The notes under the pieces: model-generated
The model's input: the letters and a program-made list of their open reading frames with translations, nothing else
Database searches by the model: none
What the model was told of the DNA's origin: nothing
Origin: a virus
Taxonomy: Duplodnaviria; Caudoviricetes
Virus record (IMG/VR): IMGVR_UViG_3300031555_006395
Location: 1 to 64,000 of that record
Reading direction: 5' to 3' (one strand)
DNA: 64,000 bases
Position numbers and translations under genes: made by a program
Shown: positions 1-64,000 of the stretch, one piece after another
How the letters are laid out: every line of letters starts with the position of its first letter
Numbering within the stretch: the stretch's first letter is position 1

Positions 1-573
1 ATGAGCAAGGGTCTGACCTTCGCCTATTTCGAGTTTTGCGGCAGTAACCTTAAGGCTTCCGCTTTGTGTCCCTTGTACACGGAGGCAGGGATTCATAGCT
101 TTATGGGTCCCCATGTCAGGAAGTACGCCTGTCGCAGAAAAAAGGCCGGTGGCGCCTGCCGGAATAGCAGCGCTCTGCAATGCCCATAGCGTCATGTTTA
201 CACTGCTTGCGCCGTAGAAAATGCCAACGTATGTGTTATTTGTCGCATTGTTTTCTGAAATCAAAAAACTGATAGTTACTTTTTTCCCAACTAAATTCTC
301 GGTGTTCTCGATGGAGGTTTGCAGTGCGATATTGTTAACCTGTGCCCCACCGGTACCTATTTCCACTCCACCGTCTACTAATGTCAATACGCTGCCGCGG
401 GCAATCCATCGATCAAAGGCATAGGGATATGCTCCCACTCCGTCATATTCCGTCTGCCCCCGCTGGTTGACAGGGTTGCCGAAATACCAGTTGTCCAGCA
501 GATTCTTGTTAACTCCATTACCACCTGAAGATCCTCCAGATAGACTCCCTATATTACCTTTTCCCCAAGCCAT
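1..573 (-). CDS. Partial fibre/adhesin-type protein, runs off the left edge (191+ aa, missed by the ORF track)
   Basis: Open frame from ATG at 573: MAWGKGNIG...NKNLLDNWYFGNPVNQRGQTEY...AAKLEIGEGQTLAH. Same N-x-N-W..NPVN / KLE-G..QTLA domain occurs twice in the 730-aa protein at 4672-6864. Confidence 0.75.
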   Translation of the reverse strand, partial: MAWGKGNIGSLSGGSSGGNGVNKNLLDNWYFGNPVNQRGQTEYDGVGAYPYAFDRWIARGSVLTLVDGGVEIGTGGAQVNNIALQTSIENTENLVGKKVTISFLISENNATNNTYVGIFYGASSVNMTLWALQSAAIPAGATGLFSATGVLPDMGTHKAMNPCLRVQGTQSGSLKVTAAKLEIGEGQTLAH

Positions 574-816
574 TTACATCTCTCCTATCATCTCTTTAAT
601 GCGAGCGATTTCAGCTTTCTTTTTACGTACTTCATTTTCGAGATGACGTTTTAGGTACGTTCTACCTTCAATATCGTCACCTTCTGCGATCAGACGAGTA
701 TTCTCTTCAATCATTCTCTCCATCTGATCAACTTCAGCTTCTAATCCAAAGAGCTTGTCATACACAGACTCTTCTTCATTTTCTTCTAGAATTATATCTT
801 TAATAATCTCGTCCAT
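574..816 (-). CDS. Hypothetical acidic coiled-coil protein (80 aa)
   Basis: Tightly packed between neighbours; helical charged composition. Confidence 0.7.
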   Translation of the reverse strand: MDEIIKDIILEENEEESVYDKLFGLEAEVDQMERMIEENTRLIAEGDDIEGRTYLKRHLENEVRKKKAEIARIKEMIGEM

Positions 817-818
817 AA

Positions 819-1997
819 TTATTCCTCCTCATTATCTGTAAGAATATAACCCTCTTCACCAAAGACTCCTGACTTGAGATCTAGCTCTTTAACCCAGTCA
901 GGTAATTCCTCTCTGAGAGCTTCGAACTCAGCTTTCCCGCCAAACTCCTCATTCTTAACTTTCTCCATGAATTCGAAGAAAGTAATCTCAGGGATGATAC
1001 CAACCATCTCCTGACCACGAGCAGCACTCTGGGAGGTGTACATCATTTTTAGAACTTCTAGATCAATACTCTTTTCTAGATCTTTATAGCAGGAGTGATA
1101 GAACCTTTTTGCATTGAAGAAGTTCTGTTTAGCGAACATTGGTTTCTTCTCTAGGCACTGTACATAAGTGAAGTATTGACCTATCATCTGTTCAACAGCA
1201 AATCTTGTTACACCACCATTGAAAGGATTCTTCTTCTGGCAGAATTTAACTGCATTAATTGCCGCAGCTGTTGCTCCTACTTGACACAAATCCCAATTAT
1301 ACAGTGGTTCTCCACCATTCTCTTCAATACCAATTCTAGTGATCGAATGCTCACTACCAGTTTTCCACAAGTAGATTTGACTATCAATAAGATTAATCTG
1401 AAGCCCAGTACCTTCAATAGACATTCTAATCTTCCAGTTAAACTCACCGTCCTCCATAGCTCTCAGCTTACTAAAGCTAATACCCTGTTGACGAAGAAAT
1501 GGAACATTATAAAGCCTACCAAACACCCATGGATGGGTCACATCATTACGAGGCATAATTCTAGGAGGAACAGGCTGTCCGTTCTGAATCAACTGCATCC
1601 TCTGAGCAGAGCTCATATTTCCTTCAGGGACCTCTTGAAAGAAAGGTCCCTGAACCTCAATACTATTAGGAGTAATATTATTATACAACTCCTCTAACGC
1701 AAATGGACTCATCAAAACATCATCAGCATCCATGAATGTGATCCACTCTGTTTTACAAGCATCCAGCGCTCTCTGTCGAGCGAGACCAGGTCCTGTATTC
1801 TTCTCACAGTCAAGAATTGTAATATCTAATGTAGGATAGCGTTTCTTAAAATAAGAATACTTGCCATTATCCTCGGGAAAGTCATTAGCTAAAATAACGG
1901 TTACATCTGAACTCATTGATTGTATTAAAACCGAAGCTAGTAACTTATCCAATGTCCCCTCGGCCTTATACACAGGAACTCCTACAGTTATCTTCAT
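819..1997 (-). CDS. Glycosyltransferase family 2 (GT-A fold)
   Basis: N-terminal ITVGVPVYKAE, NTGPGLARQRAL and WITFMDADD (DxD) motifs; GGAGG ribosome site upstream. Confidence 0.88.
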   Translation of the reverse strand: MKITVGVPVYKAEGTLDKLLASVLIQSMSSDVTVILANDFPEDNGKYSYFKKRYPTLDITILDCEKNTGPGLARQRALDACKTEWITFMDADDVLMSPFALEELYNNITPNSIEVQGPFFQEVPEGNMSSAQRMQLIQNGQPVPPRIMPRNDVTHPWVFGRLYNVPFLRQQGISFSKLRAMEDGEFNWKIRMSIEGTGLQINLIDSQIYLWKTGSEHSITRIGIEENGGEPLYNWDLCQVGATAAAINAVKFCQKKNPFNGGVTRFAVEQMIGQYFTYVQCLEKKPMFAKQNFFNAKRFYHSCYKDLEKSIDLEVLKMMYTSQSAARGQEMVGIIPEITFFEFMEKVKNEEFGGKAEFEALREELPDWVKELDLKSGVFGEEGYILTDNEEE

Positions 1998-2024
1998 TAT
2001 ACACCTCCTATACTTGTTTAAAAT

Positions 2025-3737
2025 TTAGTAAGTATAAATACGAATATTATACGCAGTATTATACCAGTACGTCGTTGACTTAGTCCAAGTTATATCTAGT
2101 CCAACGATAGATGATGCATTATTAATTAACACAGTATTTAAAGTTGTAGAGTTAGCAGGAACCCGCAAATTAATTCGTCTATTAAAATTCTTACTAGCAT
2201 AACATCTACAGGCATTGGTAACTTTGCTTGAATTCCATGTGTGATTTCCGGCACTTAAATTCTTACAATTCTCATAAGCCATATACATATTAGTAACGTT
2301 GGCACCACAAACCGAGTTTCCACTCAAATTTAAACAATTAAGGTAAGCATAAGCCATATTAGTTACATTAGCACCACAAACGGGAGCGCCTGTGAGATTT
2401 TGACAATTTCGATAAGCACTCACCATACTAGTAACTTTTGCACCACAAACGGGAGCGCCCTTAATATTCCAACAGTTGTAATATGTGCCATCCATACGAG
2501 TTACGTTGGCTCCACAGACGGGAGCGCCTGTGAGATTTTTACAATTTTGATAAGCCATATACATATTTACAACCTTAGCTCCACAGGCGGGAGCACCTGT
2601 GAGACTACTGCATTGATAGTAAGCATAAGCCATATTAGTTACGTTGGCTCCACAGACGGGGTTGCCCTTAATATTACTGCATTGATAGTAAGCATTAGCC
2701 ATATTTATAACCTTAGCACCGCAAGCAGGAGCGCCTGTGAGACTACTGCAATCTCCGTAAGCGTAATACATGTTAGTTACATTGGCACCACAGGCAGGAG
2801 CGCCTGTGATACTACTCTGAGCATAAGCACTACTCATATCAGCAACCTTAGCTCCACATACGGGAGAGCCAGTAAAATCTGTGTTAAAAAAAGCATAACT
2901 CATATTGACCACATTAGGACCACAAGCAGGAGTGCCTGTCATAATAGAAGCCGCATAAGCATAACTCATATTGACCACATTAGGACCACAAGCGGCATTG
3001 ACATGACCATCAAAAAAAACTCTAGTATAAGCATTGGACATGTTGGTGACGTTGGGACCGCAGACGGGGTTACCGGTGAGGTTGCGACAACTTGAGTAGG
3101 CATTAGACATATCAGTAACATTGTTACCACAGACTGGAGATCCTGTTAATCTATCACAGCCCTGATAAGCCTTAGCCATATTTATAACCTTAGCTCCACA
3201 TACAGGGGCGCCTGTGAGTCCATGGCATGCCGAATAAGTGCCCGACATATTAGTTACGTTAGCACCGCAAGCAGGAGCGCCTGTGAGATGGTTACTAGCT
3301 AAATACGCATTAGCCATATTAATGACGTTGGGACCGCAGACGGGGTTGCCGGTGAGACCTCTACAGGTGTTGTACGCACCAGCCATATTAGTGACGTTGG
3401 GACCGCAGACGGGGGTGCCTGTTATTTCAGAAGAGTCATAAGCGTAATACATGTTAGTAACGTTAGGACCACATGCTGGGCTACCTGTCATACTATAACA
3501 CCCTCTATAAGCACAGGACATATCTAAGACATTAGACCCACTAGACGGTTGACTTTTCAGATTTCTACATATATTGTACATATTTGACATATTTACAATA
3601 CCTGGATGCTCAAAACTAACCTCAGTCAAGTAAGAGAATCCATTAAACTTATTACTAAAATCACCTGTAGACAAAGTAACATTATTAGGAATAACTAACT
3701 TCGTCATAAACGACTTATAAATCTCAAAATTTAGCAT
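2025..3737 (-). CDS. BspA/DUF285-like repeat solenoid adhesin (570 aa)
   Basis: About 20 tandem 21-23-aa repeats, consensus LTGxPxCGxNVxNMxxAYxxCxx. Confidence 0.8.
   Translation of the reverse strand: MLNFEIYKSFMTKLVIPNNVTLSTGDFSNKFNGFSYLTEVSFEHPGIVNMSNMYNICRNLKSQPSSGSNVLDMSCAYRGCYSMTGSPACGPNVTNMYYAYDSSEITGTPVCGPNVTNMAGAYNTCRGLTGNPVCGPNVINMANAYLASNHLTGAPACGANVTNMSGTYSACHGLTGAPVCGAKVINMAKAYQGCDRLTGSPVCGNNVTDMSNAYSSCRNLTGNPVCGPNVTNMSNAYTRVFFDGHVNAACGPNVVNMSYAYAASIMTGTPACGPNVVNMSYAFFNTDFTGSPVCGAKVADMSSAYAQSSITGAPACGANVTNMYYAYGDCSSLTGAPACGAKVINMANAYYQCSNIKGNPVCGANVTNMAYAYYQCSSLTGAPACGAKVVNMYMAYQNCKNLTGAPVCGANVTRMDGTYYNCWNIKGAPVCGAKVTSMVSAYRNCQNLTGAPVCGANVTNMAYAYLNCLNLSGNSVCGANVTNMYMAYENCKNLSAGNHTWNSSKVTNACRCYASKNFNRRINLRVPANSTTLNTVLINNASSIVGLDITWTKSTTYWYNTAYNIRIYTY
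2255..3600 (-). repeat. Intragenic tandem ~66-bp repeat array
   Basis: 18 CG-core repeats counted in the protein plus degenerate flanking copies; near-identical DNA copies, e.g. tgacgttgggaccgcagacgggg recurs near 3047, 3323 and 3393. Boundaries approximate. Confidence 0.85.
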
Positions 3738-3749
3738 CGTTATTCCTCC

Positions 3750-4034
3750 TTACAAGATTATTCTAGGATCATCAGGTACTACTAGTTCATTACTAGAGAC
3801 TCCGCCGAGAGTCTCCTTCCATCCGGTAATAGTAGCAGTTCCGTCAGAATTTAAGACATAATCAAAGTCTATTAACAGTTCTGTAAAAGGGTCACTCTCA
3901 TAACAAAGGTGATACTTTCCATTCTTTACTAAGAATGCCTTTTTAACAGCTTTGTGACACCCCTGATAAGTAATGTATGCTGATGTCCCTATTTTATAAA
4001 CTCTGTCGAGAGTTACTCCAAGAATATTAGGCAT
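3750..4034 (-). CDS. Small fibre-associated protein, probable N-terminal partner of the BspA-like protein
   Basis: Contains FDYxxNxDGTATITG...LVVP, resembling the cap that precedes BspA-type repeats. Confidence 0.6.
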   Translation of the reverse strand: MPNILGVTLDRVYKIGTSAYITYQGCHKAVKKAFLVKNGKYHLCYESDPFTELLIDFDYVLNSDGTATITGWKETLGGVSSNELVVPDDPRIIL

Positions 4035-4045
4035 ACTTACTCACC

Positions 4046-4600
4046 TCATTCGCCTATAATCACATATAAGGTTCCCTCGGGATAAGGACTTGGATCTCCA
4101 TCGTTAACTTCTTCTGCTCCGATCTGAATTGAAGGAGCAGCTCCTATCATCTCAGGAGTAATAGGATCACTACCACCGACACTATGCTGAGATGCATGAG
4201 TTGCATGAGCAGCACCTATAGTCTCAGGAGTAATCATATTGATGACACCAGGATCTATATCGTTCCAACTAACTTCCAAAGTTAGTACTGCAATATCTTT
4301 GGTAGGCACTTTCTTAGAATAACTATATACGCCGCCATTATAACATCTACATAGATTGGAGATGTCTGCATTTGCATCTGCAATATCTGAAGTGGATAAT
4401 ACCATCTCAGGAGTCATGTTCTCCTGTATTCCTTCGACAGATAAACTTGCCCTATAGATATAGCCATCATCTATAAGTTTCTGCTCTTCAGCATTCTCTG
4501 CAGTAAAAGTAACGAAGCTAGCTACTTCAAGTGCCAGATTACTATAGTGGAGAGAATTACCACCACTATTACTTTTATTAGGTATATTATTAATAATCAT
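4046..4600 (-). CDS. Tail-fibre-like protein
   Basis: HASQHSVGGSDPITPEMIGAA and duplicated ITPExIGAA motifs, C-terminal GTLYVI; ATG at 4600 follows AAAGGAG. Confidence 0.6.
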   Translation of the reverse strand: MIINNIPNKSNSGGNSLHYSNLALEVASFVTFTAENAEEQKLIDDGYIYRASLSVEGIQENMTPEMVLSTSDIADANADISNLCRCYNGGVYSYSKKVPTKDIAVLTLEVSWNDIDPGVINMITPETIGAAHATHASQHSVGGSDPITPEMIGAAPSIQIGAEEVNDGDPSPYPEGTLYVIIGE

Positions 4601-4641
4601 TGTTTTCACTCCTTTCTAAAGGATCACAATAAAAATGTAAA

Positions 4642-4673
4642 AATAAAAAGGCCCTGATAGGGCCTTTTTTATT
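4642..4673. terminator. Bidirectional-looking intrinsic terminator
   Basis: AATAAAAAGGCCCT-GAT-AGGGCCTTTTTTATT. Confidence 0.75.
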
Positions 4674-6864
4674 AGACGCAGAATGCGAAAGAGATTGCTC
4701 TACTTGAAGCTGAACCAGAGTATGTGCTAATAGCGCCATTATAAGCACTACAATATCCATCCATACTCTTCGCTACAGTACGCAGCCATGAACTAAAATT
4801 GGTATATCCATTATCCGTATAGTACTGATATTGATTACCTTCTTCTCCAGCTCTTGAATGGGAATAAGCACCTGTTAATTCCGACTCAGATAGCAAGAAC
4901 AAACTATCTTCGGTAGTGCGGAGAGGTTGAGAACTCCATCCATAACCAAGCTTATTTACAGTAACAATAACATCAGTTAACTCTGTAGGCATAGTCCCTT
5001 TAATGCTAGGTAAAGTAGTACCTTTCATCGCCGAACTACCCCATCCACCCGATACAGAAGTAGAAGAAGTCATTGTGTAATAAGCAGAAGTTTTACCTAC
5101 CATCTGGAATGTTATGCCAGCTTTAGAACGACCATAAGCAGCAGAGTCTGATACATCATCGTGGTCAAATCCGATAATCTGGAAATCATAGGATGCACCA
5201 TCAATATCAACGGGGATAGTATCTCCGATATTCCAGACAGACGAAGCCTGTCCTGATTTAGAAATAGCAGAAATAGTAGCCCAATTATTCTCCGCTAATG
5301 TAAAAGAGACGTCATCAAAGAGCGTTTTTTGATAAGCAATATCTTTCCACTCTACTGCAAAGACCACCATACTATCAGGAATACTCTCGGCTGTAAAAGT
5401 TAAAGTATTATCACCTTGGGCAGAACAGTAGATGCCATATTTAGTAACAAGATCCGTATTCTCTTTATTATAAGGAGATACCTCAATGCTTTGTTTAGTT
5501 TCATCAGCTAAGATACCCTCCACAGATACAGTCTGAGTGTTAGTCTCTGCATCCCAAGCAGAAGGAGTAAGGTATACTTTAGTCATAAAGGTAGAATTAG
5601 AAGTAGTAGGGGTCCCAATATAATTTGTTACGCAATAGTCTGATAGGGTAGAAGGGATCAGCTCATACTGTACGCATTTTGCCATTTCTTGATCATAATT
5701 TGACCCTTCAATTAAAACATATCTTCCGTTGTCTTCTTGATATGCTAGAGTCTGTCGGTCCCCTTTTTCTATTTTTATCGCGCGAACAACAAAAGTAGCG
5801 CCAGGATAAGCTCCTAATGTAACAATCATTCTTGATGGACCAACCTCTTGTATCTTCGTTCCAAAGAGAGTTAGACCACCTACTATGGTACCATCACTAG
5901 AATATATTCTAACGCCAGCACCATTCGATGTAGTCAAATAATGTGTTTCAGTAAATAATCCATCTGTAGTTAATACTGTAAAAGTATATGGTCCGTTATC
6001 TAAAGAGAATGAAACAGCCTGACTTAAAAAAGCATATCCGGTACCACTATTTTCAGTGAGTTGCATTCCGTAAGAATCCTCTCTTACAGTTGCATTTGAA
6101 CTTGCTCCAATCGTCCATCCATCAAAGCCTGTTCCTGCCTCAGTATAGCTAGATTGCCCTAAGCGATTCACTAAATACAAACAATCCCAGTTTCGAAGAA
6201 TATTTGGCCGACATCGTTGATGCCCAATAAATGCATCGTCATATAAACTATACATTTGACATTTAGCAAATTGTTCTGCATAGTCAGACGTATCGGTTAA
6301 ATCCCACTCACCATAATCGTTCGTATTCGCCAAAGTTTGAACGGCACCGCTTTCGAGTTTTACAGCTTTGATTGCTGTTTGATGTCCCGCAGCAACACCG
6401 ATTTGAACAAAGTATTCATTTTCTGTATCTGTATATCCAAATTGTAAACTGCCGAAAGTACAATCTACCTGTGCGCCACTATCGATATCGCCAGAAACAA
6501 AACTTACCCCATTTTCATTCAAAACAGAAAAAGTAACGACACCATTGAGATCTCCGCCGCAGTACTGCACGAAATACATTGTCTCAGAACCGGCAGTATT
6601 ATCTAACAAGATAGATCCATCATTCAAATTAACTACACCAACGTCTGTAGTCTTTTTCCATCTATTAATCGTAAAACCAGCGGCAGAATACGCAGTTTTT
6701 CCTAATTCATTGACTGGGTTACCCCAGTTCCAGTTTATAATAAAGTTTGGGTTGGACGCTTTGGCAAGCAAAGCGTCCACCTCTTCCTTATTATAAAACT
6801 TCTCTTTTATTTTATCCCATAGATGAGTAATACCTACAGAATCGAGATATTTTATAATATTCAA
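4672..6864 (-). CDS. Tail fibre / receptor-binding protein with C-terminal DUF6273-like domain (730 aa)
   Basis: N-terminal YLDSVGITHLWDKIK; two internal repeated domains; C-terminal YDFQIIGFDHD...WLRT...AFCV. Confidence 0.7.
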   Translation of the reverse strand: MNIIKYLDSVGITHLWDKIKEKFYNKEEVDALLAKASNPNFIINWNWGNPVNELGKTAYSAAGFTINRWKKTTDVGVVNLNDGSILLDNTAGSETMYFVQYCGGDLNGVVTFSVLNENGVSFVSGDIDSGAQVDCTFGSLQFGYTDTENEYFVQIGVAAGHQTAIKAVKLESGAVQTLANTNDYGEWDLTDTSDYAEQFAKCQMYSLYDDAFIGHQRCRPNILRNWDCLYLVNRLGQSSYTEAGTGFDGWTIGASSNATVREDSYGMQLTENSGTGYAFLSQAVSFSLDNGPYTFTVLTTDGLFTETHYLTTSNGAGVRIYSSDGTIVGGLTLFGTKIQEVGPSRMIVTLGAYPGATFVVRAIKIEKGDRQTLAYQEDNGRYVLIEGSNYDQEMAKCVQYELIPSTLSDYCVTNYIGTPTTSNSTFMTKVYLTPSAWDAETNTQTVSVEGILADETKQSIEVSPYNKENTDLVTKYGIYCSAQGDNTLTFTAESIPDSMVVFAVEWKDIAYQKTLFDDVSFTLAENNWATISAISKSGQASSVWNIGDTIPVDIDGASYDFQIIGFDHDDVSDSAAYGRSKAGITFQMVGKTSAYYTMTSSTSVSGGWGSSAMKGTTLPSIKGTMPTELTDVIVTVNKLGYGWSSQPLRTTEDSLFLLSESELTGAYSHSRAGEEGNQYQYYTDNGYTNFSSWLRTVAKSMDGYCSAYNGAISTYSGSASSRAISFAFCV

Positions 6865-6877
6865 TCAATTCACCGCC

Positions 6878-7864
6878 TTAGTCAGCGATAGCTTCATCAA
6901 TCTCCGCAGTAGTCAGTGCAACGACATCAGCAGAAGCCAGGTAGTCAGCAGCTACATTGTTCCATTTCTCAACATCGCCAGTAGCAATTAGATCCAGCTC
7001 AGCTTTGTTGGTGTGCGCATGATCTTTCTCATCAGCGTAAGCTTTAGCATCAGCAAGAGCCTGAGCAATTTTACCTTCTGCAGCGTCAGCTTTGTCCAAA
7101 GAAGTCTGAACTTCGGTAGACAGTTTAGCTTTAGTTACATTAGCATCAGCAATTTTAGCAGTAGTAACTGCGTTATCTGCTAGTTCGGTAGTACCAACAG
7201 AACCTGCCACGATAGTTGCAGAAATTTCTCTGGTAGCCTCATCGATAGCAATCTGTACCTGAGTAGCGCCAGCTTTCGCTTTATACAGATCAACCAGAGT
7301 GCCTACATTAATGAACAGAGGCTCAGCAACATTAGCCAGAACCAGTTTGATGTAGGTGCCCTCAGCCTGACCTTCAGGATTTACAACTACTTCACCAGAT
7401 TCAACTACCATGTCTTTGGGAATATCGATTACACCAACAGTAGCTTCGCCCTGTTTGATGGTGTAAGATTTCAATGCACCCTCAGTAGTAGTGTCAGTGG
7501 TAACAGTAACAACAGCGGCAGTACCGCCGGTACCAACAGCAGCCAATACCTCATTGATAGCGCCAACAACAGTTTTGTTTGTAGTGCTTAGCGAATCAAC
7601 ATTACCGAGGTCTAGTTCTAGCGCATCGGCATCAGCCTGAGCAGCATCAGCTTTATCTTCTACACCTTGAATAATTTCATTTAGCTCTGTTTTTGCAGCA
7701 GCAATCTTTTTGTCTACAGAACCGTCAACAGTTGCATCACCATTCAGTTTGGTAATAGCAGCGGTGTTCTCTGCAACAGCGCCATTTGCTAGCTCATTGA
7801 TTTTCGCAGTAATTTTAGCCCATAGATGTTTAAGGCCTACTGAATCAAGAAACTTCATTGCCAT
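6878..7864 (-). CDS. Tail fibre shaft-like protein
   Basis: N-terminal FLDSVGLKHLWAKI, Ala/Thr-rich coiled segments, DNAVTTAKIADANVTKAKL motif, C-terminal LTTAEID; ATG at 7864 follows AAGGAG. Confidence 0.7.
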   Translation of the reverse strand: MAMKFLDSVGLKHLWAKITAKINELANGAVAENTAAITKLNGDATVDGSVDKKIAAAKTELNEIIQGVEDKADAAQADADALELDLGNVDSLSTTNKTVVGAINEVLAAVGTGGTAAVVTVTTDTTTEGALKSYTIKQGEATVGVIDIPKDMVVESGEVVVNPEGQAEGTYIKLVLANVAEPLFINVGTLVDLYKAKAGATQVQIAIDEATREISATIVAGSVGTTELADNAVTTAKIADANVTKAKLSTEVQTSLDKADAAEGKIAQALADAKAYADEKDHAHTNKAELDLIATGDVEKWNNVAADYLASADVVALTTAEIDEAIAD

Positions 7865-7876
7865 ATTTTTCACTCC

Positions 7877-8491
7877 TTAATTTAAATTATCTAGAATCGC
7901 ATCAATTTCATCTTCGGAAAGGGAGGTCACTTCTGTTTGCAGAATGTAATCTCCTGCCGGCTGAAAAATTTCTGCGCTTTCTTCTTTTGTGTAATAATTG
8001 CCGCCTGTAACACTTACATCGACCCACTCAACATCTCTATCTTCGTCAGATACTTTAGCTAACACTTGTCCGGCTTCTCCGCCAGTGGGAAAAGCATTGA
8101 CCCACTGTTCCCAAATTGTAGGAGTGGGTACAGAGTCCATTCCGTCAGAAGATGCATGATCGGCAACAGAATAAAAAAGATTTACCGTATGTACTTGTTT
8201 ACCATCAGCTACGCCGGTAAATACAATTCGACCAAGATTATTTGCATCAGTAGGTTCCGCAGTTGCTTCTGGGGGTACGTCAATAATCTCATCTGTTTTA
8301 ATGAGTAAATCTACTGGATCGATATAAGGCGGGTGAAAAGTTGCGATAATCGTTAATCCATCCCAATACTCGTCGGCAGTAATTCGTATTTGTTCAACGC
8401 CATGACTGCCAGCTGTACCAAGAAACAAAATCGCACTTGATTCATTTAATACATCAGCGACATATTTTGTTAAGTGAATATCATGTATCAC
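7877..8491 (-). CDS. Baseplate/fibre attachment protein (BppU-like N-terminus)
   Basis: GGEAGQVLAKVSDEDRDVEW fibre motif; C-terminal LSEDEIDAIL. Confidence 0.6.
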   Translation of the reverse strand: MIHDIHLTKYVADVLNESSAILFLGTAGSHGVEQIRITADEYWDGLTIIATFHPPYIDPVDLLIKTDEIIDVPPEATAEPTDANNLGRIVFTGVADGKQVHTVNLFYSVADHASSDGMDSVPTPTIWEQWVNAFPTGGEAGQVLAKVSDEDRDVEWVDVSVTGGNYYTKEESAEIFQPAGDYILQTEVTSLSEDEIDAILDNLN

Positions 8492-8526
8492 ACCTTCTCA
8501 TCTCCTTACATATAAAATAGGGTCGC

Positions 8527-8976
8527 TTATTTTATCGTCGCCAATCCAATGCATATCGCTTCGGCAACGTCTTCGGTGACGGTAAGATCAAAGTGATTTA
8601 AAACTAAATCTTTAGCCTGTATTTTTAGATCTTTGCGCTTAACCCCTTTACCTTGTTTAAATTCCAACTTTTTTCTCCATTCGGTTGGCTTTATGATAAA
8701 ACAAGTGATATTGTTTTTGGAGCATGTTTGAATAATTGCCCCTTGTAGCCGAGAAAGAAGAATTAATACAGATGGGTTAGTTTGTAACGCAACATCTTCG
8801 ATTACAACGCAGTCCGGTGAAATTTGTTCAATCATGTCGCATATCGTTTTTTGCATTAGTATTTCCTTGCCATTTTCTTTCGAATAATCAATCAAACCAT
8901 AATTGGCAAGGCATTTATCTTGATACACAGCATAACCAGACTTCGTAGTTGACTGATCAAAAGCTAAAAGCTTCAT
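8527..8976 (-). CDS. ruvC: RuvC-like Holliday junction resolvase
   Basis: LLAFDQSTTKSG, VVIED, PTEWRKKL and EDVAEAICIG RNase H-fold acidic motifs; ATG at 8976 follows AGGAG. Confidence 0.8.
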   Translation of the reverse strand: MKLLAFDQSTTKSGYAVYQDKCLANYGLIDYSKENGKEILMQKTICDMIEQISPDCVVIEDVALQTNPSVLILLSRLQGAIIQTCSKNNITCFIIKPTEWRKKLEFKQGKGVKRKDLKIQAKDLVLNHFDLTVTEDVAEAICIGLATIK

Positions 8977-8996
8977 TATAAATCTCCTATATTGAT

Positions 8997-9016
8997 GGGC
9001 GGAGAATCCTCCGCCC
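8997..9016. terminator. GC-rich hairpin downstream of the major tail gene
   Basis: GGGCGGAG-AATC-CTCCGCCC; no clear U-tract. Confidence 0.5.
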
Positions 9017-9027
9017 AACTTACCATT

Positions 9028-9105
9028 TTAATTCGCAACTCCATTTTTGATCGAAGAAGTCAGTCCATCATTCACTTTCAGAAATGTCTTGCGAAACTTT
9101 TCCAT
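9028..9105 (-). CDS. Possible 25-aa micro-ORF MEKFRKTFLKVNDGLTSSIKNGVAN
   Basis: AGGTG upstream; fills the gap after the major tail gene. Confidence 0.35.
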   Translation of the reverse strand: MEKFRKTFLKVNDGLTSSIKNGVAN

Positions 9106-9123
9106 ATATTACTACACCTAAAA

Positions 9124-9915
9124 TTAATATTTGATCATCTGAATCATAGTGGTGCCGTTAGCTTCACGCATAATTTCAGCGTTAAAAGTCTGAACAGAAG
9201 GATCACCTTCAGCGGCGAAGTTCAGAGTCAAACCAGAAGACATTTTTAGGTTAGGAATAACAACCTGGAATGCTTCATCAATACCGGCCTCATTACGAAT
9301 TACGGTGTCTCCAACCAGTTTATATGTACCGGCAAAGTGTTCGCTATCGATAATATAGGTCTCAGCGGTATCTGCAGAATCATAAGTGTAATATACAATT
9401 ACCTGTTTGTCTGCAGCAGCAGGAACGGTTAGTGTGTTACCATCTAAAGTTGCCTCAGCCATATCAATAGGAGTACCATAATCATCATCAGCAGGGTATA
9501 CCAGAATATCTGCAACAGCTTCTTTGGGAGCATAAGCCAAAGCAATTGCACCTTCAGCAGAAGCAGTTAGAGGAAATAGTTTACCTTTATTGACAGGTGC
9601 TGCGCCAGCATTGTCATATTCAGTCTCCTGTACCATATGTAGAACCTGAACACCAACTTTTCTGGCAATACCAGAAATTAGCTCTAGAGATTTGGGGGAG
9701 AGCAGGGCGTCCTCAAAAGTGACAGTACCCTCTTTATTGATTTCCCAAGTAATTAGTTTGGGGTTACCTTTACCACCACGAGCAGAAACAGATTCAGTTG
9801 TAACCTCAATACCAGAAGTTTTCAAAGTGTTAAAACGAATGACAGGACGATTGGTCTGCATATCATACAGGGTAGCGTCCAGCACTTCTTTTACACCAAA
9901 CTTTTTGTTGCTCAT
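9124..9915 (-). CDS. Major tail (tube) protein
   Basis: Position after neck genes; LKTS-IE...ARGGKGNPKLITWE motif of SPbeta/c-st-like tail tube proteins; AAGGAGG site before ATG 9915. Confidence 0.75.
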   Translation of the reverse strand: MSNKKFGVKEVLDATLYDMQTNRPVIRFNTLKTSGIEVTTESVSARGGKGNPKLITWEINKEGTVTFEDALLSPKSLELISGIARKVGVQVLHMVQETEYDNAGAAPVNKGKLFPLTASAEGAIALAYAPKEAVADILVYPADDDYGTPIDMAEATLDGNTLTVPAAADKQVIVYYTYDSADTAETYIIDSEHFAGTYKLVGDTVIRNEAGIDEAFQVVIPNLKMSSGLTLNFAAEGDPSVQTFNAEIMREANGTTMIQMIKY

Positions 9916-9939
9916 TTGAACCTCCTTTAAAATAGACAT

Positions 9940-9965
9940 AAAAAATAGGAGCTATTTAGCTCCTT
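9940..9965 (-). terminator. Intrinsic terminator upstream of the major tail gene
   Basis: AGGAGCTA/TAGCTCCT hairpin followed by a T-run on the minus strand. Confidence 0.6.
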
Positions 9966-10662
9966 AATCATCGCTTATTTTAGAAATCCAATATTTTATT
10001 TCAATGTCATCTGGCTTGGCGCCATGCATTAATGCTTGCATATTGGTTTCATAATCATCATATATTTTTAATCGCTTAAACTGATTGTGGAATTGATATA
10101 TATCGTACTGAATAATTACATCAATTGATAAATGCGTTCTTGACGCATAAATGCTAATCAAGTCAGAAAAATCAATATCAGAAGTATCACTTTTTCGTTT
10201 GGCTATCTCCTCGCGATACTTTTTTCGCTTTTGCAATAATTCTGCGGCTTTATCATTTGCCGGATGATCTTCAGCTTCTTCTGTCGATGATATACCATTA
10301 CGAATTTTTATTATTTTTTGGGCCTCATCGAATTCTTCATCGGTAATCTCATGCTCGTTAATGAAAAAAGATCCATCACGATAATCTGCATGGAAAAATA
10401 AAAACATGCCAGATATAATAGTAGGAGCAGTCTCCTCATGAAGACTTAACGCTTTCAAATATTGCAATGTCGTAATATCGGATAACCCAAACGCTTCTTC
10501 GTAATACTCTCTTGATAAACATATAAACTTCAAGATGCTAGAATACGAAGTATACCCCATGTCGATTATCTCTTTTAGAGAGACTTTATACACAGAGACC
10601 TCATTTGAAACTGGAATGGGAAGACCGGTAATAAGACGGAGGGAGGTGTTAGTAATATCCAT
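9964..10662 (-). CDS. Virion morphogenesis protein (tail chaperone-like)
   Basis: Synteny between tail terminator and tail tube; C-terminal YDIYQF...QF-RL pattern. Confidence 0.5.
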   Translation of the reverse strand: MDITNTSLRLITGLPIPVSNEVSVYKVSLKEIIDMGYTSYSSILKFICLSREYYEEAFGLSDITTLQYLKALSLHEETAPTIISGMFLFFHADYRDGSFFINEHEITDEEFDEAQKIIKIRNGISSTEEAEDHPANDKAAELLQKRKKYREEIAKRKSDTSDIDFSDLISIYASRTHLSIDVIIQYDIYQFHNQFKRLKIYDDYETNMQALMHGAKPDDIEIKYWISKISDD

Positions 10663-11144
10663 TATAAAAACTCAGTGTTCTTAAACTGAATTCTGACACC
10701 AACATATTCGCCGGTATCATTCATAACGATATCTTCCATCCCATCGAACTCCATTTTTCCAACCCACGACTCAGATCTTGTATCTAGCAATAACTCAGAT
10801 ATTCGATTTGCCAAAAAATCATACCGCAATACACCGTAATCAGTTTTAATCATTTCTCTATGACAAAAACAATAAAATGCAACAGTGAGAGGTTTCCACA
10901 TATTTGCTGCAGTTTTTGAACGGTCATAACGAAAAGACATGCAAATGTATGCTTTTTTCTCTTCCTGAACACCGACTACGAATTTATATGGGCGAACAGA
11001 ATCCCACGCAAGCAGAGAAGCATAATGATCTGGTAATTCAACATTTAAAAAATCTTCTCTTAAATTTAATAAGCATTTAGCAATATGTTCGTCATTGCAT
11101 AAGCGATCCATAAATATTAATTTGTCATGCACTAAACTTTGCAA
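10662..11144 (-). CDS. Putative tail terminator / neck protein
   Basis: Synteny; size and beta-rich pattern. Confidence 0.5.
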   Translation of the reverse strand: MQSLVHDKLIFMDRLCNDEHIAKCLLNLREDFLNVELPDHYASLLAWDSVRPYKFVVGVQEEKKAYICMSFRYDRSKTAANMWKPLTVAFYCFCHREMIKTDYGVLRYDFLANRISELLLDTRSESWVGKMEFDGMEDIVMNDTGEYVGVRIQFKNTEFL

Positions 11145-11155
11145 ATTATTTTTAA

Positions 11156-12166
11156 CTATACCAGACTCACCACCTTCAAATTATGATAAGCAGGGGCGTA
11201 TTTGCCACTTGTTTCATAACATTTAATAGAGAATTTTATACCGTACAATTTGTGATCTTTTGGAATGTGAAGTGAACATGTATTATGTGTATACGATAAT
11301 TGGATTCCTGGCACCTCATCAACCAATTCCCATACGATATCCACAGAATCAGTAACCTCTTGATTCCAAGACCCAAAGAACTGACTTGTAAATGTATAAG
11401 TAGAATTAATAAGAAGATGTTTGGATCCATCAATTTCGCAACGCAACAGTGTGGGGTCGTATTTATCAGGATCAACATAATCCGCAATTAACAGCTCCAT
11501 ATTATCATTCACTGTATGGTTATCTGCTTCTAAGAAAACTGTCATTAGGTTGCCATCATAATTACTGGTAACGCCTTGAGTATTAGTAATCCTAAAAACA
11601 ATCGGTATTTCTTTACCGTCTGCATCAAAGCCATTTTCTATCACAAATCTTTTATCTTTATAGAACTGACGAGTATTTTCATCATAAGAAATATACATTT
11701 TTAATTGGTTAAATGGCGTCGAAATCACTCTTGCCTCTGTGTAAACTTTCGAATATGGATTCTCTAAAATACACCAATACTTATGTATTTTTTTGTCAAA
11801 GGTTTGAAAGGCTAAAAGATGATTGCAACGTTCAATAGATCCCCTTTGATACATTTCATTTGAGATATTTACTTCGGTAACCAACCAGTGTGTATCCTCC
11901 CAGTGAAGAACATCACCAATTTGAATTCTCGTTTTTGAATGTGGTATTCCCGCATAAGTTTTTTTATATATATTTGCGCTATCTGTTAGGGTCAACATTA
12001 CCTCGGCTTTATCAGACTCTCTAATAAATTTTTTACATGCGGGATTATCAGCAATAGCATCACTATAATATGATTGTGCATCATTTAATAAACGCTCTCG
12101 ATGCGTTAATCCGTTTATGTTTAACTTATATTGATAGGTCGCCCAGTCAATCGGCAATGGAATCAC
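11156..12166 (-). CDS. Putative head-closure / neck protein
   Basis: Synteny; IQIGDVLHWEDTHWLV motif typical of this gene in large Firmicute siphophages. Confidence 0.55.
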   Translation of the reverse strand: MIPLPIDWATYQYKLNINGLTHRERLLNDAQSYYSDAIADNPACKKFIRESDKAEVMLTLTDSANIYKKTYAGIPHSKTRIQIGDVLHWEDTHWLVTEVNISNEMYQRGSIERCNHLLAFQTFDKKIHKYWCILENPYSKVYTEARVISTPFNQLKMYISYDENTRQFYKDKRFVIENGFDADGKEIPIVFRITNTQGVTSNYDGNLMTVFLEADNHTVNDNMELLIADYVDPDKYDPTLLRCEIDGSKHLLINSTYTFTSQFFGSWNQEVTDSVDIVWELVDEVPGIQLSYTHNTCSLHIPKDHKLYGIKFSIKCYETSGKYAPAYHNLKVVSLV

Positions 12167-12452
12167 CCCGCAGCTTGCTTTTTAAACGATCGATACATTG
12201 GATCGCTTTAAAAACTTCTCGTTTTAGTTGAGCGTGTTCCATATTAATATTATCGTTTAAATAATGCAGAATGTTAATAACTGTATAATAATCTGCTTTA
12301 TCAACAAATAATGGAAAGGTTTTGTATCCACCAACCATTTCATCAATTAAGCTATCAATATACATGCAAATAAAACGATTATTCTCTTCGTACATAGGCA
12401 AAATCTTATACACCTTCGATATTAACGATGAGACATAGTAGTATTCGGCCAT
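12147..12452 (-). CDS. Hypothetical head-tail region protein
   Basis: Coupled to neighbours within the structural operon. Confidence 0.6.
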   Translation of the reverse strand: MAEYYYVSSLISKVYKILPMYEENNRFICMYIDSLIDEMVGGYKTFPLFVDKADYYTVINILHYLNDNINMEHAQLKREVFKAIQCIDRLKSKLRGDSIAD

Positions 12453-12454
12453 TA

Positions 12455-12889
12455 CTATACCTCCTGCATCGAAATATTTCCATGATAATACGTATACTCA
12501 ATCATCATGCGTCTAAAGTCATTCCAAAGTGTATTCCGTAATTCATGGAGTTGAGCCAGCAAATTCGCCGGAGAATAAATCGTGTAATCCTTTGTATTCA
12601 AAGCGTTCTTAAGCTTCTCACTATTAAGAACCTTTGGGTTAAGCCAATAGAAAGCTTCACCGGTAGCTAAAATCTCAATAATTTCATCCGATAAGTTTTC
12701 GTTAAAACACTTTTCCTCTTCGTTACGGTCAGACAAATCAATATTACATGTACGTTGCACTTCAACAATGGCGCTGAATAAGTACCCGTCCAAAATCTCT
12801 TCCCTTAAAAGGTAATCGTATTTTAATATGTCGTAATCTGAAATTTTGGTTAAAGCTATATTGTGAATCATAGAATATGGTGTTGCCAT
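12455..12889 (-). CDS. Putative head-tail adaptor
   Basis: MATPYS start, helical, LSDEIIEILA motif, second gene after the capsid gene. Confidence 0.6.
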   Translation of the reverse strand: MATPYSMIHNIALTKISDYDILKYDYLLREEILDGYLFSAIVEVQRTCNIDLSDRNEEEKCFNENLSDEIIEILATGEAFYWLNPKVLNSEKLKNALNTKDYTIYSPANLLAQLHELRNTLWNDFRRMMIEYTYYHGNISMQEV

Positions 12890-12892
12890 ATA

Positions 12893-13495
12893 TTATCCCT
12901 CGGAATCTGCTTTTAACTTAAAGCCACAGGACTCCTCAAGAGCAGTAATCTTAATCATAGAATCCAACTCTTCAGCGTTAATTTTTTCCATTGTCAATCT
13001 TGCAAGGGACTCTCTCAAGGATGCAGACAGTCCAGGAACAACCTTTCGGATCTCAGAGGGAGACATAGAAATAATTTGCTCCAAATCAACATTTGCAGAC
13101 TCTTTTGGAAAATAGCGCTCCAACTGCAAAAAAGCAATTACATCTTCAGCATTATCGCCGACAAGTCTAATCCAATTTCGCTCAAAGAATTTTCTCTGGG
13201 TGTTACGCATAGTCATTAATTCTTCTACGGTCATAGGCTGTTCTTCTCCGTAACGACTCCATTCAGTAATGTAGCCATTTTTCTTAGAGGTATATGATAG
13301 CTGACCATAAAAATTACTAACAACAGTTACGATCTCTAACAAAGAAACTTCTTTAATAACCTTTCTCTTAGGAGCCTCAACCTTTTTGGCAGTTGCAACC
13401 TCATCTTTCTTTGCAACCGACTCTTTTGCTACCAGATCTTCTTTAACAACGGAAGCTTTACTGGCAGCTGTTTTTTTAGCAGGTGATTTTGCCAT
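12893..13495 (-). CDS. Hypothetical virion-associated protein with Lys/Ala-rich N-terminus
   Basis: Directly after the capsid gene; AAAGGAG site. Confidence 0.65.
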   Translation of the reverse strand: MAKSPAKKTAASKASVVKEDLVAKESVAKKDEVATAKKVEAPKRKVIKEVSLLEIVTVVSNFYGQLSYTSKKNGYITEWSRYGEEQPMTVEELMTMRNTQRKFFERNWIRLVGDNAEDVIAFLQLERYFPKESANVDLEQIISMSPSEIRKVVPGLSASLRESLARLTMEKINAEELDSMIKITALEESCGFKLKADSEG

Positions 13496-13559
13496 ACTAT
13501 CTCCTTTCGTTCAAGCGAAAGGAGGGCAGATGCCCTCCATCGCCTCTTAATCAATTTAA

Positions 13560-14561
13560 TTATGCTAGAGTGTAAACGCCAATTTTTCCATTTACGATTA
13601 CGCCTACGCCATATTTCTCAGCGTATAGATACTCGTAAGACAGATCTGCGTTAGTCATAGGATCTTTTTCAAGAATCAGACCATCGCCCTCATAAACAAC
13701 TTTAATGGGTTTGTCATCAGAAGCGATAATATACAGTTTGTCATCGGGGAAAATAAAGGTCTCAGTGCCAACTCTGTGCTGATTGCGGATAGCAACCATG
13801 GGAACACCGGCAACTTTACCGAAATAACCAGCGTTGTAATAATCGTTTTTAGCCTGCTCAGCCATGATAGCAGTATCAACTTTACGCAGAGCAGTTTTGG
13901 TACCGATAATCATAGCATTCTTACCGGTAGCAGCTTCAATGTGCTCAACCAAAGTCAGCAGGTTAGCCTCGTTATAGGTACCGGCTGCAGGAGCATAAGT
14001 GGTGCCAACACCCTCGGTGGTAGAATCAATGCCGGAGAAAGCAGTGAAAATATCGTTGTATAGATTCTTTTTAAAAGAATCGACAACTTTATCAACGAAC
14101 TCAGTCCAAGTTACACGACCAGCCAGTACACGATTCATTTCCTCGTAAATACGAATCTGATGCATAGTGGTTTTAACCTCTTTGCTGGTTGCGTGGCCAA
14201 TACGCTGTCTACGGGGAGTAGCTACGCCATTTGCCATCTCAGCAACAACAAAAGCAGAATTATCCTCAACCCAGAATTCGTTTCTGTCGCCCTCGGCGAG
14301 TCTGCGCTCCTCTACTAGATTCATGTAGAACTCGTCGCCTTTTAAGCCTTCCTGCACTAGAGCAGGAATTAGAACTTCGAGAATCTCAAAGATTGCGCCG
14401 CCATTTTTACGCATAGCTCTGGGATCAATTTTCTCAGAACCACCATTAGCTTCAATTAGAGCCTGACGCAGAGTCTCTGCACCATCAGCGACAGAATAGT
14501 TACCAGCAACAGCGCCACGATAAGTATCGATAGCTAGTTTGATTAGATCTTTTCTATCCAT
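13560..14561 (-). CDS. Major capsid protein
   Basis: 333 aa, highly biased codons, position after protease and decoration genes, C-terminal YAEKYGVGVI strand. Confidence 0.85.
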   Translation of the reverse strand: MDRKDLIKLAIDTYRGAVAGNYSVADGAETLRQALIEANGGSEKIDPRAMRKNGGAIFEILEVLIPALVQEGLKGDEFYMNLVEERRLAEGDRNEFWVEDNSAFVVAEMANGVATPRRQRIGHATSKEVKTTMHQIRIYEEMNRVLAGRVTWTEFVDKVVDSFKKNLYNDIFTAFSGIDSTTEGVGTTYAPAAGTYNEANLLTLVEHIEAATGKNAMIIGTKTALRKVDTAIMAEQAKNDYYNAGYFGKVAGVPMVAIRNQHRVGTETFIFPDDKLYIIASDDKPIKVVYEGDGLILEKDPMTNADLSYEYLYAEKYGVGVIVNGKIGVYTLA

Positions 14562-14586
14562 TATTTAATCCTCCTTTAATCAAAAA

Positions 14587-15075
14587 TTAAGCTACGCAAA
14601 TTACGTAGAAAGTTTTACCGCTAACAACCTCAACGGCAATTACTTTACCAATCTGTGTAGCACCCTCAGTTGCAGTTTCAACAGCAGCCATTTTAGTACC
14701 TTCAGCTAGCTCAACTGCCCAACCAATAGCGGGAGCTGCAGTCAAAGCCTCAGCGGTAACAGAGAAAACATCACCAGTGTGGAACATGTAACCTCTCGCT
14801 ACATCGCCAGCTTCATTAATGAAATCTTCCAGATTTCTTTTTCTCTCGTCGTACATAACTTCGGGAGATGCAACCAGAGCAACCTCGTTGATAGGAGTGT
14901 CAGCTGCGGGAGCAACCGCTTTATAAACCTCACGATCAATTAGAGCCTCTAGTTTAACAACGGCGCCGTTCTGAATTTCTTTCTCAGCGCCATCAGCATA
15001 AAATTTCACGCTTCTCAGCAGGGTACCTACAGTGGTACCAGCCATGTTGTCTAGTCTTACAACAGCATTTGCCAT
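14587..15075 (-). CDS. Head decoration / capsid-associated protein
   Basis: Between scaffold and capsid genes; biased codons; IQNGAVV and GDVFSVT motifs. Confidence 0.65.
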   Translation of the reverse strand: MANAVVRLDNMAGTTVGTLLRSVKFYADGAEKEIQNGAVVKLEALIDREVYKAVAPAADTPINEVALVASPEVMYDERKRNLEDFINEAGDVARGYMFHTGDVFSVTAEALTAAPAIGWAVELAEGTKMAAVETATEGATQIGKVIAVEVVSGKTFYVICVA

Positions 15076-15088
15076 AATTTAATCCTCC

Positions 15089-16429
15089 TTATTTCTTTGC
15101 ATATTTTTCAATTAATCCACCGTAGGGGGCAACAGGACCATCCTGAGCTCGTTCGACGGGGATTTTTGTGAATTTTGTATTTTGTTTGCCTTTAACTACT
15201 ACATTCTTGCCTCGAATAGCAAAACAATGGAATTCTACATCTTCCACTGAATCCATCTCATAGGCAGTTGTGCGAAGAGCTTCGAATTCTTCAATACCAT
15301 TGAGATCACTGAACTGATCGAGCACAGCATCTACCGCCGCTCTAAAATCTTCAGTCTCTCTGGTCAAACGATATTGTCTTAACTCTTCGACTTCAGACAA
15401 AAGAGTGTCATAGCTATTACGTAATTCGTTGTATAAAGCTTCATAATCCACAAGCTCATTATTCTCTACAGGCTCTGGCTCTTCATTAACAGAATCATCA
15501 ATTTCATTGTCTATTTGTTCTTCGACAGACTCTTCAATTTGGGTTTCAAATCCTTCTTCGAGTGTAGGGTCACAATTCTCTTCAAGAGATTCAATATCGG
15601 TATCGTTATGAGAGTCAACATCAGCTTCTTCGAACGAAGAGGCAACTAACGCAGATACTTTATTTTTAAAGTCATCTATGGTCATATCTTCAGTGATTTC
15701 AAAATTGATATCGTCTACAGACAAGTTGAACTCGTTTAAAATCTCAATAAATTCCTCTCTCGGCATCTCAACACCTCCTTCTTTATGAATAGATAGAGCT
15801 TTAACACTTTCGTACAAATCTCTAAACATTGCACTAAATTGCGATTTGATTGCGTAAGTAGATACAGCAATAGAAGCACCCTCAAAGCAAGGTTCGACAT
15901 CGGTGCCAAGAATACATAGGGCTTCAAAATACATGTCTTCGATTATCATGTATCCGTCATGATCAACGATCCAACTGTTCACTCCAATCTCCATTGATTG
16001 AGACCAACTTCCTTTGCGAACAAGTGTTTCGTATCCGTACTGACGTTTCCACAAAATCACATCTGTAACTAAATACTCTCTAACTTCACCATCATCATCC
16101 ATACAAGGGATCCACTGAAACTCTGCAGACTCAGGGACAACGCCAAATGGTACTGTGGCATTTACAATTTCAAATCCACCATCATCTGTCTGAACAATTC
16201 GTATGTCATGAGAGCCAAAGTCATCAAGCTCTGGATCGTATCGTCCAACTAAGGGGCAGTTGAATAAAGACGGTATGGCTTTTTCAAAAACCTCTTTGCT
16301 GATACTAGTGTAGTTTCTATTGCGACCGGCATAAGCGATAGCAACCTTCGCCAAAGCAAAGGATGGATTGATATCGGAGATTTCTCTAATACTGAATTTA
16401 GAAGTCACCAGAATTCTTTTAGTCTCCAA
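15089..16429 (-). CDS. Prohead protease-scaffold fusion
   Basis: AYAGRNRN..., WKRQ, SQSMEI, FEALCILG.DVEPCFE protease motifs followed by an acidic scaffold; TTG start at 16429. Confidence 0.8.
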   Translation of the reverse strand: METKRILVTSKFSIREISDINPSFALAKVAIAYAGRNRNYTSISKEVFEKAIPSLFNCPLVGRYDPELDDFGSHDIRIVQTDDGGFEIVNATVPFGVVPESAEFQWIPCMDDDGEVREYLVTDVILWKRQYGYETLVRKGSWSQSMEIGVNSWIVDHDGYMIIEDMYFEALCILGTDVEPCFEGASIAVSTYAIKSQFSAMFRDLYESVKALSIHKEGGVEMPREEFIEILNEFNLSVDDINFEITEDMTIDDFKNKVSALVASSFEEADVDSHNDTDIESLEENCDPTLEEGFETQIEESVEEQIDNEIDDSVNEEPEPVENNELVDYEALYNELRNSYDTLLSEVEELRQYRLTRETEDFRAAVDAVLDQFSDLNGIEEFEALRTTAYEMDSVEDVEFHCFAIRGKNVVVKGKQNTKFTKIPVERAQDGPVAPYGGLIEKYAKK

Positions 16430-16655
16430 CTTTATCACCACCTTCCTTTGCAAAACGCATTGTCAAATTCCCCAGTTTACATTCGGGGTATTTATCAAAA
16501 CAAAAAGAGCGTAGATCTCCAACAAAGATCCACGCTTCTTTCTGATTGATATCTTTTATTTTTTGTACTTCTTTAAATCCGGCTTTTAACAGAGTAGACC
16601 TACTTTCTTCTGAAAAAGCATAGATTGCATTATACCTTGTTATCATTCTGACCAC
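16419..16655 (-). CDS. Small hypothetical protein between portal and protease
   Basis: Overlaps both neighbours; start uncertain (16646 or 16655). Confidence 0.55.
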   Translation of the reverse strand: MVRMITRYNAIYAFSEESRSTLLKAGFKEVQKIKDINQKEAWIFVGDLRSFCFDKYPECKLGNLTMRFAKEGGDKVGD

Positions 16656-18111
16656 TTTCTAATGTTTGTTCACCGGCCTCCGATAATTCATCTCCATTAG
16701 ATTCGTTCGTAGGTCTTCCTGGAGAATTATCAGAAGATTGTGTGTATGAAGAGGTTAAAGGAATTAGTTTTTCATGTAATTCAAGAACTTCATTTTCAAG
16801 AATCTGCATATTATACTGGTCACTAGGAGTGAGCCCAATGGAAGCTGCGTAATATGATTTAACTGGAATACCCAAAGTTCCGCCAGTCTTATAATAATCT
16901 ATAACCTTATCTTCGCTATAACGTGTGATTGGCAAAAATTGCAGTTTAAACTTTGTAGATCCACTAATAAATTTAAGATATCTGTTTATTAATCTTTGAC
17001 ACTGCTCCATCAATGCAAATGCAACGTCCTCATCAGCTTTAATTGATAGATTAAGTGCAGACGAAGAAGTATTTTTAGCATTGCCAAAGAGCAAACTACT
17101 CGTTCCTGTAGAATTCCAGAACTCCTCTTCGGCCTCACTTACGATATCAGTATCATCGACACCGCCGCTTTTTTCAAAATCCCAAGAATCCATTTCCATG
17201 GGCGACATAATTAACCCAACATAATCAGGTAAGACACTTGCTGCTTGCTGATAATATTGATAAGCTATATCATAAGAAAACATTGGTGTACCATCTTTAT
17301 TAAGCGGAATTTTCATACTTAAAGCTTTATAGTTACTAATTTGTGCTTTAGTTTTCAACATTCCTTTGTAATCCTCGATGTCATAAAGCGAAATCAAAGT
17401 GGATGCAAAGGGGGGGAAGGGGTAAGTGGTAGTTTCATCCGCCTTTAGACAAAAACTAATAGTTTCTGGTACTTCAATATATTTTTGACCAGTACGTTCA
17501 TACTCTCTACGCATGTTGGTAAACTCAGGAGGATATTTTTTCAAATCCTCTTCTTTGATTTGAGACATATCTACAGCATATACATAACAACCATCGCTGA
17601 TAGAGGTCAAATCACAATAATCAGGATTAATTCTTTGAATAAAGAAAGAGTCGTTCGTTGACCATATTGCTCCATAAAATACGCCTTCACGCAGGGCAAT
17701 TAATGCCGCTTTTTGCATTTCATGTCTCAAATTCATGTTCTCGACAGTATTTATAATTTTTACATAGTTCTTGCGAACGGTCTCCTTATTAATTTTTGCA
17801 CCATCTAATTTAACAGGCGCAATTACATATTTCCAAGAGGGAAGATAAGCGTAATACTGAATTAATCTCCGGTAGTGGCTAGAATTATTAAACATGTATA
17901 TTGAAGCATTACGTAAATTCTTTGCATTCGCTTGCGGAGATTTTAGATATGTAAGGATTTGCTCCTTAGTATACTGAGAAAATGTAACGGATGATTGAGT
18001 GTTTGATGTGAGATCTCTCAATACTTGGCGGGCAAGCTGCGCAAAACGCACTGCATACTCTTTGTGGCCATCCGCCTGATCAACATTAAGCTCTTTATTT
18101 TGCTCGTCTAT
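16630..18111 (-). CDS. Portal protein, probable ATA start
   Basis: Follows the terminase; portal-like size. Frame is open upstream of the track start to ATA at 18111, 8 nt after GGAGG. Confidence 0.8.
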   Translation of the reverse strand: MDEQNKELNVDQADGHKEYAVRFAQLARQVLRDLTSNTQSSVTFSQYTKEQILTYLKSPQANAKNLRNASIYMFNNSSHYRRLIQYYAYLPSWKYVIAPVKLDGAKINKETVRKNYVKIINTVENMNLRHEMQKAALIALREGVFYGAIWSTNDSFFIQRINPDYCDLTSISDGCYVYAVDMSQIKEEDLKKYPPEFTNMRREYERTGQKYIEVPETISFCLKADETTTYPFPPFASTLISLYDIEDYKGMLKTKAQISNYKALSMKIPLNKDGTPMFSYDIAYQYYQQAASVLPDYVGLIMSPMEMDSWDFEKSGGVDDTDIVSEAEEEFWNSTGTSSLLFGNAKNTSSSALNLSIKADEDVAFALMEQCQRLINRYLKFISGSTKFKLQFLPITRYSEDKVIDYYKTGGTLGIPVKSYYAASIGLTPSDQYNMQILENEVLELHEKLIPLTSSYTQSSDNSPGRPTNESNGDELSEAGEQTLESGQNDNKV

Positions 18112-18127
18112 TTTAACCCCCTCCTTT

Positions 18128-19885
18128 CTAGCGTCTATTTATTACAGGTTTTCTATAAATCAGCTGCGGCAAAAATGCTTCTTGATTAAAGGATTGTAAT
18201 CCACGTTCAATTTCTTTTGCCACATAAATGTTATAACTTAAACTACTGTAGCGGTCTTTTCTCATACCGCTTTTTTCTTTTACGCGAACAACACCATTTC
18301 TGGCTTCATACTCTAAGTTGATTAGTTCGTCAACTAACAAAGTTGTGTGAATATATGGCAATTGGAAATGGTAGCGCTCTTCGTACGGAAGATTTACCCC
18401 CATTTCAGCCAATAGCTCGTCTGTATTTACCTCATGCTCTAATAATTGGATTTTCCCAATTCTAAAAGCCTCACGAAGACCAAGAGCGCACTCTGAATTG
18501 AATGAAGCATTACCTTTAATTGCATATATTTTTTTAGGCGCATTTGGTACCTGGCATCGTTCTGCGATTTCTGGGTTATTAAAACAACTTAATGCCTCAT
18601 ACACAACACCAGTATCTGGATCATATATATCCTTCATTAAAGCCTCAACAACACCAAAACCGATACCGTTTGCATCGATAACGATATAATCGCATTCATA
18701 CTCATCAAATAAACGCCGGATTAATAAAGCTTGCTGATCAATTAGCATTCCTTCGTGATTTTCTGTATAAACAATGCGATTCACATAACGGTTTCTTGAG
18801 GTTGCCACCATGCTATTAATAAAAATGGACGTTGCATCGTTATCTCGTTTTTTCGACGACATAAGAGCAATGTCCGCTGATAAAATTCGCTTTTCATTCT
18901 CCGCTTTACGGGGAATTTCAACCTGTTTTCCTTTAATACCAATACGAAGTTTTTTAGGCAACCACGGATATTTGAGTTGTCTACATTTTGAAATATCTTC
19001 ATAACTGTATAAACTACCATCTGCTTCTGAAAACCAAAGAGCACACATTTCCATCATAAAAGCTACTGCATTAAAATCTGATTCACTCATCTCATCTTCG
19101 ATGGCCTTTTTTAAATACAATCCCTCTTTAATAGCTAATTGATAGGGAAGAGAGCACACAAAATATTTATGTGTATCCTTTACCATATTGGTGCAAAAAG
19201 TTTTAACCTTTTCGAAGGACCAATGGCTTTTATACCAACAAGAGCTCAAATACATTTCTTGGTTTGGCTCTTGCATGTTGTGATATTCAGGCTTTTTGAG
19301 ATATTCTGGATCACGCGCAGAAGTTAGAAACTTCCGGAGAACAGTGTTAATTACACTCGCATCGACCATACGGAATTCATCGATTATCAGTATATTCGCA
19401 CGATTCGATCTAGCATTATCGTTTGCTGTTACAATCTTTATTGTAGATCCATTATGAAATTCCACTTTACCTTTTTCAGTGCTTGTGTTGATATCTTTAA
19501 TTTCCATCCGCAAGTTAGCAGATTTAAACATGAGTTCGTTTTTAATTTTCTCAAGAACATTGGCTGCTTGAGATTTCGTTTTGGAACAGATTACAATTTT
19601 TGTGCCTGGGTACAAGATACATCGTGTAACGGCATAAATTGCAATTAAAAACGATTTGCCTTGACCACGACTGGCCAAATACATAAAATGCGTTGAACAC
19701 ATCATCATATAGATTAAAATCTGTTGGAACAGTTTTAAATCTATTGATAAATAATCTTTTACAAAACGTTGTGGGTTCGCTCTATAAAATGAACACCATT
19801 TTGCAACAGCGTTCATAGTTTTTTTAATTTTTTGCTGTTCAAATTCTTCGGTGGAGATTTTAACGTTGCTTACCATCATAATCAC
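18128..19885 (-). CDS. terL: Terminase large subunit
   Basis: Walker A variant ASRGQGKS, Walker B LIIDEFR, nuclease SADIAL and YIVIDANG, KDRYSS end motif. Confidence 0.92.
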   Translation of the reverse strand: MIMMVSNVKISTEEFEQQKIKKTMNAVAKWCSFYRANPQRFVKDYLSIDLKLFQQILIYMMMCSTHFMYLASRGQGKSFLIAIYAVTRCILYPGTKIVICSKTKSQAANVLEKIKNELMFKSANLRMEIKDINTSTEKGKVEFHNGSTIKIVTANDNARSNRANILIIDEFRMVDASVINTVLRKFLTSARDPEYLKKPEYHNMQEPNQEMYLSSCWYKSHWSFEKVKTFCTNMVKDTHKYFVCSLPYQLAIKEGLYLKKAIEDEMSESDFNAVAFMMEMCALWFSEADGSLYSYEDISKCRQLKYPWLPKKLRIGIKGKQVEIPRKAENEKRILSADIALMSSKKRDNDATSIFINSMVATSRNRYVNRIVYTENHEGMLIDQQALLIRRLFDEYECDYIVIDANGIGFGVVEALMKDIYDPDTGVVYEALSCFNNPEIAERCQVPNAPKKIYAIKGNASFNSECALGLREAFRIGKIQLLEHEVNTDELLAEMGVNLPYEERYHFQLPYIHTTLLVDELINLEYEARNGVVRVKEKSGMRKDRYSSLSYNIYVAKEIERGLQSFNQEAFLPQLIYRKPVINRR

Positions 19886-20930
19886 CTACCTGAAACAGCT
19901 CCTCAAAAGACTCCTCGTCGTCGTTATACTCCGGAGGCTGTACGGTATACTTCTCCAGCTCTTCATCTGACTCGCGCGAATAAGTATTCTTAATACCTAA
20001 CATCCTGCATAAATGACCGAGGAACCAAGACCGAACGTAATGTCCAATCCCATCAACATCTTTCCAAGCTTCATCAGGTTCTGGGATAGGATCGCTATCT
20101 TCCCATTTCTTTATCAGAGTTCCAAAAGTATTTTGATCAGCAATCGCCTTTTCATCTCGCTGAGAAGGCTTTAAATTTGCAGAGCTCAAAAGATCTTGGA
20201 ATGCTTTCATCGCTGAAGCAACATTGCCACCACGTTTCTGTTCTTCCAAAATATTTAGCTGCGCAATACAGATCGTTTTAAATAATTCTTCCTGAGTCTT
20301 AGTAACGCATTCATTTCTGGCAGTCCAATCAATATACTGCTCTGTCATGTACGCATACTGTTCAGGTTTAAATCCATATCCAAAGAAAGATACGGGGTCG
20401 TCAATTGCAGCGCTTTCACTTTCACGAACATGTTCAATGTATCGTTCTGCCGATAGATAAATCTCATCATCGACAGTGTGACCATAAGTTTTTCCTTCAT
20501 ACTTACGGAGACCTAGTACTTTTATGTAGTGAAATATTAATCCATTTTTCTTGTTTTTTGAAAAATTGGAATAAGCAGAATCAAAAGCATCATTATCAAA
20601 ATACCAATCAAATATGCGGCATAACATACGAACTGTTTCGTGTGCATCTTTACATTCAGAATAAAACTGATTATACATATCCTCTACACAGAAATTGCAC
20701 CAATTGATGCGACCATTATTGCCAATAAATAGATGGCTATAACTGGGCGGGAAGTTTTTATCCTGTTCGCTATAAACTCTGCCGCATTTTGAGCACTTGT
20801 ATAAAGCATTTGACGGTATAATCACTTCTTTTACAAGAGTCTTTGTTGTAGGTTGCGGGGCTTTAGGCTTTTTAGGCTTTGATTCTTTCGGCGCCGGCTT
20901 TTTATCGACCAAACTTTTTGGTCTTGCCAT
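19860..20930 (-). CDS. Putative terminase small subunit / Zn-binding packaging protein
   Basis: CxxC pairs, overlaps the terL start, SPbeta-like synteny. Confidence 0.55.
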   Translation of the reverse strand: MARPKSLVDKKPAPKESKPKKPKAPQPTTKTLVKEVIIPSNALYKCSKCGRVYSEQDKNFPPSYSHLFIGNNGRINWCNFCVEDMYNQFYSECKDAHETVRMLCRIFDWYFDNDAFDSAYSNFSKNKKNGLIFHYIKVLGLRKYEGKTYGHTVDDEIYLSAERYIEHVRESESAAIDDPVSFFGYGFKPEQYAYMTEQYIDWTARNECVTKTQEELFKTICIAQLNILEEQKRGGNVASAMKAFQDLLSSANLKPSQRDEKAIADQNTFGTLIKKWEDSDPIPEPDEAWKDVDGIGHYVRSWFLGHLCRMLGIKNTYSRESDEELEKYTVQPPEYNDDEESFEELFQVGDYDGKQR

Positions 20931-20953
20931 ATAATCTCCTTTCGTTCGATACT

Positions 20954-21931
20954 CTAAACTTCAAAAATATCCTTGTTTTCACTTACTTTTCGTTTATCTG
21001 CACGAATATAGAATTTGTTAGTAACATCAGTAGATTGGTGATTCAGTAACGCAGACACATCCTCCAATGACATACCATTATTTTTAAGTAGTGTCGCACC
21101 GGAATGACGAAAATCATGTGGATGTAATGTTGGTACATCAATTAGCTCACCAACACGTTTGCACCATTGCGTTAAGGCACCAACCGAGGCCTGGACATAT
21201 TCATCGCCTTTGCTGACCACAAAAACAAAACCATTATCGTTTATTTGAGCATCTGCTCTATAATGACGAAGATGTTCTAGAAGATCCAATACTTCTTTAG
21301 AAAAATACAAAGTAACCAGATAACCTTCCTTCTCTAAAACATCATTTATCATTCGATTTTGGAAATCAATCATATCCCATTTGATATTATGGATAGCGTT
21401 AATTCTCGCCATGGTAGAAAGCGACAATAGAGCATAGCATTGAATTTGCATGGCGTAATGTTTATTGCTATGGGTATCCACATAGCTCGCAAGAACTTCA
21501 CGCATCAAATCGACTTGTTCTTTTGTTAGAAAGGTTTGAGTAATAATATCTGTATCCTTTTTGGGTCTATCAATAAACTCTGTAGGATTTTCGCTAATGA
21601 TTCGTTTTTTACGTAAAAATTTATAGAACGCAGCGATAGAAGAGATTCGACGTTTCATTCTACGAGAATTGTTTCCCTGCGTTTTACAATAGTAAAGAAA
21701 TTCAGTTATATCGTCCTCATCTAAATCAACAATCGATTGGTTACCTTGGTTATCATAGATATAAATCCACCATTGGGTCAGATCATTATAGTAACCATAA
21801 ATACTCTTAGGGCTTAATTCTCGAAGTGTCATATCAATTTCATACTTCTTCCAAAGCTTCAGTGTTTCTGGATTAATAAGTTTTAATTTTTCTTCATCAT
21901 AAAAACGAATCTTCTTACTTAATTCAGCCAT
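20954..21931 (-). CDS. Tyrosine recombinase (XerC/D-like), catalytic residues intact
   Basis: TMARINA (R), HPHDFRH (HxxR), LLNHQS...KFY (H, Y). Confidence 0.9.
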   Translation of the reverse strand: MAELSKKIRFYDEEKLKLINPETLKLWKKYEIDMTLRELSPKSIYGYYNDLTQWWIYIYDNQGNQSIVDLDEDDITEFLYYCKTQGNNSRRMKRRISSIAAFYKFLRKKRIISENPTEFIDRPKKDTDIITQTFLTKEQVDLMREVLASYVDTHSNKHYAMQIQCYALLSLSTMARINAIHNIKWDMIDFQNRMINDVLEKEGYLVTLYFSKEVLDLLEHLRHYRADAQINDNGFVFVVSKGDEYVQASVGALTQWCKRVGELIDVPTLHPHDFRHSGATLLKNNGMSLEDVSALLNHQSTDVTNKFYIRADKRKVSENKDIFEV

Positions 21932-22024
21932 ATGGACCCCCTTTCTTGATAAAATAAAATAAAGGAGCCTCCGCAGAGACTCCCTTGGCCACAGTCCTCA
22001 CAGGATCTTGCGGCACGATCATTA

Positions 22025-22100
22025 TGGAGCATCCAACAGGAATCGAACCTGCAACCTGCTGATTACAAATCAGCTGCTCTACCAATTGAGCTATAGATGC
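22025..22100 (-). tRNA. tRNA-Thr(TGT)
   Basis: Full cloverleaf, anticodon arm GCTGA-TTTGTAA-TCAGC, encoded CCA. Confidence 0.95.
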
Positions 22101-22139
22101 ATGTATGACCATAAATAATAGTCATATAGGAAATATTTG

Positions 22140-22215
22140 TGGAAGCGTGTAGGGGATTCGAACCCCTGAATGTCTGATAGAAAGTCAGATGTCTTGGCCA
22201 CTTGACTAACACGCC
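22140..22215 (-). tRNA. tRNA-Glu(TTC)
   Basis: Cloverleaf, TCTGA-CTTTCTA-TCAGA, encoded CCA. Confidence 0.92.
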
Positions 22216-22257
22216 ATATATTGACATTAATGATAAAATTAAACTGAGGTGAGAAAT

Positions 22258-22830
22258 ATGGCTCAAAAAGAAAGAATGGAACAGTATCATGCAATTATTA
22301 AGAAATGCCTTAAACTATCCACTACAATTATCGAGATTATCGAAGAAAATGTTCAGCCTATAGAGTTGAATGATGGAGATTCGCTGACGATTTCGAAATG
22401 TAATCTTACCATACTCTTAAGGCAAGAAAAGATTTATTCTGAACTTCAAGCGATTTCTGAAATATTCAAAGACATTAGCAACGATTATGAAGAAAATATG
22501 GAGGGGAGTAATAGGTTAATAAACAATATTCGATTCAACAAATTAAATATTGCTGCCATATTTAACGCATCTATTACTGAATCATTAGCCAAGGAAATAA
22601 AATATTATGATTTACCTGATATAGATGCATTTACCCCTATCGAGATTAAAGGTAAAGAATATAAAACTACAATTGATGATTTGGGTGAGCATAAAACAAT
22701 ACTTTACTCAACAGCAGAAAATGAATGTTTAGTTTGCTTAAAACAATACACACCATACGAGTTATTGCGTATTTTAAATACATTAATTAGTTGTTGTAGC
22801 AACGCAATTGGAAGCAGGGAAACGGATTAG
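22258..22830 (+). CDS. AT-rich hypothetical protein on the opposite strand between tRNAs
   Basis: GAGGTGA site, extended -10 TGATAAAAT at 22231-22239, long open frame. Confidence 0.75.
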   Translation: MAQKERMEQYHAIIKKCLKLSTTIIEIIEENVQPIELNDGDSLTISKCNLTILLRQEKIYSELQAISEIFKDISNDYEENMEGSNRLINNIRFNKLNIAAIFNASITESLAKEIKYYDLPDIDAFTPIEIKGKEYKTTIDDLGEHKTILYSTAENECLVCLKQYTPYELLRILNTLISCCSNAIGSRETD

Positions 22831-22906
22831 TGGGTGCGGCTACAGGATTCGAACCTGTGATCTCCGACTAATGGGGACGGCGAGATGACCACTTCTCCAA
22901 GCCGCA
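22831..22906 (-). tRNA. Atypical tRNA-Met(CAT)-like gene, possibly degenerate initiator type
   Basis: Perfect acceptor TGCGGCT/AGCCGCA, good D and T arms; anticodon loop CC-CAT-TA, T:T mismatch in the stem, C73. Confidence 0.65.
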
Positions 22907-22922
22907 ATACATAAATACATCG

Positions 22923-22945
22923 GGGGAGCTTAATGCTCCCCTTTT
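22923..22945 (+). terminator. Intrinsic terminator
   Basis: GGGGAGC-TTAAT-GCTCCCC-TTTT. Confidence 0.65.
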
Positions 22946-22970
22946 GTATTTGGAGGAAAACACACGAAAA

Positions 22971-23294
22971 CTATTCGTTGAGGAAATCTTTTAAAGCTTG
23001 ACTGGGGCGAAGTACAGGTTCCATTCTAGGGGGGACCACAAAGGTTTCGCCTTTATGCTCACCAAACTGATATACACCGGTACGGGATTTACGCTCTTTG
23101 CAAGTCAAGGTGCCAATACCGTCGAGTTTGATTCCGCCATCTTTAATTGCATCCATCAAGGCGGTACAAAAATCATCATAAATCATTTCGCAATGCTCAA
23201 AGGTAAAGTAAACATCCTGCCCTTTTGCAGCAAAAGCCTGCCGAACATCATGAAGGTTTTCCTGAAAACTTTTAATAAATTCTTTTTTAGTCAT
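22971..23294 (-). CDS. HU-family DNA-binding protein
   Basis: MTKKEFIK start, IKLDGIGTL, RKSRTG...PGE-like arm, PSQALKD end. Confidence 0.85.
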   Translation of the reverse strand: MTKKEFIKSFQENLHDVRQAFAAKGQDVYFTFEHCEMIYDDFCTALMDAIKDGGIKLDGIGTLTCKERKSRTGVYQFGEHKGETFVVPPRMEPVLRPSQALKDFLNE

Positions 23295-23308
23295 ACTCTA
23301 ATACTCCT

Positions 23309-24454
23309 TTAATTCAAATTGACGTCATACAAGCAGTCGATTCCGTCATTATCTACTACCAGAATTATTTGTTCTGGCTCTCCTTTAATTCGATTTGCGA
23401 TACAAAAATTATCAATACCGCTGCAAGATCCGCCCTCTACAACCTTTACTCCAGACGGGCTGCCATAACCGTTTTGATGTCGATGCCCCATGATAATTAT
23501 CTTCGGTTTTTCACCTAACATCATGGTAATACGGTCGGCAACAGTTTTGGGTGTATCTTTATCTCCATGAGTAGCAATACATAGATTATCTCTCACAGTG
23601 AAACACTGAATGCTTTCATCAACCAACCCATCAATAATTGAAATGTTTGGATAGCCTCTGTAATAACATTTGATGTAAAAAGGGATAAGTGAATCAAAAA
23701 ACTCACCCTTAAAATTCTGCTCTTTTTTTGCAGATACCCTAGAATGGTTTCCAGGGACAGAAACAATCTTGATTTCATTAAAATACGGCAAAATCGTCTC
23801 TATAAACTCAACAATATAATTCGACGCCAGCATTACCTGCTGAATTACATTATACCCATTCTCTAGTCTTAAATCCTGATGTATGATACCACTAATCATA
23901 TCCCCACCTAATACCAAGAAACAATTTTCAGATCGGTGTAAAGTGGCAACATCAATTACTTTAGATGCGTATTTTGACAGTCGATACTTTAATATTTCAT
24001 CATTATATTTATTGAAGAAATTATCGATATCGATACCTGTATGTAAATCAGATAGATGAACAATTAAATCATTTTCGGAAGAGGGGAGTGGCGTATGTGT
24101 AATCACGCCGGTTCTGTGGATGTGATTCTCTATGCACTCCTTAATCTGGTCTACAACGTTCTCTTCTTTAGCCTTATCGACAATATGTTTATTGAGTTTT
24201 CGACGTTCATCACGCAACTTGTAGGTTGCTTTCGCCATTACATAAACATCAGTATTTTCATTCGATGGAACACCCTCGCCGATTTCATAAGCTCGATACA
24301 TTTTTCTGTATGTAGACTCATTGCAGTTTCGGTCGAGCTCATCGTTAATGATATCGGCTACATCATACCATGTACCAATATTGGGTTTAGCGGCGCAAAT
24401 ACGAATAATATAATCTACTTCGGATTCGTTTTTTCTTTTGCGAAAATCTATCAT
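23309..24454 (-). CDS. Calcineurin-like metallophosphoesterase with N-terminal helical domain
   Basis: SDLH, GGDMISG, PGNH, THGD and GHRH motifs. Confidence 0.85.
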   Translation of the reverse strand: MIDFRKRKNESEVDYIIRICAAKPNIGTWYDVADIINDELDRNCNESTYRKMYRAYEIGEGVPSNENTDVYVMAKATYKLRDERRKLNKHIVDKAKEENVVDQIKECIENHIHRTGVITHTPLPSSENDLIVHLSDLHTGIDIDNFFNKYNDEILKYRLSKYASKVIDVATLHRSENCFLVLGGDMISGIIHQDLRLENGYNVIQQVMLASNYIVEFIETILPYFNEIKIVSVPGNHSRVSAKKEQNFKGEFFDSLIPFYIKCYYRGYPNISIIDGLVDESIQCFTVRDNLCIATHGDKDTPKTVADRITMMLGEKPKIIIMGHRHQNGYGSPSGVKVVEGGSCSGIDNFCIANRIKGEPEQIILVVDNDGIDCLYDVNLN

Positions 24455-24633
24455 ATATTAGCTTTCCAACTCACTTCCACAGTTACATTGCTATTATTGA
24501 AGTCGGCAAAAAAATTAGCTAATGAGATTGGATCTTCACAATCTTCAACCAAAATGGTCATTCCATTCTCTCGATCAATAGATAACACCCCACTAATTGA
24601 AGTGGAATATGATCTAAGGATTTTACTCATCAA
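24451..24633 (-). CDS. Small YonK-like protein
   Basis: Size, synteny and F-xx-F-N-xx-NV pattern recalled from SPbeta YonK; weak. Confidence 0.45.
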   Translation of the reverse strand: MMSKILRSYSTSISGVLSIDRENGMTILVEDCEDPISLANFFADFNNSNVTVEVSWKANI

Positions 24634-24647
24634 ATTCTCCTTTAACT

Positions 24648-26072
24648 CTAAATTTTTATCGTTGTACTTTTGTTAACGCAAATAACCTTCGATGTACGAT
24701 TCTTTCGACTAATTTCCTCCTGAAGGTCCTTTGCGAACTCTATTTTTCCGTCGAACTCGCCGTGGACGAGAGCTACCTTCTCGCAATATACGTCGCTATA
24801 GTATTTGATTAATGATTCGCGTTGCATATGGCTGCTGAAGGTATGCAGAATCGTAACATTACATCGATTGGCTATTTTTCGGCCGGCGACAGATACATAT
24901 TTCTGAATACCAGTCTTAATTTTTCCTGCTAATGAATCAGGCGGAGCGTATCCGCAGAAAACAATGTGATTGTTAGAATTGGGAATTATTTTTGATGCCC
25001 AATTCAACACTCTCCCTGCTTGCATCATACCACCACACGATAATATGATCATCGGACCATCTTCGCCCTGATATACTTTACTCTGCTCATAGCCTTCAAC
25101 AAATACCAAATTATCCCAAGATAAAACCTTGTTATAATAGCTATCGTCTAGTATGGTCCCATACATTTTGCTTATTTTGACAGCCATAGGACTATCAACT
25201 AATACTTTAACCTTAAAGGATGGATCGTTTCCGTATAAATCATAAATATATGAGAATATATTCTGACAACGATCATTAGCGAAAACTGGGATCAGAATCT
25301 TGCCATTATTCTCAATACACGTTTGCTGAATAATTGAGCTCAACTTCTTTAAATCTTTTTCTCTATCCTTTTCGGTAAATGTTTTCTTTTCTCTGGCGTA
25401 TGTTGTTTCACCAATCAGAACATCGCATTGGTCAACAAACTGAATTTCATTAGCATATTTCTTTTCTATCAAACAATTACCCAAATCACTTGTATATACA
25501 ATCTTCCGGACATGACTTCCAACTTTCAGCCACAAAACAAGTTGGGCGGAATTTAGGATATGTCCGCTGTGAATAAACTGAAACGATATTTCATCGTCCA
25601 ATTGGATACGCTCATTAAATGGGTATTCGTGATAATATGTTAAGCACAAATCTACATCAGAAGAAGTGTACAATGGTTCGTGCTCGTTCCCATCTCTTCG
25701 TTTAAGAGTCTCAACATCCTTTTCGCAAATATAAGCACAATCGTCCAACAAGGCTTTTGCGATCGCCTTATTATGCTCTGGGGCCACTATCTGCGCTGTC
25801 GATCCTTTTTTGTATAAGTATGGAAGCTTTCCAATGTGGTCAATATGATTATGACACACAAAGACATAATCAATTTCCTTCGGATGGTATTTGAGTCGGG
25901 AAAAATTAACTTTGTAATCATGAGCAACTCCCTTACAACTCTGATATAACCCACACTCAAGTAAAATTTGTTTTCCACTAGGAAGCTGAATGTGTATACT
26001 GCTGCCGGTTACATCGCTTGCATTTTCACCTACAAAAGAAATGACTATTCTACCTTTTTTATTTTTCCCCAT
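24648..26072 (-). CDS. MBL-fold beta-CASP nuclease
   Basis: VTGS, ECG, HNHIDH, SGHILNS, SDLG, GETTYA and C-terminal FSSH motifs. Confidence 0.88.
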   Translation of the reverse strand: MGKNKKGRIVISFVGENASDVTGSSIHIQLPSGKQILLECGLYQSCKGVAHDYKVNFSRLKYHPKEIDYVFVCHNHIDHIGKLPYLYKKGSTAQIVAPEHNKAIAKALLDDCAYICEKDVETLKRRDGNEHEPLYTSSDVDLCLTYYHEYPFNERIQLDDEISFQFIHSGHILNSAQLVLWLKVGSHVRKIVYTSDLGNCLIEKKYANEIQFVDQCDVLIGETTYAREKKTFTEKDREKDLKKLSSIIQQTCIENNGKILIPVFANDRCQNIFSYIYDLYGNDPSFKVKVLVDSPMAVKISKMYGTILDDSYYNKVLSWDNLVFVEGYEQSKVYQGEDGPMIILSCGGMMQAGRVLNWASKIIPNSNNHIVFCGYAPPDSLAGKIKTGIQKYVSVAGRKIANRCNVTILHTFSSHMQRESLIKYYSDVYCEKVALVHGEFDGKIEFAKDLQEEISRKNRTSKVICVNKSTTIKI

Positions 26073-26083
26073 TCATAAAACAC

Positions 26084-26692
26084 CTACAAGATTTTATCGA
26101 CTAAGCCTTTTTCAAGCATAGTCTCTGAGTCCATATACCATTCAGACCTCTCCATCTTTTCGTATTCTTCTGCAGTAATTTTTGTATTAGACAAAATATA
26201 CTCTTTAATTCGATGGTCAATCCGTTTATGAAATTCAAAGGTGTCTTTTACTGAATACGAATTACCTTGCAACAAAGTGTCTCCACCGTGCAGAAGGGCG
26301 GTCGAAAATGGGTAACAAACCTTTGTTACGTGTGGGTTTTTGCTTCCGGCCGATAGGAAAATACCACCCATACTATACGCATAACCCATTACCTTAATTG
26401 TGGTGGGCGTTTTTAAGCGGTCAATAACGTCGCAAAAAATCAACCCATCAAAAGTGGAACCGCCAGGTGAACACATAATAATTTCAATTGGCTCTCCGGT
26501 ACCATCCTCATCCATATCTATTAAGGGAATAATGAGTTTTTCAACAATATCGTTAGTAACTGTATCATTAAAAATCAATCGACGCTTTGTGAGTCCAAGA
26601 TAATACTGGTATTCACGTGGCGCAATACTGGTTGGGCTTTCAAGAAGCTCTTCTAACACAGCATCAATATCCATTTCACGCTTACTGATCAA
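26084..26692 (-). CDS. clpP: ClpP-family protease
   Basis: CSPGG, AYSMG (catalytic Ser), LLHG (His), EWYMDSETMLEKGLVDKI. Confidence 0.85.
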   Translation of the reverse strand: MISKREMDIDAVLEELLESPTSIAPREYQYYLGLTKRRLIFNDTVTNDIVEKLIIPLIDMDEDGTGEPIEIIMCSPGGSTFDGLIFCDVIDRLKTPTTIKVMGYAYSMGGIFLSAGSKNPHVTKVCYPFSTALLHGGDTLLQGNSYSVKDTFEFHKRIDHRIKEYILSNTKITAEEYEKMERSEWYMDSETMLEKGLVDKIL

Positions 26693-26703
26693 CTACATTC
26701 CCC

Positions 26704-27009
26704 TTACTTATTTTTTCTTAATTCTTTAATGCGCCGCATAGCAGCAGGATGCTCTTCCATGTAATACTTATGTCTTCTTGCTTTTGACTTTTGTTTACAT
26801 GTTTGCGAAATTGCCACCTTTGGAAATTCTTTGCGAATAACCTCGGCTTCATCTTTGAAAATCTGAATCAAATAATTTCCCTCACTTGTGTTTTTTCTTC
26901 GGAAACAAAAGGCGTTTCCATAAGTGTGTTTTTCCTTTTTTGTCATCTGAACCCAATAAGTATGGGAATTAAACGACAATTCCCCGAAGTTATGGGGTTT
27001 AGCGCACAA
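26704..27009 (-). CDS. Small basic hypothetical protein (start uncertain)
   Basis: Basic C-terminal KSKARRHKYYMEE; a downstream TTG after GAGGG may be the true start. Confidence 0.55.
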   Translation of the reverse strand: MCAKPHNFGELSFNSHTYWVQMTKKEKHTYGNAFCFRRKNTSEGNYLIQIFKDEAEVIRKEFPKVAISQTCKQKSKARRHKYYMEEHPAAMRRIKELRKNK

Positions 27010-27031
27010 TTGTTATCTAAACCCCATAAAA

Positions 27032-29737
27032 TCAGGCTTTAGCGGAGATTCTTACCTGTCCACCAATTCTTCTCCTGGTGGCTTCGTTATTGGCTTTATA
27101 GAACTTTCGGTGTTTTGTATAACAATCTGGGCAAAGATCTTTTTGTCTGGCCGACGGATATACAGCAAATGTCTTACCACACATATGACAAACCGCTTCA
27201 CCTTTAACTCGTTCTAGATTAGAGATTTGATGATCCAAAGCGACATCACCGAAGCATTCAAAAAACACAGTTTTATTTTTTGTATTACGTTTCTCAAATA
27301 GATAACGCACCAAGACATCAACGATAAAATCGATATCCTTATACTTCTCAACGATCTCTTTACGAATTTGGCCATATACAAAAGAATAATTATTGCGCTC
27401 AGCATCACCGGTATAGAAATAAGATTTTACGGTTCTCGCATATTTTGAATAATCCTCTATCAAACTTTTCGCTAATCGAGTATTCATTCTGACTTTAGGA
27501 TTTTTCATTAATGTTGTGTGATCAAATGGACCGAGAAGATCAGCTGAAAAATAAAACTTATTTTTACCGATAATCCTTCTCATTCGATTAACAACACTGT
27601 CGTTGATTTGTTCGACCTGACTTTCGGTTTTCCCTTTAGCCTCAACAAAAAACACAGGTAACTTCGACTTACCATAATTAGCAAACCGCTGTTCAAGCTC
27701 CGGCGGGCGAACAGGCTTGTATAACGTCTTGGCGTAATCGATTACGAAGTTATTTTCCATACAAAGAAGTTTAATTATCTCAAGATCTGGTTCGTTGCTG
27801 TTCCAGATCTTCGTTATCTTATTACTGATTTCGCCAATATTACCACCTGTGTATGCAGCAATTAAACCGTTATAAATAACTGAGGGGGTAATAACCTGAG
27901 ATCCGGCTTTAGCCATATTGTAAAATAGGGGGACAATACCGTTCATATTACGTTCGGCGACAGACACAAAAGTTTCATCTGCACATACCAAACTCTTATC
28001 GCCATCATTATCGAATTGCAGCATTTTTGATATTAAATCGTGGCAACTTGTATAGATCCCTTTCGTAACAAACCATTTTCTATACTCCGCAGCCCTTTCT
28101 GTAGCCGCAATATTGGGACGAACAGCATGTTCACGATATAAATGGGGGCTTCTGAGACAATCAAGTTTTGCGTTTTTTCTAAATAAATCGCAGAAAACCT
28201 CGTCATTTTGAAGTAAACCACTTGGGTTTTTCTCGTTTTTAAATAAAAACTGGCAAAAGGCGAACAAATCGGGGATTAAAAACGTATAAACGCCTTTAAT
28301 ATCAATTTCACCGGCATAAGACTTACTTTCAATGCTATCACGTAACGACTTTATTACATTAGCAACATATGGATCCTGCAGGAGTCGCCAATCATTCGAC
28401 AACATCTGTTGCAAAGGGTTTAATTTTTTCCCTGGCTTAACACCGAAAACATTTAGCATCATCTGATAATCCCGACTGAGGCGGCAAAGCTTGTCTTTTG
28501 TCTTTGCGCAAACTGCAGTTAATTCTTCATCGGTAAAATCAGTTAATGTCTGAATCATCTGATAATTTAGGGTGGCGTAATCAAAGTCGTCCTCTTCATT
28601 GCATTTGCCAGCTTGACAGTTGTATTGCTCGTAATATTCGATGTACTGTTCCCAGCTCTCATAATACATCCACATTTTAAACTGGCTTTTGGTGAAGATA
28701 ACCTCAATTCCTTCTTCTAAAATGCGATGCTCTTTTCCGTAAATGTCTTTTACAACAACATCTTCTCCGCAATATTCAGAAATAAAATGATCGAAAGGGA
28801 AGACCGCCAATAGACCTTTTACCCACGGTAAACGAACCATCATATTAACGTTATTTACGCGAGGCAACATCATTCCACACCCATCGGTATGAGTAATCGG
28901 TACGTCCATCATGCGACGTTCTATCCGATATGTCTTATCGTCTATGAAATCCACAAGTCCATTTACATTTGTTTCAAAATCGTCTACAACAATAGATTTA
29001 TGTATATCAAAGCTCTCCCACACATCTGTGGCGCTATTACACAACGCAAGATATGCTAAGTACTTATTGACGTTTACTCCGCCGGCGGCGTTTATTTTAT
29101 CTAGCGTTAGTCCACACATTAGAGTATTTTGATGTTTTTCCCACAGGCTCTCACGAATAAACACCGTCTTCTTCGTACGAATCTGGCCGGCCGATGCTGT
29201 TAAGCAAATGTATTTTTCATCCCTCAAATAAAATCCGTTTTCAATAATGTCTTTTAATATAGGGAAATAATAAGCCCTAACAATAATAATATCCTCACTT
29301 AACTCCCCAGTCTGCATCTGTAACGTACGTGTTAGAAATGATTCGAAAATCGAAACCACATTCGTAACCTTCAAATGGAACTCACTAAGTTTTCTTATTT
29401 CATGATTCATAGGGAAAAGCTCGAACATTCTCTTCTTTTTACTATTGATACTTGCATTTAAAGCTTTTACAGCTGCCGGTATACCATCGACAATTTTTTG
29501 AATTTCGTCCGGCGAAGGGAAAGGGTCGTCTTTCATTAAATGCAAACATGCTTTTATTTGCTTCTCTACTCTTTTGGTTGGTTTCATCTGATACCTTCCC
29601 CACAGAGCGGCCAACTCTTTAATACGAGATTTTTCTCCTCGATCTAAACTCATCGAAATCGCAGTATATCTTTCGTCAGCAGTGTAAAATGCGCTAGTAT
29701 CAACACTATAGATATTTACCTGTCGATCTAAAGCTAT
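27032..29737 (-). CDS. yonO: YonO-type single-subunit RNA polymerase (RdRP-like double-psi fold), probable ATA start
   Basis: Catalytic FDNDGD, LRSPHLYREH, HTDGCGM; the conserved N-terminal IYSVDTSAFY lies upstream of the track ATG and is reached from ATA 29737. Confidence 0.9.
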   Translation of the reverse strand: MALDRQVNIYSVDTSAFYTADERYTAISMSLDRGEKSRIKELAALWGRYQMKPTKRVEKQIKACLHLMKDDPFPSPDEIQKIVDGIPAAVKALNASINSKKKRMFELFPMNHEIRKLSEFHLKVTNVVSIFESFLTRTLQMQTGELSEDIIIVRAYYFPILKDIIENGFYLRDEKYICLTASAGQIRTKKTVFIRESLWEKHQNTLMCGLTLDKINAAGGVNVNKYLAYLALCNSATDVWESFDIHKSIVVDDFETNVNGLVDFIDDKTYRIERRMMDVPITHTDGCGMMLPRVNNVNMMVRLPWVKGLLAVFPFDHFISEYCGEDVVVKDIYGKEHRILEEGIEVIFTKSQFKMWMYYESWEQYIEYYEQYNCQAGKCNEEDDFDYATLNYQMIQTLTDFTDEELTAVCAKTKDKLCRLSRDYQMMLNVFGVKPGKKLNPLQQMLSNDWRLLQDPYVANVIKSLRDSIESKSYAGEIDIKGVYTFLIPDLFAFCQFLFKNEKNPSGLLQNDEVFCDLFRKNAKLDCLRSPHLYREHAVRPNIAATERAAEYRKWFVTKGIYTSCHDLISKMLQFDNDGDKSLVCADETFVSVAERNMNGIVPLFYNMAKAGSQVITPSVIYNGLIAAYTGGNIGEISNKITKIWNSNEPDLEIIKLLCMENNFVIDYAKTLYKPVRPPELEQRFANYGKSKLPVFFVEAKGKTESQVEQINDSVVNRMRRIIGKNKFYFSADLLGPFDHTTLMKNPKVRMNTRLAKSLIEDYSKYARTVKSYFYTGDAERNNYSFVYGQIRKEIVEKYKDIDFIVDVLVRYLFEKRNTKNKTVFFECFGDVALDHQISNLERVKGEAVCHMCGKTFAVYPSARQKDLCPDCYTKHRKFYKANNEATRRRIGGQVRISAKA

Positions 29738-29931
29738 TGTTCTCCGCCCCTTTACATAAAGCTAACAGAACAATAATCATCGATCATCTCGATTAATGTA
29801 TCCATACAATCAGGGCAAAGGTTCAGCTGATATATATTTCCATCGTAACGACTGCCATAAGGCATCTGAAACTCAATCTCGGTTACGGTATATTCTTTAT
29901 GTGCTTTTCCGCACAGGTTACATACTTTCAA

Positions 29932-30363
29932 TTAACTCTCTCCATTATTTAAATCTATTTGTTCATGGGCAAACCCATCCGGTGTCGAATAAAAAATGTT
30001 TTTGATCCCCAAGTCAGATATGGCTTTCATGCATCCTGCGCAGGGGCGAGCGTAAGATCTGTCGCCATTCTTTAATTTCCTATACACATATATTTCCGCT
30101 TTACTCCAATCGACATCTAAATGTTTGGCGGAAGATATGGCGGCAATTTCTGCGTGTAAGGAATGGGGGGTAGTGTCATACTCTTCAAAGCATCTACAGC
30201 GATTGTAAGCTTTTTGGAGTGGGGAAGTTTTGTGGGAGTTAAACCCAGTGGCAATGACATTTTTCCCGTAGCCAATTACACATCCAACATGTGTACGTCC
30301 ATAATCGGACAAATCCGACATTTTGTCGGCGAATTTAAAAAAACGTTTTCTTCTACTGTTCAC
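29932..30363 (-). CDS. Zn-dependent cytidine/dCMP-type deaminase
   Basis: HAE and PCAGC motifs. Confidence 0.85.
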   Translation of the reverse strand: MNSRRKRFFKFADKMSDLSDYGRTHVGCVIGYGKNVIATGFNSHKTSPLQKAYNRCRCFEEYDTTPHSLHAEIAAISSAKHLDVDWSKAEIYVYRKLKNGDRSYARPCAGCMKAISDLGIKNIFYSTPDGFAHEQIDLNNGES

Positions 30364-30682
30364 AAATTCTAATTAGTTGGTAGCCTGTACTGTGTTTTAG
30401 TACGCAGCAGGGTATAAACTGTAAAACATCAAGCATTGCTCTGACTGATGAAATAAAAACGCATCCGGTGTCATATAAACAATCGACAGCATCGAATACT
30501 GACAAATAATGATAGTACGCAATTTCATTTAAACTATCGAGATAGTAAAGAGAGGAAGGATCCTCATTTGATATACAACGCCAAGATTCTAATAATACCT
30601 TAATTTCATTGTCATTTACAGGCTCATACCGCTCTCCTTGTTCACCTCCATCCGTGGTTGGTAAAACCGAATTTTTACTGAT
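30353..30682 (-). CDS. Hypothetical protein, probable ATC start
   Basis: Promoter position excludes the track start at 30721; AGGAGG is followed 8 nt later by in-frame ATC. Confidence 0.55.
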   Translation of the reverse strand: MSKNSVLPTTDGGEQGERYEPVNDNEIKVLLESWRCISNEDPSSLYYLDSLNEIAYYHYLSVFDAVDCLYDTGCVFISSVRAMLDVLQFIPCCVLKHSTGYQLIRICEQ

Positions 30683-30710
30683 TGTGGTCACCTCCTTTAG
30701 GGACAATCTT

Positions 30711-30739
30711 ATTATAGACAATTGTTAAAATATTGTCAA
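30711..30739 (-). promoter_or_regulatory. sigma-A promoter
   Basis: TTGACA-N17-TATAAT. Confidence 0.8.
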
Positions 30740-30752
30740 TAATACAGAAACC

Positions 30753-31562
30753 CTACATCTTTTTCCTAGTTGTTTGAGCAAAATTTTCATTGATTTTATA
30801 AACGGTTCTACGCCCCACCTTCTCCTCGATCAATATCGGATATTCGCATCCATCATAAAAAAACACAACCTTTTTCAGATTATCTATCAAAATATCTGGA
30901 TTTTTCTCATTACTTTGAAGTAATAATGAAATCTGTTTTTTAGTTAATGGCCGGCATGAGTTAAACAGGGGTTCTTCAACATTATTACATAGCAAGTTGT
31001 TATTGGAATTTAAATAAGGAAGTAGTCGAATTATATATGCTGCGTATACCAAAGAATTTTTACTACCCAAAATTAAAGATCTTACCGAGAGTGAATATAG
31101 CTTAATGATTCGACAATCAGCACTTCGCTGCTCCTTCTTAACCCTACCTTTCATAAAATACTTCTTTATCTTAATAACGCTTGAGAATTGGGACGTTTCT
31201 ACGATTCCTTTACTGGATAACTCCCGCAGTATTTGATACGCTCTTCCTTCTGTGATATTGAGCATCTTACTCAATTTAGCCTTTGTGCATACACCATCTG
31301 CGCCTATCGTTTGATTGTAATTTACATAAGAGCCCAATACCATTGTCCTGGTTAATAGGGTGGGGGTTAGCTCTGGCATCAACGGTGTAGCCGGTAGGCA
31401 TTCAAGCCAAAAGAATTGACGGTTTTTATTTTTGAGAAAAGCCCTGGTGTTTTCATTAATTACTTTTCTATCCGGAACGCGATCGGTTGTTCCGATTACT
31501 TCCCCATCAGTATTCACAATGTAGAATATGTTTTGTTTTTCAGTTTTCACTTTTTCCTCCAT
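30753..31562 (-). CDS. HTH DNA-binding protein, possible replication initiator
   Basis: TKAKLSKMLNITEGRAYQILRELSSKG helix-turn-helix; adjacent to a long non-coding region. Confidence 0.5.
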   Translation of the reverse strand: MEEKVKTEKQNIFYIVNTDGEVIGTTDRVPDRKVINENTRAFLKNKNRQFFWLECLPATPLMPELTPTLLTRTMVLGSYVNYNQTIGADGVCTKAKLSKMLNITEGRAYQILRELSSKGIVETSQFSSVIKIKKYFMKGRVKKEQRSADCRIIKLYSLSVRSLILGSKNSLVYAAYIIRLLPYLNSNNNLLCNNVEEPLFNSCRPLTKKQISLLLQSNEKNPDILIDNLKKVVFFYDGCEYPILIEEKVGRRTVYKINENFAQTTRKKM

Positions 31563-32142
31563 TAGAGCAAATTACAAACGTATTATTTTCAAAAAATACC
31601 GAAAAACCGCATCAGAATGCCATTTTTTAAGGTTTTTTGAAAAACAAAAACTCAAAAAAATATTTTGACTTAATTTCCCTATAGTTATTGGGTCTAGAAG
31701 GCAAAATGTCCAAAATGTAGTTCATTATATTCTTATGGAAAAAACTTGCCACTGGCAACTTTTTCCCAAAGCATATAATGCCTATAGTTACTGGGATGAA
31801 ATAATGGTTAGCTTCAGCTATCGCTTCGCCTCGGAGCAAAAGAGTATCGTTTTTTAAAATTTAAAAAAAAAGAAAAAGCAAACGAGCGTCAGCGAAGTGC
31901 GCAGAGCGCCAGCGCTACTAACTATTAGTATCGTTAAACTTTTGTGTATCGGCTGGCTATTTATAGAGCGACGCCTATACACACATTAATAGAATTTCAG
32001 TCAGGCGACAGTTTATAGCTAGTACAGGATTTTTTTATTTTTTTAGGCTTGAGATCGCCACAGGATTCCTCGGAGTTGGTTGCAATCAGATCGAAAGCCG
32101 CGCTGTCGCCGAGCTCCGCCAAAGGCGTCGCTCATTATTATA
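31563..32142. other. Non-coding region, candidate replication origin/control region
   Basis: A/T tracts interspersed with GC-rich GAGCGTCAGCGAAGTGCGCAGAGCG-type motifs; no credible ORF. Confidence 0.35.
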
Positions 32143-33018
32143 TTATTTTTTAATTTGATTAAGCTTAGCTGATACGTATTGGCTAAGAACTTCAAATCCA
32201 AGGTTATGATTCAGATATACAGATTTAATGACATCATTGGTGTAGCCGGCATATCTCAAAGTAATATCTGCTTTGGAATGACCAAAGATCTTTTGGAGGA
32301 GTTCAACGCTGTTGTAATGCTTTTCGAGGCCATCTACGGTATTAGCATTAGCAAGTACATGATATCCAAAAGTCTTTCTGAAACAGTGGGTACCAAATCT
32401 TCCTTCAATATTTAACTTGTACGCAGCCTTTTTAATAACATCTTCAGCAGCTCTTCTTGTCATTGGCTTTTGGATTGTAACAGTATTGCCATTCGGATCC
32501 TCAAAATCAATTGTGGGTGCATTCTTACTTTCACTTACAAACAGGTAATCATCATAGCTTTTACCGTTTGTATTAGACAGATAAATCTGAATGGCGAGTT
32601 TGGCTGCCTTATTAATGTAAACATGCCGGTTGGTTGTATGTTTACGAGTATTTGCGGTTTTACGCTCGACCAGGACGAGCTTCTCTCTAAACTGTTTAGT
32701 TTGAGGGTCAATAACGTCTTTAAATCGAATATTTGATAAATCAGAGAAGCGAAGTCCGAAATTGATTCCTAAGACCAGGAGCATCATATTCCGGTACTGG
32801 CCATTAGAAAGAAAATAAGAGATCAGACTGTTAATATCAGAAACGTTTTTAATGGGAGTAGCATCGTGCTCTTCAGCTGCTTCTAACGGATCATAAATAA
32901 GGGAAGGGGAGAGATTTGATTGAGAGTCTTGTAAAAGCGTTAACGGATCAAACCCTTTGGCGGCCGCCATTTGAGAGAAAAGATCTAAAAAGACCGGACT
33001 ATACGTAAATGTATTCAT
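32143..33018 (-). CDS. Tyrosine recombinase, catalytic residues intact
   Basis: FGLRFSD (R), THCFRK (HxxR), FGHS...LRY (H, Y). Confidence 0.9.
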   Translation of the reverse strand: MNTFTYSPVFLDLFSQMAAAKGFDPLTLLQDSQSNLSPSLIYDPLEAAEEHDATPIKNVSDINSLISYFLSNGQYRNMMLLVLGINFGLRFSDLSNIRFKDVIDPQTKQFREKLVLVERKTANTRKHTTNRHVYINKAAKLAIQIYLSNTNGKSYDDYLFVSESKNAPTIDFEDPNGNTVTIQKPMTRRAAEDVIKKAAYKLNIEGRFGTHCFRKTFGYHVLANANTVDGLEKHYNSVELLQKIFGHSKADITLRYAGYTNDVIKSVYLNHNLGFEVLSQYVSAKLNQIKK

Positions 33019-33056
33019 AATTAACCTCCATTAATTTTATTTTTCATTGTAGAAAA

Positions 33057-33085
33057 ATTATACCATGGAGACCAAATTCTGTTAA
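33057..33085 (-). promoter_or_regulatory. sigma-A promoter for the recombinase
   Basis: TTAACA-N17-TATAAT with TG extension. Confidence 0.65.
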
Positions 33086-33322
33086 GAGTTTAGAAAGGTT
33101 GAAGTTTAGGAAGTTAATTGTGGACCAGGATGCAGAAGTTAAGGAGAGAGCAGAAGAATAAAAAGAGAGAAAGGGTAGGGTAGAAATGAAAAATGACGTA
33201 TAGGAAAATTTGGCGACATATCCTATTTCTAAAAAAGACGAATTGTCAAAAAATGTAAAATACGCCCGTCTTTATCGCTTTAGCACTTTAGCGCAGTAAC
33301 TTCCGCATTTGGGGGAAGAGGA

Positions 33323-33353
33323 TGTCTGGCACATGTCCAAAGCGTGTCAGACA
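33323..33353. repeat. 10-bp imperfect inverted repeat in the strand-switch region
   Basis: TGTCTGGCAC-N11-GTGTCAGACA (9/10 match). Confidence 0.55.
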
Positions 33354-33484
33354 AACCGCTGTAAAATTTTGGCAAAATGGGAAAAGTTGGAAAAAATGAA
33401 AAATGGCTTTCAACGATAGTAAATATGTTTACTAAAGCCAGAAAATGTGGTTTTTGATACTATATTTGATAGTCCTGGACACTA

Positions 33485-33673
33485 TCATTCCCAGTTTATT
33501 TCACCATTTAAATCTTTCTTTACCAATTTCTGGAAATACGCTGCCATACTCAAATCAAGTTCCTTTGCACGACTCTGAATAGCCTCTTTTTGTCCTTTTT
33601 TGACTCTGAAACGTATTTCTTCTAAAAATTTTTTCTGATATTCAATGGTATATTTTGTGCTATCAAACGGCAT
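33485..33673 (-). CDS. Ribbon-helix-helix DNA-binding protein
   Basis: IRFRVKKGQKEAIQSRAKELDLSMAAYFQKLV pattern; GAGGTG site. Confidence 0.7.
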   Translation of the reverse strand: MPFDSTKYTIEYQKKFLEEIRFRVKKGQKEAIQSRAKELDLSMAAYFQKLVKKDLNGEINWE

Positions 33674-33751
33674 TTTCTCACCTCTACCACTATATATTGT
33701 ATAGTCAATATTGTTCGTTATAAAAATATCAATTTGTTACCATTCTGTAAC

Positions 33752-33780
33752 TTTACAATAGCGCACTATGGGTATATACT
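33752..33780 (+). promoter_or_regulatory. sigma-A promoter starting the rightward early arm
   Basis: TTTACA-N17-TATACT. Confidence 0.7.
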
Positions 33781-33912
33781 GTAATCACAGGGAACGGTAG
33801 AGCGGTCGCCGCTGCACAGCATAGACCGAAAGCAAGTTCCTCACCCAATATCCGAAACCTCTCCAAGCGGTCGGTGTGCCCGTAAAGCTTGCGACGTAGT
33901 CACCCTCTATCA

Positions 33913-33928
33913 CCTTGAAAACTGAACA
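33913..33928 (+). promoter_or_regulatory. boxA-like element
   Basis: CCTTGAAAACTGAACA resembles the Firmicute rrn-leader CTTTGAAAACT element; variants at 35045 and 35729. Confidence 0.45.
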
Positions 33929-34332
33929 CAATCCGCCATTGTGATATCGCCGTGATTGCGGGTTTAGATTCCGTCTGACAAGCGGATAAACGGCAAACGG
34001 TTTAAGGGTTTAACCGCCGGCTTACAGTAAAGGACAAGTGTCTGAGCATGGAAAAAACCCGCTGTATGCGAAACGTCTAAAAAATGACGATGCCTTGCAG
34101 ACTCTGCAAATTTGCAAGGATAAGGCGGAACTGTGGACGGCAGCAGGACAACGCAAAAGGAAAGTCAGGCGGACCATGCCGGAAAGGAGTGATAAAATTT
34201 GCAGTAAAAGCATAGGTTCACACCCGCTTGAATTTTGCGTTTTAGTGTGCATCGACCAAGCGCACAAGGGACTTGTGCGTTTGGATGGGTGCATACCCAA
34301 ATTATATTCAAAAAATGAAAGGATGTCAAATC

Positions 34333-34875
34333 ATGAAAGCAAATTTTAACGAGAAAACTATGTCCGCCATTCTGTCCGTATCCGCCGAGAATTACAAAGG
34401 CTTTTCTAAAGCCGAGGACTTAAAGCCTATGCTGAAAGCTGCCCGCAAATTGTGGGAACAAGGTCTCCGTCTGGCAACTGCGAAACCCGACAAAGCAGAC
34501 GCCATGTATGAACGTTTCACCGAAAAAGCCGCCGCATTTTTCGAAACCGTCTGCGATTCTGTCACCCTGTCGCCGGTGGATTATGTATCCATTTATTCTC
34601 TCATGGGCATCCGTTTTGGAACGTCTAAAGGCGAAGGCGCGCTGCGGTACAATTCCGAATCCACGTTCAAAAAGTCTATCATGGAATACACCTTACGTGC
34701 ATACGCCGGCGATTCTATGGTATCGGTGAAAGAGTCTGACCAGAAAAAACTGGATGGCAAAAAAGCAAAAGACTGCAAGTCCGTCAGAATCCCCATGGAA
34801 GAAGTGCTGCGGTTCCAGAATATGACCATCGAAGAAAAAGCTGCCTTCATGGACAAATATTTCACCGCTGCCTAA
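34333..34875 (+). CDS. First early-arm hypothetical protein
   Basis: AAAGGA site, strongly biased codons. Confidence 0.75.
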   Translation: MKANFNEKTMSAILSVSAENYKGFSKAEDLKPMLKAARKLWEQGLRLATAKPDKADAMYERFTEKAAAFFETVCDSVTLSPVDYVSIYSLMGIRFGTSKGEGALRYNSESTFKKSIMEYTLRAYAGDSMVSVKESDQKKLDGKKAKDCKSVRIPMEEVLRFQNMTIEEKAAFMDKYFTAA

Positions 34876-35134
34876 TCATCAATCAAATTGCAGGGCTTGT
34901 CCCTGCATGGACTCATGCAAAAGCCTCCACGTGGCGAGTCTGGATATCCAACTAATTTTGCAAATAAAGCAGTCCCAATGTCAAAATGGGCATCGAATCA
35001 ATTTGGATTCCATATGTTTTTGGACTTAGACGGCGGCGCTGCGATGAAAACTGAATAGGGTTCTGAACGGCATCCCGATAAAAGCCGTATCCCATGGCGC
35101 ACAATGTTGCGCCTATTATTTTGTCAAAGGAGAT

Positions 35135-35713
35135 ATGAAAATGAAAAGAGTAGTCAAAGCTATGATTTTCCGCAACGTCAATATTCATCAGGAGAATCTC
35201 GCTGCATACGCAACCGTTCTGTCTGTCTGTGATGAAGAGGATATCAAAAGCGCAGGCTATATCCCTATGAATACCCATGCAAACGGGCATCCGTATGAAT
35301 CTGGATTGCTGGAATATCACTTTATTGCGCCGAGATCCTGCAATGCCGTCAACGGATTGAATTTGGAGCATATCCCTGCGAAATCTGTCGGCATCACCCT
35401 GGCTAACTATGAATCTATGTTGCGGTACTATGGATATGAATTTGTGTGTACTGTTAAAGGTGCGCATGGGAAAAGTATCAGCACTGCGGCTGAGACAGCG
35501 ATGCAAATGATTTGGGGAATCCTTCAGGCTTTTCGAATGAAGAAACGCCCTGAATATGAAATCGCTATCACCGATAGCATGACCGGCGAAGTTTACTTTA
35601 CCATCAACAGATGGTTTGAGTCTCGCCATGATGCAGAATGTTTCTGCGCACAGCATGATTTCAGATGGATGTACGGCGATATCTGCTGCGATATGAATAT
35701 CGTTCGCAAATAA
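35135..35713 (+). CDS. Hypothetical protein
   Basis: AAGGAG site; long open frame. Confidence 0.75.
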   Translation: MKMKRVVKAMIFRNVNIHQENLAAYATVLSVCDEEDIKSAGYIPMNTHANGHPYESGLLEYHFIAPRSCNAVNGLNLEHIPAKSVGITLANYESMLRYYGYEFVCTVKGAHGKSISTAAETAMQMIWGILQAFRMKKRPEYEIAITDSMTGEVYFTINRWFESRHDAECFCAQHDFRWMYGDICCDMNIVRK

Positions 35714-35789
35714 TGCTATGCTTGCGCATTGAAAATGAATTGCTATTGATTCTGGCCAGGACTGGAACTCATAGCGATCTTTTCCGATG

Positions 35790-35815
35790 AGACCTGAGAA
35801 ATCAGGTCTTTTTTA
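35790..35815 (+). terminator. Intrinsic terminator
   Basis: AGACCTGA-GAAA-TCAGGTCT followed by a T-run. Confidence 0.8.
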
Positions 35816-35873
35816 TTGTCATCAAAGGCTCTGCGTTTCTGGAGCCTTGAAAATATCAAAGGAGTGTATCAAA

Positions 35874-36053
35874 ATGAAAATGATTCAAAAACTCATGGGT
35901 CTTGCTCTGATTGCTATGGGCGCAGCCGTTGTCGCTATGGCTATGACTTCGCCGTGTAAATGCCCTGACTGCACCGATGTAACCGCAGCCATTATGTTGA
36001 TTCCTATGGGCATCTGGCTGTTGACCAGTCGCAAGATTCTGATTCATCTGTAA
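35874..36053 (+). CDS. Small two-TM membrane protein
   Basis: Two hydrophobic helices around CKCPDC; AAGGAG site. Confidence 0.7.
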   Translation: MKMIQKLMGLALIAMGAAVVAMAMTSPCKCPDCTDVTAAIMLIPMGIWLLTSRKILIHL

Positions 36054-36277
36054 TGAAAATGAAATTGAAAGGCGTGATGAAAACGAAAGTGTATTTTATG
36101 ATGGCTTTGTATTGCATCTATCATAATGGCGGTATGTTTTTGGATAAGAATAAAAGAGGACCCGCCATGATTGAAAAAGCTTTGCATGAAACAGCCGAAG
36201 AAATGCATACTACCTATGAAAATGTATGCGCTATGATTCCCGTCAAAGAGCGGTATGAAATCCTTATGAGTATCTAA
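36053..36277 (+). CDS. Hypothetical protein
   Basis: Translationally coupled to the upstream gene. Confidence 0.6.
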   Translation: MKMKLKGVMKTKVYFMMALYCIYHNGGMFLDKNKRGPAMIEKALHETAEEMHTTYENVCAMIPVKERYEILMSI

Positions 36278-36322
36278 CTCAATCAACCGCTAAAATACAT
36301 ATGAAAAAAGGAGCAAAAAATT

Positions 36323-36715
36323 ATGAAACCTATCAATGCTGAAATCAAATCCGCCATCATCGAAATGTACAAAGAGGGCAATAACCAGAAAACGATTGCA
36401 GATCGCTATGGCGTTCATTACACTACCGTTTCCCGTCTTTTGAAAAGGGAAGGCTTGAACGACAGAACTCGCAGCCGTACCAACATGAAAACCGATGAAC
36501 CTATCGGCATCATCTGTTTGAAATGCGGTCATCGTCATCCGAATAACTTTACCTTCTGTCCTGATTGCGGCAGCCGAATGATTTTGGACAAAGACAGCGC
36601 AATCGAAGTGCTGAACAAAGTGATTACCGGCATTAACACGCCTACTGCATACATGAAAAACGATGCCGTTATGAAACTCGCCAGGGTTATTGATTTCATC
36701 AAAACGATTGAGTAG
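36323..36715 (+). CDS. HTH plus zinc-ribbon protein
   Basis: NQKTIADRYGVHYTTVSRLL helix-turn-helix; CxxC...CPDC. Confidence 0.75.
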   Translation: MKPINAEIKSAIIEMYKEGNNQKTIADRYGVHYTTVSRLLKREGLNDRTRSRTNMKTDEPIGIICLKCGHRHPNNFTFCPDCGSRMILDKDSAIEVLNKVITGINTPTAYMKNDAVMKLARVIDFIKTIE

Positions 36716-36832
36716 CGAGTAATTCAATCGCAATAATAGCGAATGAAATTAAAATGGTTTTCTGTGGGCTTGTACCTAACAAGCTCACGACCATGGCGAA
36801 AGCCTAAAAATTCTATGAAAGGAGCGATGTGT

Positions 36833-37102
36833 ATGAAGTGCGCTATCTGTGGACGTAAAGAAATGAATTTGGTTTATTCCAGCATCTACACCGGCGCAGT
36901 TTGTGTGGATTGCTACGACAAAGCCAAAGCAAAAACAAAGTGGGCGAGTGAAAGGATCGCCTACGAACAGCATGAAAATGGGTGGGTCACTGTCATTTGG
37001 AAGGGCATCGAAAAGAATGGCGTTTACAAGATGAAGTATCCCAACTATCGAATTGCAATGGAATTTGCAAAGCAACTGATTGACAACTTTTATGAATTTT
37101 AG
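36833..37102 (+). CDS. Zn-finger hypothetical protein
   Basis: CAIC...CVDC; AAGGAG site. Confidence 0.65.
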   Translation: MKCAICGRKEMNLVYSSIYTGAVCVDCYDKAKAKTKWASERIAYEQHENGWVTVIWKGIEKNGVYKMKYPNYRIAMEFAKQLIDNFYEF

Positions 37103-37114
37103 GAGGAAAAGACA

Positions 37115-38752
37115 ATGTTGAATGAATCTGTAAAAGCAAAACTGGTTGACGATATCGAGCAGGTCCTGACAGATAATGAGCAAGAGTATAAAGAAGCCGA
37201 AATTATCGCTCTCGTAAATCGTTGGTATGCAGCTAAGGAGCCGTTGATTAACTTGTTGCGGAAACATCCTAACTGGAATGAAAATGCTTTTGCCGTTGTA
37301 TTTGATTGTGATTCTGTTCGCTCTGTGGATGAAAATAAAATCTATAATAAATTGCGAGAAAAATATATCTACTTCCCGAATCATGACCTCTATCGTTATG
37401 ACCCAACATTTAATTGGGTGTATAATTTTGCTCAACGTACAATGGTAATGGATGACCAGATTGAAAAAGCAGGGTACTATATTCAGACAGAGCATCCTCT
37501 TCATGCCGGCAAAACAACCAGGGTTTTGAATAAGATTTTCACCGATCTTAATTGGGATTTTCCAACGAAAATGGGTACATATGTAGATAGTAATGGAAAA
37601 GAACGCAATGAATATGACCGATGGTTTGCTGAATTAAGTGATTTGATCAATCCTATGAAAGTAACTCGCCATACATTGTTGAGTGTACACCCTTGTGACT
37701 ATTTGAATATGAGTCATGGTACAGGATGGGCGTCTTGTCATAATATCTACGACGGTGAATATATGGCGGGAACTCTTTCTTATATGTGTGATAAAACCAG
37801 CATGATTTTCTATACAGTCAGAGCAGAATACGATGGTGATTGCTATTGGAATGAAGAGAAAATCAATCGACAGGTTTATTGTTATTCTGGAACTACGATG
37901 TTACAGAGCCGGCTGTATCCTCGGTACAATGACTATGAAAACATTGAGATTTTCAGAAATGCAGTACAGAATATCCTTGCCGCTTGTCTGGGCGTACCAA
38001 ACAGATGGATTTTGAAAAAGGGTGTGAATACAAGTATCACTCGTACGAATGGTTTGCAGTACCCTGACTATAATTACAGCGATTTTAATACGAACATCTG
38101 TGTACTTCGTGATGAAGAGCCAAATGAAATTGAAATCGGTTCAGTAGCATACTGTATTGAATGTGGTTCGCGTTTAAGAGATAACGACTATCTGAATTGT
38201 TGCTCCGGCGGTGGTTACACCTGCGAATGTTGCGGAAATCGTATTCATTATGACGATGTTCGTTGGGTGGGCGATACCCCTTACTGTGATGAATGTGCAA
38301 TCTGGTGTGAACATTGTAATCGATACGAGTATTACGAAGATATCCATGAGTACCATGTAGATGGCGTTTGGATGTGGATTTGTAATGATTGTATCGACCA
38401 GTATTATTCGTTATGTGAATCTTGTAATGAATACTTTTTGAATAGCGAAATGAATACGGACGGAAACATTGATCTTTGTCAGAATTGCCTTGAAAACTAT
38501 TATTATGTATGCGCTGAATGTGGAGAATTCGTACATCATGATGATGCTTGTATGGGTCTTGACGATGAATACCGTTGTCAGTATTGCCATGAACAGAAAT
38601 ATAAAACCTGCCATGATTGTGGTTGTATTGTTGATACTGACCGAGAGGGCGAATACATTCCTGAAAAAGGATATTATCTGTGTGATTACTGCTATGAGTC
38701 GTATATTGATTCAAACGATGATGAAATTGAAATGCGAGATGCAGGTTGTTAG
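37115..38752 (+). CDS. Large multi-zinc-ribbon protein, paralog 1
   Basis: Core SVHPCDYLNMS..SCH..GEY..G.LSYMCD plus about 8 CxxC pairs at the C-terminus. Confidence 0.75.
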   Translation: MLNESVKAKLVDDIEQVLTDNEQEYKEAEIIALVNRWYAAKEPLINLLRKHPNWNENAFAVVFDCDSVRSVDENKIYNKLREKYIYFPNHDLYRYDPTFNWVYNFAQRTMVMDDQIEKAGYYIQTEHPLHAGKTTRVLNKIFTDLNWDFPTKMGTYVDSNGKERNEYDRWFAELSDLINPMKVTRHTLLSVHPCDYLNMSHGTGWASCHNIYDGEYMAGTLSYMCDKTSMIFYTVRAEYDGDCYWNEEKINRQVYCYSGTTMLQSRLYPRYNDYENIEIFRNAVQNILAACLGVPNRWILKKGVNTSITRTNGLQYPDYNYSDFNTNICVLRDEEPNEIEIGSVAYCIECGSRLRDNDYLNCCSGGGYTCECCGNRIHYDDVRWVGDTPYCDECAIWCEHCNRYEYYEDIHEYHVDGVWMWICNDCIDQYYSLCESCNEYFLNSEMNTDGNIDLCQNCLENYYYVCAECGEFVHHDDACMGLDDEYRCQYCHEQKYKTCHDCGCIVDTDREGEYIPEKGYYLCDYCYESYIDSNDDEIEMRDAGC

Positions 38753-38758
38753 GAGGAT

Positions 38759-39913
38759 ATGAAAATGAAATTTAGCACCATTATTAAAGCAGAGCAGCAT
38801 CAGCTGAAGAATTTATTGAAATCTGAATTAAAGTATCAAGGATATCATCCCATCAGCAAACAAGGCTTTTTGTATGCAGAGGGAGAAGTCCCCATTCTGT
38901 TGGTTGCCCATATGGATACAGTTCATATGAAACCAGTTAGTCAAATCTTTTACAGCGAAGATAACGACATTATGATGGCCAGAGAGGGCATCGGTGGAGA
39001 TGATCGATGTGGGATCTTTATCATCATGGAATTGATTCGTGAAACAAAATGTCATGTTCTGTTCTGTGAAGATGAAGAAGTTGGCGGTATTGGAGCGAAA
39101 AAGTTTTGCGCATCCAATATCAAGCCGGATGTGAAATTCATGATTGAATTTGACCGTAAAGGTGCAGATGATTCGGTTTACTACGATTGTGGTAACTATG
39201 AATTTCAAAAGTTTATAGATTCGTATGGATTTGAAGAGTCGTATGGCACATTTTCTGATATTTCGATTCTTGGTCCGCATTTTGATATCGCAGCGGTGAA
39301 TTTGTCCAGCGGATATTATAACGCACATACAAAAGAAGAATACATTGTGAAAAGCGATGTATGGAAAACGATTGAAAGAGCTAGAAGAATCATCAGAACA
39401 AAAGATTTGAAATCTTATGATTATCAGGAGATTCAGTGGTCTTACAGCGCAGGTCTTTACGGGAAAAATTACCGTGGTGCTTATGGATATGATTACGATG
39501 ATTGGGGGTATTATGGCGGATATGACTATGATAACAAAACCAATAAAGGTGCATTTCATGGGAAAGATGCCCCTTGGTCTGAGTATGGTGATGGTTGGTA
39601 TAAAGGCTATGAAATGATGAAAGCTGTTCCGCTGAGCAGTGGTGAGTGGGCAACAACGATCGACGGCGAATTTCTCTGCGATGAAGATGATTTGTGGCTT
39701 GGCGCCGATGGAAAAGGCTACATTGTTGATTATGACAATGATTTTCTACTGTTTATTGCAGACCAGGTTTTCACCGAAAATGGATTGCCGCGCCGATGGA
39801 CCGAAGAAGATGACATCGAAGGAACTTATGGCTATATCGATAATTATGTCGAATATGGCTTGAAAGATAAAGCAGAGGAGGAAAAAGTATTATGCTTGCC
39901 CACAAAGTCGTAG
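38759..39913 (+). CDS. M28/M20-type zinc peptidase-like protein with Tyr/Gly-rich tail
   Basis: AHMDTV, GGDDRCG, DEEVG, EFDR and YYNAHT metal ligands. Confidence 0.8.
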   Translation: MKMKFSTIIKAEQHQLKNLLKSELKYQGYHPISKQGFLYAEGEVPILLVAHMDTVHMKPVSQIFYSEDNDIMMAREGIGGDDRCGIFIIMELIRETKCHVLFCEDEEVGGIGAKKFCASNIKPDVKFMIEFDRKGADDSVYYDCGNYEFQKFIDSYGFEESYGTFSDISILGPHFDIAAVNLSSGYYNAHTKEEYIVKSDVWKTIERARRIIRTKDLKSYDYQEIQWSYSAGLYGKNYRGAYGYDYDDWGYYGGYDYDNKTNKGAFHGKDAPWSEYGDGWYKGYEMMKAVPLSSGEWATTIDGEFLCDEDDLWLGADGKGYIVDYDNDFLLFIADQVFTENGLPRRWTEEDDIEGTYGYIDNYVEYGLKDKAEEEKVLCLPTKS

Positions 39914-40098
39914 TTTACGCCACCATGAAAACGGTTCTTGATGAAATCCTTACAGACACCAGCGAACATTATGTACTCACAAGAGACTCACAAGAAGCTG
40001 TGGATCTTGTCCGTAAAAAGCTGCAGGATGCAGGTTGGGAAGTACATGAAATGAAAACAAAATGCATCTGGATCGATAAAATAGGAGGTTTGGAATGA
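39892..40098 (+). CDS. Small hypothetical protein
   Basis: GAGGAGG site; coupled to neighbours. Confidence 0.6.
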   Translation: MLAHKVVVYATMKTVLDEILTDTSEHYVLTRDSQEAVDLVRKKLQDAGWEVHEMKTKCIWIDKIGGLE

Positions 40099-40535
40099 AA
40101 CAGAAATTCTTTGTGGACATCGATAAAAAACTGACTGATTCGTTTGTCGTTGAAGCGGAAAGCAAAGACGAACTGCTTGCCAAAATCTTCGAATGTTATG
40201 AAAAAATGACGGGTCAAAACAGTGTCGTTTACAACTTTGCCATTACAGATGAAAATGGCGAAACAATCAAAGAACGAGACCGTTCTGACTATCATTACAC
40301 CGACTTTGAAGATCCATTTCTCGAACGGCAGTATGCGGTTGATTTGGTTGCCCCAATTCATATGACTGAAATGGATTATGCGAAAGGGACCATGCTTAAA
40401 GATGAAAGAGGGTGGGCCATTTGGTTTGATTCCTTGGATGAAGCAAAGACGGCATGTATAAAAGCCGGAGGATATTGTGTGATTGACAGCGAGGAATTAG
40501 AAGATGTTTGGTTTAACCCCAATTATCGAAAATAA
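40095..40535 (+). CDS. Hypothetical protein with VEAES motif (DpnD/PcfM-like N-terminus)
   Basis: FVVEAESKDELL. Confidence 0.6.
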   Translation: MKQKFFVDIDKKLTDSFVVEAESKDELLAKIFECYEKMTGQNSVVYNFAITDENGETIKERDRSDYHYTDFEDPFLERQYAVDLVAPIHMTEMDYAKGTMLKDERGWAIWFDSLDEAKTACIKAGGYCVIDSEELEDVWFNPNYRK

Positions 40536-40544
40536 CAGGAGGAA

Positions 40545-42116
40545 ATGAAAATGACACAGGCACAGAGAATGAAATTAGCAAAGTCTATAATGGATGTTTT
40601 GGATATGCATAAGCATCATTATACTGAAAAAGGAATTTATTATACGATCGACCGATGGTACGATAATAAAAAGCCGCTGATTGACATGTTGCGAAAACAT
40701 CCTAATTGGGATGAAACACTTTGGGCTGTACACTTTGATATGGATTACGAACGAGTAGGTAATGTAAATGCCGCACACGACTTGATTTATGCTCTATATC
40801 CGGCGTATGTTGGTGATGATTTGTATGGTTACCTTTACGACCTGTGTAATTCCACATGCGTTTCCTCTGAAAAGGCAGATGAAATTAACAATGATGTATC
40901 TTTACAACATCCGCTTCATGCCGGTGTGAAATCCACCAAGGCGATTAACCAAATCCTTGTAGAACATGGAATTGATGGGGAAATGGGTACGTACATTGAT
41001 GGTTACGGAAAAGAGCGCCGAGAATACGACCGATGGTTTGCGCAGCTCGCAGATACCCTGTCGCCGATGAAAATCACCAGACATACATTGTTAAGCGTTC
41101 ATCCTTGTGACTATCTGCATATGAGTTATGGCGGCAAAGACAATGGAGACGCTTGGCGTTCTTGTCATAGTCTTGACCATGGCGAATATATGACCGGCTG
41201 CCTTTCGTATATGTGCGATAACGTTTCGATGATTTTCTACACCACATCTAATACTTACTCCGGCGATGAATTTTACAATCAGCGAAAAATCAATCGCCAG
41301 GTATATGCATATGAAAATGGAACACTTTTGCAGAGCCGGCTGTATCCTAATTATGGAGATACTGGTATGTTTGCAAATTTTCGTTCTATTGTTCAAAACA
41401 TCATTGCTACAAGTTCTGATATCCCGAACAGATGGATTTTGAAAAAGGGTGTGAATACAAGTATCACTTTGACATGCGAAGACTCTACGCATTATCCCGA
41501 CTATGAATACGATGATTACAATACTAACATCGCAGTTCTTCGTGACCATGATCCACACCCAATTGTCATTGGATCTGTGGCACATTGCCTTGATTGTTGT
41601 GAACCGCATACCGAAAGCAATCATCTTCGTTGTCTGTCGTGTACGGCAATTGGAATTTGCGCTATTTGCGGGCATCCTATTCAAGAAGGTGAATTTCACT
41701 ATACCGATGAAAATGGAAATATGTTCTGCGGAGCTTGCTGTTATTATTGCGAAGGATGTCAAACTTACCATTCTATGAATGTGCATTATCACGTTGTGAG
41801 AGGTTACAGTTATTGTGATAAGTATTACGAAGCACATAAAGTAACCTGCAGTCATTGTGGAAAAATCTATATGGATTATCAAATGCATAGGGGGTTGAAT
41901 GGGGAATCAATGTGTGTTAGTTGCTTGAATACCATATATCCTAGATGTTTTGTGTGTGGAGAAAGACATAAATTTAATCACACAATGAAAGACATCTGGG
42001 GTGATCCTCGGCCTATCTGCGAAAAATGCTATGAGCAGATACCAACGACGTATCAAGATGGTATATGCTCTACTTCTACAACTTCAACAACAGGATACTA
42101 TAATATTGTGTTTTAA
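40545..42116 (+). CDS. Large multi-zinc-ribbon protein, paralog 2
   Basis: Clearly homologous to 37115-38752; 42-bp identical DNA block. Confidence 0.75.
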   Translation: MKMTQAQRMKLAKSIMDVLDMHKHHYTEKGIYYTIDRWYDNKKPLIDMLRKHPNWDETLWAVHFDMDYERVGNVNAAHDLIYALYPAYVGDDLYGYLYDLCNSTCVSSEKADEINNDVSLQHPLHAGVKSTKAINQILVEHGIDGEMGTYIDGYGKERREYDRWFAQLADTLSPMKITRHTLLSVHPCDYLHMSYGGKDNGDAWRSCHSLDHGEYMTGCLSYMCDNVSMIFYTTSNTYSGDEFYNQRKINRQVYAYENGTLLQSRLYPNYGDTGMFANFRSIVQNIIATSSDIPNRWILKKGVNTSITLTCEDSTHYPDYEYDDYNTNIAVLRDHDPHPIVIGSVAHCLDCCEPHTESNHLRCLSCTAIGICAICGHPIQEGEFHYTDENGNMFCGACCYYCEGCQTYHSMNVHYHVVRGYSYCDKYYEAHKVTCSHCGKIYMDYQMHRGLNGESMCVSCLNTIYPRCFVCGERHKFNHTMKDIWGDPRPICEKCYEQIPTTYQDGICSTSTTSTTGYYNIVF

Positions 42117-42123
42117 GGAGGAT

Positions 42124-42552
42124 ATGAAAATGAAAGAAATCAGAACAATTAAAATGGTGGAGAGCGTTGAAGTGCAGTTTGTTGCAAATGACGGCACCGT
42201 TTTTGAAGGCGATAATGCTGAAATGAAATGTATCAATTATGAACGCACTTGTGATGTAAAGAAAGTTAAAGAAAGATTTAAACGTTTAGAGTCGAAAGTG
42301 TTAAATACCTCTTATATTGAATGGTTTTATCCTGATGGTCGTTTTAGAAAGATTCTTCTAAATTCTAAAAGCGATTATATCGCTATGATGGATTATTACA
42401 ATGTGGTTATTCAAGTGTGTGACAATGATTTAAATGAACCGGCATCATATCCATACTCAATGATTGTTGCAGAGTACTTTGATTACGTCACAGAGTACAT
42501 CGGCGACTTGGCGTCTGAACTGCAGAAAACCATTGACCAGCTTAATGAATAA
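42124..42552 (+). CDS. Hypothetical protein
   Basis: AAGGAGG site; true start at 42124 or 42130. Confidence 0.7.
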   Translation: MKMKEIRTIKMVESVEVQFVANDGTVFEGDNAEMKCINYERTCDVKKVKERFKRLESKVLNTSYIEWFYPDGRFRKILLNSKSDYIAMMDYYNVVIQVCDNDLNEPASYPYSMIVAEYFDYVTEYIGDLASELQKTIDQLNE

Positions 42553-42574
42553 TTAAGAATGATTAAAGGAGGAC

Positions 42575-42832
42575 ATGAAAATGGATGAAAAACTAATCGT
42601 CTATCGTGTTGGTTTTAATGATGGAGATGAAACAGAAGTCGATGCAGAATCTGAAGCTGAAGCGATTGAATTGGCCAAAACAATTGCAACAGAAAGTGGA
42701 GTAGGATTTGAACTTGATTATGTAGAGCCTTGCGGTTATAAGATTTCCGGTGGCAAAATGGTGGACGAAAAGACTGGCAAAACTCTGCTCACCTTTGGTG
42801 AGGGCAGTATTTTATTCGGAAATAAGATGTAG
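42575..42832 (+). CDS. Small acidic protein with VDAES motif
   Basis: AAGGAGG site. Confidence 0.65.
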   Translation: MKMDEKLIVYRVGFNDGDETEVDAESEAEAIELAKTIATESGVGFELDYVEPCGYKISGGKMVDEKTGKTLLTFGEGSILFGNKM

Positions 42833-42853
42833 TTTTAAGTGGAGGATTTGAGT

Positions 42854-42982
42854 GTGAATGAATATAAGGTAGCAATCACCATTGAAAGTGATGAAGAAAT
42901 TTATGGTGAGGAATTTTGGGTAAGAGCAGATAGCATTGATGAAGCAATGGAATATATCAAAAGTAAACTTGATGTAGATTAA
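42854..42982 (+). CDS. 42-aa acidic micro-protein (not in the ORF track)
   Basis: GGAGG site then GTG; NEYKVAITIESDEEIYGEEFWVRADSIDEAMEYIKSKLDVD. Confidence 0.65.
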   Translation: MNEYKVAITIESDEEIYGEEFWVRADSIDEAMEYIKSKLDVD

Positions 42983-43018
42983 AAGAATTATTTTAAGTGG
43001 TTTATGGAGGATTTAATT

Positions 43019-43276
43019 ATGCGTAAGATGAATAAAGAAGAAAAGAAACTGATTGAAGTTGAAATCACAAGTATGATGCAATTCGCAGTCGGAAGCGATT
43101 ATGCAAGATACATTCTTGGAGACAAGGGCGAAGATGGTGAAAATACCTTTATTGAAGATGTGATTGAAGATGTGATGTGTGCCTCTGCTTGGGGAGACGA
43201 GGGATTCTATAGTAGTGATGATGTTCGTCTTGCTATTGGCAGAGTACTGATGGATAGAATGGGAATTTACTATTAA
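43019..43276 (+). CDS. Small acidic hypothetical protein
   Basis: GGAGG site. Confidence 0.65.
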   Translation: MRKMNKEEKKLIEVEITSMMQFAVGSDYARYILGDKGEDGENTFIEDVIEDVMCASAWGDEGFYSSDDVRLAIGRVLMDRMGIYY

Positions 43277-43302
43277 AATGTAATTTTATGAGGTAAATAT
43301 AT

Positions 43303-43608
43303 ATGAGAAAAGATATTATGCTTGGAGTAAATAGCAAAAGTAATCGTTGTTGTAAACTTCTTTGCTTAGTGCCGTTTGAGAGAATTGTATCTTCAGAAGT
43401 CGAAGAATCTGATTTTATTCACGATGCTACAAACTGGTGTGGAAATGATGAAATCAAAAGAACTCTTGAACTTATCAAGATGAAGCAGACTGGGAATAAA
43501 ATTGTTCTTGATAAGCCTATTGTATTTCATGGATATGATTATGATTGGGGCAGAGAATGTCCTTGGCAGTTTGAAGTCGATGAAATTCACGAATTGGAAG
43601 AGATTTAA
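43303..43608 (+). CDS. Hypothetical protein
   Basis: GAGGT site after a junction palindrome. Confidence 0.65.
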   Translation: MRKDIMLGVNSKSNRCCKLLCLVPFERIVSSEVEESDFIHDATNWCGNDEIKRTLELIKMKQTGNKIVLDKPIVFHGYDYDWGRECPWQFEVDEIHELEEI

Positions 43609-43633
43609 AAGGATAATTTTATGAGGTGAAAGT

Positions 43634-43822
43634 ATGAATAGATACCTTATGAGAATTGAGGGTTATTTTTCTGGATGGAAACAGTTTGAGATTGAAGCAG
43701 ACAATAAGCAGGACGCTGTAGTAAGAGCAAAGGAATATTGTAAGAAACATTCCGAATATGGCATTGGTGGAAATTATAAGTTTGATTCAATCGAATGTGT
43801 TAAGAAGTTGAATATAAAATGA
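43634..43822 (+). CDS. Small protein with IEADN motif
   Basis: GAGGTG site. Confidence 0.65.
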   Translation: MNRYLMRIEGYFSGWKQFEIEADNKQDAVVRAKEYCKKHSEYGIGGNYKFDSIECVKKLNIK

Positions 43823-43842
43823 CGATTTTGTGAGGTAGCGAT

Positions 43843-44040
43843 ATGGATTACAAAATAGAAGTTGATATGTGCCCACACGAATGGGATAACGAAAATAGAC
43901 CTTATTTTTGGATGATAACCAACGGTGTTTGTAACAACGGTTTTGGATGGAGCGAAACACCAGAACAAGCATGGAAAGATGCGTTAAATTATTATATTTA
44001 CCATGTAAAAAGTAATTTACGGGGTGGTGAAACGGTGTGA
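43843..44040 (+). CDS. Small hypothetical protein
   Basis: GAGGT site. Confidence 0.6.
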   Translation: MDYKIEVDMCPHEWDNENRPYFWMITNGVCNNGFGWSETPEQAWKDALNYYIYHVKSNLRGGETV

Positions 44041-44309
44041 AAAACGGATGCAAAGATTTTATTTCTCCTACAATGGATAAGATTAAAATCGAACCCTTTT
44101 TTGAGAATCGTTTGCACGATATTGCTTTTGCTCAAGTTAGTTTACGACATTTAAATAATAGGGGTGTATATTTAGAAGATACTATACAACTTACGCAAGA
44201 ATTGTATAAATACATTATCTATCTGTATTCTCATATAGAACAACTTGAAAAAGACAAGCAGTACTTATTGGCTCAATATTTAAAAAAACACAAAAGAGAT
44301 AGGTTGTGA
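44037..44309 (+). CDS. Small hypothetical protein
   Basis: GGGGTG site, GTG start. Confidence 0.6.
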   Translation: MKNGCKDFISPTMDKIKIEPFFENRLHDIAFAQVSLRHLNNRGVYLEDTIQLTQELYKYIIYLYSHIEQLEKDKQYLLAQYLKKHKRDRL

Positions 44310-44313
44310 TGAT

Positions 44314-44547
44314 ATGGATATCTTATATGATTGTTATGACGAAAATGAAAAGCCTATTGGGATTATTTTTGCTAAAGATTGTGCCGATTTATTGCAGAAA
44401 AATCCAAATGTAAAATATGTGAGAGGAATCGATGCTGTTACTCGCAGACCTCATTGGCACAAGGTAAAAGAAAATGGTTTATGGCCTTACCAACCCAAAG
44501 TTAAAGCGCATAGGGACGAAAGTGACTGGCATTATTCAGACTATTGA
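44314..44547 (+). CDS. Small hypothetical protein
   Basis: Packed within the operon. Confidence 0.6.
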   Translation: MDILYDCYDENEKPIGIIFAKDCADLLQKNPNVKYVRGIDAVTRRPHWHKVKENGLWPYQPKVKAHRDESDWHYSDY

Positions 44548-44583
44548 ATACATAAAAGAGTGATTTTGTGAGGAGGTAATGAA

Positions 44584-44823
44584 ATGGCAAGAATCTGGTT
44601 CAGAGTAGGTATGGAAGCGGATGTGACAGAAGAAGAAATGAATACCCTGCTTGTTTATAGTGGACAAGCGGAAGGTAAAAGAGATTGGAAAAAGGCACAG
44701 ACCGTTATGAAATCTATCATTAAAAGATCAGAATTAAGCGGAGAAACTTACATCTTAGGTAAAGATTGCGGAGGTGTAGATAATTACGATAATCCAGATA
44801 ATGAAATTGGTTTCTTTTTCTAA
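44584..44823 (+). CDS. Small hypothetical protein
   Basis: GAGGAGG site. Confidence 0.65.
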   Translation: MARIWFRVGMEADVTEEEMNTLLVYSGQAEGKRDWKKAQTVMKSIIKRSELSGETYILGKDCGGVDNYDNPDNEIGFFF

Positions 44824-44865
44824 TCTTATGAAAGAAAAATTTAAAAGGAGGATTTAAGAATTAAA

Positions 44866-45129
44866 ATGAATGTAGATCGAGAAAGATTAACGAAACTGTT
44901 GAATCAAATTAAATACACAAGAATTGAAAATGCGGTTAATATTCTGATTGATAATGGTGTGGTAATTCGGAAATGCGGAAAACCAATTGAACATACTGAG
45001 ATTTTCTTCAATTCGGATGGAAAGCCGGTTGTAGAATACATAGTTGGTAAGGCATGTCCGTTCTGTGAAAGTACAACGATTGAAAACTACTGTGCCAACT
45101 GTGGTGCGAAAATGGATAAGGAGGAATAA
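44866..45129 (+). CDS. Zinc-ribbon protein ending YCANCGAKMD
   Basis: CPFC...CANC. Confidence 0.65.
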   Translation: MNVDRERLTKLLNQIKYTRIENAVNILIDNGVVIRKCGKPIEHTEIFFNSDGKPVVEYIVGKACPFCESTTIENYCANCGAKMDKEE

Positions 45130-45131
45130 CT

Positions 45132-45479
45132 ATGCGGTTGATTGATGCTGATGCGCTGAAAAAGAAAGCGAGGTATGCGTTCGAGTCAAATACGGGTGGG
45201 CATATTCCTCCCGTAGTAAGCGCAGACGATATTGACGATGCTCCCACCATCGAAGCCGAACCTGTGAAGCGTGGGCAGTGGATTGGGGATGGGTATTATG
45301 AAAAACCGTGCGTTTGCTCCTATTGTGGTGCAGAAGCACATTATATAAGCACATTCAAAGAGACCTATGACTATGATTGGGAAGAAAATTTGCAATCCAC
45401 GGGGTTTGAAGAAATCTGTGAATATATTAAATCCGATTACTGCCCGAACTGCGGTGCAAAGATGGATTTGGAGGAATAG
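45132..45479 (+). CDS. MRLIDAD-type zinc-ribbon phage protein
   Basis: MRLIDADAL start, CSYC...YCPNCGAKMD end. Confidence 0.75.
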   Translation: MRLIDADALKKKARYAFESNTGGHIPPVVSADDIDDAPTIEAEPVKRGQWIGDGYYEKPCVCSYCGAEAHYISTFKETYDYDWEENLQSTGFEEICEYIKSDYCPNCGAKMDLEE

Positions 45480-45481
45480 TT

Positions 45482-45823
45482 ATGCGGTTGATTGATGCAG
45501 ATAAGCTTAAAGCGGTTTGGATTCGCTTTAAAAAGAGTGATATTGCCGATGGCGGTGGATTTGTATATGACCCTGATGATGTAATTGAAACGATTGACGA
45601 AAGTGAAACCGTCGAAGCTGAGCCTGTGAAGCACGGACGGTGGAAGAAAAGCAAGAAAGAAAAAATGTATTGCGATTGGGAAATGAATGGTTGGTTTGAT
45701 TATCCGGAAATCTGTACGAATTGCGGATATGATGCAACTGAGGATGGAATGGGAGTTGGAAACTACTGCCCTAACTGTGGTGCGAAGATGGATTTGGTGG
45801 GTGAGAAAAATGAAAGAGTATAA
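45482..45823 (+). CDS. MRLIDAD-type zinc-ribbon phage protein, tandem paralog
   Basis: Same termini as the upstream gene. Confidence 0.75.
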   Translation: MRLIDADKLKAVWIRFKKSDIADGGGFVYDPDDVIETIDESETVEAEPVKHGRWKKSKKEKMYCDWEMNGWFDYPEICTNCGYDATEDGMGVGNYCPNCGAKMDLVGEKNERV

Positions 45824-45965
45824 GATCGAAGTCACAAGCACCACCACAGTATATATCGAAGCTGATAATGAGGAGGCTGCGCTAATGGCCGCCTACCACG
45901 AGGCACTAAACGCATCACCAGATTTCTATGATTCAGTTATTGTTGATGTGGTTGACACAGAGTAA
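45810..45965 (+). CDS. Small DpnD/PcfM-like protein
   Basis: YKIEVTSTTTVYIEADNEEAA. Confidence 0.65.
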   Translation: MKEYKIEVTSTTTVYIEADNEEAALMAAYHEALNASPDFYDSVIVDVVDTE

Positions 45966-45978
45966 AAGGAGGGTGATT

Positions 45979-46167
45979 ATGTATCAAACCAAAGAAGAAA
46001 ATCTTGCACATGAAATCGTTGAGCTGTTCGAAGAATTTTTGGATGAAAGGGGGATTAAAATCGAAAATCCAGATAAACAACAGGATGAAAATGCAGCCAA
46101 TATTTATGGGCTAGATTATGCTGATTTGTTTTATGGGATCCAGGATTTGATTTCAAAATATAAATAG
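45979..46167 (+). CDS. Small acidic hypothetical protein
   Basis: AAGGAGG site. Confidence 0.65.
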   Translation: MYQTKEENLAHEIVELFEEFLDERGIKIENPDKQQDENAANIYGLDYADLFYGIQDLISKYK

Positions 46168-46168
46168 G

Positions 46169-46197
46169 TTGAATTTATCCTATCGTTGTGGCATACT
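46169..46197 (+). promoter_or_regulatory. sigma-A promoter for phd/doc
   Basis: TTGAAT-N17-CATACT with TG extension. Confidence 0.6.
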
Positions 46198-46218
46198 ATT
46201 ATTAAAGGAGGTATGAAA

Positions 46219-46461
46219 ATGAATGTGAATACGAATAATCTTGTGTCCATTACCGAAGCGAATCAGAATTTTTCCAAAGTGGCGCGCCTTGTTGACGAAA
46301 ATGGGCCTGTTGTTATCCTGAAAAATAATGTACCCAAGTATGTTGTTATTGAATTCGATCAGGTAGCAACGGAGCAGATTGCCGGAGACGAAGATGTTAA
46401 AACTCTTTCCAAGCGTCTGATGGAAAAGAATCGTAAAGCCTACGAGGTACTTGCGAAATGA
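46219..46461 (+). CDS. phd: Phd/YefM-family antitoxin
   Basis: VSITEANQNFSKVARLVDENGPVVILKNNVPKYVVI. Confidence 0.88.
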   Translation: MNVNTNNLVSITEANQNFSKVARLVDENGPVVILKNNVPKYVVIEFDQVATEQIAGDEDVKTLSKRLMEKNRKAYEVLAK

Positions 46462-46838
46462 AAAAATTAAGCTACAACCAAGTCGTTTCATTGCATCATG
46501 AAATGATTATGGAAACAGGCGGGGTAGAAGGAATTCGTGACAATACTTTGTTAGAATCAGCATTGAATGCTCCCTTTCAAGGATACCAAGACACGTATTT
46601 CTACCCAACGATCCAACAAAAAGGGGCAAGATTAGGCTATGGGCTAATTAAAAACCATGCATTTTATGACGGCAATAAGAGAATTGGCGCCCACGTTATG
46701 TTGATCTTTTTAGAATTAAATGGTGTACATCTTACATATTCTCAAGAGGAGTTGATTGATATCGTTTTGCAGATCGCAAGAGATGTTAAAACATTCGATG
46801 ATTTAACTCAGTGGATCTATCAACATGAAAAGAAATAA
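46458..46838 (+). CDS. doc: Doc/Fic-family toxin
   Basis: HAFYDGNKRIG Fic motif; ATGA overlap with the antitoxin. Confidence 0.92.
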   Translation: MKKLSYNQVVSLHHEMIMETGGVEGIRDNTLLESALNAPFQGYQDTYFYPTIQQKGARLGYGLIKNHAFYDGNKRIGAHVMLIFLELNGVHLTYSQEELIDIVLQIARDVKTFDDLTQWIYQHEKK

Positions 46839-46843
46839 ACGGT

Positions 46844-46870
46844 AAAAGCCCAGCGATTGCTGGGCTTTTC
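46844..46870 (+). terminator. Intrinsic terminator closing phd/doc
   Basis: AAAAGCCCAGC-GATT-GCTGGGCTTTT. Confidence 0.8.
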
Positions 46871-46873
46871 TAT

Positions 46874-47407
46874 ATGAAAATGAAAATGGAGGAACACACA
46901 ATGATTATGAATCAAAAACACAAAACTGCAGAAGAACTGGTTGCAATGTTAAAAGATCAATACATTAGCGACTATTGCCGGATGAATGACGCAATGAATT
47001 GCGGTTCCATTTCGCCTGAGTCAAAACAACAGTTATTTAAACTAATGAAATTTATTTTAAAAACCTTCCGCATGACAGTAGAAGAGTTCGATGCCGTTGT
47101 CGCAAAAAGTCAGGAGAAAAAGAAAGCTGCCACCGCAAATGAAATCCAAAATATTATTCTTCTACATAAGGCTGGGTATAAAAACTATCAGATCGCTGAT
47201 TTCATGCACTGGGATCCAATTAAAGTTGGTCGAATTTTAATTGAAAATGGCTATCGGCAAAAAACTGTACATAGAAGAAAAAAGAGCGAAATGGCCCAAG
47301 CAGAAATAATTATGGTAGATGATTTCCGTAAAGCTATGAAAAAACTTCCCCAGTCTGAGCAGCGGAGAATTGAAAAGGTATTTCAAATTCTTAGCGCAAT
47401 GAATTAA
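46874..47407 (+). CDS. Hypothetical HTH-containing protein
   Basis: YKNYQIADFMHWDPIKVGRIL helix-turn-helix-like segment. Confidence 0.6.
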   Translation: MKMKMEEHTMIMNQKHKTAEELVAMLKDQYISDYCRMNDAMNCGSISPESKQQLFKLMKFILKTFRMTVEEFDAVVAKSQEKKKAATANEIQNIILLHKAGYKNYQIADFMHWDPIKVGRILIENGYRQKTVHRRKKSEMAQAEIIMVDDFRKAMKKLPQSEQRRIEKVFQILSAMN

Positions 47408-47434
47408 CTTGACATAACCAACCATTATGATAAG

Positions 47435-47725
47435 ATGAAGGGGGTGATGAATATGGGTATTAAATGGAAACCGTTTATGATTTTTTTCTTCATTATAGGA
47501 ATACTTTGGGTTTTAGTTGGTATCATTGATGCTGATTATCAACCAGAAGCAATATCGTTCGGATTACTTTGTATGTTTCCTTTTGCAATCTATCGTCTCA
47601 GTTTGCTTCAAGATCGCTTAGAAGAAAAAGATAATAAGGACGAAAATCAAATCAGTATTCCAAGTGAAACCCAAGAGGAAACAAAGGATGAAAGAGATAA
47701 ATTTTTTGATCCAGAAGATTATTAA
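47435..47725 (+). CDS. Two-TM membrane protein with its own promoter
   Basis: Two hydrophobic helices; TTGACA at 47409 and TG-extended TAAGAT at 47431. Confidence 0.65.
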   Translation: MKGVMNMGIKWKPFMIFFFIIGILWVLVGIIDADYQPEAISFGLLCMFPFAIYRLSLLQDRLEEKDNKDENQISIPSETQEETKDERDKFFDPEDY

Positions 47726-47765
47726 AAGAAAATGGAAATATCTGGTAAATCAATTTTATTCTATA

Positions 47766-47793
47766 TTGACATTTTAATCATATTATATATAAT
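47766..47793 (+). promoter_or_regulatory. sigma-A promoter
   Basis: TTGACA-N16-TATAAT. Confidence 0.6.
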
Positions 47794-47805
47794 GAAATTG
47801 AAAGG

Positions 47806-49344
47806 ATGATAAAAATGAAAACAATGGATGTACATAACTGGAATGACTTTAAAAATAATTCGATGGAGAGGGTTCGCCTTCTCGATACGATTGTAAGAGC
47901 TGTTGAATACGATGGCGGTGCAGAATGTATTGCCGGTACGAATACTCTTGACGAGATTAAGTCTTTATTCCCTCAGTACAGAAAGACTTATAAAAATAAT
48001 AAACTTTACATTGAAAAGGAGCAGAGAACTATGAAAACTATCGCCAACATGAATCACGAAGATACTTACGAAATGGATAATGTTATCAGTTTGAATATGC
48101 TGGATGCGGAAGACATTATCAATGACGAGATCGATAGCGCCGATGAAGAGCAGGTAATGGAGGCCGACGAAGTAATGGAGGCTCTGAGCGCCGCAGCCGA
48201 AGAGCTCGATGATGAAAATGAAATTGAAATGAAGCAGCATGATTGGTCTTCTGAAACAATTACCGTCAGAGCTCTTTTAAAAAGATATAAGGACAATAAA
48301 ATTGAATTGCCGCTGTGCCAGAGACTTTATGTCTGGACAAAGAACCAGCGTGAAGCATTGATGGATTCTGTACGTCTTGGTCTCCCTTGTGGAATGATCA
48401 TTGTTGCTGATGTAGACGGCAAAAAATATCTTCTCGATGGACTGCAGAGAACAACGTCGCTGATGCTTATGAGCGACAACAAGAATCTGACCGCCGAAGA
48501 AAAGAAAATGATTCTGGATTATAAGATTACCATTGGAACGGTTTACGATATGGACATTGCCACTATGAAAATGTATTTTGGTCGATTGAATAGCGGTATG
48601 GCTTTGGCTACTGCAGTCAAAGAGAGATCGAAACTTTCTGAAGCTATCAATAACGCCATCCTGAAGGTCGCCAGTCATCCTTTCTTTAGAGATGCCGATA
48701 CAAATGCCACTTTCAAAAAGGCGCATCATCATGAGCTGATCGCCATGAATTCGCTTTTGGCGGCTTCTAAATGCGATCAGACGAAGAATAACGCAAAAGA
48801 GTTGGGCAGAGCGCTGGCCGCAAATGAAAACGTGATTCTGGAAAATGTAGATAAAGCCTGTAAGCTTGTTGAGCGTATGATGAACGTAATGGCTGAGCTG
48901 CCCGCTGCGGTTATGAAACGCGCCATGAATGCAAACTATATTGGAGTGTTGGCATTTGTACTGGCTCGAAATGAAATCAGCGATAAAGCTGTAAAAGCTG
49001 CAACCGAATATATCTTTAAAGATAAACGAGCGGTAAAATCTTATTCCCGTACTACCAGTTCTGGTGCCGGTGATCTTCGTATGGTGAAACAGAGATACGA
49101 CGTGATTCTCGATGTAGTTAAAACATACAGTGATGCCGGATCGACCAATGAAGATGCTTTTAAAGTTTGGTGCCAGGACAATAGTAATGGTGTATTGAAA
49201 ACTTCTGATAAAGAGTATATCGTGGACTTCAATGAGTTTATTCAGGCGGAAAAAGAGGCGTTGTTTAATGCGATGCGAAAGAATGATATGAAAACCTACG
49301 ATAAAATTATCCGTACTACCTATAATAACTTGGAGGCAGAGTAA
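47806..49344 (+). CDS. DUF262 (ParB/Srx-like, GmrS-type) domain protein
   Basis: LPLCQRLYVWT...LMDSVRLGLPCG...YLLDGLQRTTSL. Confidence 0.8.
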   Translation: MIKMKTMDVHNWNDFKNNSMERVRLLDTIVRAVEYDGGAECIAGTNTLDEIKSLFPQYRKTYKNNKLYIEKEQRTMKTIANMNHEDTYEMDNVISLNMLDAEDIINDEIDSADEEQVMEADEVMEALSAAAEELDDENEIEMKQHDWSSETITVRALLKRYKDNKIELPLCQRLYVWTKNQREALMDSVRLGLPCGMIIVADVDGKKYLLDGLQRTTSLMLMSDNKNLTAEEKKMILDYKITIGTVYDMDIATMKMYFGRLNSGMALATAVKERSKLSEAINNAILKVASHPFFRDADTNATFKKAHHHELIAMNSLLAASKCDQTKNNAKELGRALAANENVILENVDKACKLVERMMNVMAELPAAVMKRAMNANYIGVLAFVLARNEISDKAVKAATEYIFKDKRAVKSYSRTTSSGAGDLRMVKQRYDVILDVVKTYSDAGSTNEDAFKVWCQDNSNGVLKTSDKEYIVDFNEFIQAEKEALFNAMRKNDMKTYDKIIRTTYNNLEAE

Positions 49345-49423
49345 TCTGCCTCCACTCTTTCTATCGCTGCTTCTATGAAAAAGTATAAATATATGGTAGA
49401 ATACAAAAGAAGGGAGTGATAAT

Positions 49424-50203
49424 ATGAGAACCCCAACGAAAATCACAACGGCCATAGGCTTGTTTTTAGGTGCCGGTCTTTTAGAATTCAAAGATCAGTT
49501 GAGAGCTGAAGCAGCGGAAGCCCATATGGATTATTTCTTCTATCAGATGGACAGGACATCTTTAAGTCTGGAACACGCCTTATTTGATTATTATCGTATG
49601 GTAATCCATTTTACAACAAAAGGCTTGGTTAAATCCAAACTCAATGATTTTATGGATGAATTCTATGATGATCCTATTATTGCTCCATTGTCTAATGACG
49701 ATGCCAATGAACTGGCTTTAGCCTTGGTAGAGCGATATTACGATACTTATAATTTTTTTCCGTTCGATAGTCATGCTCCATTTAAGCATCTTATAAAGAC
49801 GGCACCGATATATACTCAGGATTTTCTGTATGGTTGCTGTTATAAAAACGGGATCAGTTGGCGCTCTTGGATCGATTGGCGTATCCCTGATTACCAGTAC
49901 AGAGGAATTCGGGATATGAAAAAGAATCCAAATCATCCTATTCTTTATAATCCAATGAAAGAGTGGGGACCAGTCGAGGATCGAACAAAAATCATATATG
50001 AGCAACGCGAAGCTGCGCTGAAAACATATATCGAGAAGAAAGGATATAAATTCAGCGGAAACAATGCCCGCCATTTTTGGGGATATGGAACCAACAGAGA
50101 AAACGGTTCATTGGGTTCCGCTTGCTTTTATCTCGAAAAAATTGTGGATGACGATTACATTATCGCGGCGATGGCTACTCCTCATTCCCCCATCAGACTG
50201 TAA
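49424..50203 (+). CDS. Hypothetical protein
   Basis: GGGAG site; 259-aa open frame. Confidence 0.7.
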   Translation: MRTPTKITTAIGLFLGAGLLEFKDQLRAEAAEAHMDYFFYQMDRTSLSLEHALFDYYRMVIHFTTKGLVKSKLNDFMDEFYDDPIIAPLSNDDANELALALVERYYDTYNFFPFDSHAPFKHLIKTAPIYTQDFLYGCCYKNGISWRSWIDWRIPDYQYRGIRDMKKNPNHPILYNPMKEWGPVEDRTKIIYEQREAALKTYIEKKGYKFSGNNARHFWGYGTNRENGSLGSACFYLEKIVDDDYIIAAMATPHSPIRL

Positions 50204-50299
50204 CCGTTATGATTATTGAGCCTCTTCTATGAAGAGGCTCTCTCTTATAAAGTGCGCTTGGTCGATACAAAGGAAAAATTTAAAGGAGGTAAATATAAA

Positions 50300-50698
50300 A
50301 TGAAATTGATTCTATTAAGAGATTGTGAAAATGTTTTGTATATTGCATCAGTTGATTCTGACAACACTTTTACAATCGATAAATCCATTTCCATTCTTTT
50401 TGATCGCCAGAAGATCGAAACGATGGCAATCAGTAGAGTCTTTGAGGGAAATATGACAGATTTCATACCGGCTTTCCAACCGGTTGCTATTGATCCAAAA
50501 GGTCTGTTGCCTTGTCCTTTTTGTGGGTCAACTCAGTTAACGATTGGAACCAGTTACGAAATCAGTGGAGATCCTGACGGACATGATAATTATTGTGTGT
50601 GTTGCGATTATACAAAGGGTGGATGCGGAGCTTGTTCTGGTGTACGTGAAACTGAAACTGAAGCCATACGAAGATGGAATCAAAGGGTGAAACGATGA
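50300..50698 (+). CDS. Lar-like restriction-alleviation family protein
   Basis: LLPCPFCG...CGAC...EAIRRWNQR. Confidence 0.65.
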   Translation: MKLILLRDCENVLYIASVDSDNTFTIDKSISILFDRQKIETMAISRVFEGNMTDFIPAFQPVAIDPKGLLPCPFCGSTQLTIGTSYEISGDPDGHDNYCVCCDYTKGGCGACSGVRETETEAIRRWNQRVKR

Positions 50699-50925
50699 GA
50701 TTATATTTTGCAAATCGATTTGATGAAAGACGTTTGATTGGCGAACCGAAAACAAAACAACAAGCAATGAAAATGATTGCGGATTTTTGTAAGGCACACG
50801 ATTACTCTTTTATATACGTCAGAACTTGGGAAGATGACGATGGAGCAACCGTTTATGATGTGGGCAGCCATTCAGAATTCTTTTACTTATATTCTGATGA
50901 AAGGGGAGAGGAAAATGTTTTGTAA
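50695..50925 (+). CDS. Small hypothetical protein
   Basis: YVRTW...YDVGSHSEFF; coupled to neighbours. Confidence 0.65.
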   Translation: MRLYFANRFDERRLIGEPKTKQQAMKMIADFCKAHDYSFIYVRTWEDDDGATVYDVGSHSEFFYLYSDERGEENVL

Positions 50926-51136
50926 TAGTCTAGCATCCGTCGAGCAAATCGATATTTCTGTGTTGGGTACAGACAATCAGCATTATGATTTACATGCACA
51001 AGATTTTTACCATTGTGAAAATGCGACTCTTTCTATTGAAAAATATAGTCGGCCTTTCCCCAAATATAAAATAACACTGCAATTTGAATGCGATTCTTAT
51101 TCGATGGAAACTCTACGAAAAAACTTAATATATTGA
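50915..51136 (+). CDS. Small hypothetical protein
   Basis: GGGGAG site. Confidence 0.55.
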   Translation: MFCNSLASVEQIDISVLGTDNQHYDLHAQDFYHCENATLSIEKYSRPFPKYKITLQFECDSYSMETLRKNLIY

Positions 51137-51156
51137 AAAATAAAGGGTGGTTGTAT

Positions 51157-51606
51157 ATGAAAATTAAAGACATAAAATATGTAAACACAAAAGAAACCAG
51201 AACAGACGGCAGATATCCTTTGCGCATCGGCAGTATCGTAGATTATTATATTAAGCCTGAGATAGGTTATCCAATGTTATTGTCGTACAAAAAAGATAAT
51301 AAAGGTAAAGATAAAGCCGGTATTCTTAGAACAAGTTTAATCAGAAAGATTGTAGAAACTGAAACAGAAATCAGTATTGAAACCGTGAACAGTATTTATG
51401 TATTAGAAAAAGAGACGATTGGAGGAATGTATATGAATGAAGTGTGCGGAGATAATCGGTTTGAAATAATTTCGAAAGCGAAAAATCATTTGATCGAAAG
51501 CACCAATATTGAAACGGCTGCAGATGAGATGAAAGTATTAGATAGTTTCCTATATCGTTGTTGGCAGATGGGTTGGTTGGATCAGTATGACACATCCAAA
51601 CAGTAA
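51157..51606 (+). CDS. Hypothetical protein, apparent in-frame fusion of two small genes
   Basis: Internal GGAGG plus ATG at 51433. Confidence 0.65.
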   Translation: MKIKDIKYVNTKETRTDGRYPLRIGSIVDYYIKPEIGYPMLLSYKKDNKGKDKAGILRTSLIRKIVETETEISIETVNSIYVLEKETIGGMYMNEVCGDNRFEIISKAKNHLIESTNIETAADEMKVLDSFLYRCWQMGWLDQYDTSKQ

Positions 51607-51620
51607 AGGGAGGCTTACAT

Positions 51621-51770
51621 ATTAGAAAACTGTATGGTTCTCTTATGTTTTTGGGAAAGGTATTGATAGTATTGGCTAGTATTCCTGTTGCAATCGTTTT
51701 GGCTGTCGCAACAACCGCATTAATTGTTGCATCCGCTCTTGGCTTAGTATATTGCATGAGCAGATTTTAG
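51621..51770 (+). CDS. Small single-TM hydrophobic peptide (not in the ORF track)
   Basis: GGGAGG 7 nt before in-frame ATT at 51621 (ATG alternative at 51645); VLIVLASIPVAIVLAVATTALIVASALGLVY. Confidence 0.5.
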   Translation: MRKLYGSLMFLGKVLIVLASIPVAIVLAVATTALIVASALGLVYCMSRF

Positions 51771-51781
51771 ACAAAAGAAAG

Positions 51782-51803
51782 GGGAGAGGTTACGACCTCT
51801 CCC
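51782..51803. terminator. Hairpin between convergent transcripts
   Basis: GGGAGAGG-TTACGA-CCTCTCCC. Confidence 0.6.
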
Positions 51804-52239
51804 TTCCCATCAGCTCAAGTTTTAAATCTACGTATTGTTGCGGGATACCGGCAAGAATCGCAAGTTGCTCTTTTGAAAAACTGATATGTTCTTCAATGAA
51901 ATCATCAGATAACAATAACTCTGCTACAAAAAGATTTGCCTCTCGTTCAGGACGATATTCAAATCCCCAGGGTGAATCCGCTTCTGTGAATGCGGCCAAA
52001 TGACGATGCAGAACCTGGTGTGCAATCTCGTGAGCAATAACAACCCTCTTTTCCTCATCGCTCAAATCTTCTTTTAACAAAATGTAATCGAATCCAAACG
52101 AGGAATAAAATAATCCCTTCGTTTTATTCAGAGGGCGTTCCCAAATTTCAATGCAAAGACATTCACATAATTCATACGGATCTCTTGTTCCATATAAAGA
52201 AATCAATTCTAAGGCTTTGCTTTTAATGAAACTTTTCAA
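51790..52239 (-). CDS. immA: ImmA/IrrE-family metallopeptidase anti-repressor
   Basis: AHEIAH (HExxH), EREANLFVAELL. Confidence 0.88.
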   Translation of the reverse strand: MKSFIKSKALELISLYGTRDPYELCECLCIEIWERPLNKTKGLFYSSFGFDYILLKEDLSDEEKRVVIAHEIAHQVLHRHLAAFTEADSPWGFEYRPEREANLFVAELLLSDDFIEEHISFSKEQLAILAGIPQQYVDLKLELMGRERS

Positions 52240-52245
52240 TTATAA

Positions 52246-52620
52246 TTACTCCTCATTTTTCGATTTGGCGATTCCGGCTTTGATTTTGGCATCAATATAC
52301 ATTTCTGAAATCGCATTATAAATAATTCCCAAATCGTTTTCATCCATTTTTCCACCCATATATAAAGCGGAAATCTGATTAATAACTTCTTTGGGATCAT
52401 TATAATTTATATCTTGTCCAATAAAGCGGTCTTCAACTAGAGCTGCGGGAGAAACATTTAAAGCTTGGGCTAAGCTGTTAATACTTTTTAGAGTTGGCTG
52501 CTTTTCGTTACGCTCCCAAACACCAATGGATCTATCGGAGATACCCAGCTTTTCCGCAAGTTCAACTCTTGTCATTCCTGCATTCGTTCGAATGGTTTTC
52601 AAATTATCTCCAAAACTCAT
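52246..52620 (-). CDS. immR: XRE-family HTH repressor (ImmR-like)
   Basis: MTRVELAEKLGISDRSIGVWERNEKQP; co-transcribed with immA. Confidence 0.85.
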   Translation of the reverse strand: MSFGDNLKTIRTNAGMTRVELAEKLGISDRSIGVWERNEKQPTLKSINSLAQALNVSPAALVEDRFIGQDINYNDPKEVINQISALYMGGKMDENDLGIIYNAISEMYIDAKIKAGIAKSKNEE

Positions 52621-52633
52621 GCTTTCTGTCCCC

Positions 52634-52662
52634 TTTACAAACTAAAAGATGTATGATATTAT
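52634..52662 (+). promoter_or_regulatory. sigma-A promoter divergent from the repressor
   Basis: TTTACA-N17-TATTAT with TG extension. Confidence 0.6.
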
Positions 52663-52764
52663 GACTTTGCAATCTTTAAAACGGATATTTAATCAAAAAA
52701 CAATTTTTAAGTTGTTTTTATTCTATCAAAACATACTTGCTTTGTCAACAAAAGGAGTCAAAAA

Positions 52765-53076
52765 ATGAAGCTTTTAAACGAAGAAATTGAAACGATGTAT
52801 TCTGATTACGATTTCTCTGGCTTGATTGTAAATTCACTGCCAAACCAAGTAGAATATCTTCTCCCAATTGTTCCACAGGTGAATTTTATTTTTGACGATT
52901 TTTTCTACCGGAATGAAATCGATATCCCGTTTGATAGTTCTTATTATTTAAGGATTATCCGTTCAGCGACGGCATTTTTATTCGATCTATTTGCTTGTGA
53001 TGATAATGCGAATTTCACCTCTGTACATATTCAATCTGTCGAAGATTGGATTTTAAAAAAGGTTGCAATTTTATAA
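52765..53076 (+). CDS. Acidic hypothetical protein
   Basis: AAGGAG site. Confidence 0.7.
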   Translation: MKLLNEEIETMYSDYDFSGLIVNSLPNQVEYLLPIVPQVNFIFDDFFYRNEIDIPFDSSYYLRIIRSATAFLFDLFACDDNANFTSVHIQSVEDWILKKVAIL

Positions 53077-53091
53077 AGAATATGGTATTCT
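53063..53091 (+). promoter_or_regulatory. sigma-A promoter
   Basis: TTGCAA-N17-TATTCT with TG extension. Confidence 0.55.
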
Positions 53092-53101
53092 TTACTAAGA
53101 G

Positions 53102-54403
53102 GTGATAAAATTGATTCATAACAGAGAAGAGCTTAATAAAGCCCTACAAACAATTTTTCAAACGAATGATGCTGTACTGCGTTCTGGCGCAGCTCAAAAA
53201 CTTTATGAAAATAAAGGTATTTCCCAAATTGAAGTATTTAATATTTGGGGTGGAAATACGGCCATCGAAGATGCTCCTGATGAATTAGTTTGTGCTCTGG
53301 CTCAATTTCTTCACCCTCACAACAAGAGATTGTTACAAGGATGGGATACTCTTTTTACAGATGAAGTGAAAAATAAATCCTTTAAACAAAAAACGGATGA
53401 TGAAAAGACTTACCCAATTATTATTAAAAATGCAGTTTTAATTAACCATAATCATTACCTTGCATCGATTCACATTTCGCAACTGTTTAAGCTTCAGCAT
53501 CAAGGTTTACTGAGACGAGAAGCAGATACACAGCGAGAAACCATTACAAAGGTTGTCAATGGTGTGAAAATCTCGTATATCAACGTGGATTATGACCAGG
53601 TGTTTCAAATTGCGAAGGCATTAAAAGAACGAAAATATTTCCCCGATGAGCTTAAAATTAATATCATTGATAATGGAAACGCCCTATTTGAATATGATGA
53701 TAATAAAAAAGAGTTAATTATTCGCGCCGGCGATTTAAGCGTTGTCGATGGTAATCACCGTCTTTTGGCGATTGAAGCTGCGATGGGGGAGGATCCTACA
53801 ATAGACTTATCTTTCCCTGTATCGATAACCTATTATCCAATTTGGAAATCGCAGGAAATGTTAATCCAACAGGAGAAAAAGCGCCCCATCAATAAAGCTT
53901 TGATTAAAACGTTTGCAAATACGCAGGAAAATGCTGTCGTAGCTGAAATTTATCGAAATAACCTGCTCATGCCTGGACTTGAGATTACTAAAGAAGAATA
54001 CGCAGCATATAATGGTTATGCGCATATTCTGTATTCTGACCTTGCTGATGCTGTTAATTTAAGCTACTCTCAAACAGAAATAGCGATGAAAAAAGATGAG
54101 GTCGTCGAGAATGTCGTAAAAGCAATCAATCTCTTCGCAATGAATAAATCTCATTTCTTTTTCAATGAGTCAGGGTCGATTCGACGTAGAAATCTATTCA
54201 TTAAAAAATGCGGCGGTTTGTACTATATGATTAAAGCGTATCAATATGCTCAAAAGAGTACGGATTCCAGTGCAGTTTATTTAAATATTATTGAAAATAC
54301 AGATTATGATCGTTATTCCTATGCATTTACTCATGCAGGGCCTAACAATCTAAACCAGGTTCAGGCAATCGATCGTTTGATTGAGGAGGCCGCTCATGCT
54401 TAA
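53102..54403 (+). CDS. DGQHR/ParB-like domain protein (SPbeta YopQ-like)
   Basis: VVDGNHRLLAI; preceded by QRE...I-V-xxQV; adjacent to an MrpR-like gene. Confidence 0.72.
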   Translation: MIKLIHNREELNKALQTIFQTNDAVLRSGAAQKLYENKGISQIEVFNIWGGNTAIEDAPDELVCALAQFLHPHNKRLLQGWDTLFTDEVKNKSFKQKTDDEKTYPIIIKNAVLINHNHYLASIHISQLFKLQHQGLLRREADTQRETITKVVNGVKISYINVDYDQVFQIAKALKERKYFPDELKINIIDNGNALFEYDDNKKELIIRAGDLSVVDGNHRLLAIEAAMGEDPTIDLSFPVSITYYPIWKSQEMLIQQEKKRPINKALIKTFANTQENAVVAEIYRNNLLMPGLEITKEEYAAYNGYAHILYSDLADAVNLSYSQTEIAMKKDEVVENVVKAINLFAMNKSHFFFNESGSIRRRNLFIKKCGGLYYMIKAYQYAQKSTDSSAVYLNIIENTDYDRYSYAFTHAGPNNLNQVQAIDRLIEEAAHA

Positions 54404-55343
54404 CGAAGAATTAAAAATGGAATATCTAAATGCTGTTTGTATGAACGCTCCCGAATCCCGCAGAACGGTTTATATAAACAAAATGAAACGCCTGTCTCAG
54501 AATATTGAGGTTGTCTTTAATAAGGATTTTTGCAATATTTCATTTGGAGAATACCAAGCTTTCTTTACAAGCGGCGCTTATTCTGATACCCGTACTGCCG
54601 GTAATGATTTACGTTTCATTTCGAATTATATCGAGTGGTGTTTTTACAACAACAAATTCCCACGTGTGATGAATAATGCGCAGCTTTTGTTAAAACAGCT
54701 GAAGCCAACAGATATTGTTAAAGGTGCCATTCGAAACAAGATTTTATTTTCACCTGCAGAATTAATCGATTATATAGATATATTGTGTTCAGGAAGTTCA
54801 AAATACTACTTGTTTATGCCTGTTTCAATTCTTCTGTTTTCTGGTGTTTCGTTCGATGAAATACACTTGATCAAACGCGATGATATTGATAATCTTGCGA
54901 TGACAATTCATTTCAACGATGTAATTTTAGATATTCCCCATGAATTTCAATTACACGTTAATAGAATTCTAAATCGAGAGAAAAAAGTTGAGGTCTTCGC
55001 TTTTAGAACCGATGATTCTCGTTCGTACACAATGTATGACGCATATCCGGATATGTTTTGTACTGTATATAATCACACAGGTATTCCACCGTCAAATTCG
55101 ATACAGAAATCTTATACTGTCTCTTTATCTACCGCAAAGGCAGCTGTTGATACGGGAGTTAAAAAAATCGGACCGTTGGATATTGCTATCTCAGGTTTAT
55201 TTTATCGGTTAAATAAAAACAAATATACGGATTTAAATAATCCATTGGCGCAGCAATTTTTATTGAGATTTAATAATTCTGGAAATAAAATGAAAGAATT
55301 AACCCTGTTATATAGTGAGTATTTAGATAGTATAAATGAATAG
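54396..55343 (+). CDS. Catalytically dead tyrosine-recombinase-fold protein, MrpR (YopR)-like repressor
   Basis: SAM-like N-terminal region; LLFSGVSFDEI lacks the catalytic Arg and DIAISG replaces HxxR. Confidence 0.65.
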   Translation: MLNEELKMEYLNAVCMNAPESRRTVYINKMKRLSQNIEVVFNKDFCNISFGEYQAFFTSGAYSDTRTAGNDLRFISNYIEWCFYNNKFPRVMNNAQLLLKQLKPTDIVKGAIRNKILFSPAELIDYIDILCSGSSKYYLFMPVSILLFSGVSFDEIHLIKRDDIDNLAMTIHFNDVILDIPHEFQLHVNRILNREKKVEVFAFRTDDSRSYTMYDAYPDMFCTVYNHTGIPPSNSIQKSYTVSLSTAKAAVDTGVKKIGPLDIAISGLFYRLNKNKYTDLNNPLAQQFLLRFNNSGNKMKELTLLYSEYLDSINE

Positions 55344-55388
55344 AAGCCCAATTATTTGGGCTTTATAATATTAAATGAAATTAAACTA

Positions 55389-55417
55389 TTGATAAAATTA
55401 GAGTTTTATGTTATAAT
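55389..55417 (+). promoter_or_regulatory. sigma-A promoter for mazF
   Basis: TTGATA-N17-TATAAT with TG extension. Confidence 0.75.
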
Positions 55418-55446
55418 AACGACACCAAAACGAAAGGAGGACGTCA

Positions 55447-55788
55447 ATGGAAACAATTAAACGAGGAGATATTTATTATGCAGATCTTAGCCCCGTTGTT
55501 GGATCTGAGCAGGGAGGGACCAGACCAGTAATTGTATTACAAAACAATACCGGCAACCGTTTTTCTCCAACAATTATCGTTGCTCCGTTTACCAGTAATA
55601 AAGGGAAAAAGATGCTGCCAACACATCTTTTGATGAAAAGCGAAGAAACGGGATTGCCGAAGGATTCCATCGTCCTGCTCGAACAGGTGAGATCAATCGA
55701 TAAAAGTCGATTGGTTAGCGAAAACGTTGGAAAGATTCGGAATTTGGATACTTTAAATGAAATCATTAAAGTAGCTTTTTTTGGGTAA
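55447..55788 (+). CDS. mazF: MazF/PemK endoribonuclease (NdoA-like), no adjacent antitoxin
   Basis: KRGDIYYADLSPVVGSEQGGTRPV...NRFSPT...LLEQVRSIDKSRL. Confidence 0.95.
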   Translation: METIKRGDIYYADLSPVVGSEQGGTRPVIVLQNNTGNRFSPTIIVAPFTSNKGKKMLPTHLLMKSEETGLPKDSIVLLEQVRSIDKSRLVSENVGKIRNLDTLNEIIKVAFFG

Positions 55789-55848
55789 TCAATAATAAAA
55801 TTGATTACATCGATTTATAATAAAATGAAGCGCTATGCCGCTTCATAT

Positions 55849-55940
55849 GGGAAGTTGGCTGAGTGGTTGAAAGCGGCGGTCTTGAAAACCGCTGATGGAG
55901 TCAAATCCATCCGAGGGTTCGAATCCCCCACTTCCCGCCA
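55849..55940 (+). tRNA. tRNA-Ser(TGA)
   Basis: Long variable arm, CT-TGA-AA loop, G73, CCA. Confidence 0.95.
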
Positions 55941-55943
55941 AAT

Positions 55944-56019
55944 GCGGTCGTAGCTCAAATGGCGGAGCATCTGCCTTCCAAGCAGAGGGTTGCGAGTTCG
56001 ATTCTCGTCGGCCGCTCCA
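55944..56019 (+). tRNA. tRNA-Gly(TCC)
   Basis: CT-TCC-AA loop, CCA. Confidence 0.95.
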
Positions 56020-56038
56020 ATAACAAGGGAGGGTTAAT

Positions 56039-56908
56039 ATGAAAATTCAGTCCTTATCGGTTGTAGTACCGGCAAAACAATGCATTAATAATTGTAAATT
56101 TTGTGTAGCCAGAATGAAAGAAGAGCCCTATAAAAATCAATTCGATGCAAATCTTCCGTTTTATCATCTCTATCAGGATGATTACTTAAAACGATTGGCA
56201 TTTGCTAGAGATAATGGTTGTAATACGGTGATGCTTACCGGCAATGCTGAGCCGCAACAGAATAGAGCTTTTCTAAAAGATTTTGGAACACTAAACAGAC
56301 AATTGGAAAGACCCTTCCGATGGATAGAGATGCAGACCACAGGGAGATTGTTGGATGATCCGTATCTTAGATTTTTAAGAAACCATGTGGGTGTTTCTAC
56401 AATTTCGCTCTCAATTTGCTCCTTTGATGATATAAAAAACGGAGAAATCTGCCAAATGAAAGAACCTGTGGATCTGCATTATCTCTGCCATGAAATTAAA
56501 CGATATGATTTTAATCTTAGAATTTCTGTGAACTTAACCGATGCGTTCAACCATATGGGCGCAGAAGAAATTATTGATTATTGTAAAAATGAGTTGAAAG
56601 CAGATCAGATTACATTTCGTGTATTATATCAGTCTGATGGGAATACCGACCAAGATAAGTGGATTGATGAGCACGCTGCCAAACCAAAGCTAATTGAAGA
56701 AATCAAAGAATATATTCGGAGATTCGGCAGACCTTTGGAACGTTTGGTTTTTGGCGCAATGAAATATTCGATTAAGGGAATGTCTGTTGTTTTGGACGAT
56801 GATTGTATGGCTACAGCGACAGATAAAGAAGAGCTGAAATACTTAATCCTTCGTCCTAATTGTAAACTTTATAGTAAGTGGGATGATCCGGCAAGTTTGA
56901 TTTTTTAG
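56039..56908 (+). CDS. Radical SAM protein
   Basis: CINNCKFC (CxxxCxxC); MLTGNAEP. Confidence 0.88.
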   Translation: MKIQSLSVVVPAKQCINNCKFCVARMKEEPYKNQFDANLPFYHLYQDDYLKRLAFARDNGCNTVMLTGNAEPQQNRAFLKDFGTLNRQLERPFRWIEMQTTGRLLDDPYLRFLRNHVGVSTISLSICSFDDIKNGEICQMKEPVDLHYLCHEIKRYDFNLRISVNLTDAFNHMGAEEIIDYCKNELKADQITFRVLYQSDGNTDQDKWIDEHAAKPKLIEEIKEYIRRFGRPLERLVFGAMKYSIKGMSVVLDDDCMATATDKEELKYLILRPNCKLYSKWDDPASLIF

Positions 56909-56916
56909 GGGGATTT

Positions 56917-57189
56917 ATGATGTTGACGAATTATGATGTTATTAAATCTATGAGCGGAAAAGATCTTCAATTATTTTTAGATGTTGTTTATTGTGCCGGC
57001 TTAAATATTGGCGGTTATGCCGCGACTCTTCCGGAAGGTGAACAATGCGAAATCCTCGCTGATTCTCCTTTTAATGACTGGCTCTTTGAAGCTGCTGAAG
57101 AAGCGTTTGGGGTTGATGGAAATTGTTATTGCAAACCATACTTAAAAACTGTTATGAAAGCTGCGAGGATTCAAGATGACGAAAATTGA
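56917..57189 (+). CDS. Small hypothetical protein
   Basis: MTNYDxIKSM start pattern; GGGGG site. Confidence 0.6.
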   Translation: MMLTNYDVIKSMSGKDLQLFLDVVYCAGLNIGGYAATLPEGEQCEILADSPFNDWLFEAAEEAFGVDGNCYCKPYLKTVMKAARIQDDEN

Positions 57190-57439
57190 AGAAAGTTTTT
57201 TTGAAGCGCTTCGTTATGCTGCAGATCGCGATATGTTGGTAAACATACAAACATATAAAGGAAAATTCTTTTGCCATGTCCAATATGATAAAAAAATAGA
57301 AGGATATGCAGGTTTTTCTCACAATCATTCTTTTCAAGAACAAGATTTGAATCTGATAAACCTGATACATTCGATTCGTTCTTCTACGGATATGATTTTA
57401 GAAAGAGTTAAGTTAAGTCAGCAATTAGATCATGATTAA
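57176..57439 (+). CDS. Small hypothetical protein
   Basis: Coupled to the upstream gene. Confidence 0.55.
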   Translation: MTKIEESFFEALRYAADRDMLVNIQTYKGKFFCHVQYDKKIEGYAGFSHNHSFQEQDLNLINLIHSIRSSTDMILERVKLSQQLDHD

Positions 57440-57557
57440 AAATTTGGTGCTGTTTTTACATAACAGTTAAATGTCCAGTAAGGCTAAATATCATATGGAG
57501 TCGCCAAGTGATCCGTGATAATCCTAAATGGTATAAAAGAGGAAACAGCCAATTTAT

Positions 57558-57636
57558 GCACCATTAGCTCAGTTGGTTAGAGCAGCGGCCTTATAAGCCG
57601 TGTTTGTCCAGAGTTCGAATCTCTGATGGTGTACCA
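57558..57636 (+). tRNA. tRNA-Ile(TAT) copy 1
   Basis: GCGGC-CTTATAA-GCCGT, enlarged variable loop, CCA. Confidence 0.88.
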
Positions 57637-57762
57637 ACCTCTCACTTGATTAGCTGCTAGGAGAGTGAGTCTCATTGCGTGAAGGCTACATGATGAATGA
57701 GGGTGTAAGCTAAGGAAAACCTTACAATGGATAGGTACCATAACAAATCCTGTCCACCTTAT

Positions 57763-57837
57763 GGAGATAAAAGGGACTCATAAGGCTGACGAAAAGTGTA
57801 GGCACTGAGGGTGGCTCGACTCCACCTATCTCCACAA
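57763..57837 (+). ncRNA. tRNA-like / tmRNA-TLD-like mini RNA
   Basis: 7-bp acceptor GGAGATA/TATCTCC, T arm GGTGG-CTCGACT-CCACC, no canonical D or anticodon arm, ends ACAA. Confidence 0.55.
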
Positions 57838-57841
57838 ATAC

Positions 57842-57915
57842 TGTCAGTTAGTATAAAGGTAGTACACAAGACTTTGACTCTTGTAGAGTGGGTTCGAGTC
57901 CTACACTGACAACCA
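57842..57915 (+). tRNA. tRNA-Gln(TTG) copy 1
   Basis: CAAGA-CTTTGAC-TCTTG, T1-A72, CCA. Confidence 0.9.
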
Positions 57916-57916
57916 A

Positions 57917-58074
57917 TTGGTCTATGTTGTTATCTGAACGATAGAGACCTGTCCTCGTAGTACAGCATCGAGTGGGGAACGACAAGCCTACACGTTGAAT
58001 AGTGTTCGTACAGGTGTTTTGTTGAACAAGCAGTAGGTTAAGAATAAACACCGTGGGAACTACGAGAGTGCCAA
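57917..58074 (+). ncRNA. Candidate structured RNA with pseudoknot
   Basis: CTCGTAGT/ACTACGAG, GGTGTTT/AAACACC, GCCTAC/GTAGGT. Confidence 0.5.
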
Positions 58075-58078
58075 ATAT

Positions 58079-58153
58079 ATTGGTGTAGTTTATCTGGTAA
58101 AACGGCGGTCTCCAAAACCGTTGATGAGAGTTCGAGTCTCTCCACCTTAGCCA
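58079..58153 (+). tRNA. tRNA-Trp(CCA) with a broken acceptor stem
   Basis: Intact D, anticodon and T arms and CCA; pairs 1-3 of the acceptor are mismatched (ATT vs TTA). Confidence 0.75.
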
Positions 58154-58290
58154 GTGGGGGCAGAGAGCAAATGTCCACCAGCCCCAGTGTCAAGTGAACA
58201 AAATAGCATTAATTGTGCACGTTAATGTTATTAGTAGCAAGACAGGCCAAGAGAGGTGGGATGTGTGGTTGCCGGTGAATCCTAAAACCG
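58154..58290 (+). ncRNA. Candidate structured RNA
   Basis: GGGGC/GCCCC, 11-bp AATAGCATTAA/TTAATGTTATT, TCCACC/GGTGGG pseudoknot, CGGT/ACCG. Confidence 0.45.
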
Positions 58291-58297
58291 AAGATAC

Positions 58298-58373
58298 GCA
58301 CCACTAACTCAATGGTTAGAGTACCCGGCTTATATCCGGTTAGTTCAAGGTTCGAGTCCTTGGTGGTGTACCA
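58298..58373 (+). tRNA. tRNA-Ile(TAT) copy 2
   Basis: CCGG-CTTATAT-CCGG, CCA. Confidence 0.88.
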
Positions 58374-58384
58374 ACATACTTCTT

Positions 58385-58450
58385 ATATCATGTTCCTTTC
58401 ATTTTCATGTTGACAAATCGGAAAGACGGTTGACGGTGGGACAGACCACA
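58385..58450 (+). ncRNA. Candidate sRNA: pyrimidine tract plus twin hairpins
   Basis: TTCCTTTC then ATCG-GAAAGA-CGGT and GTGG-GACAGA-CCAC. Confidence 0.45.
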
Positions 58451-58455
58451 ACTAT

Positions 58456-58531
58456 GTCCTTGTAGCCCAACGGCAGAGGCAGAAGTCTCAAAAACTTCTT
58501 AGTGTGGGTTCGAATCCCACCAAGGACACCA
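58456..58531 (+). tRNA. tRNA-Leu(CAA), short variable arm
   Basis: GAAGT-CTCAAAA-ACTTC, CCA. Confidence 0.9.
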
Positions 58532-58549
58532 ATTCTCCGTGGACATAAT

Positions 58550-58966
58550 AATCGGATGGGTTTTAGGAGGTCCATAAACGAAGCCCCTCAAGCCAAAATG
58601 TTGTAATTGCGGACAGATAATATCACTGCCCAAAAGTTTGGTATTTGATGATATTCGTGGAAGCTACGATAGTGTCAACTTCCCAACATACTCTCATGCG
58701 TGGGTGAAATAAGAAGAGAGAGCGTGGAAACTACGTAAGTGCCAATCACAGCTAAGACTTTGACCGAAGCAACCCAAAAACTTTGGCAGATGTAACAGCT
58801 GTACTATTTGGATAGCTTCCAAATGATGTGTGAGATTATCGGCTTACCACACAGAGAATGAAAATGTCCGCTGAAAACTGCGGAGCAATCGGGTATACAC
58901 GGTTGTTTGCGAACGAAACCTTTACTCTCAAATAGACGATGTGACAATCTAAGCGGGAAGCCGATT
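58550..58966 (+). ncRNA. Candidate large ornate ncRNA (~415 nt)
   Basis: Closing AATCGG/CCGATT, long-range GCGGACA/TGTCCGC and CTGCC..AAAGTTT/AAACTTTGGCAG, several local hairpins, no credible ORF. Confidence 0.6.
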
Positions 58967-58971
58967 TATAT

Positions 58972-59048
58972 GCTCCCATAGTCCAATTGGCAGAGACAGA
59001 GGACTTAAAATCCTTACAGTGTGGGTTCGAATCCCACTGGGAGTACCA
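58972..59048 (+). tRNA. tRNA-Leu(TAA), short variable arm
   Basis: GAGGA-CTTAAAA-TCCTT, CCA. Confidence 0.9.
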
Positions 59049-59163
59049 TATCATTAAATCACCAGTCGAACAAAGGAAAGCCTTTAGTGGGTCGTGAGTT
59101 ACCTTAAGATCCTATTTAGCGGTTGAGAAAAGCGAAGTACAAGCCAGGTGAGCCGCCATATAT

Positions 59164-59238
59164 TCTGGGTTGGTGTAATTGGTAACACAACGGACTTTGG
59201 ATCCGTTATTGGGAGTTCGAATCTTCTACCCAGAACCA
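59164..59238 (+). tRNA. tRNA-Gln(TTG) copy 2
   Basis: ACGGA-CTTTGGA-TCCGT, T1-A72, CCA. Confidence 0.88.
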
Positions 59239-59263
59239 TTTTTATATTAGGAGGGAATTACAT

Positions 59264-59494
59264 ATGGCAATGAAACCGCAACAGTTACAAGAGTTTGAAA
59301 AAATGGTGCATGACAAAATGAAACAGGTATACAACGATGGAATGACTGTGGGCGCAAAAGCAATTATGTCTGCTATTAATGATATGATTGAGCGTGGAAA
59401 AGGTCGGCCTTGCAAAATGATTCTTTCTGAAATCAAAAGCTTTGTCAGCACCGCCGTAAGGGAGGAAAACGATGAGAATACTTCTGCTTCTTAG
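59264..59494 (+). CDS. Small hypothetical protein
   Basis: AGGAGG site. Confidence 0.7.
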   Translation: MAMKPQQLQEFEKMVHDKMKQVYNDGMTVGAKAIMSAINDMIERGKGRPCKMILSEIKSFVSTAVREENDENTSAS

Positions 59495-61688
59495 AGGTAG
59501 TCCTGGTTGTGGAAAAACGACTTGGATTGAAAAAAATGGTTTAAAACCATACACTCTGTCTGCCGACGATATTCGCATGATGTGCCAAAGCCCAATTTTA
59601 ACTGTTAATGGCGGCGAAGCAATTGATCAAACGAACGATAAATTGGTTTGGCAGACATTATTTAAATTACTTGAAAATCGAATGGAAAAGGGCGCTTTCA
59701 CGGTAATCGATGCAACAAATTCTAAAACGACTGAAATGAATCGGTATAAAACTTTATGTGAGACATATCGCTATCGTATTTATTGTGTCGATTTTACTGA
59801 TATCCCTATTGATGAAGCAAAACGCAGAAATAAATGCCGTCCTTTATCGAAAGTCGTTCCTGAAGAAGTAATCGATAAAATGTATTCCAGATTTGCAACT
59901 CAGAAAATACCCTCTGGCATTAAAGTAATTCGTCCTGACGAATTAGACTCTATTTGGATCCACAAAATTGATCTTTCGCAATACAATAAAGTCCATATGA
60001 TTGGCGATATTCATGGGTGTTGCACTGTATTAAAAGAATATATGGATGCAAATTGGAATGAAAATGATTTTTATATTTTTTGCGGAGATTATATCGATCG
60101 TGGCATTGAGAACGTACAGGTAATTAATTATCTGCTTTCTATTTATACCAAGCCTAATGTTTTATTATTAGAGGGTAACCATGAACGATGGCTTCAGATA
60201 TATGCTCATGGAGGAGCAACCAGGTCACAAGAATTTGAAACGCATACAAGAGCCCAGTTAGATGCAGCCAATTTCGACAATCGACAGCTCCGGCAGCTAT
60301 ACAGGAAACTTGGACAATGCGCTTACTTTTCCTTCGGTGACTACACTTATCTTGTAACGCATGGTGGCTTAAGCCAAATTCCAATCAATCTCAGTTTAGT
60401 TCCTACACATCAAATGATTCATGGAGTTGGCAGCTACAGTGATTATGAAAAGGTTGCCGACACTTTTTATTATTGTACCCCTGAGAAAACCTATCAGGTT
60501 TTTGGGCATCGAAATATTAAAAATGCTCCTATTCAATTAAACGATAAAGTATTTGATCTCGAAGGTGGAGTTGAGTTTGGCGGATCTTTGCGATGTGTCC
60601 AATTTGCGAAAGATGGATCTTTTGAAACATTTTCAATAAAGAATAATGTGTATCGTCAAACTGAATCAAAACCTCAAGAGGTATCGAATAATAAAACCGT
60701 TGCCGACATTATTGTTGAGTTCCGAAATAATAAGTATATCAAGGAAAAGAAGTTTGGTAATATATCATCTTTTAACTTTACCCCTACAGCGTTTTATGAA
60801 AAGATTTGGGATTCTCAAACTATTAAGGCCAGAGGACTATATATCGATATTGAAAAACAAAAAGTAGTTGCACGCAGCTATGAAAAGTTTTTTAGAATTA
60901 ACGAGCGGCCGGAAACGAAGTTGGAGATGTTGCAGTATAAACTTCAATTTCCAATTAGCATTTATGTTAAAGAAAATGGATTTTTGGGAATTGTTAGCTA
61001 CGACGAGTATAAAGATGATCTGTTTGTAACAACGAAATCTGATCCTACCGGTGATTACGCAGAATGGTTAAAGGCTATGTTATGCGAGAAATTATCGGAT
61101 CAACAGAGATTACAGTTAAAGGAATACTGCAAACAGCATAATGTTTCCTTTATTTTCGAATGTGTTGATATGAAAAACGATCCTCATATCATCGAGTACC
61201 AAGACAATCAACTGTATTTGTTGGACATTATAAAAAACGCAATTACATTTGAAAAATTGCCATATGAGGATCTTTGTCATGTTGGTCATAGTATTGGACT
61301 GCTTGTTAAAACGAAAGCTTGCGATATATGCACTTGGCAGGAGTTTTACGATTGGTATCATGAGGTCAACTTAGAGGATTATGAATATAATGGCGCACCG
61401 GTCGAGGGTTTTGTTATTGAGGATTCGAAAGGATATATGGTAAAGGTAAAACTTCATTATTATAACTTTTGGAAATTCATGAGAGGCATCTCCCATGAAA
61501 CCCTTCGGAAAGGATATATTTCAAAAACATCTTCATTAACATCAGCGCTGGCGAATCAATACTACGGGTGGCTTAAATCTATTTATGATCCACAGAATCG
61601 TGATCAAATACCGAAAGATATTATTACATTAAGAAAAATGTTTTATATCGCAATGGCTGAAAAGGAGGGGTTTTCCAATGATTGTTAA
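59472..61688 (+). CDS. RNA repair enzyme: polynucleotide kinase + metallophosphatase + Rnl1-type ligase
   Basis: GSPGCGKT P-loop and DATN; GDIHG, GDYIDRG, GNHE; ligase KENG, FE, EGFVI and VKVK. Confidence 0.92.
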   Translation: MRILLLLRGSPGCGKTTWIEKNGLKPYTLSADDIRMMCQSPILTVNGGEAIDQTNDKLVWQTLFKLLENRMEKGAFTVIDATNSKTTEMNRYKTLCETYRYRIYCVDFTDIPIDEAKRRNKCRPLSKVVPEEVIDKMYSRFATQKIPSGIKVIRPDELDSIWIHKIDLSQYNKVHMIGDIHGCCTVLKEYMDANWNENDFYIFCGDYIDRGIENVQVINYLLSIYTKPNVLLLEGNHERWLQIYAHGGATRSQEFETHTRAQLDAANFDNRQLRQLYRKLGQCAYFSFGDYTYLVTHGGLSQIPINLSLVPTHQMIHGVGSYSDYEKVADTFYYCTPEKTYQVFGHRNIKNAPIQLNDKVFDLEGGVEFGGSLRCVQFAKDGSFETFSIKNNVYRQTESKPQEVSNNKTVADIIVEFRNNKYIKEKKFGNISSFNFTPTAFYEKIWDSQTIKARGLYIDIEKQKVVARSYEKFFRINERPETKLEMLQYKLQFPISIYVKENGFLGIVSYDEYKDDLFVTTKSDPTGDYAEWLKAMLCEKLSDQQRLQLKEYCKQHNVSFIFECVDMKNDPHIIEYQDNQLYLLDIIKNAITFEKLPYEDLCHVGHSIGLLVKTKACDICTWQEFYDWYHEVNLEDYEYNGAPVEGFVIEDSKGYMVKVKLHYYNFWKFMRGISHETLRKGYISKTSSLTSALANQYYGWLKSIYDPQNRDQIPKDIITLRKMFYIAMAEKEGFSNDC

Positions 61689-62787
61689 AAAGGAAGGCCC
61701 CTTTCTGATTTTTGATTTTGAAGACGGTAAAAAAGTAAAATACAATTTTGCAACCAAAGAGTGTATTGGGAAAAGCGGCAAAGTTGTTCATGATTTAAAA
61801 AGTCAATTAAAGGGCATTTCGATTCGTGAGATATGTGATTGTTGCGAAGATACAAACTACGGTAACTATTTACGTTACGTTTATGAACGAGAGTCATATA
61901 TCCGTAATATTGGCACTGTTTTAGAAAGAAGTAGATTTTATGCTCAAAAAGAACAGTTTTTCTCGGCAGGAATCAAAAAAATTTCTTCAAATTTTCATAA
62001 AACAATATCTGATGTACCGAAAGGATTAATTAAAATACATCGTGAAACGGGGCTTACATTAACAAATGAAGCCCTTGGTACATACTTATTGGAGCCGGAT
62101 GCGTACAATATTGCTTTTTCATTGCAGTATGATACTTTAACCGATAATCAAGTTTATACAGCTCTAACTGCTGGATTTTGGAGCAGTTATCATGGCGGAA
62201 CGACACCATCATATTTTGTAAAACTAATGCGAGAGTATCATTATAATGCCAAAAGCTTGCTTCTTTATATTGACCATCTTGCTACTTACGAAGCTATTGA
62301 TGATATAAATCATCTTTGTAGAGAACTCTGTGATTATTGTCGAATGATGACCTCAATCAGCGCCAAATTTGAAAAATATCCAAGAAACTTTTTAACAACT
62401 CATCGGATTGCGGTTCGCAATTATAATCGATTGCGTCAGGTGTTTGAAGAGGAGAAATTCCAAAATCGAATCAACGAAAAAATGGAATATCGATACAAGG
62501 ATTTTCAATTTTTGTATCCGAAATCTACTGCAGATATTAAAACTGAAGCAGCTCAACAAAGTAATTGTGTCGCTAGTTATATTCAAAAAGTAATCGATGG
62601 CGAATGCGATATCCTCTTTTTGAGAAAAACAAAAGATTTGTCCGAAAGTTTGGTTACCATTGAGGTGAAAAATAACAAAGTTGTTCAAGCGAGAGGTCGT
62701 TTTAATAGAATGACTACGCCGGAAGAAGATGATGTTATTGAAAAATATAATCTGTATTTAAGAAAGGAGTTTGCCTGTGCTAGTTAA
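61678..62787 (+). CDS. PcfJ-like protein
   Basis: EAAQQSNCVASY...ILFLRK...LVTIEV...QARGRFN. Confidence 0.82.
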   Translation: MIVKKEGPFLIFDFEDGKKVKYNFATKECIGKSGKVVHDLKSQLKGISIREICDCCEDTNYGNYLRYVYERESYIRNIGTVLERSRFYAQKEQFFSAGIKKISSNFHKTISDVPKGLIKIHRETGLTLTNEALGTYLLEPDAYNIAFSLQYDTLTDNQVYTALTAGFWSSYHGGTTPSYFVKLMREYHYNAKSLLLYIDHLATYEAIDDINHLCRELCDYCRMMTSISAKFEKYPRNFLTTHRIAVRNYNRLRQVFEEEKFQNRINEKMEYRYKDFQFLYPKSTADIKTEAAQQSNCVASYIQKVIDGECDILFLRKTKDLSESLVTIEVKNNKVVQARGRFNRMTTPEEDDVIEKYNLYLRKEFACAS

Positions 62788-63187
62788 GGGTGACAAAATT
62801 AAACTAAAAGAGGATATTGATTCACGACTTACTCAGGGGATGGAATTCGAAGTTGTTGATATCAGCCCCAAAATGATGATTCGTTTTCGATCGGAGATTG
62901 GGTATGGTTTGATGAGTTATAGCGAGTTTGAAGAAAAGTTTGAAAAAATTCAACCTCCGAAGCGGATTTGGAGCAATTGGATTCAAAACTGGGATCCTAC
63001 TAATGGATTCTACGATTGGAAACACAACGGGAAAACCGTTAAAGTCAAATACAAAGATCAAATCGGCAAAGCCACTTGCCATAAAGATGACGAGTTTTCC
63101 ACTTCTAAAGGATGTAGATTGGCTCTTGCGAGAGCAAAGGTTAAAGCGGCTGAAGCTCATTTGCGAAATGTCAAAGCGGAGCTTTAA
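62771..63187 (+). CDS. Hypothetical phage protein
   Basis: KATCHKDDEFSTSKGCRLALARA motif. Confidence 0.7.
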   Translation: MPVLVKGDKIKLKEDIDSRLTQGMEFEVVDISPKMMIRFRSEIGYGLMSYSEFEEKFEKIQPPKRIWSNWIQNWDPTNGFYDWKHNGKTVKVKYKDQIGKATCHKDDEFSTSKGCRLALARAKVKAAEAHLRNVKAEL

Positions 63188-63190
63188 GCC

Positions 63191-63559
63191 ATGGTGATAA
63201 AATGGTTTCGCCGTCGTAGGCCCAATAAAATGTTGCCAGCTTTAAGAGTTCTAAATAAAGAAATAGAACGTGATCATAAAGTCGTTGTTAATGCTGAAAT
63301 ATATCCTAGAGAAAAGACCGGATTATGGTACAGCTTTTTTGTTAATTGTATAAAGTCAAATTCTTTAATATCGGAGCAAGATCTAGAGATTGACAATCAA
63401 TGCGTAATTAAAATACAAAAGTTTTTTGGATGCAATGAGACGATTGGCAAAAATATATACGAATATATTATCACACGTAATCGAATCCACACCGAAACAG
63501 ATAAAATCGTGGCAACAAATGAATTTCTAAATATATTTGAGGAGGGATCCAATGATTAA
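63191..63559 (+). CDS. Hypothetical protein
   Basis: Packed within the operon. Confidence 0.55.
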   Translation: MVIKWFRRRRPNKMLPALRVLNKEIERDHKVVVNAEIYPREKTGLWYSFFVNCIKSNSLISEQDLEIDNQCVIKIQKFFGCNETIGKNIYEYIITRNRIHTETDKIVATNEFLNIFEEGSND

Positions 63560-63740
63560 GTTATTAACCTTGATTGCTGTAATATCATCGATTGCTAATG
63601 CGAATGGATGGTTTATTGTTCCAAAATCAACAATCGGTTTTTGTTGGTGCCTCGTCATATTATATATTATAGTATATGGTTACGGCGCCGGAGCTTCTAT
63701 TGTAGAAAGAGCGTTTGAGAAAATCAATGTTAAATTCTGA
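63552..63740 (+). CDS. Small two-TM membrane protein
   Basis: GGAGGG site; hydrophobic helices. Confidence 0.6.
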   Translation: MIKLLTLIAVISSIANANGWFIVPKSTIGFCWCLVILYIIVYGYGAGASIVERAFEKINVKF

Positions 63741-63960
63741 TTATATTTGCTTAACTTGTGAAAAAGCATTTGATGTACCCCACTTTCGTTATCCACGCAT
63801 TTTAGAATGTCCATTTTGCGGTAGTGGGGATTACATCCCTTTATTGGTATGTGATTTATGTCAAAAGCCAATCCTTAACGACTTTATTGAGTTAAAAACG
63901 GGTGAAAAGGTGTGTGAAAATTGTTTTTCAAAGCAAAGAATCGACGATTTGCCTATCTGA
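63727..63960 (+). CDS. Small multi-zinc-finger protein
   Basis: CLTC, CPFC, CDLC, CENC. Confidence 0.65.
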   Translation: MLNSDYICLTCEKAFDVPHFRYPRILECPFCGSGDYIPLLVCDLCQKPILNDFIELKTGEKVCENCFSKQRIDDLPI

Positions 63961-64000
63961 TTCATCGAATAAAACCTGTATTTTGTTTAGAAAATATTGC

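Follow-up and report, generated by a model that had tools for sequence, protein, structure and literature searches.

Palindromic junction elements with position-specific centers probably mark sites of small-gene exchange in SPbeta-like phages

Many of the small accessory genes that phages carry are likely to act in defense or counter-defense, and the conserved "linker" sequences proposed decades ago for the borders of phage modules have seldom been found. PeSL elements of T4-type phages are short conserved intergenic motifs on either side of small variable genes within hyperplastic regions, and they have been proposed as exchange points between otherwise unrelated sequences (PMC2839356, PMC4122927). 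The pdif sites of Acinetobacter plasmids are 28 bp long (11-6-11), match the host dif site and involve XerC/XerD (PMC6449649). In mycobacteriophages, the SAS and ESAS of Cluster K and the stoperators of Cluster A are repeated motifs of a single orientation in short intergenic gaps near start or stop codons, ESAS being inverted repeats with a variable spacer (PMC3203893, PMC9283540). The small-ORF islands of clostridial prophages are hypervariable, with rapid small-gene turnover for which no recombinase was found; the AcrIIA22 paper that describes them reports no cis element, and the word "intergenic" is absent from its text (PMC8545432).

The array described here is punctuated by a palindromic junction element that shares features with these systems. 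Like PeSL, the element sits at the edges of segments that relatives have gained, lost or replaced. However, PeSL combine a terminator stem-loop with an early promoter and their copies are alike, whereas the junction element is 16 bp long, has its own center in each copy and keeps a fixed order. Classification as PeSL was rejected, as the junctions show neither a terminator-like stem-loop nor an excess of promoters. As in pdif modules, accessory genes sit between many inverted-arm sites with a 6-bp center and would move as modules, but the arms are only 5 bp and the centers are position-specific. SAS and ESAS go with the downstream gene family, whereas here the junction persists and the neighboring genes to its left and right vary. 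The arrays also resemble the clostridial-prophage islands in their gut Clostridia hosts, including Acutalibacteraceae, and in their small-gene turnover, and the junction may be the missing cis element of those islands (PMC8545432).

Integron cassettes are likewise promoterless single genes in one orientation, and the initial annotation had called the array integron-like. This description is not supported: there is no IntI and no attC-type site, and the center mostly stays with its position. The attC sites are imperfect palindromes of 57-141 bp that contain GTTRRRY boxes and move together with their cassette, in contrast to 15-16-bp junctions with AT arms and positional centers. No IntI-type integrase lies beside the array, and the best recombinase score against TIGR02249 (integron integrase) is 22 bits, compared with a cut-off of 265. 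The heterospecific lox/FRT sites of recombinase-mediated cassette exchange (RMCE), an established laboratory method, are engineered, with universal 13-bp arms, differing centers and a known enzyme. Only like centers recombine, so a cassette between unlike sites is swapped and the order is undisturbed. The junctions have the same combination of universal arms and differing centers, but the same pattern would also be expected from short-homology recombination.

Junction elements of the small-gene array

The stretch of DNA analyzed here (the window; 64,000 nt) is a portion of an 81.7-kb phage contig (G000). A YonO-like single-subunit RNA polymerase (27032..29653, minus strand) marks the phage as SPbeta-like, and the YonO-type polymerase, an MrpR-type protein and the large genome together provide an SPbeta-like context. 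A link between the junctions and the YonO polymerase was rejected, as five junction-rich contigs have no YonO match, one of them being 92% complete. The array consists of ten single small genes (42130..44823, plus strand; 42-140 aa), or cassettes, which start at 42130, 42581, 42854, 43019, 43303, 43634, 43843, 44037, 44314 and 44584. None of the ten reaches the cut-off in a Pfam search, and a PHROGs search yields one marginal match. No DNA similarity to cultured phages was found for the array, and locus L063 gives trivial matches only; a search for relatives through the 523-aa protein encoded upstream of the array also found none.

The junction element has the form TAAAA-N5/6-TTTT(A/G), and at 42.1-44.6 kb it occurs in five intact copies, plus three or four that are decayed. 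The unit of 15-16 bp is composed of dyad-symmetric arms common to all copies, TAAAA and TTTTA, around a center of six bases. The intact copies, all on the plus strand, are those with centers GAATTA (42980..42995), TGTAA (43274..43288; relatives have ATGTAA, one A longer), GGATAA (43606..43621), TGACGA (43815..43830) and GAGTGA (44553..44568). The last two were counted as intact despite ending in G at the right arm; for TGACGA this base is A in all relatives. Three further plus-strand copies are decayed. One (42101..42115) overlaps the stop of the 523-aa gene with its right arm, another (42823..42837) contains the TAG stop of an 83-aa gene in its center, and the third (44006..44020) lies within the 3' end of a 65-aa gene and resembles the AGTAGA center of locus L150. 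With three degenerate copies and two G-ended arms, the array looks partly decayed. All nine sites listed in the initial annotation are present at the coordinates given there, though the one at 63970 is not followed by a ribosome site and is probably a chance match.

In the cluster, each junction occupies the space from the upstream stop, which it overlaps in several cases, to the next ribosome site, and the genes bracketed in this manner are mutually unrelated, as had been proposed. The upstream stop is the element's own TAA at 42980, 43274 and 43606. At 43815 it is a TGA within the center, and at 44553 it lies 8 nt 5' of the element; because these two stops fall elsewhere, the left arm is more than a mere stop codon.

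Since the arms are low-complexity sequence and intergenic regions are rich in AT, chance matches could be suspected. This explanation is refuted by shuffle tests on the window and on SPbeta and by the identical centers found across genomes. Over both strands of the window, the exact pattern occurs 22 times against 4.2 +/- 2.7 expected from 100 dinucleotide shuffles, none of which reaches 22. The sequence TTTTRTGAGG, in which the right arm is fused to the ribosome site, is present in four copies, all of them in the cluster, compared with 0.36 expected. Bacillus phage SPbeta has 16 copies of the element in 50 kb versus 0.89 expected.

Conserved centers between unrelated genes

Junction cores with identical six-base centers in unchanged order recur in three settings: a very distant relative, a separate phage lineage and gut-Clostridia prophages. 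The window series GAATTA, (A)TGTAA, GGATAA, TGACGA, GAGTGA recurs in identical order in prophage loci L155 and L152, and five others (G006, L092, L147, L148 and L150) contain a subset of these centers with the order kept. Two random centers match by chance with a probability of about 7e-4, giving approximately 0.04 matches expected against L155, where five are seen. Identity extends over 21 nt at GAATTA (L155, L152), 22-24 nt at GGATAA (G006, L092, L155, L152, L150) and 16-18 nt at GAGTGA (G006, L092, L155, L152, L147, L148, L150). Of these, G006 is very distant from the window phage, with 22% identity between the YonO-like proteins and 21-44% between other matched proteins.

The genes between the junctions are not conserved. 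The slot between GGATAA and TGACGA has six different occupants and that between TGACGA and GAGTGA has nine, and the genes occupying one slot are mutually unrelated by blastp (E<=1e-3 taken as relatedness). For one 54-aa occupant, comparison with solved structures gave no meaningful match; it is therefore not AcrIIA22-like. Homologous genes at times adjoin different centers, indicating that exchange is not strictly slot-bound.

In an unbiased search, an 8-kb stretch of the window was compared with seven other 8-kb stretches for exact matches. All matches of at least 19 nt contain a junction, and some extend into the conserved leader of the ribosome site. Each of the five intact junctions recurs, at 14-24 nt. 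The matches of 16-18 nt that lack a junction are ribosome-site leaders, except for one 17-nt intragenic match. A like pattern is observed in a second family (G001, G002, G004 and G005), which has 46 distinct centers, 23 of them identically shared, with relative order kept in 185 of 187 co-occurring core pairs. Here, past the first 10 nt, identity over the 90 nt that flank a shared junction to the left and right is no higher than random (26-38%). Shared descent alone would already make relatives collinear; what is telling is the contrast with the flanks. Exactly where swapped, unrelated sequences begin and end, the junctions form islands of identity.

Exchange at the junctions and its possible catalysts

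Because order and centers are kept while the intervening genes are replaced, the junctions most likely mark accessory-gene exchange between phages. We consider it probable that they are slot-specific, or "addressed", junctions of a hypervariable accessory array and infer that they serve as crossover points for cassette exchange. Related and very distant SPbeta-like phages would have one ordered junction series in common, each six-base center being unique to its position and mostly staying with the position rather than with the gene. Co-resident phages would recombine with crossovers at or in the junctions, and a segment of one to three genes between two junctions would therefore be replaced as a cassette. 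The array would remain collinear, and every incoming gene would be correctly set, with a stop codon ahead of it and a ribosome site of its own.

The comparison of relatives supports the earlier proposal that genes are gained, lost and replaced at these sites, with breakpoints at the motif both in uncultured relatives and in cultured SPbeta-like Bacillus phages. Homology blocks that SPbeta shares with phi3T, Goe11, Goe13 and Goe14 start or stop at junctions; among the cultured phages, one core is found with three different left flanks and another with three different right flanks. Between SPbeta and phi3T, 5 of 24 block ends fall within 15 nt of a junction, compared with 0.4 expected at random positions. 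Against a null in which any gene junction may serve, the enrichment is weak (5-7 seen, an estimated 3.7 or so expected), and the case is therefore not rested on the breakpoint test. Selection alone tends to put breakpoints at gene borders, and this counts against exchange directed by the junctions.

As for the catalyst, we roughly give short-homology recombination a chance approaching even and an arm-recognizing protein (a recombinase or nickase) a smaller though substantial one, the rest going to other processes. For short-homology recombination, a Sak-type annealing protein and an exonuclease are available from the same phage (G000:65094-66907). Against it, 15-24 bp of identity barely reaches, or falls short of, the length that homologous recombination usually needs to be efficient.

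A sub-case of addressed exchange, refining the idea of the initial annotation, is that a dedicated recombinase binds both arms and exchanges strands across the center so that only like centers recombine, as in a natural RMCE with heterospecific sites; a phage or host Xer-like tyrosine recombinase is one candidate. The dyad arms and the fixed six-base spacing are kept from Bacillus SPbeta to clostridial phages, which homology-driven exchange would not need, and the centers are position-specific and conserved. The window encodes two candidate enzymes, both Xer-like in appearance and 9-21 kb from the array (291 aa, 32143..33018, and 325 aa, 20954..21931, both on the minus strand), and tyrosine recombinases are present in nine genomes (G000, G001, G002, G004, G005, G006, G010, G011 and G012). 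Yet two junction-bearing genomes, G003 (92% complete, five junctions) and G013, give no match in the PF00589 search, blastp of the clostridial-phage recombinases against SPbeta YopP and YomM reveals no shared orthologue, and no recombinase common to all junction-bearing phages was found. The arms of 5-6 bp are short for a tyrosine recombinase, and no extended symmetric flank is seen beyond them. Relative to the 28-bp Xer/dif site, the 6-bp center and inverted inner arms are present but a conserved outer arm is not seen; the B. subtilis dif site seems to bear no convincing likeness to the junction. Furthermore, genes occur beside differing centers, and one phi3T junction is broken within its right arm. 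We regard a dedicated recombinase as possible but rather unlikely, and view with similar reserve the broader proposal that SPbeta-like phages from Bacillus to gut Clostridia practice natural cassette exchange through a conserved arm-binding protein that requires identical centers. If such a system operates, every slot would carry an individual address, and even very dissimilar phages could trade genes with no disruption of genome order; any enzyme involved would be a natural counterpart to engineered cassette-exchange systems.

Addressed exchange bears on how phages turn over small accessory genes fast yet tidily. A 16-bp element with universal arms and positional centers marks exact swap borders in uncultured gut phages and in SPbeta, and since it is present in this model phage, the idea is directly testable in Bacillus subtilis.

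Binding and expression signals

The junction might instead be a repeated binding or expression signal only, such as an operator or "stoperator", an insulator, or stop/restart punctuation, with its position at swap borders a by-product of selection for intergenic breakpoints. Its dyad symmetry fits a dimeric DNA-binding protein, the element provides stops in two reading frames, as read directly from it, and in the clostridial families a constant distance separates it from the ribosome site. Shortly after the end of the MrpR-like gene, a perfect copy of the palindrome (55393..55408, plus strand) lies within a consensus sigma-A-type promoter, in its spacer, and one SPbeta copy adjoins the aimR SPBRE. 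However, of 107 genes crudely called in the contig, only two have the strict form upstream; the junctions are confined to accessory arrays and are no general translation signal of the phage. RNA folding of five junctions gives no stable fold (z-scores -1.5 to +0.3, no better than shuffles), promoter-like matches at junctions show no excess (33 vs 32 expected), and no terminator-like site was detected at any of them. Moreover, a signal leaves unexplained why centers that vary from site to site within a genome should agree exactly between phages that have unrelated sequence on both flanks and 21-44% protein identity. We thus find a signal-only role improbable.

The initial annotation had offered operators of the MrpR-like protein, equivalent to SPBRE, as an alternative. 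This protein (54381..55343, plus strand) matches only the N-terminal core-binding domain, with no catalytic-domain match. MrpR has a recombinase fold, and SPBRE, as derived here from seven SPbeta promoters, likewise consists of short inverted arms, separated by about 7 bp. The 15-bp SPBRE nevertheless differs in sequence, has an invariant center and occurs in about ten copies at promoters. The ten peaks from published MrpR ChAP-seq lie in promoter regions that are named, and these do not include the palindrome-bearing yoq junctions (PMC10516654). An operator function for MrpR is accordingly very improbable. Two further perfect copies of the palindrome lie on the minus strand of the window, one at a late-gene junction (6794..6809) and the other in an intergenic stretch (30662..30677).

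Junction elements in the SPbeta-like phage

The window covers bases 1-64000 of an 81,681-bp IMG/VR record with an estimated completeness of 67%, and the phage it contains is SPbeta-like. The minus strand encodes a YonO-type RNA polymerase (27032-29653), after which come structural genes of the same strand. Two Xer-like tyrosine recombinases are also found on the minus strand (20954-21931 and 32143-33018), and an MrpR-like protein is encoded at 54381-55343. The accessory region, which makes up the plus-strand half, has many small ORFans and carries a Phd/Doc pair, a GmrSD-like nuclease, Lar-like and DndB-like proteins, and an RNA-repair kinase/phosphatase/ligase. According to their N-terminal sequences, the genes at 46186-46838 encode a Phd/YefM-type antitoxin and a Doc (Fic-family) toxin; a strong bidirectional terminator follows at 46844-46869. 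The GmrSD-like nuclease gene (47806-49344) has a perfect 12/12 sigma-A-type promoter just 5' of it (47766-47793). The RNA-repair protein is a Pnkp-like fusion of kinase, metallophosphatase and T4-type RNA ligase (738 aa, 59472-61688), which probably serves as counter-defence against anticodon nucleases, and a PcfJ-like protein comes after it.

Ten small genes of 42-140 aa succeed one another over 42130-44823. They are unrelated to each other, none has a Pfam match at the cut-off, and the sole PHROG match is marginal. The palindrome TAAAA-N5/6-TTTT(A/G) recurs at the gene junctions, fused to the ribosome site, with five intact copies (42980, 43274, 43606, 43815, and 44553) and three decayed ones (42101, 42823, and 44006). 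Every site listed in the initial annotation is present, and the motif is clearly enriched (22 matches vs 4.2 expected; none of 100 shuffles reaches 22). The left arm is more than a stop codon, because it is retained at 43815 and 44553, where the stop is elsewhere. The integron-like system originally proposed is not borne out; the anatomy of the sites differs from that of an integron. Identity of the element with SPBRE (the MrpR operator sequence) or PeSL, a stable RNA hairpin at the junctions, and a tie to YonO were likewise rejected. The element is described neither in the SPbeta papers examined nor in the clostridial hypervariable-island paper (PMC8545432). Farther along, three small tandem paralogous genes (44866-45823; 87, 115, and 113 aa) each terminate in a common zinc-ribbon motif, and the last two have identical first residues. 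The junctions among these genes are not the palindrome but near-identical sequences produced by duplication.

Scanning viral contigs for the pattern identified phage contigs of ~33% G+C with the element 5' of 14-27% of genes, in every case on the coding strand. Among 111 sites anchored on ribosome-site context alone, the left arm lies at a fixed six-base distance in 84-95%. Its TAA is the upstream stop in 60% of sites and not in the other 40%. In the window array and its counterparts elsewhere, the ribosome-site portion to the right of the element changes according to the gene that follows; the 15-16-bp palindrome is therefore the conserved core. The 205-kb phage G003 (IMGVR_UViG_3300032167_000020) has five junctions in a 1.5-kb block (123.5-125 kb, locus L134) and no tyrosine recombinase match. 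The centres match those of the G002 contig family, and the block looks like an import.

Junction centres as probable positional addresses

The junction centres probably serve as addresses. The ~33% G+C family has 46 distinct centres, 23 of them identical between contigs, while the 90 nt on each side of shared junctions show random-level identity and the intervening genes are mostly singletons. Co-occurring core pairs keep their relative order in 185 of 187 cases. The five centres of the window appear in the same order in prophage contigs L155 (Clostridia MAG) and L152 (Lachnospiraceae MAG), and ordered subsets are found in L147 and L148 (Acutalibacteraceae) and L150 (Faecalimonas). Ordered subsets recur as well in the lineage of L092, a complete 172.7-kb phage, and in the distant SPbeta-like relative G006, whose proteins are just 21-44% identical to those of the window phage. 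G006 has two minus-strand arrays (~17.9-19.5 kb and 28.6-28.9 kb), with the centres TGACGA and GAGTGA in common and different genes between them.

The GGATAA-TGACGA slot has six different occupants and the TGACGA-GAGTGA slot nine, with no homology among the shared-slot occupants compared. A 63%-identical homologue of the gene at 42854-42982 occurs in contig G001, flanked there by two different centres, and further homologous genes also lie beside different centres; genes are therefore not strictly slot-bound.

In an unbiased search, 8 kb of the window and seven other 8-kb stretches were compared for exact words of at least 13 nt in common. Each match of at least 19 nt includes a junction element, in some cases extending into the ribosome-site leader, and all five intact window junctions recur, at 14-24 nt. 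Matches of 16-18 nt outside junctions are ribosome-site leaders, save one intragenic 17-nt match.

Junctions as borders of exchanged segments

SPbeta has 16 strict palindromes within 50-100 kb (0.89 expected) and five within 1-50 kb (0.95 expected); 13 of the 16 are intergenic, many of them in the yoq small-gene run. Blocks of 91-99.9% identity between SPbeta and phi3T, Goe11, Goe13, and Goe14 start or stop at palindrome sites. Among SPbeta and the phi3T/Goe phages, three different left flanks abut the copy after yoqC, and three different right flanks the copy after yoqI. Furthermore, in phi3T the left arm connects the end of yoqG to the centre found after yoqI in SPbeta. Of 24 SPbeta/phi3T block ends, five are no more than 15 nt from a copy, where random positions would give 0.4; relative to any gene junction the excess is modest, and the argument is therefore carried by the sequence-level evidence. 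The junctions are thus shown to be borders of exchanged segments. The simplest inference is that crossover happens at them, since an identical short sequence stands right at the border in either partner of every exchange.

Exchange could proceed by short-homology recombination. Genes for a Sak-like annealing protein and an exonuclease are present in the phage (G000:65094-66907, in the parent contig), and Rad52-like phage recombinases are known to drive relaxed recombination (PMC3945230). Alternatively, a protein might read the arms: Bacillus and clostridial phages retain the same dyad-symmetric arms and the same six-base spacing, and plain homology needs neither. Several points speak against a classical tyrosine recombinase: arms only five bases long, no recombinase orthologue common to the junction-bearing phages compared, and a junction-bearing phage, 92% complete, that gives no PF00589 match.

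A regulator may bind the arms as well. A perfect palindrome at 55393-55408, directly 3' of the MrpR-like gene, occupies the 17-nt spacer of a consensus promoter that has a -35 box and a TG-extended -10, and in SPbeta a copy adjoins the aimR SPBRE. Because one copy sits in this promoter, such a role may coexist with exchange. Between the SPbeta late genes yonC and yonB (L136:182-197, record position 50182), the palindrome centre holds the ribosome-binding GGAG of yonB.

Follow-up and report, generated by a model that had tools for sequence, protein, structure and literature searches.

The window analysed here is a stretch of 64,000 nucleotides (positions 1 to 64,000 of the IMG/VR record IMGVR_UViG_3300031555_006395) from a Caudoviricetes contig of 81.7 kb, which is 67% complete according to CheckV. 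It contains a solo mazF gene, upstream of which lie genes of an SPbeta-type lysogeny module and downstream of which lies a block of RNA-related genes (Table 1). The interval 55344-55848, to which the first-pass annotation had drawn attention, corresponds to the mazF open reading frame on the + strand together with both of its flanking spacers.

Table 1. Features of the lysogeny module, the mazF gene and the downstream RNA block, in window positions
Feature	Position	Strand	Details
ImmA/IrrE-type metalloprotease gene, left arm of switch	51790..52239	-	149 aa; Peptidase_M78 PF06114 E 6.5e-14; phrog_87
XRE/ImmR-type HTH repressor gene	52246..52620	-	124 aa; HTH_3 PF01381 E 2.1e-13
Divergent control region	52621..52764	.	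consensus matches only
Rightward promoter-like site	52634-52662	+	in divergent control region; consensus match only
Palindrome AAAAACAATTT/AAGTTGTTTTT	52696-52719	.	in divergent control region
Leftward promoter TTGACA-17-TAGAAT	52748-52720	-	in divergent control region; consensus match only
orf103, first rightward gene	52765..53076	+	103-aa acidic protein
YopQ/SroE-like gene	53102..54403	+	433 aa; DndB/DGQHR-like
MrpR/YopR/SroF-like gene	54381..55343	+	320 aa; integrase-type core-binding domain
Hairpin directly after mrpR-like stop codon	55344..55363	+	terminator-like, weak T tail; -13.4 kcal/mol, z -3.07
mazF promoter-like site TTGATA-17-(TG)TATAAT	55389..55417	+	11/12 consensus matches
Ribosome-binding site AAAGGAGG	55433..55440	+	6 nt before mazF ATG; consensus match only
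Solo mazF	55447..55788	+	113 aa; EndoA/NdoA type; R26 and T49 retained
Hairpin between mazF and tRNA-Ser	55825..55846	+	no T tail on + strand
tRNA-Ser(UGA) and tRNA-Gly(UCC)	55849..56019	+	ARAGORN; first of nine + strand tRNA genes downstream
Radical SAM gene	56039..56908	+	289 aa; PF04055 E 1.8e-8
Pnkp-Rnl1 kinase-phosphatase-RNA ligase fusion	59472..61688	+	phrog_8238 2.5e-222; RNA_lig_T4_1, AAA_33, Metallophos

The mazF product matches the PemK_toxin family (PF02452) with an E-value of 3.2e-29 and 101.7 bits (cut-off 23.1; 100.9 bits in a six-frame search), covering profile positions 1-94 of 109, and it also matches phrog_1936 'MazF-like growth inhibitor' (4.4e-29). Its best solved relatives are MazF/EndoA of B. 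cereus and B. subtilis (7bxy, 4mdx, 4me7; E ~1e-33), with about 60% identity across the core. The SH3-like barrel fold is assumed from this identity to solved structures, an AF2 model having been discarded for its low confidence (mean pLDDT 59, shallow alignment). The catalytic pair of Bacillus MazF is Arg25 and Thr48 (PMC7354611), to which R26 and T49 of the phage protein align, in agreement with the earlier description of an NdoA-like MazF with the catalytic Arg and Thr retained. In the MazF alignments A1 and A2, both positions show no or almost no variation, and the phage protein keeps all the invariant catalytic and RNA-loop residues of these alignments as well as the beta1-beta2 RNA loop (SPVVGSEQGG). 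With its EndoA core and catalytic residues, it is likely to be an mRNA interferase that cuts at UACAU(A)-like sites, a motif that is conserved in the tested Bacillota MazFs (10.64898/2026.08.06.743204).

The most divergent part of the protein consists of the residues beside the catalytic Thr, where P47 and F48 replace a near-invariant A and I, and the loop behind T49, which departs from the EndoA consensus; the C-terminal helix is shorter by a few residues. The residues beside the catalytic Thr and the following loop have been described as a main antitoxin-contact site of MazF (PMC7354611). The two substitutions, the shortened helix and the lack of an antitoxin could be taken as signs of a domesticated or silent protein of the MazF fold, which binds RNA or regulates without toxic nuclease activity, or of a recent acquisition heading to decay. 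This is very improbable, considering that every invariant catalytic and RNA-loop residue is retained, that the identical protein is encoded on 17 contigs besides variants with one or two substitutions, that the entire region is kept without indels in a 98.4% identical variant from the bovine gut, and that solo MazF is conserved by many phage lineages. Many studies have recovered the phage sequence in metagenomes of animal gut and faeces. Judged from its sequence, the phage MazF is apparently an intact, antitoxin-less endoribonuclease of the EndoA type that is catalytically competent.

There is no room for a mazE gene, as had been pointed out, because only 103 bp separate the upstream stop codon from mazF and tRNA-Ser starts at 55849, 60 bp downstream. 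On the + strand, the upstream spacer has a single ORF, which starts with TTG, has 34 codons and extends into mazF. The suggestion that mazF has a strong promoter of its own is supported by a sigma-A-like site, the best on the + strand in 51.5-60 kb (consensus match only), and by a strong ribosome-binding site. The spacer of this promoter-like site includes a palindrome, TAAAATTAGAGTTTTA at 55393, which belongs to a TAAAA-N6-TTTTA family of 15 members, found mostly at small-gene junctions at 43-44.6 kb. No 13-mer from upstream of mazF is repeated at other promoters, the mazF promoter was not found to share an operator with the XRE switch region or with other promoters, and no LexA box was found near the module. 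At the other end, a second, AT-rich hairpin lies at 55781-55813 near the end of mazF, and the 71-nt stretch with the hairpin between mazF and tRNA-Ser folds at -20.1 kcal/mol (z -4.26). Metatranscriptome contigs span parts of the yopQ-like and mrpR-like genes and not mazF, and they are uninformative on mazF expression.

The gene directly upstream of mazF had been called an MrpR-like repressor gene, and this assignment holds. Its product has an MrpR_N_CB domain (PF22822; E 9.8e-12, 45.8 bits, cut-off 27), and it is preceded by a yopQ homologue in the same order as in SPBc2. This SroF-like protein is about 20% identical to YopR and 21% identical over 268 aa (E 2e-5) to the mazF-adjoining MrpR_N_CB protein of another phage (L138), and it has no sequence match in the PDB. 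In tblastn searches the YopQ-like protein matches SPBc2 yopQ at 2e-7 with 25% identity, the best values against yopQ of SPBc2 and 24 Bacillus phage records being 7e-8 to 2e-7. It also matches phrog_5732 (1.9e-39), and DndB (PF14072) at 28.7 bits, just below the cut-off of 29.1. The product of orf103 has no Pfam or PHROG match and no similarity to SPbeta YopN. The module is composed of the ImmA/XRE pair and then, divergently, orf103, the SroE-like gene, the SroF-like gene and mazF. A YonO-type RNA polymerase that is 45% identical to SPbeta yonO is also encoded on the contig, in which no AimR homologue was found (a weak negative at 67% completeness). These features place this large phage in the extended SPbeta kind. 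Isolate phages gave no match to the locus by megablast or to the MrpR-like protein by tblastn, and IMG/VR searches with the MrpR-like and YopQ-like proteins gave none.

With the radical SAM gene (homologues 43-60% identical in 16 viral contigs) and the MazF alignment as anchors to related phages, at least four more lineages were found to have a solo mazF adjoining a gene of the SroF/MrpR type or of the integrase family, the order of the genes differing among them. In G005/L138, the stop codon of mazF overlaps the start of an MrpR_N_CB gene (2.8e-10) by 8 nt. In L146, L148-150 and L155-157, an ImmA-XRE pair is followed divergently by a gene for 236-248 aa, mazF and a gene for 320 aa. Pfam and hhalign gave no link of this 320-aa neighbour (L146/L148 phages) to MrpR; the link came from a fold search, in which its AF2 model (pLDDT 91) best matched YopR/MrpR (8bj6, 8a0a) and SroF of phi3T (9rd5) with E ~1e-7. 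In G002/L122, the closest relative of the present phage, an integrase-family gene (PF00589) begins 13 nt after mazF, and the gap between mazF and its neighbour is 13-43 nt in G002 and the L146 group. The MazF of L146 is the closest viral relative found of the phage MazF (69% identity). SPBc2 has no PemK-family gene, and the YonO phages Perkons (of Psychrobacillus) and PMBT24 (of Enterocloster) have one each; the Enterocloster phage CB473P is another YonO phage that carries mazF. The recurrent linkage of solo mazF with SroF-type genes across phage lineages is new here.

The mazF gene had been regarded as an orphan, with a search of the genome for a distant antitoxin left to be done. This search bears out the orphan status. 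No match to RHH_1 or MazE_antitoxin was found in the six frames of the 81.7-kb contig, and the M..GY.[EK]M helix of MazE, AimX and YosL, the residues of which were taken from PMC10769878, is absent from every real ORF of the contig. Nor was RHH_1 or MazE_antitoxin found in five related records, three of which (G002, G006 and G007) are 95-97% complete. In G002 and G007, the helix-motif scan and phmmer with a genuine RHH MazE from L006 were also negative, and the searches with profiles, helix motif and phmmer were negative across 80 viral MazF loci. As an internal control, a canonical overlapping pair of Phd (PF02604) and Doc (PF02661) was detected in the same phage at 46186..46838. The adjacent, co-transcribed antitoxin of a type II MazEF system is absent from the contig. 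As the contig is 67% complete, the remaining third of the genome may encode an inhibitor. The likely options for the restraint of MazF are a specificity for six bases narrow enough for the enzyme not to kill, the timing of its transcription, a phage inhibitor that escaped recognition, and host MazE acting in trans.

Another candidate for the antitoxin is the neighbour itself. The SroF/MrpR-type repressor, or another protein of the module such as orf103 or the product of the 236-248-aa gene in the relatives, might functionally neutralise MazF, and the pair might serve for addiction or as a checkpoint: loss or inactivation of the repressor would free MazF, punishing loss of the prophage or aborting improper induction. 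As in type II toxin-antitoxin systems, mazF and the partner gene are neighbours of which either may come first, even overlapping (G005/L138) or closely spaced (G002, L146 group); the partner binds DNA like classical antitoxins, no other antitoxin candidate has emerged even from the near-complete genomes, and there is a precedent for a transcription factor as the surrogate antitoxin of a solitary MazF (PMC4803016). The idea is nevertheless unlikely. MazE, AimX and YosL insert an acidic or hydrophobic C-terminal helix into MazF, and SroF-type proteins have no such helix; the two genes are uncoupled in this phage by a hairpin and a separate promoter, and shared regulation explains the conserved neighbourhood equally well. 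If the repressor did act as the antitoxin, its occupancy or integrity would be read out as RNase activity, and the locus would be a self-contained switch for lysis-lysogeny and prophage addiction that needs no host MazEF.

A count of the cut motif across phage genes, as had been proposed, gave no significant signal. In comparison with synonymous shuffles, UACAUA and UACAU are neither depleted nor significantly enriched in the sense strands, overall or by block; sense UACAUA occurs 26 times in phage genes against 20.6 expected. Genes with at least four UACAU per kb make up 15% in this phage, and 17.5% has been given for SPbeta and phi3T (10.1101/2023.04.27.537455). A repressor operon kept free of sites was also considered. 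The yopQ-like, mrpR-like and mazF genes contain no UACAU in 2607 nt, where 3.0 would be expected (local P 0.03). This is not unusual genome-wide, and the candidate was rejected: a UACAU-free run of the same length appears in 57% of genome-wide synonymous shuffles, orf103 carries the only UACAUA of the module (position 53024), and the sro operon of SPbeta itself contains UACAU.

The position of mazF at the head of the RNA block may also be considered from the downstream side. The cyclic phosphate- and hydroxyl-ended products of MazF are substrates of Pnkp-Rnl1-type repair enzymes. The mazF gene might open a block of nine tRNAs, the radical SAM gene, structured RNAs and Pnkp-Rnl1 for lytic takeover or counter-defence, in which MazF would cut host RNAs while the phage supplies tRNAs and heals breaks whose ends are a 2',3'-cyclic phosphate and a 5'-OH. 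From mazF through Pnkp-Rnl1 every gene points the same way, and no T-tailed terminator follows mazF. The assignment of Pnkp-Rnl1 as a fusion has good support, and its distance of 3.7 kb downstream of mazF recurs in the distant G007, the portal protein of which is only 29% identical. However, some 32 kb separate mazF from the repair gene in G002, the closest relative, the linkage of mazF with SroF-type genes spans more lineages than that with the repair gene, rejoining of cut mRNAs by ligases is unlikely, and the cut site, not being depleted in phage genes, leaves no signature of self-immunity. A role in such cutting and healing is accordingly given little credence.

The first-pass annotation had put forward that the phage carries MazF as a built-in effector of lysogeny, and the pairing of solo MazF with SroF-type genes in several lineages, together with the lack of MazF in SPbeta, favours this idea. 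The literature agrees with its premise: phi3T and SPbeta steer lysis versus lysogeny via host MazEF (PMC10769878; 10.1101/2023.04.27.537455; PMC10516654). In this Bacillus precedent, phi3T and SPbeta free host MazF, which degrades most phage mRNAs and tips the infection into lysogeny. The present phage and its kin would supply their own MazF, expressed alongside the repressor genes; with the lytic promoters shut by the repressor, it would cut lytic transcripts, the probable targets being UACAUA-like sites. The two forms that the first-pass annotation gave to its idea, an effector held by host MazE or a subunit that alters host MazF, gained no support from the analysis: the closest cellular relatives of this MazF are themselves antitoxin-less, and the region of antitoxin contact is the most divergent part of the protein. 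We infer, at about even chances, that MazF is the phage-supplied lysogeny effector of this SPbeta-type module; these phages probably carry by themselves the enzyme that SPbeta phages borrow from the host. Against this role, the hairpin and the strong promoter of its own set mazF outside the sro-like operon, and its transcription may instead read through into the block of tRNA, radical SAM and RNA-repair genes. Moreover, an unopposed toxin whose promoter looks constitutive fits poorly with stable lysogeny, unless the enzyme does not kill or is inhibited.

The same promoter, the flanking hairpins and the position at a module boundary would suit a lysogenic-conversion moron, in which MazF expressed from the prophage is a nuclease for defence or superinfection exclusion, or a toxin checked in trans by the chromosomal MazE of the host. 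Genes of this kind are placed by PHROGs in the category of moron and host takeover, phi3T and SPbeta deficient in their antitoxin are restricted by MazEF while the cell survives (10.1101/2023.04.27.537455), and regulation in trans is common among solo toxins (PMC2701414). A moron would leave unexplained why mazF keeps company with SroF-type genes in differing orders across lineages, and the closest cellular relatives of the phage MazF are also without MazE; this possibility is rated as low. For the lysogeny effector, the wiring of solo MazF with SroF-type genes in divergent gut phages suggests, together with the lack of one in SPbeta, that the MazF-based decision is an ancestral or portable part of this repressor system and not the peculiarity of one host. 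A single phage locus that requires no host toxin-antitoxin system offers simpler experimental systems, which make accessible the questions of which transcripts MazF must cut for dormancy and how an antitoxin-less nuclease stays harmless. It is also another well-defined example of a toxin gene recruited as a regulator.

Among known systems, MazF of B. subtilis (EndoA/NdoA, YdcE) and its orthologues in S. aureus, B. cereus and L. monocytogenes belong to the same Pfam family, with about 60% core identity. Unlike the B. subtilis pair of MazF and MazE (EndoAI), the present gene is phage-borne with no RHH MazE upstream or in the contig, and the chromosomal alr-mazE-mazF-rsb context is absent; its product differs from EndoA at P47, F48, the loop behind T49 and the shorter C-terminal helix. 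The SPbeta and phi3T phages share with this phage the large siphovirus type encoding YonO and, in the sro operon (sroA-F = yopM-R), the succession of an SroE(YopQ)-like and an SroF(MrpR/YopR)-like gene, and MazF activity is their published lysogeny-tipping effector. Having no mazF, they act on the host enzyme with small proteins that bind MazE (SroA/phi3T_93) or MazF (AimX, YosL), whereas the present phage encodes the nuclease itself and combines the module with an ImmA/XRE switch, and no AimR homologue, MazE-like helix or similarity to YopN was found.

Solitary MazFs are known from cellular genomes as well. In Myxococcus xanthus, the transcription factor MrpC has been reported to control transcription of the solitary MazF-mx and to neutralise it, although these findings were later disputed (PMC4803016). 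MazF-mx resembles the phage gene in having no mazE, and it is a conceptual precedent for a repressor as antitoxin. Unlike the phage system, it is chromosomal and developmental, and MrpC is unlinked (4.4 Mb away) and of a different fold. The closest cellular relatives of the phage MazF are the antitoxin-less EndoA-type MazFs of gut Firmicutes, encoded on a Thomasclavelia chromosome and a Faecalibacterium integrative element, which are 55-60% identical to it and have no adjacent antitoxin ORF; in the Thomasclavelia protein, Ser replaces the catalytic Thr. A further resemblance is seen in the Faecalibacterium element (DUF6551, MazF, Xis, Int), where mazF comes after a ParB/DGQHR-like gene and a tyrosine recombinase gene lies beyond it. 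Both contexts, being cellular or those of a small integrative element, are without an SroF-type repressor, unlike that of the phage mazF.

The sole gene of the flagged interval, mazF, is a real, intact and antitoxin-less phage MazF gene lying in an SPbeta-type repressor neighbourhood. Its product matches the PemK/MazF family (PF02452, E 3.2e-29) and, among the PHROGs, phrog_1936 (4.4e-29), and its best solved relatives are MazF/EndoA of B. cereus and B. subtilis (E ~1e-33, ~60% identity). Mutagenesis has shown that Bacillus MazF requires Arg25 and Thr48 for catalysis (PMC7354611); their counterparts in the phage protein are R26 and T49, and all 29 invariant columns of a 10-protein alignment, like those of a 36-protein alignment, are kept. 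The phage protein differs from its relatives in having P47 and F48, where >90% of them have A and I, in the loop behind T49, and in a slightly shorter C-terminal helix.

A single viral contig of 81,681 bp (G+C 38%) provides the window as its first 64 kb. The contig is linear according to IMG/VR, has no terminal repeat and is estimated by CheckV to be 67% complete. It encodes a YonO-type RNA polymerase (45% identity to SPbeta yonO) together with portal and terminase genes, and its kinship to any isolate is distant only. At least 11 metagenome studies of animal gut and faeces contain the phage sequence, and a bovine-gut contig covers 52700-57500 with 98.4% identity and without indels. The early region also contains genes for a GmrSD_N-domain protein and a Lar-like protein, which are candidate defence or counter-defence genes.

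Features of the mazF region and of the early region, in window coordinates
Feature	Position	Strand	Location	Details
Phd-like antitoxin	46186..46461		early region	91 aa; PF02604
Doc/Fic toxin	46458..46838		early region	126 aa; PF02661
GmrSD_N-domain protein	47806-49344		early region	512 aa; PF03235
Lar-like restriction-alleviation protein	50216-50698		early region	PF14354
YopQ/SroE homologue, DndB-like	53102..54403		precedes MrpR-like gene	433 aa; tblastn 2e-7 to SPBc2 yopQ
MrpR/SroF-like gene	54381..55343		immediately upstream of mazF	320 aa; MrpR N-terminal core-binding domain PF22822, 9.8e-12
Hairpin, 9-bp stem	55344-55363		directly after stop codon of preceding gene	z -3.1
Promoter-like site	55389-55417	+		TTGATA-17-TATAAT with TG extension; sequence match
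mazF	55447..55788	+		113 aa
Pnkp-Rnl1 fusion	59472-61688		just past tRNA cluster	kinase-metallophosphatase-RNA ligase; phrog_8238, 2.5e-222

The first-pass annotation had held that mazE has no space on either side of mazF, and the spacers and the neighbouring tRNA-Ser bear this out. The promoter-like site ahead of mazF ranks best on the + strand from 51.5 to 60 kb, and AAAGGAGG sits 6 nt 5' of the ATG; downstream, tRNA-Ser begins 60 nt past the stop codon, after two hairpins. A palindrome, TAAAA-N5/6-TTTT(A/G), occurs in 15 copies on the + strand of the contig against ~2 expected by a rough base-composition estimate (window 42980-44568, 55393 and 63970; contig 77565), mostly at junctions of successive small genes just 5' of the RBS; the copy at 55393 lies within the mazF promoter spacer.

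A six-frame profile search of the whole contig gave no match to MazE_antitoxin or to RHH_1, the latter being the family that weakly matches a genuine EndoAI-type MazE. AimX and YosL of phi3T neutralise MazF via a MazE-like helix with contacts M14, Y18, E20 and M21 (PMC10769878), and a genuine MazE beside a related MazF has MAAGYQKM; this helix motif was found in no real ORF of the 67%-complete contig. Since the contig is incomplete, five related viral records were also searched, including G002, G006 and G007, which are 95-97% complete. None of the five was positive with either profile, and neither the motif scan nor phmmer with the RHH MazE of locus L006 gave a match in G002 or G007. The genes of the Phd-Doc pair overlap by 4 nt, a textbook arrangement serving as internal control, which indicates that, where an antitoxin is needed, the phage retains one, here the cognate partner of its other toxin.

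Solo toxins are frequent (PMC2701414), and being solo is common for MazF of this kind: none of 80 MazF loci on viral contigs has an RHH MazE-like upstream gene, and no antitoxin gene adjoins either of the closest cellular relatives, a Thomasclavelia chromosomal gene (55-60%) and the MazF gene of a Faecalibacterium integrative element (58-60%). The Thomasclavelia gene (L004, L005, L042-L059), which is conserved and has Ser in place of the catalytic Thr, is flanked by genes for a HAD hydrolase and for DUF975/CPBP membrane proteins, with no antitoxin ORF in the ~115-bp spacer. The Faecalibacterium element (L003, L017, L069-L120), very common in the human gut, has the order XRE, ParB-like gene, DUF6551 (DGQHT motif), solo MazF, excisionase and tyrosine integrase. 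Its MazF frame contains no ATG, GTG or TTG ahead of alignment residue 28, so another start codon is probably used.

The neighbourhood of mazF is an SPbeta-type lysogeny module. As in SPbeta, where yopQ is followed by yopR at the end of the yopMNOPQR (sroA-F) operon, a YopQ-like gene precedes the MrpR-like gene; the operon begins with an unassigned gene for an acidic 103-aa protein and runs divergently from the paired genes for an XRE repressor and an ImmA protease. Searches of the 67%-complete contig for a LexA box near the module, for an operator shared by the mazF promoter with other promoters, and for AimR were all negative. The new point is that linkage of mazF to SroF-type genes recurs across lineages, as seen when relatives were sought with the radical SAM gene as anchor and IMG/VR was scanned with a MazF alignment. 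In G005 (98 kb), the stop codon of mazF overlaps the start of a gene for a 317-aa MrpR_N_CB protein (PF22822, 2.8e-10). In the closest relative, the 124-kb provirus G002 (identity of YonO 57%, radical SAM 60% and portal 54%), a PF00589 integrase-family gene begins 13 nt after mazF. Seven contigs of up to 124 kb, forming three sequence groups (L146; L148-150; L155-157), share a layout of ImmA-XRE followed divergently by a 236-248-aa gene, mazF and a 320-aa gene, and the MazF of L146 is the nearest to ours among viral contigs (69%). The 320-aa family of the L146/L148-type phages has no Pfam match, and its hhalign comparison with MrpR-like proteins is insignificant. A confident AlphaFold model of it (pLDDT 91) has its best full-length structural matches in YopR/MrpR (8bj6, 8a0a, 8bpz) and phi3T SroF (9rd5, 9rgl) with E ~1e-7, lambda integrase ranking behind them. 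The order varies by lineage, SroF before MazF or the reverse, and the partner proteins are highly divergent; thus inherited synteny alone is unlikely to explain the association. SPBc2 has no PemK-family gene, and the YonO phages Perkons and PMBT24 have one each without a recognisable antitoxin neighbour. In G002, the mazF-integrase pair is separated from the radical SAM gene by an inserted IS200/IS605-type TnpB-like ORF (L122 3321-4439, 372 aa, named from its sequence alone), and the YonO gene is broken into three, as also happens in some SPbeta phages.

A competing affiliation places mazF with the downstream block of tRNAs, radical SAM gene and Pnkp-Rnl1, the last a single 738-aa polypeptide of polynucleotide kinase, metallophosphatase and T4 Rnl1-type RNA ligase with homologues in G002 and G007 (54-56% identity). 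mazF has its own promoter, and no T-tailed terminator separates it from these genes. The 3.7-kb distance from mazF to the downstream repair gene is found in the distant phage G007 as well, although not in G002. The + strand carries UACAUA at 57457 and 59259, in non-coding spacers bordering the tRNA cluster (one ~100 nt ahead of tRNA-Ile, the other 20 nt past the final tRNA-Gln); if MazF has UACAUA specificity, these could be processing sites of a long mazF-tRNA transcript.

Sense UACAUA is not avoided in the phage genes (26 against 20.6 expected), 15% of which have at least 4 UACAU per kb. This speaks against a self-immune weapon for host shut-off and is in keeping with a self-limiting role that promotes lysogeny. 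UACAU is absent from the 2607 nt of the yopQ-like, mrpR-like and mazF genes, where 3.0 are expected (local P 0.03); this run was given no weight, because 57% of genome-wide shuffles contain an equal one, a UACAUA lies in the first gene of the operon, and the sro operon of SPbeta carries sites too.

An unopposed toxin behind a strong promoter might be tolerated in several ways. MazF of B. subtilis is a non-lethal regulator owing to its six-base specificity (10.64898/2026.08.06.743204), and the phage enzyme is possibly restrained by an unrecognised inhibitor. The adjacency pattern and the analogy with MrpC and MazF-mx (PMC4803016) make the SroF-type protein a candidate for it; a MazE of the host is another possible restraint. 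In phi3T, whose transcripts are rich in UACAU (10.1101/2023.04.27.537455), host MazF is freed from MazE by sro-operon proteins and blocked by AimX/YosL (PMC10769878). On the simplest reading, the present phage family would itself provide the nuclease, beside or inside the repressor operon, a function suggested by the conserved linkage and the Bacillus paradigm. The phage MazF is a new variation on a known regulatory theme.

Follow-up and report, generated by a model that had tools for sequence, protein, structure and literature searches.

Separate structured RNA modules, not one large RNA, in the largest gap of a phage tRNA array

Small RNAs within phage tRNA clusters have been known since species 1 and 2 of phage T4. 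These two RNAs (rnaC, 139 nt, and rnaD, 119 nt) are the closest precedent for the modules described here: like our module A, they are non-tRNA RNAs in the range of 120-250 nt, in line with tRNA genes and starting flush behind a CCA, and they are co-transcribed with the tRNAs. rnaD directly follows tRNA-Arg, with the junction CCA/AAU as in our sequence. Nevertheless they are non-homologous to module A. The covariance model of module A, CM R1, had no match in L121, the T4 tRNA cluster, when E values up to 10 were allowed, and comparison by eye gave just short shared words. Their hosts also differ, as module A occurs in phages of Clostridia and rnaC/rnaD in a phage of E. coli. Moreover, module A has two covarying pseudoknots, and the tRNA-like T arm at the end of rnaC is missing from our copy of module A. 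GOLLD and ROOL are likewise structured RNAs, often found in prophages near tRNA genes, and ROOL too comes from rumen and gut Firmicutes. They are roughly 580-800 nt long, while module A has 147-250 nt. Release of RNAs punctuated by tRNAs is also known from the MALAT1 mascRNA, the TMERs of murine gammaherpesvirus 68 and mitochondrial tRNA punctuation. In these, RNase P or RNase Z can set the RNA ends owing to a neighbouring tRNA or tRNA-like fold, though they are eukaryotic or eukaryotic-virus systems unrelated in sequence to module A.

The DNA analysed here (the window) covers the first 64 kb of a virus record in IMG/VR, 81.7 kb in length. It carries an array of nine + strand tRNA genes (55849-59238; ARAGORN and Rfam), whose largest gap, 58532-58971, is bounded by tRNA-Leu(caa) and tRNA-Leu(taa). 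A preliminary description had seen in this gap a single ornate non-coding RNA of about 415 nt, possibly comparable to GOLLD and ROOL. The position between two tRNA-Leu genes in a phage tRNA cluster was borne out, and so was the non-coding nature, since a credible ORF is absent from the gap. It was also right in proposing a real structured RNA without an Rfam family: neither the gathering threshold nor a cutoff of E 10 gave a match in 58532-58971, GOLLD and ROOL included, and GOLLD and ROOL were likewise unmatched at E up to 1 at eight loci with other members of the module A family. ARAGORN and the Rfam models called no tRNA, tmRNA or RNase P RNA in this interval, and resemblances to RNase P RNA, SRP RNA, a group I intron and tmRNA came down to short shared words, with the respective models unmatched. 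Similarly, blastn in distant mode found nothing similar to the 440 nt among GenBank phages. The single RNA, on the other hand, did not hold up. The gap is a string of separate folded RNA modules, not one large RNA (Table 1), and at least two independent families are present, each of which alone fills tRNA-to-tRNA spacers elsewhere. Neither the size nor the sequence of the gap RNA resembles GOLLD or ROOL, and the 415-nt span that had invited this comparison is a composite of separate modules.

Table 1. Positions of RNA modules, helices, tRNA genes and flanking protein genes in the window
Feature	Position	Strand	Elements	Remarks
MazF/PemK toxin gene	55447-55788			flanks the array
Radical-SAM gene	56039-56908			flanks the array
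T1, stand-alone copy	58052-58074	+		ends 4 nt before tRNA-Trp (58079)
T2-like hairpin	58410-58431	+	UUGACA, then AAUCG-GAAAGA-CGGUU	24 nt before tRNA-Leu(caa)
tRNA-Leu(caa)	58456-58531	+		ARAGORN; Rfam tRNA, 61.5 bits
Module A	58532-58678	+		minimal form without the variable P2 insert; CM R1 match
P1	58536-58556	+	UCCG 58536-39 / CGGA 58553-56	4/4 pairs; covariation
PK2	58540-58574	+	UGGAC 58540-44 / GUCCA 58570-74 (in P3 loop)	5/5 pairs
P3 hairpin	58558-58586	+	GGGUU 58558-62 / AGCCC 58582-86	loop UUAGGAGGUCCAUAAACGA highly conserved
Pa	58592-58642	+	GCCAAA 58592-97 / UUUGGU 58637-42	5/5 modelled pairs covary
P5	58611-58631	+	GGACAG 58611-16 / CUGCCC 58626-31	5/5 modelled pairs covary
PK1	58619-58655	+	P5 loop AAUAUCA 58619-25 / UGAUAUU 58649-55	7/7 pairs; abuts the terminal hairpin
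T1, copy 1	58656-58678	+	CGUGG-AAG-CUACG + AUAGUGUCAA	terminal hairpin of module A
Segment B	58679-58745	+	hairpin CUCUC 58691-95 / GAGAG 58718-22	followed by T1 copy 2 (58723-58745)
C1 stem-loop	58748-58802	+	ACAGCU 58748-53 / AGCUGU 58797-802	
Module C2	58803-58966	+		about 165 nt; second independent conserved RNA; homologues L116, L118, L120
Leader and tRNA-Leu(taa)	58967-59048	+	A/U-rich leader UAUAU 58967-71; tRNA 58972-59048	ARAGORN, Rfam
738-aa gene	59472-61688			flanks the array; fused kinase, metallophosphatase and T4 Rnl1-type RNA ligase domains

The family to which module A belongs was collected by an IMG/VR scan for a 23-nt motif (T1, see below), in whose loci the roughly 110 nt 5' of the motif resembles window 58550-58655, and by a subsequent core-word scan yielding 28 loci. 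CM R1 was built on the core of the module (P3, Pa, P5 and the terminal hairpin). Its full length (1-123) matched 58550-58673 with 60.7 bits (E 1.7e-13), and neither the window nor the rest of the 81.7-kb record has another match. CM R1 found 25 distinct sequences in IMG/VR, with 46-135 bits, and 15 strong matches in GTDB genome contigs, almost all of them in rumen and gut MAGs of Clostridia, Oscillospiraceae or Eubacteriales; one is in a Prevotella MAG and one in an "Alphaproteobacteria" MAG. A later scan added three IMG/VR members. The family comprises about 44 distinct members, from IMG/VR and from prophages in Clostridia MAGs, with about 35 invariant, mostly unpaired positions; the copy in the window, with 147 nt, stands at the short end of the length range. 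Each of the five phage records examined, of which three are at least 90% complete, holds one copy, and so does each of the five MAGs examined. A sample of 150 genomes from the same order as one host MAG contained a single further carrier; such a sporadic occurrence among host relatives fits a prophage-borne element. Rfam at E up to 1 left module A unmatched in the eight loci with other members. Structured non-tRNA RNAs of phage tRNA clusters are a known kind, and within it we regard module A, which has no match in Rfam 15, as a new and well-supported family. In a catalogue from 2023 (PMC10690425), about 8,500 candidate structured RNAs from IMG/VR are listed without names, and parts of module A may be among them.

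The boundaries of module A are strict. In nearly all members, an upstream tRNA or tRNA-like gene ends in NCCA and the module starts flush behind it with AUUCUCCGUGGAC; the junction, AAUUCU, hardly varies. In the window, the terminal A of tRNA-Leu(caa) is 58531 and the conserved AUUCUCCGUGGAC begins at the next base; ATTCTCCGTGGAC starts at 58532 and the module closes with T1 at 58656-78. In L004 and L007, module A makes up the entire 173-nt spacer between tRNA-Gln and tRNA-Ile. The window differs from most members in that module A is followed by segments B, C1 and C2 and not by a tRNA. Two further arrangements deserve mention: the upstream neighbour in the L111-L114 subfamily is a tRNA-like gene without CCA, and the module of L005 is located near the start of a transcription unit, 3' of a sigma-70-like promoter. 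The flush boundaries in the window suggest, by analogy, the same logic as in the tRNA-punctuated release mentioned above.

The fold of module A (Table 1, with helix coordinates in the window verified by script) was examined for covariation on the collected homologues, and helices P1, Pa and P5 and the two pseudoknots were supported. P1 is formed by NCCG, five bases past the upstream CCA, and CGGN directly 5' of P3. It varies in six compensatory pair classes (including UGCG/CGCA, ACCG/CGGU, AGCG/CGCU, AACG/CGUU and UUCC/GGAA), none of 2000 shuffles equalled its pairing, and RNAalifold independently yielded the same helix. Its strands enclose just 13 nt in the window, where the P2 insert is absent, and a hairpin or a domain of two T-arm-like hairpins in other members. 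This insert is a simple hairpin in L004, L017 and L080; in the long forms it is a 6-bp stem, with covariation at 6/6 pairs, enclosing two T-arm-like hairpins with UUCGAUU loops. In PK2, the GGAC/GUCC pairing is invariant in most members, and the L111-L114 subfamily carries GUAC at both sites, that is, a double compensatory change. The pairs of P3 are invariant, so that covariation speaks neither for nor against them. Between the Pa strands lie, besides the P5 hairpin, the conserved GUAAUUGCGG and CAAAAG. For PK1, a generic best-helix scan was too noisy and an anchored comparison was used: it gave 14 distinct complementary word pairs, with a perfect 5-mer in 20 of 27 cognate sequences vs 4 of 316 non-cognate combinations. 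Taken together, the nested helices showed 93% paired cells in the model-guided alignment and 12 pairs with double changes, which none of 500 shuffles equalled, and sliding the partner columns by 1-3 positions left only 33-50% pairing. The nested-fold energy of module A (z = +0.2) is no better than that of shuffles, which is unsurprising for a pseudoknotted RNA but lends the fold no support. The 3' end is formed by one of two sequence-conserved hairpins, T1 (window, L004, L005, L008 and L033) or T2 (most GC-rich members), and a divergent subgroup (L012, L015 and L031) has a third type of terminal hairpin.

A cis-acting or a catalytic role would likewise agree with the strictly conserved junction CCA/AUUCU and with the conservation of many bases outside the helices. 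HDV-like and hatchet ribozymes cleave at their 5' boundary, and CCA-bearing precursors are poor substrates of RNase Z, so that an endonucleolytic cut is needed there. Module A might then be a cis-acting catalytic RNA, which would cleave its own 5' edge after CCA and free the tRNA 3' end without host nucleases. The module indeed starts flush with NCCA whatever tRNA or tRNA-like hairpin precedes it, with the nearly invariant junction, and a compact, doubly pseudoknotted fold with so many invariant, mostly unpaired positions is typical of ribozymes. We nevertheless regard such a catalyst as unlikely. No self-cleaving ribozyme family of Rfam was matched: models of hammerhead, twister, twister-sister, pistol, hatchet, HDV-like and glmS ribozymes all lacked a match in the gap, with E values of up to 10 allowed, and in other members at E<=1. 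The L111-L114 subfamily, behind its CCA-less tRNA-like gene, is difficult to reconcile with cleavage after CCA. Moreover, a 2',3'-cyclic phosphate left on the CCA would block charging, and neither a T4 Rnl1-type RNA ligase nor RtcB was present in five other carrier phages, although the ligase family matched no control genome either. The wider idea, that module A represents a new class of self-cleaving or catalytic RNA maturing tRNA 3' ends, with T1 and T2 as the matching punctuation of the arrays, seems to us decidedly improbable. If true, a catalytic module A would cut exactly after CCA, independent of host nucleases.

The terminal hairpins also occur apart from module A. The 23-nt T1 motif, CGTGGRARCTACGNNAGTGYCAA, has three copies in the window (58052, 58656 and 58723) vs 0.01 expected. 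Two of them had been recognized in the preliminary description as a repeated module (CGTGG-RRR-CTACG, 58656 and 58723), and this repeat is meaningful, being the T1 motif and far above chance. The T1 stem of L014 (GGCGG-GAA-CUGCC) has two compensatory pair changes and keeps the G.U pair, which points to an RNA-level hairpin on this strand. Counted from the motif-final CAA, stand-alone T1 copies lie 4-9 nt before tRNAs (58052 in the window, L003, L004, L005 and L010), and those of L002 and L009 lie 12-14 nt before ORF starts. In T2, a GC-rich stem of 5 bp carries the loop GAAAGA, and this hairpin lies 6-7 nt ahead of tRNAs and odd tRNA-like genes throughout GC-rich arrays, such as L020, L024 and L066. 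The T2-like hairpin of the window matches this terminal hairpin type of the GC-rich members and is conserved in L003, L004, L007 and L014. T2 was also considered as a sigma-70 promoter and rejected: the window copy of TTGACA plus hairpin is without a correctly spaced -10 element, and in the GC-rich loci transcription would start inside the tRNA. T1 and T2 could serve as processing punctuation, as 3'-protective hairpins or as nut-type protein-binding sites.

With respect to the last of these roles, T1 and T2 resemble the boxB of the lambda nut site in having a short 5-bp stem and a purine-rich loop, in being conserved, and in lying in untranslated phage transcripts. Unlike boxB, T2 has a 6-nt loop (GAAAGA); T1 differs in its loop of 3 nt, its conserved G.U pair and its AUAGUGCCA tail. 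Neither a boxA nor an N-like protein was identified. Modules A and C2 might act in cis on the transcript together with T1 and T2: they could promote processive antitermination, as lambda nut boxB and HK022 put do, or stop exonucleases and so protect a long untranslated transcript of the tRNA array. Short, sequence-conserved hairpins with purine-rich loops, repeated along the arrays before tRNAs and ORFs, would suit this role, as would the likeness of the T2 stem and loop to boxB and the promoter-proximal module A of L005. The positions of module A within arrays, however, vary, and the copy of the window stands behind the seventh of nine tRNAs (ARAGORN), not behind a promoter. One complex RNA of 150-250 nt per genome exceeds what nut or put needs, an antiterminator protein was not found among the genes examined, and the flush boundaries suit a released RNA better. 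We consider a cis-acting role unlikely, to the same degree as the cleavage of the 5' edge by module A itself.

Downstream of module A, the gap continues with segment B, the C1 stem-loop and module C2. Comparison of the window spacers with the fetched loci (blastn and nhmmer) gave homologues for the T1 part of segment B only and none for its hairpin. For C1, a homologue was not found in the spacer comparison with the fetched loci or in the C2-bearing contigs. The last 226 nt of the gap (segment C, 58746-58971) fold well (z = -3.3; 0/200 shuffles as good), and C2 has a folding z of -2.9. Blastn and nhmmer found no relative of 58746-58971 among the loci fetched before the metagenome scan, and a pattern search of IMG/VR with the ATTTGGA hairpin returned only 11 chance palindromes. 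One metagenome scan and one IMG/VR scan then provided three contigs (L116, L118 and L120) in which window 58809-58964 recurs with 96% identity over 156 nt between unrelated flanks. There, C2 exactly fills a 173-nt spacer between tRNA-Ser(gct) and tRNA-Leu(cag), starting right after the CCA (292-464 in L118). In the window its 5' neighbour is the C1 stem-loop instead of a tRNA; in L116 and L118, tRNA-Ser holds the place equivalent to C1 upstream of C2. As C2 fills a tRNA-Ser/tRNA-Leu spacer elsewhere with unrelated flanks, it is a second independent module, of a second, rarer family. Two local hairpins named in the preliminary description lie in C2. The first, ATTTGGA 58806-12 / TCCAAAT 58818-24 (58806-24), is real, as the copies in L116, L118 and L120 show two compensatory changes; the second was located as TGTGTG 58827-32 / CACACA 58848-53 (paired as GUGUG/CACAC, 58828-32 / 58848-52) and is unchanged in the homologues. 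A UCCGC/GCGGA hairpin (58867-84) follows. Moreover, the loop AUCGGCUU (58838-45) pairs with AAGCCGAU (58958-65). As AUCGGCUU belongs to the loop that GUGUG/CACAC closes, a pseudoknot is probable in C2 as well, although the homologues, all near-identical, test its fold weakly.

These results bear directly on the single RNA of about 415-440 nt, which was thought to span the gap, with its two ends paired and two long-range helices joining its first third to its last half. All sequence elements named for it are present at the coordinates given. The end complement is AATCGG 58550-55 / CCGATT 58961-66, and the two helices are GCGGACA 58609-15 / TGTCCGC 58865-71 and CTGCC..AAAGTTT 58626-39 / AAACTTTGGCAG 58778-89; the last, with 5+7 nt, exceeds a typical chance match. 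The self-complementarity of the gap is mildly raised (about p = 0.05), with 33 perfect 6-mer inverted repeats vs 21.7 +/- 6.4 in dinucleotide shuffles and 11 perfect 7-mers vs 5.4 +/- 2.8, and the good folding of segment C alone may also be counted in favour of a large RNA. Such counts are, however, near those of the shuffles, so that single complements of 6-7 nt are expected, and in its folding the whole 440 nt does not stand out from shuffles (z = -1.0 for the + strand, -0.7 for the - strand). Each long-range helix competes with local pairing in the fold of module A, where P1, Pa and P5 all covary: AATCGG 58550-55 includes the 3' strand of P1, GCGGACA 58609-15 is the 5' strand of P5, CTGCC 58626-30 is the 3' strand of P5, and AAAGTTT 58633-39 extends into the 3' strand of Pa. 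The other members of the family have no downstream sequence available for the proposed pairings: about 44 other module A sequences are without a C-like downstream partner, and in L004 and L007 a tRNA directly follows. Conversely, C2 occurs without module A in L116, L118 and L120, and there its CCGAU end (58961-65 in the window) keeps the 8-bp local partner AUCGGCUU. Thus, structured RNA stood, whereas one RNA held together by three long-range helices did not: their strands pair locally in the covarying fold, their complements are at about chance level, and the independent occurrence of the two modules largely refutes the single-RNA model, which we now hold to be extremely improbable.

The genes around the array offered another clue. 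With the MazF/PemK toxin gene and the kinase-phosphatase-ligase fusion gene on its flanks, the array could be taken for a nuclease/tRNA/repair island, in which module A would act as a tRNA mimic or decoy and titrate a defence nuclease of the host that attacks tRNAs, or an enzyme that modifies them. The long forms, with two T-arm-like hairpins in a tRNA-like three-way domain, agree with a mimic. Yet the copy in the window and other short forms are entirely without this domain, which cannot be the core function for that reason, and tRNA models fail to match module A. The repair and toxin genes are not a trait of the module A family either. No recurrent partner protein was found by clustering of neighbour genes, which vary between module A subfamilies; only replication-module genes (DUF1064, DUF3102, SSB and MazG) are shared, and these within one phage clade. 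Similarly, none of 18 loci with homologues of the ligase-fusion gene has module A and none of the eight scanned with ARAGORN has tRNA genes, while loci with homologues of the radical-SAM gene have tRNA genes in only 2 of 16 cases and nothing resembling the spacer RNAs of the window in any. A decoy is thus very unlikely in our view. The idea of a Y RNA was dropped, as TROVE/Ro60 was looked for and not found in the record of the window.

Our preferred explanation, to which we assign a probability of about 0.6, is that the gap is a run of separate structured RNA modules in a polycistronic phage tRNA array, released as small RNAs. The array would be transcribed as a single precursor, from which RNase P cleavage at the next tRNA and 3'-end processing at the preceding CCA would produce discrete small RNAs; for C2, cleavage by RNase P at tRNA-Leu(taa) would define the 3' end. 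The terminal hairpin would shield the released RNA from 3' exonucleases. The RNA would then act in trans on a target related to tRNA or translation. The domain of two T-arm-like hairpins in the long forms hints at a tRNA-related target, and since the copy in the window is without it, the function must reside in the conserved pseudoknotted core.

Finally, module A adds to the RNAs of tRNA clusters a defined family with two covarying pseudoknots, an optional T-arm domain and strict placement after CCA. Its conservation suggests a specific biochemical job, either binding of a tRNA-related partner or catalysis, and its compactness (147 nt in the window) suits direct in vitro tests and structure work. 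The T1 and T2 hairpins may be a general punctuation signal in phage tRNA arrays. Moreover, long "ornate" spacers in phage tRNA arrays can be concatenated independent modules.

Two hairpin types, T1 (the 23-nt motif at the 3' end of the window copy of module A, the doubly pseudoknotted RNA family of phage tRNA clusters) and T2 (a GC-rich 5-bp stem with a GAAAGA loop), both serve as the terminal hairpin of module A, in different subfamilies, and both were found again upstream of tRNAs in many phages. The window array itself carries a stand-alone T1 hairpin and a T2-like hairpin, each ahead of a tRNA (table). Most of the array tRNAs are preceded by similar leaders (within 57540-59163) ending in ..GCC(A/G)-(A/U)3-4-UAU, as exemplified by AGUGCCAAAUAU, ACAGCCAAUUUAU, GAAGCCGAUUUAUAU and GAGCCGCCAUAUAU.

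Features in and around the window tRNA array and in other loci
Feature	Locus	Position	Remark
MazF/PemK toxin gene	window	55447-55788	
Radical-SAM gene	window	56039-56908	
tRNA-sized RNA	window	57745-57837	7-bp acceptor stem GGAGATA/TATCTCC and T arm
Stand-alone T1 hairpin	window	58052-58074	4 nt ahead of tRNA-Trp
T2-like hairpin	window	58410-58431	UUGACA, then AAUCG-GAAAGA-CGGUU; 24 nt ahead of tRNA-Leu(caa)
738-aa gene	window	59472-61688	fused kinase (AAA_33), metallophosphatase and T4 Rnl1-type RNA ligase domains
Odd tRNA-like gene	L020		- strand
Odd tRNA-like gene	L023	82-199	
Odd tRNA-like gene	L024	1405-1538	
Odd tRNA-like gene	L066		
HEARO RNA	L015	530-742	

The window also contains an RNA of tRNA size that was not called by ARAGORN and matched the tmRNA model of Rfam weakly (14.5 bits). 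Its 57-nt core is present with 100% identity in another phage locus (L003, 3136-3213), where the copy stands 3' of a T1 motif and the acceptor stem is GTGGATT/AATCCAC, fully compensatory relative to that of the window. With regard to GC-rich arrays of Clostridia phages, many odd tRNA-like genes were seen, each with a T2 hairpin on its 5' side. They keep the acceptor stem and T arm and have large insertions or lack the normal anticodon arm, and the tRNA model of Rfam covers 118-134 nt in some of them; most were not called by ARAGORN.

Other elements lie near module A. In several GC-rich loci (L011, L025, L028, L030 and L032), the T2 hairpin of module A is followed by about 30 nt, a Shine-Dalgarno site and a conserved small ORF, which contains CPVCA...DPHD..SLYYQ...PTW.DAM.HC. 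In the divergent subgroup (L012, L015 and L031), module A has on either side a hairpin of a third type, in which CCCGCCC is followed by a stem of 4-5 bp closing an AGCGNAU loop and CCA comes after the stem; about 250 nt downstream of the L015 member there is an IscB-associated HEARO RNA (147 bits, Rfam). As for protein genes, the window array is flanked by those for a MazF/PemK toxin, a radical-SAM protein and the 738-aa fusion; homologues of the fusion in other phages (~60% identity; 18 loci, eight of them scanned with ARAGORN) do not adjoin tRNA arrays.

In the T4 tRNA cluster, the small stable RNAs rnaD (species 2) and rnaC (species 1), in T4 70908-71247, start directly after CCA, with AAUGAG and AAUUAUCG, respectively, similar to the module A starts AAUUCU, AAUGCU and AAUACU. 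The like starts may reflect a 3'-processing signal common to rnaD/rnaC and module A.
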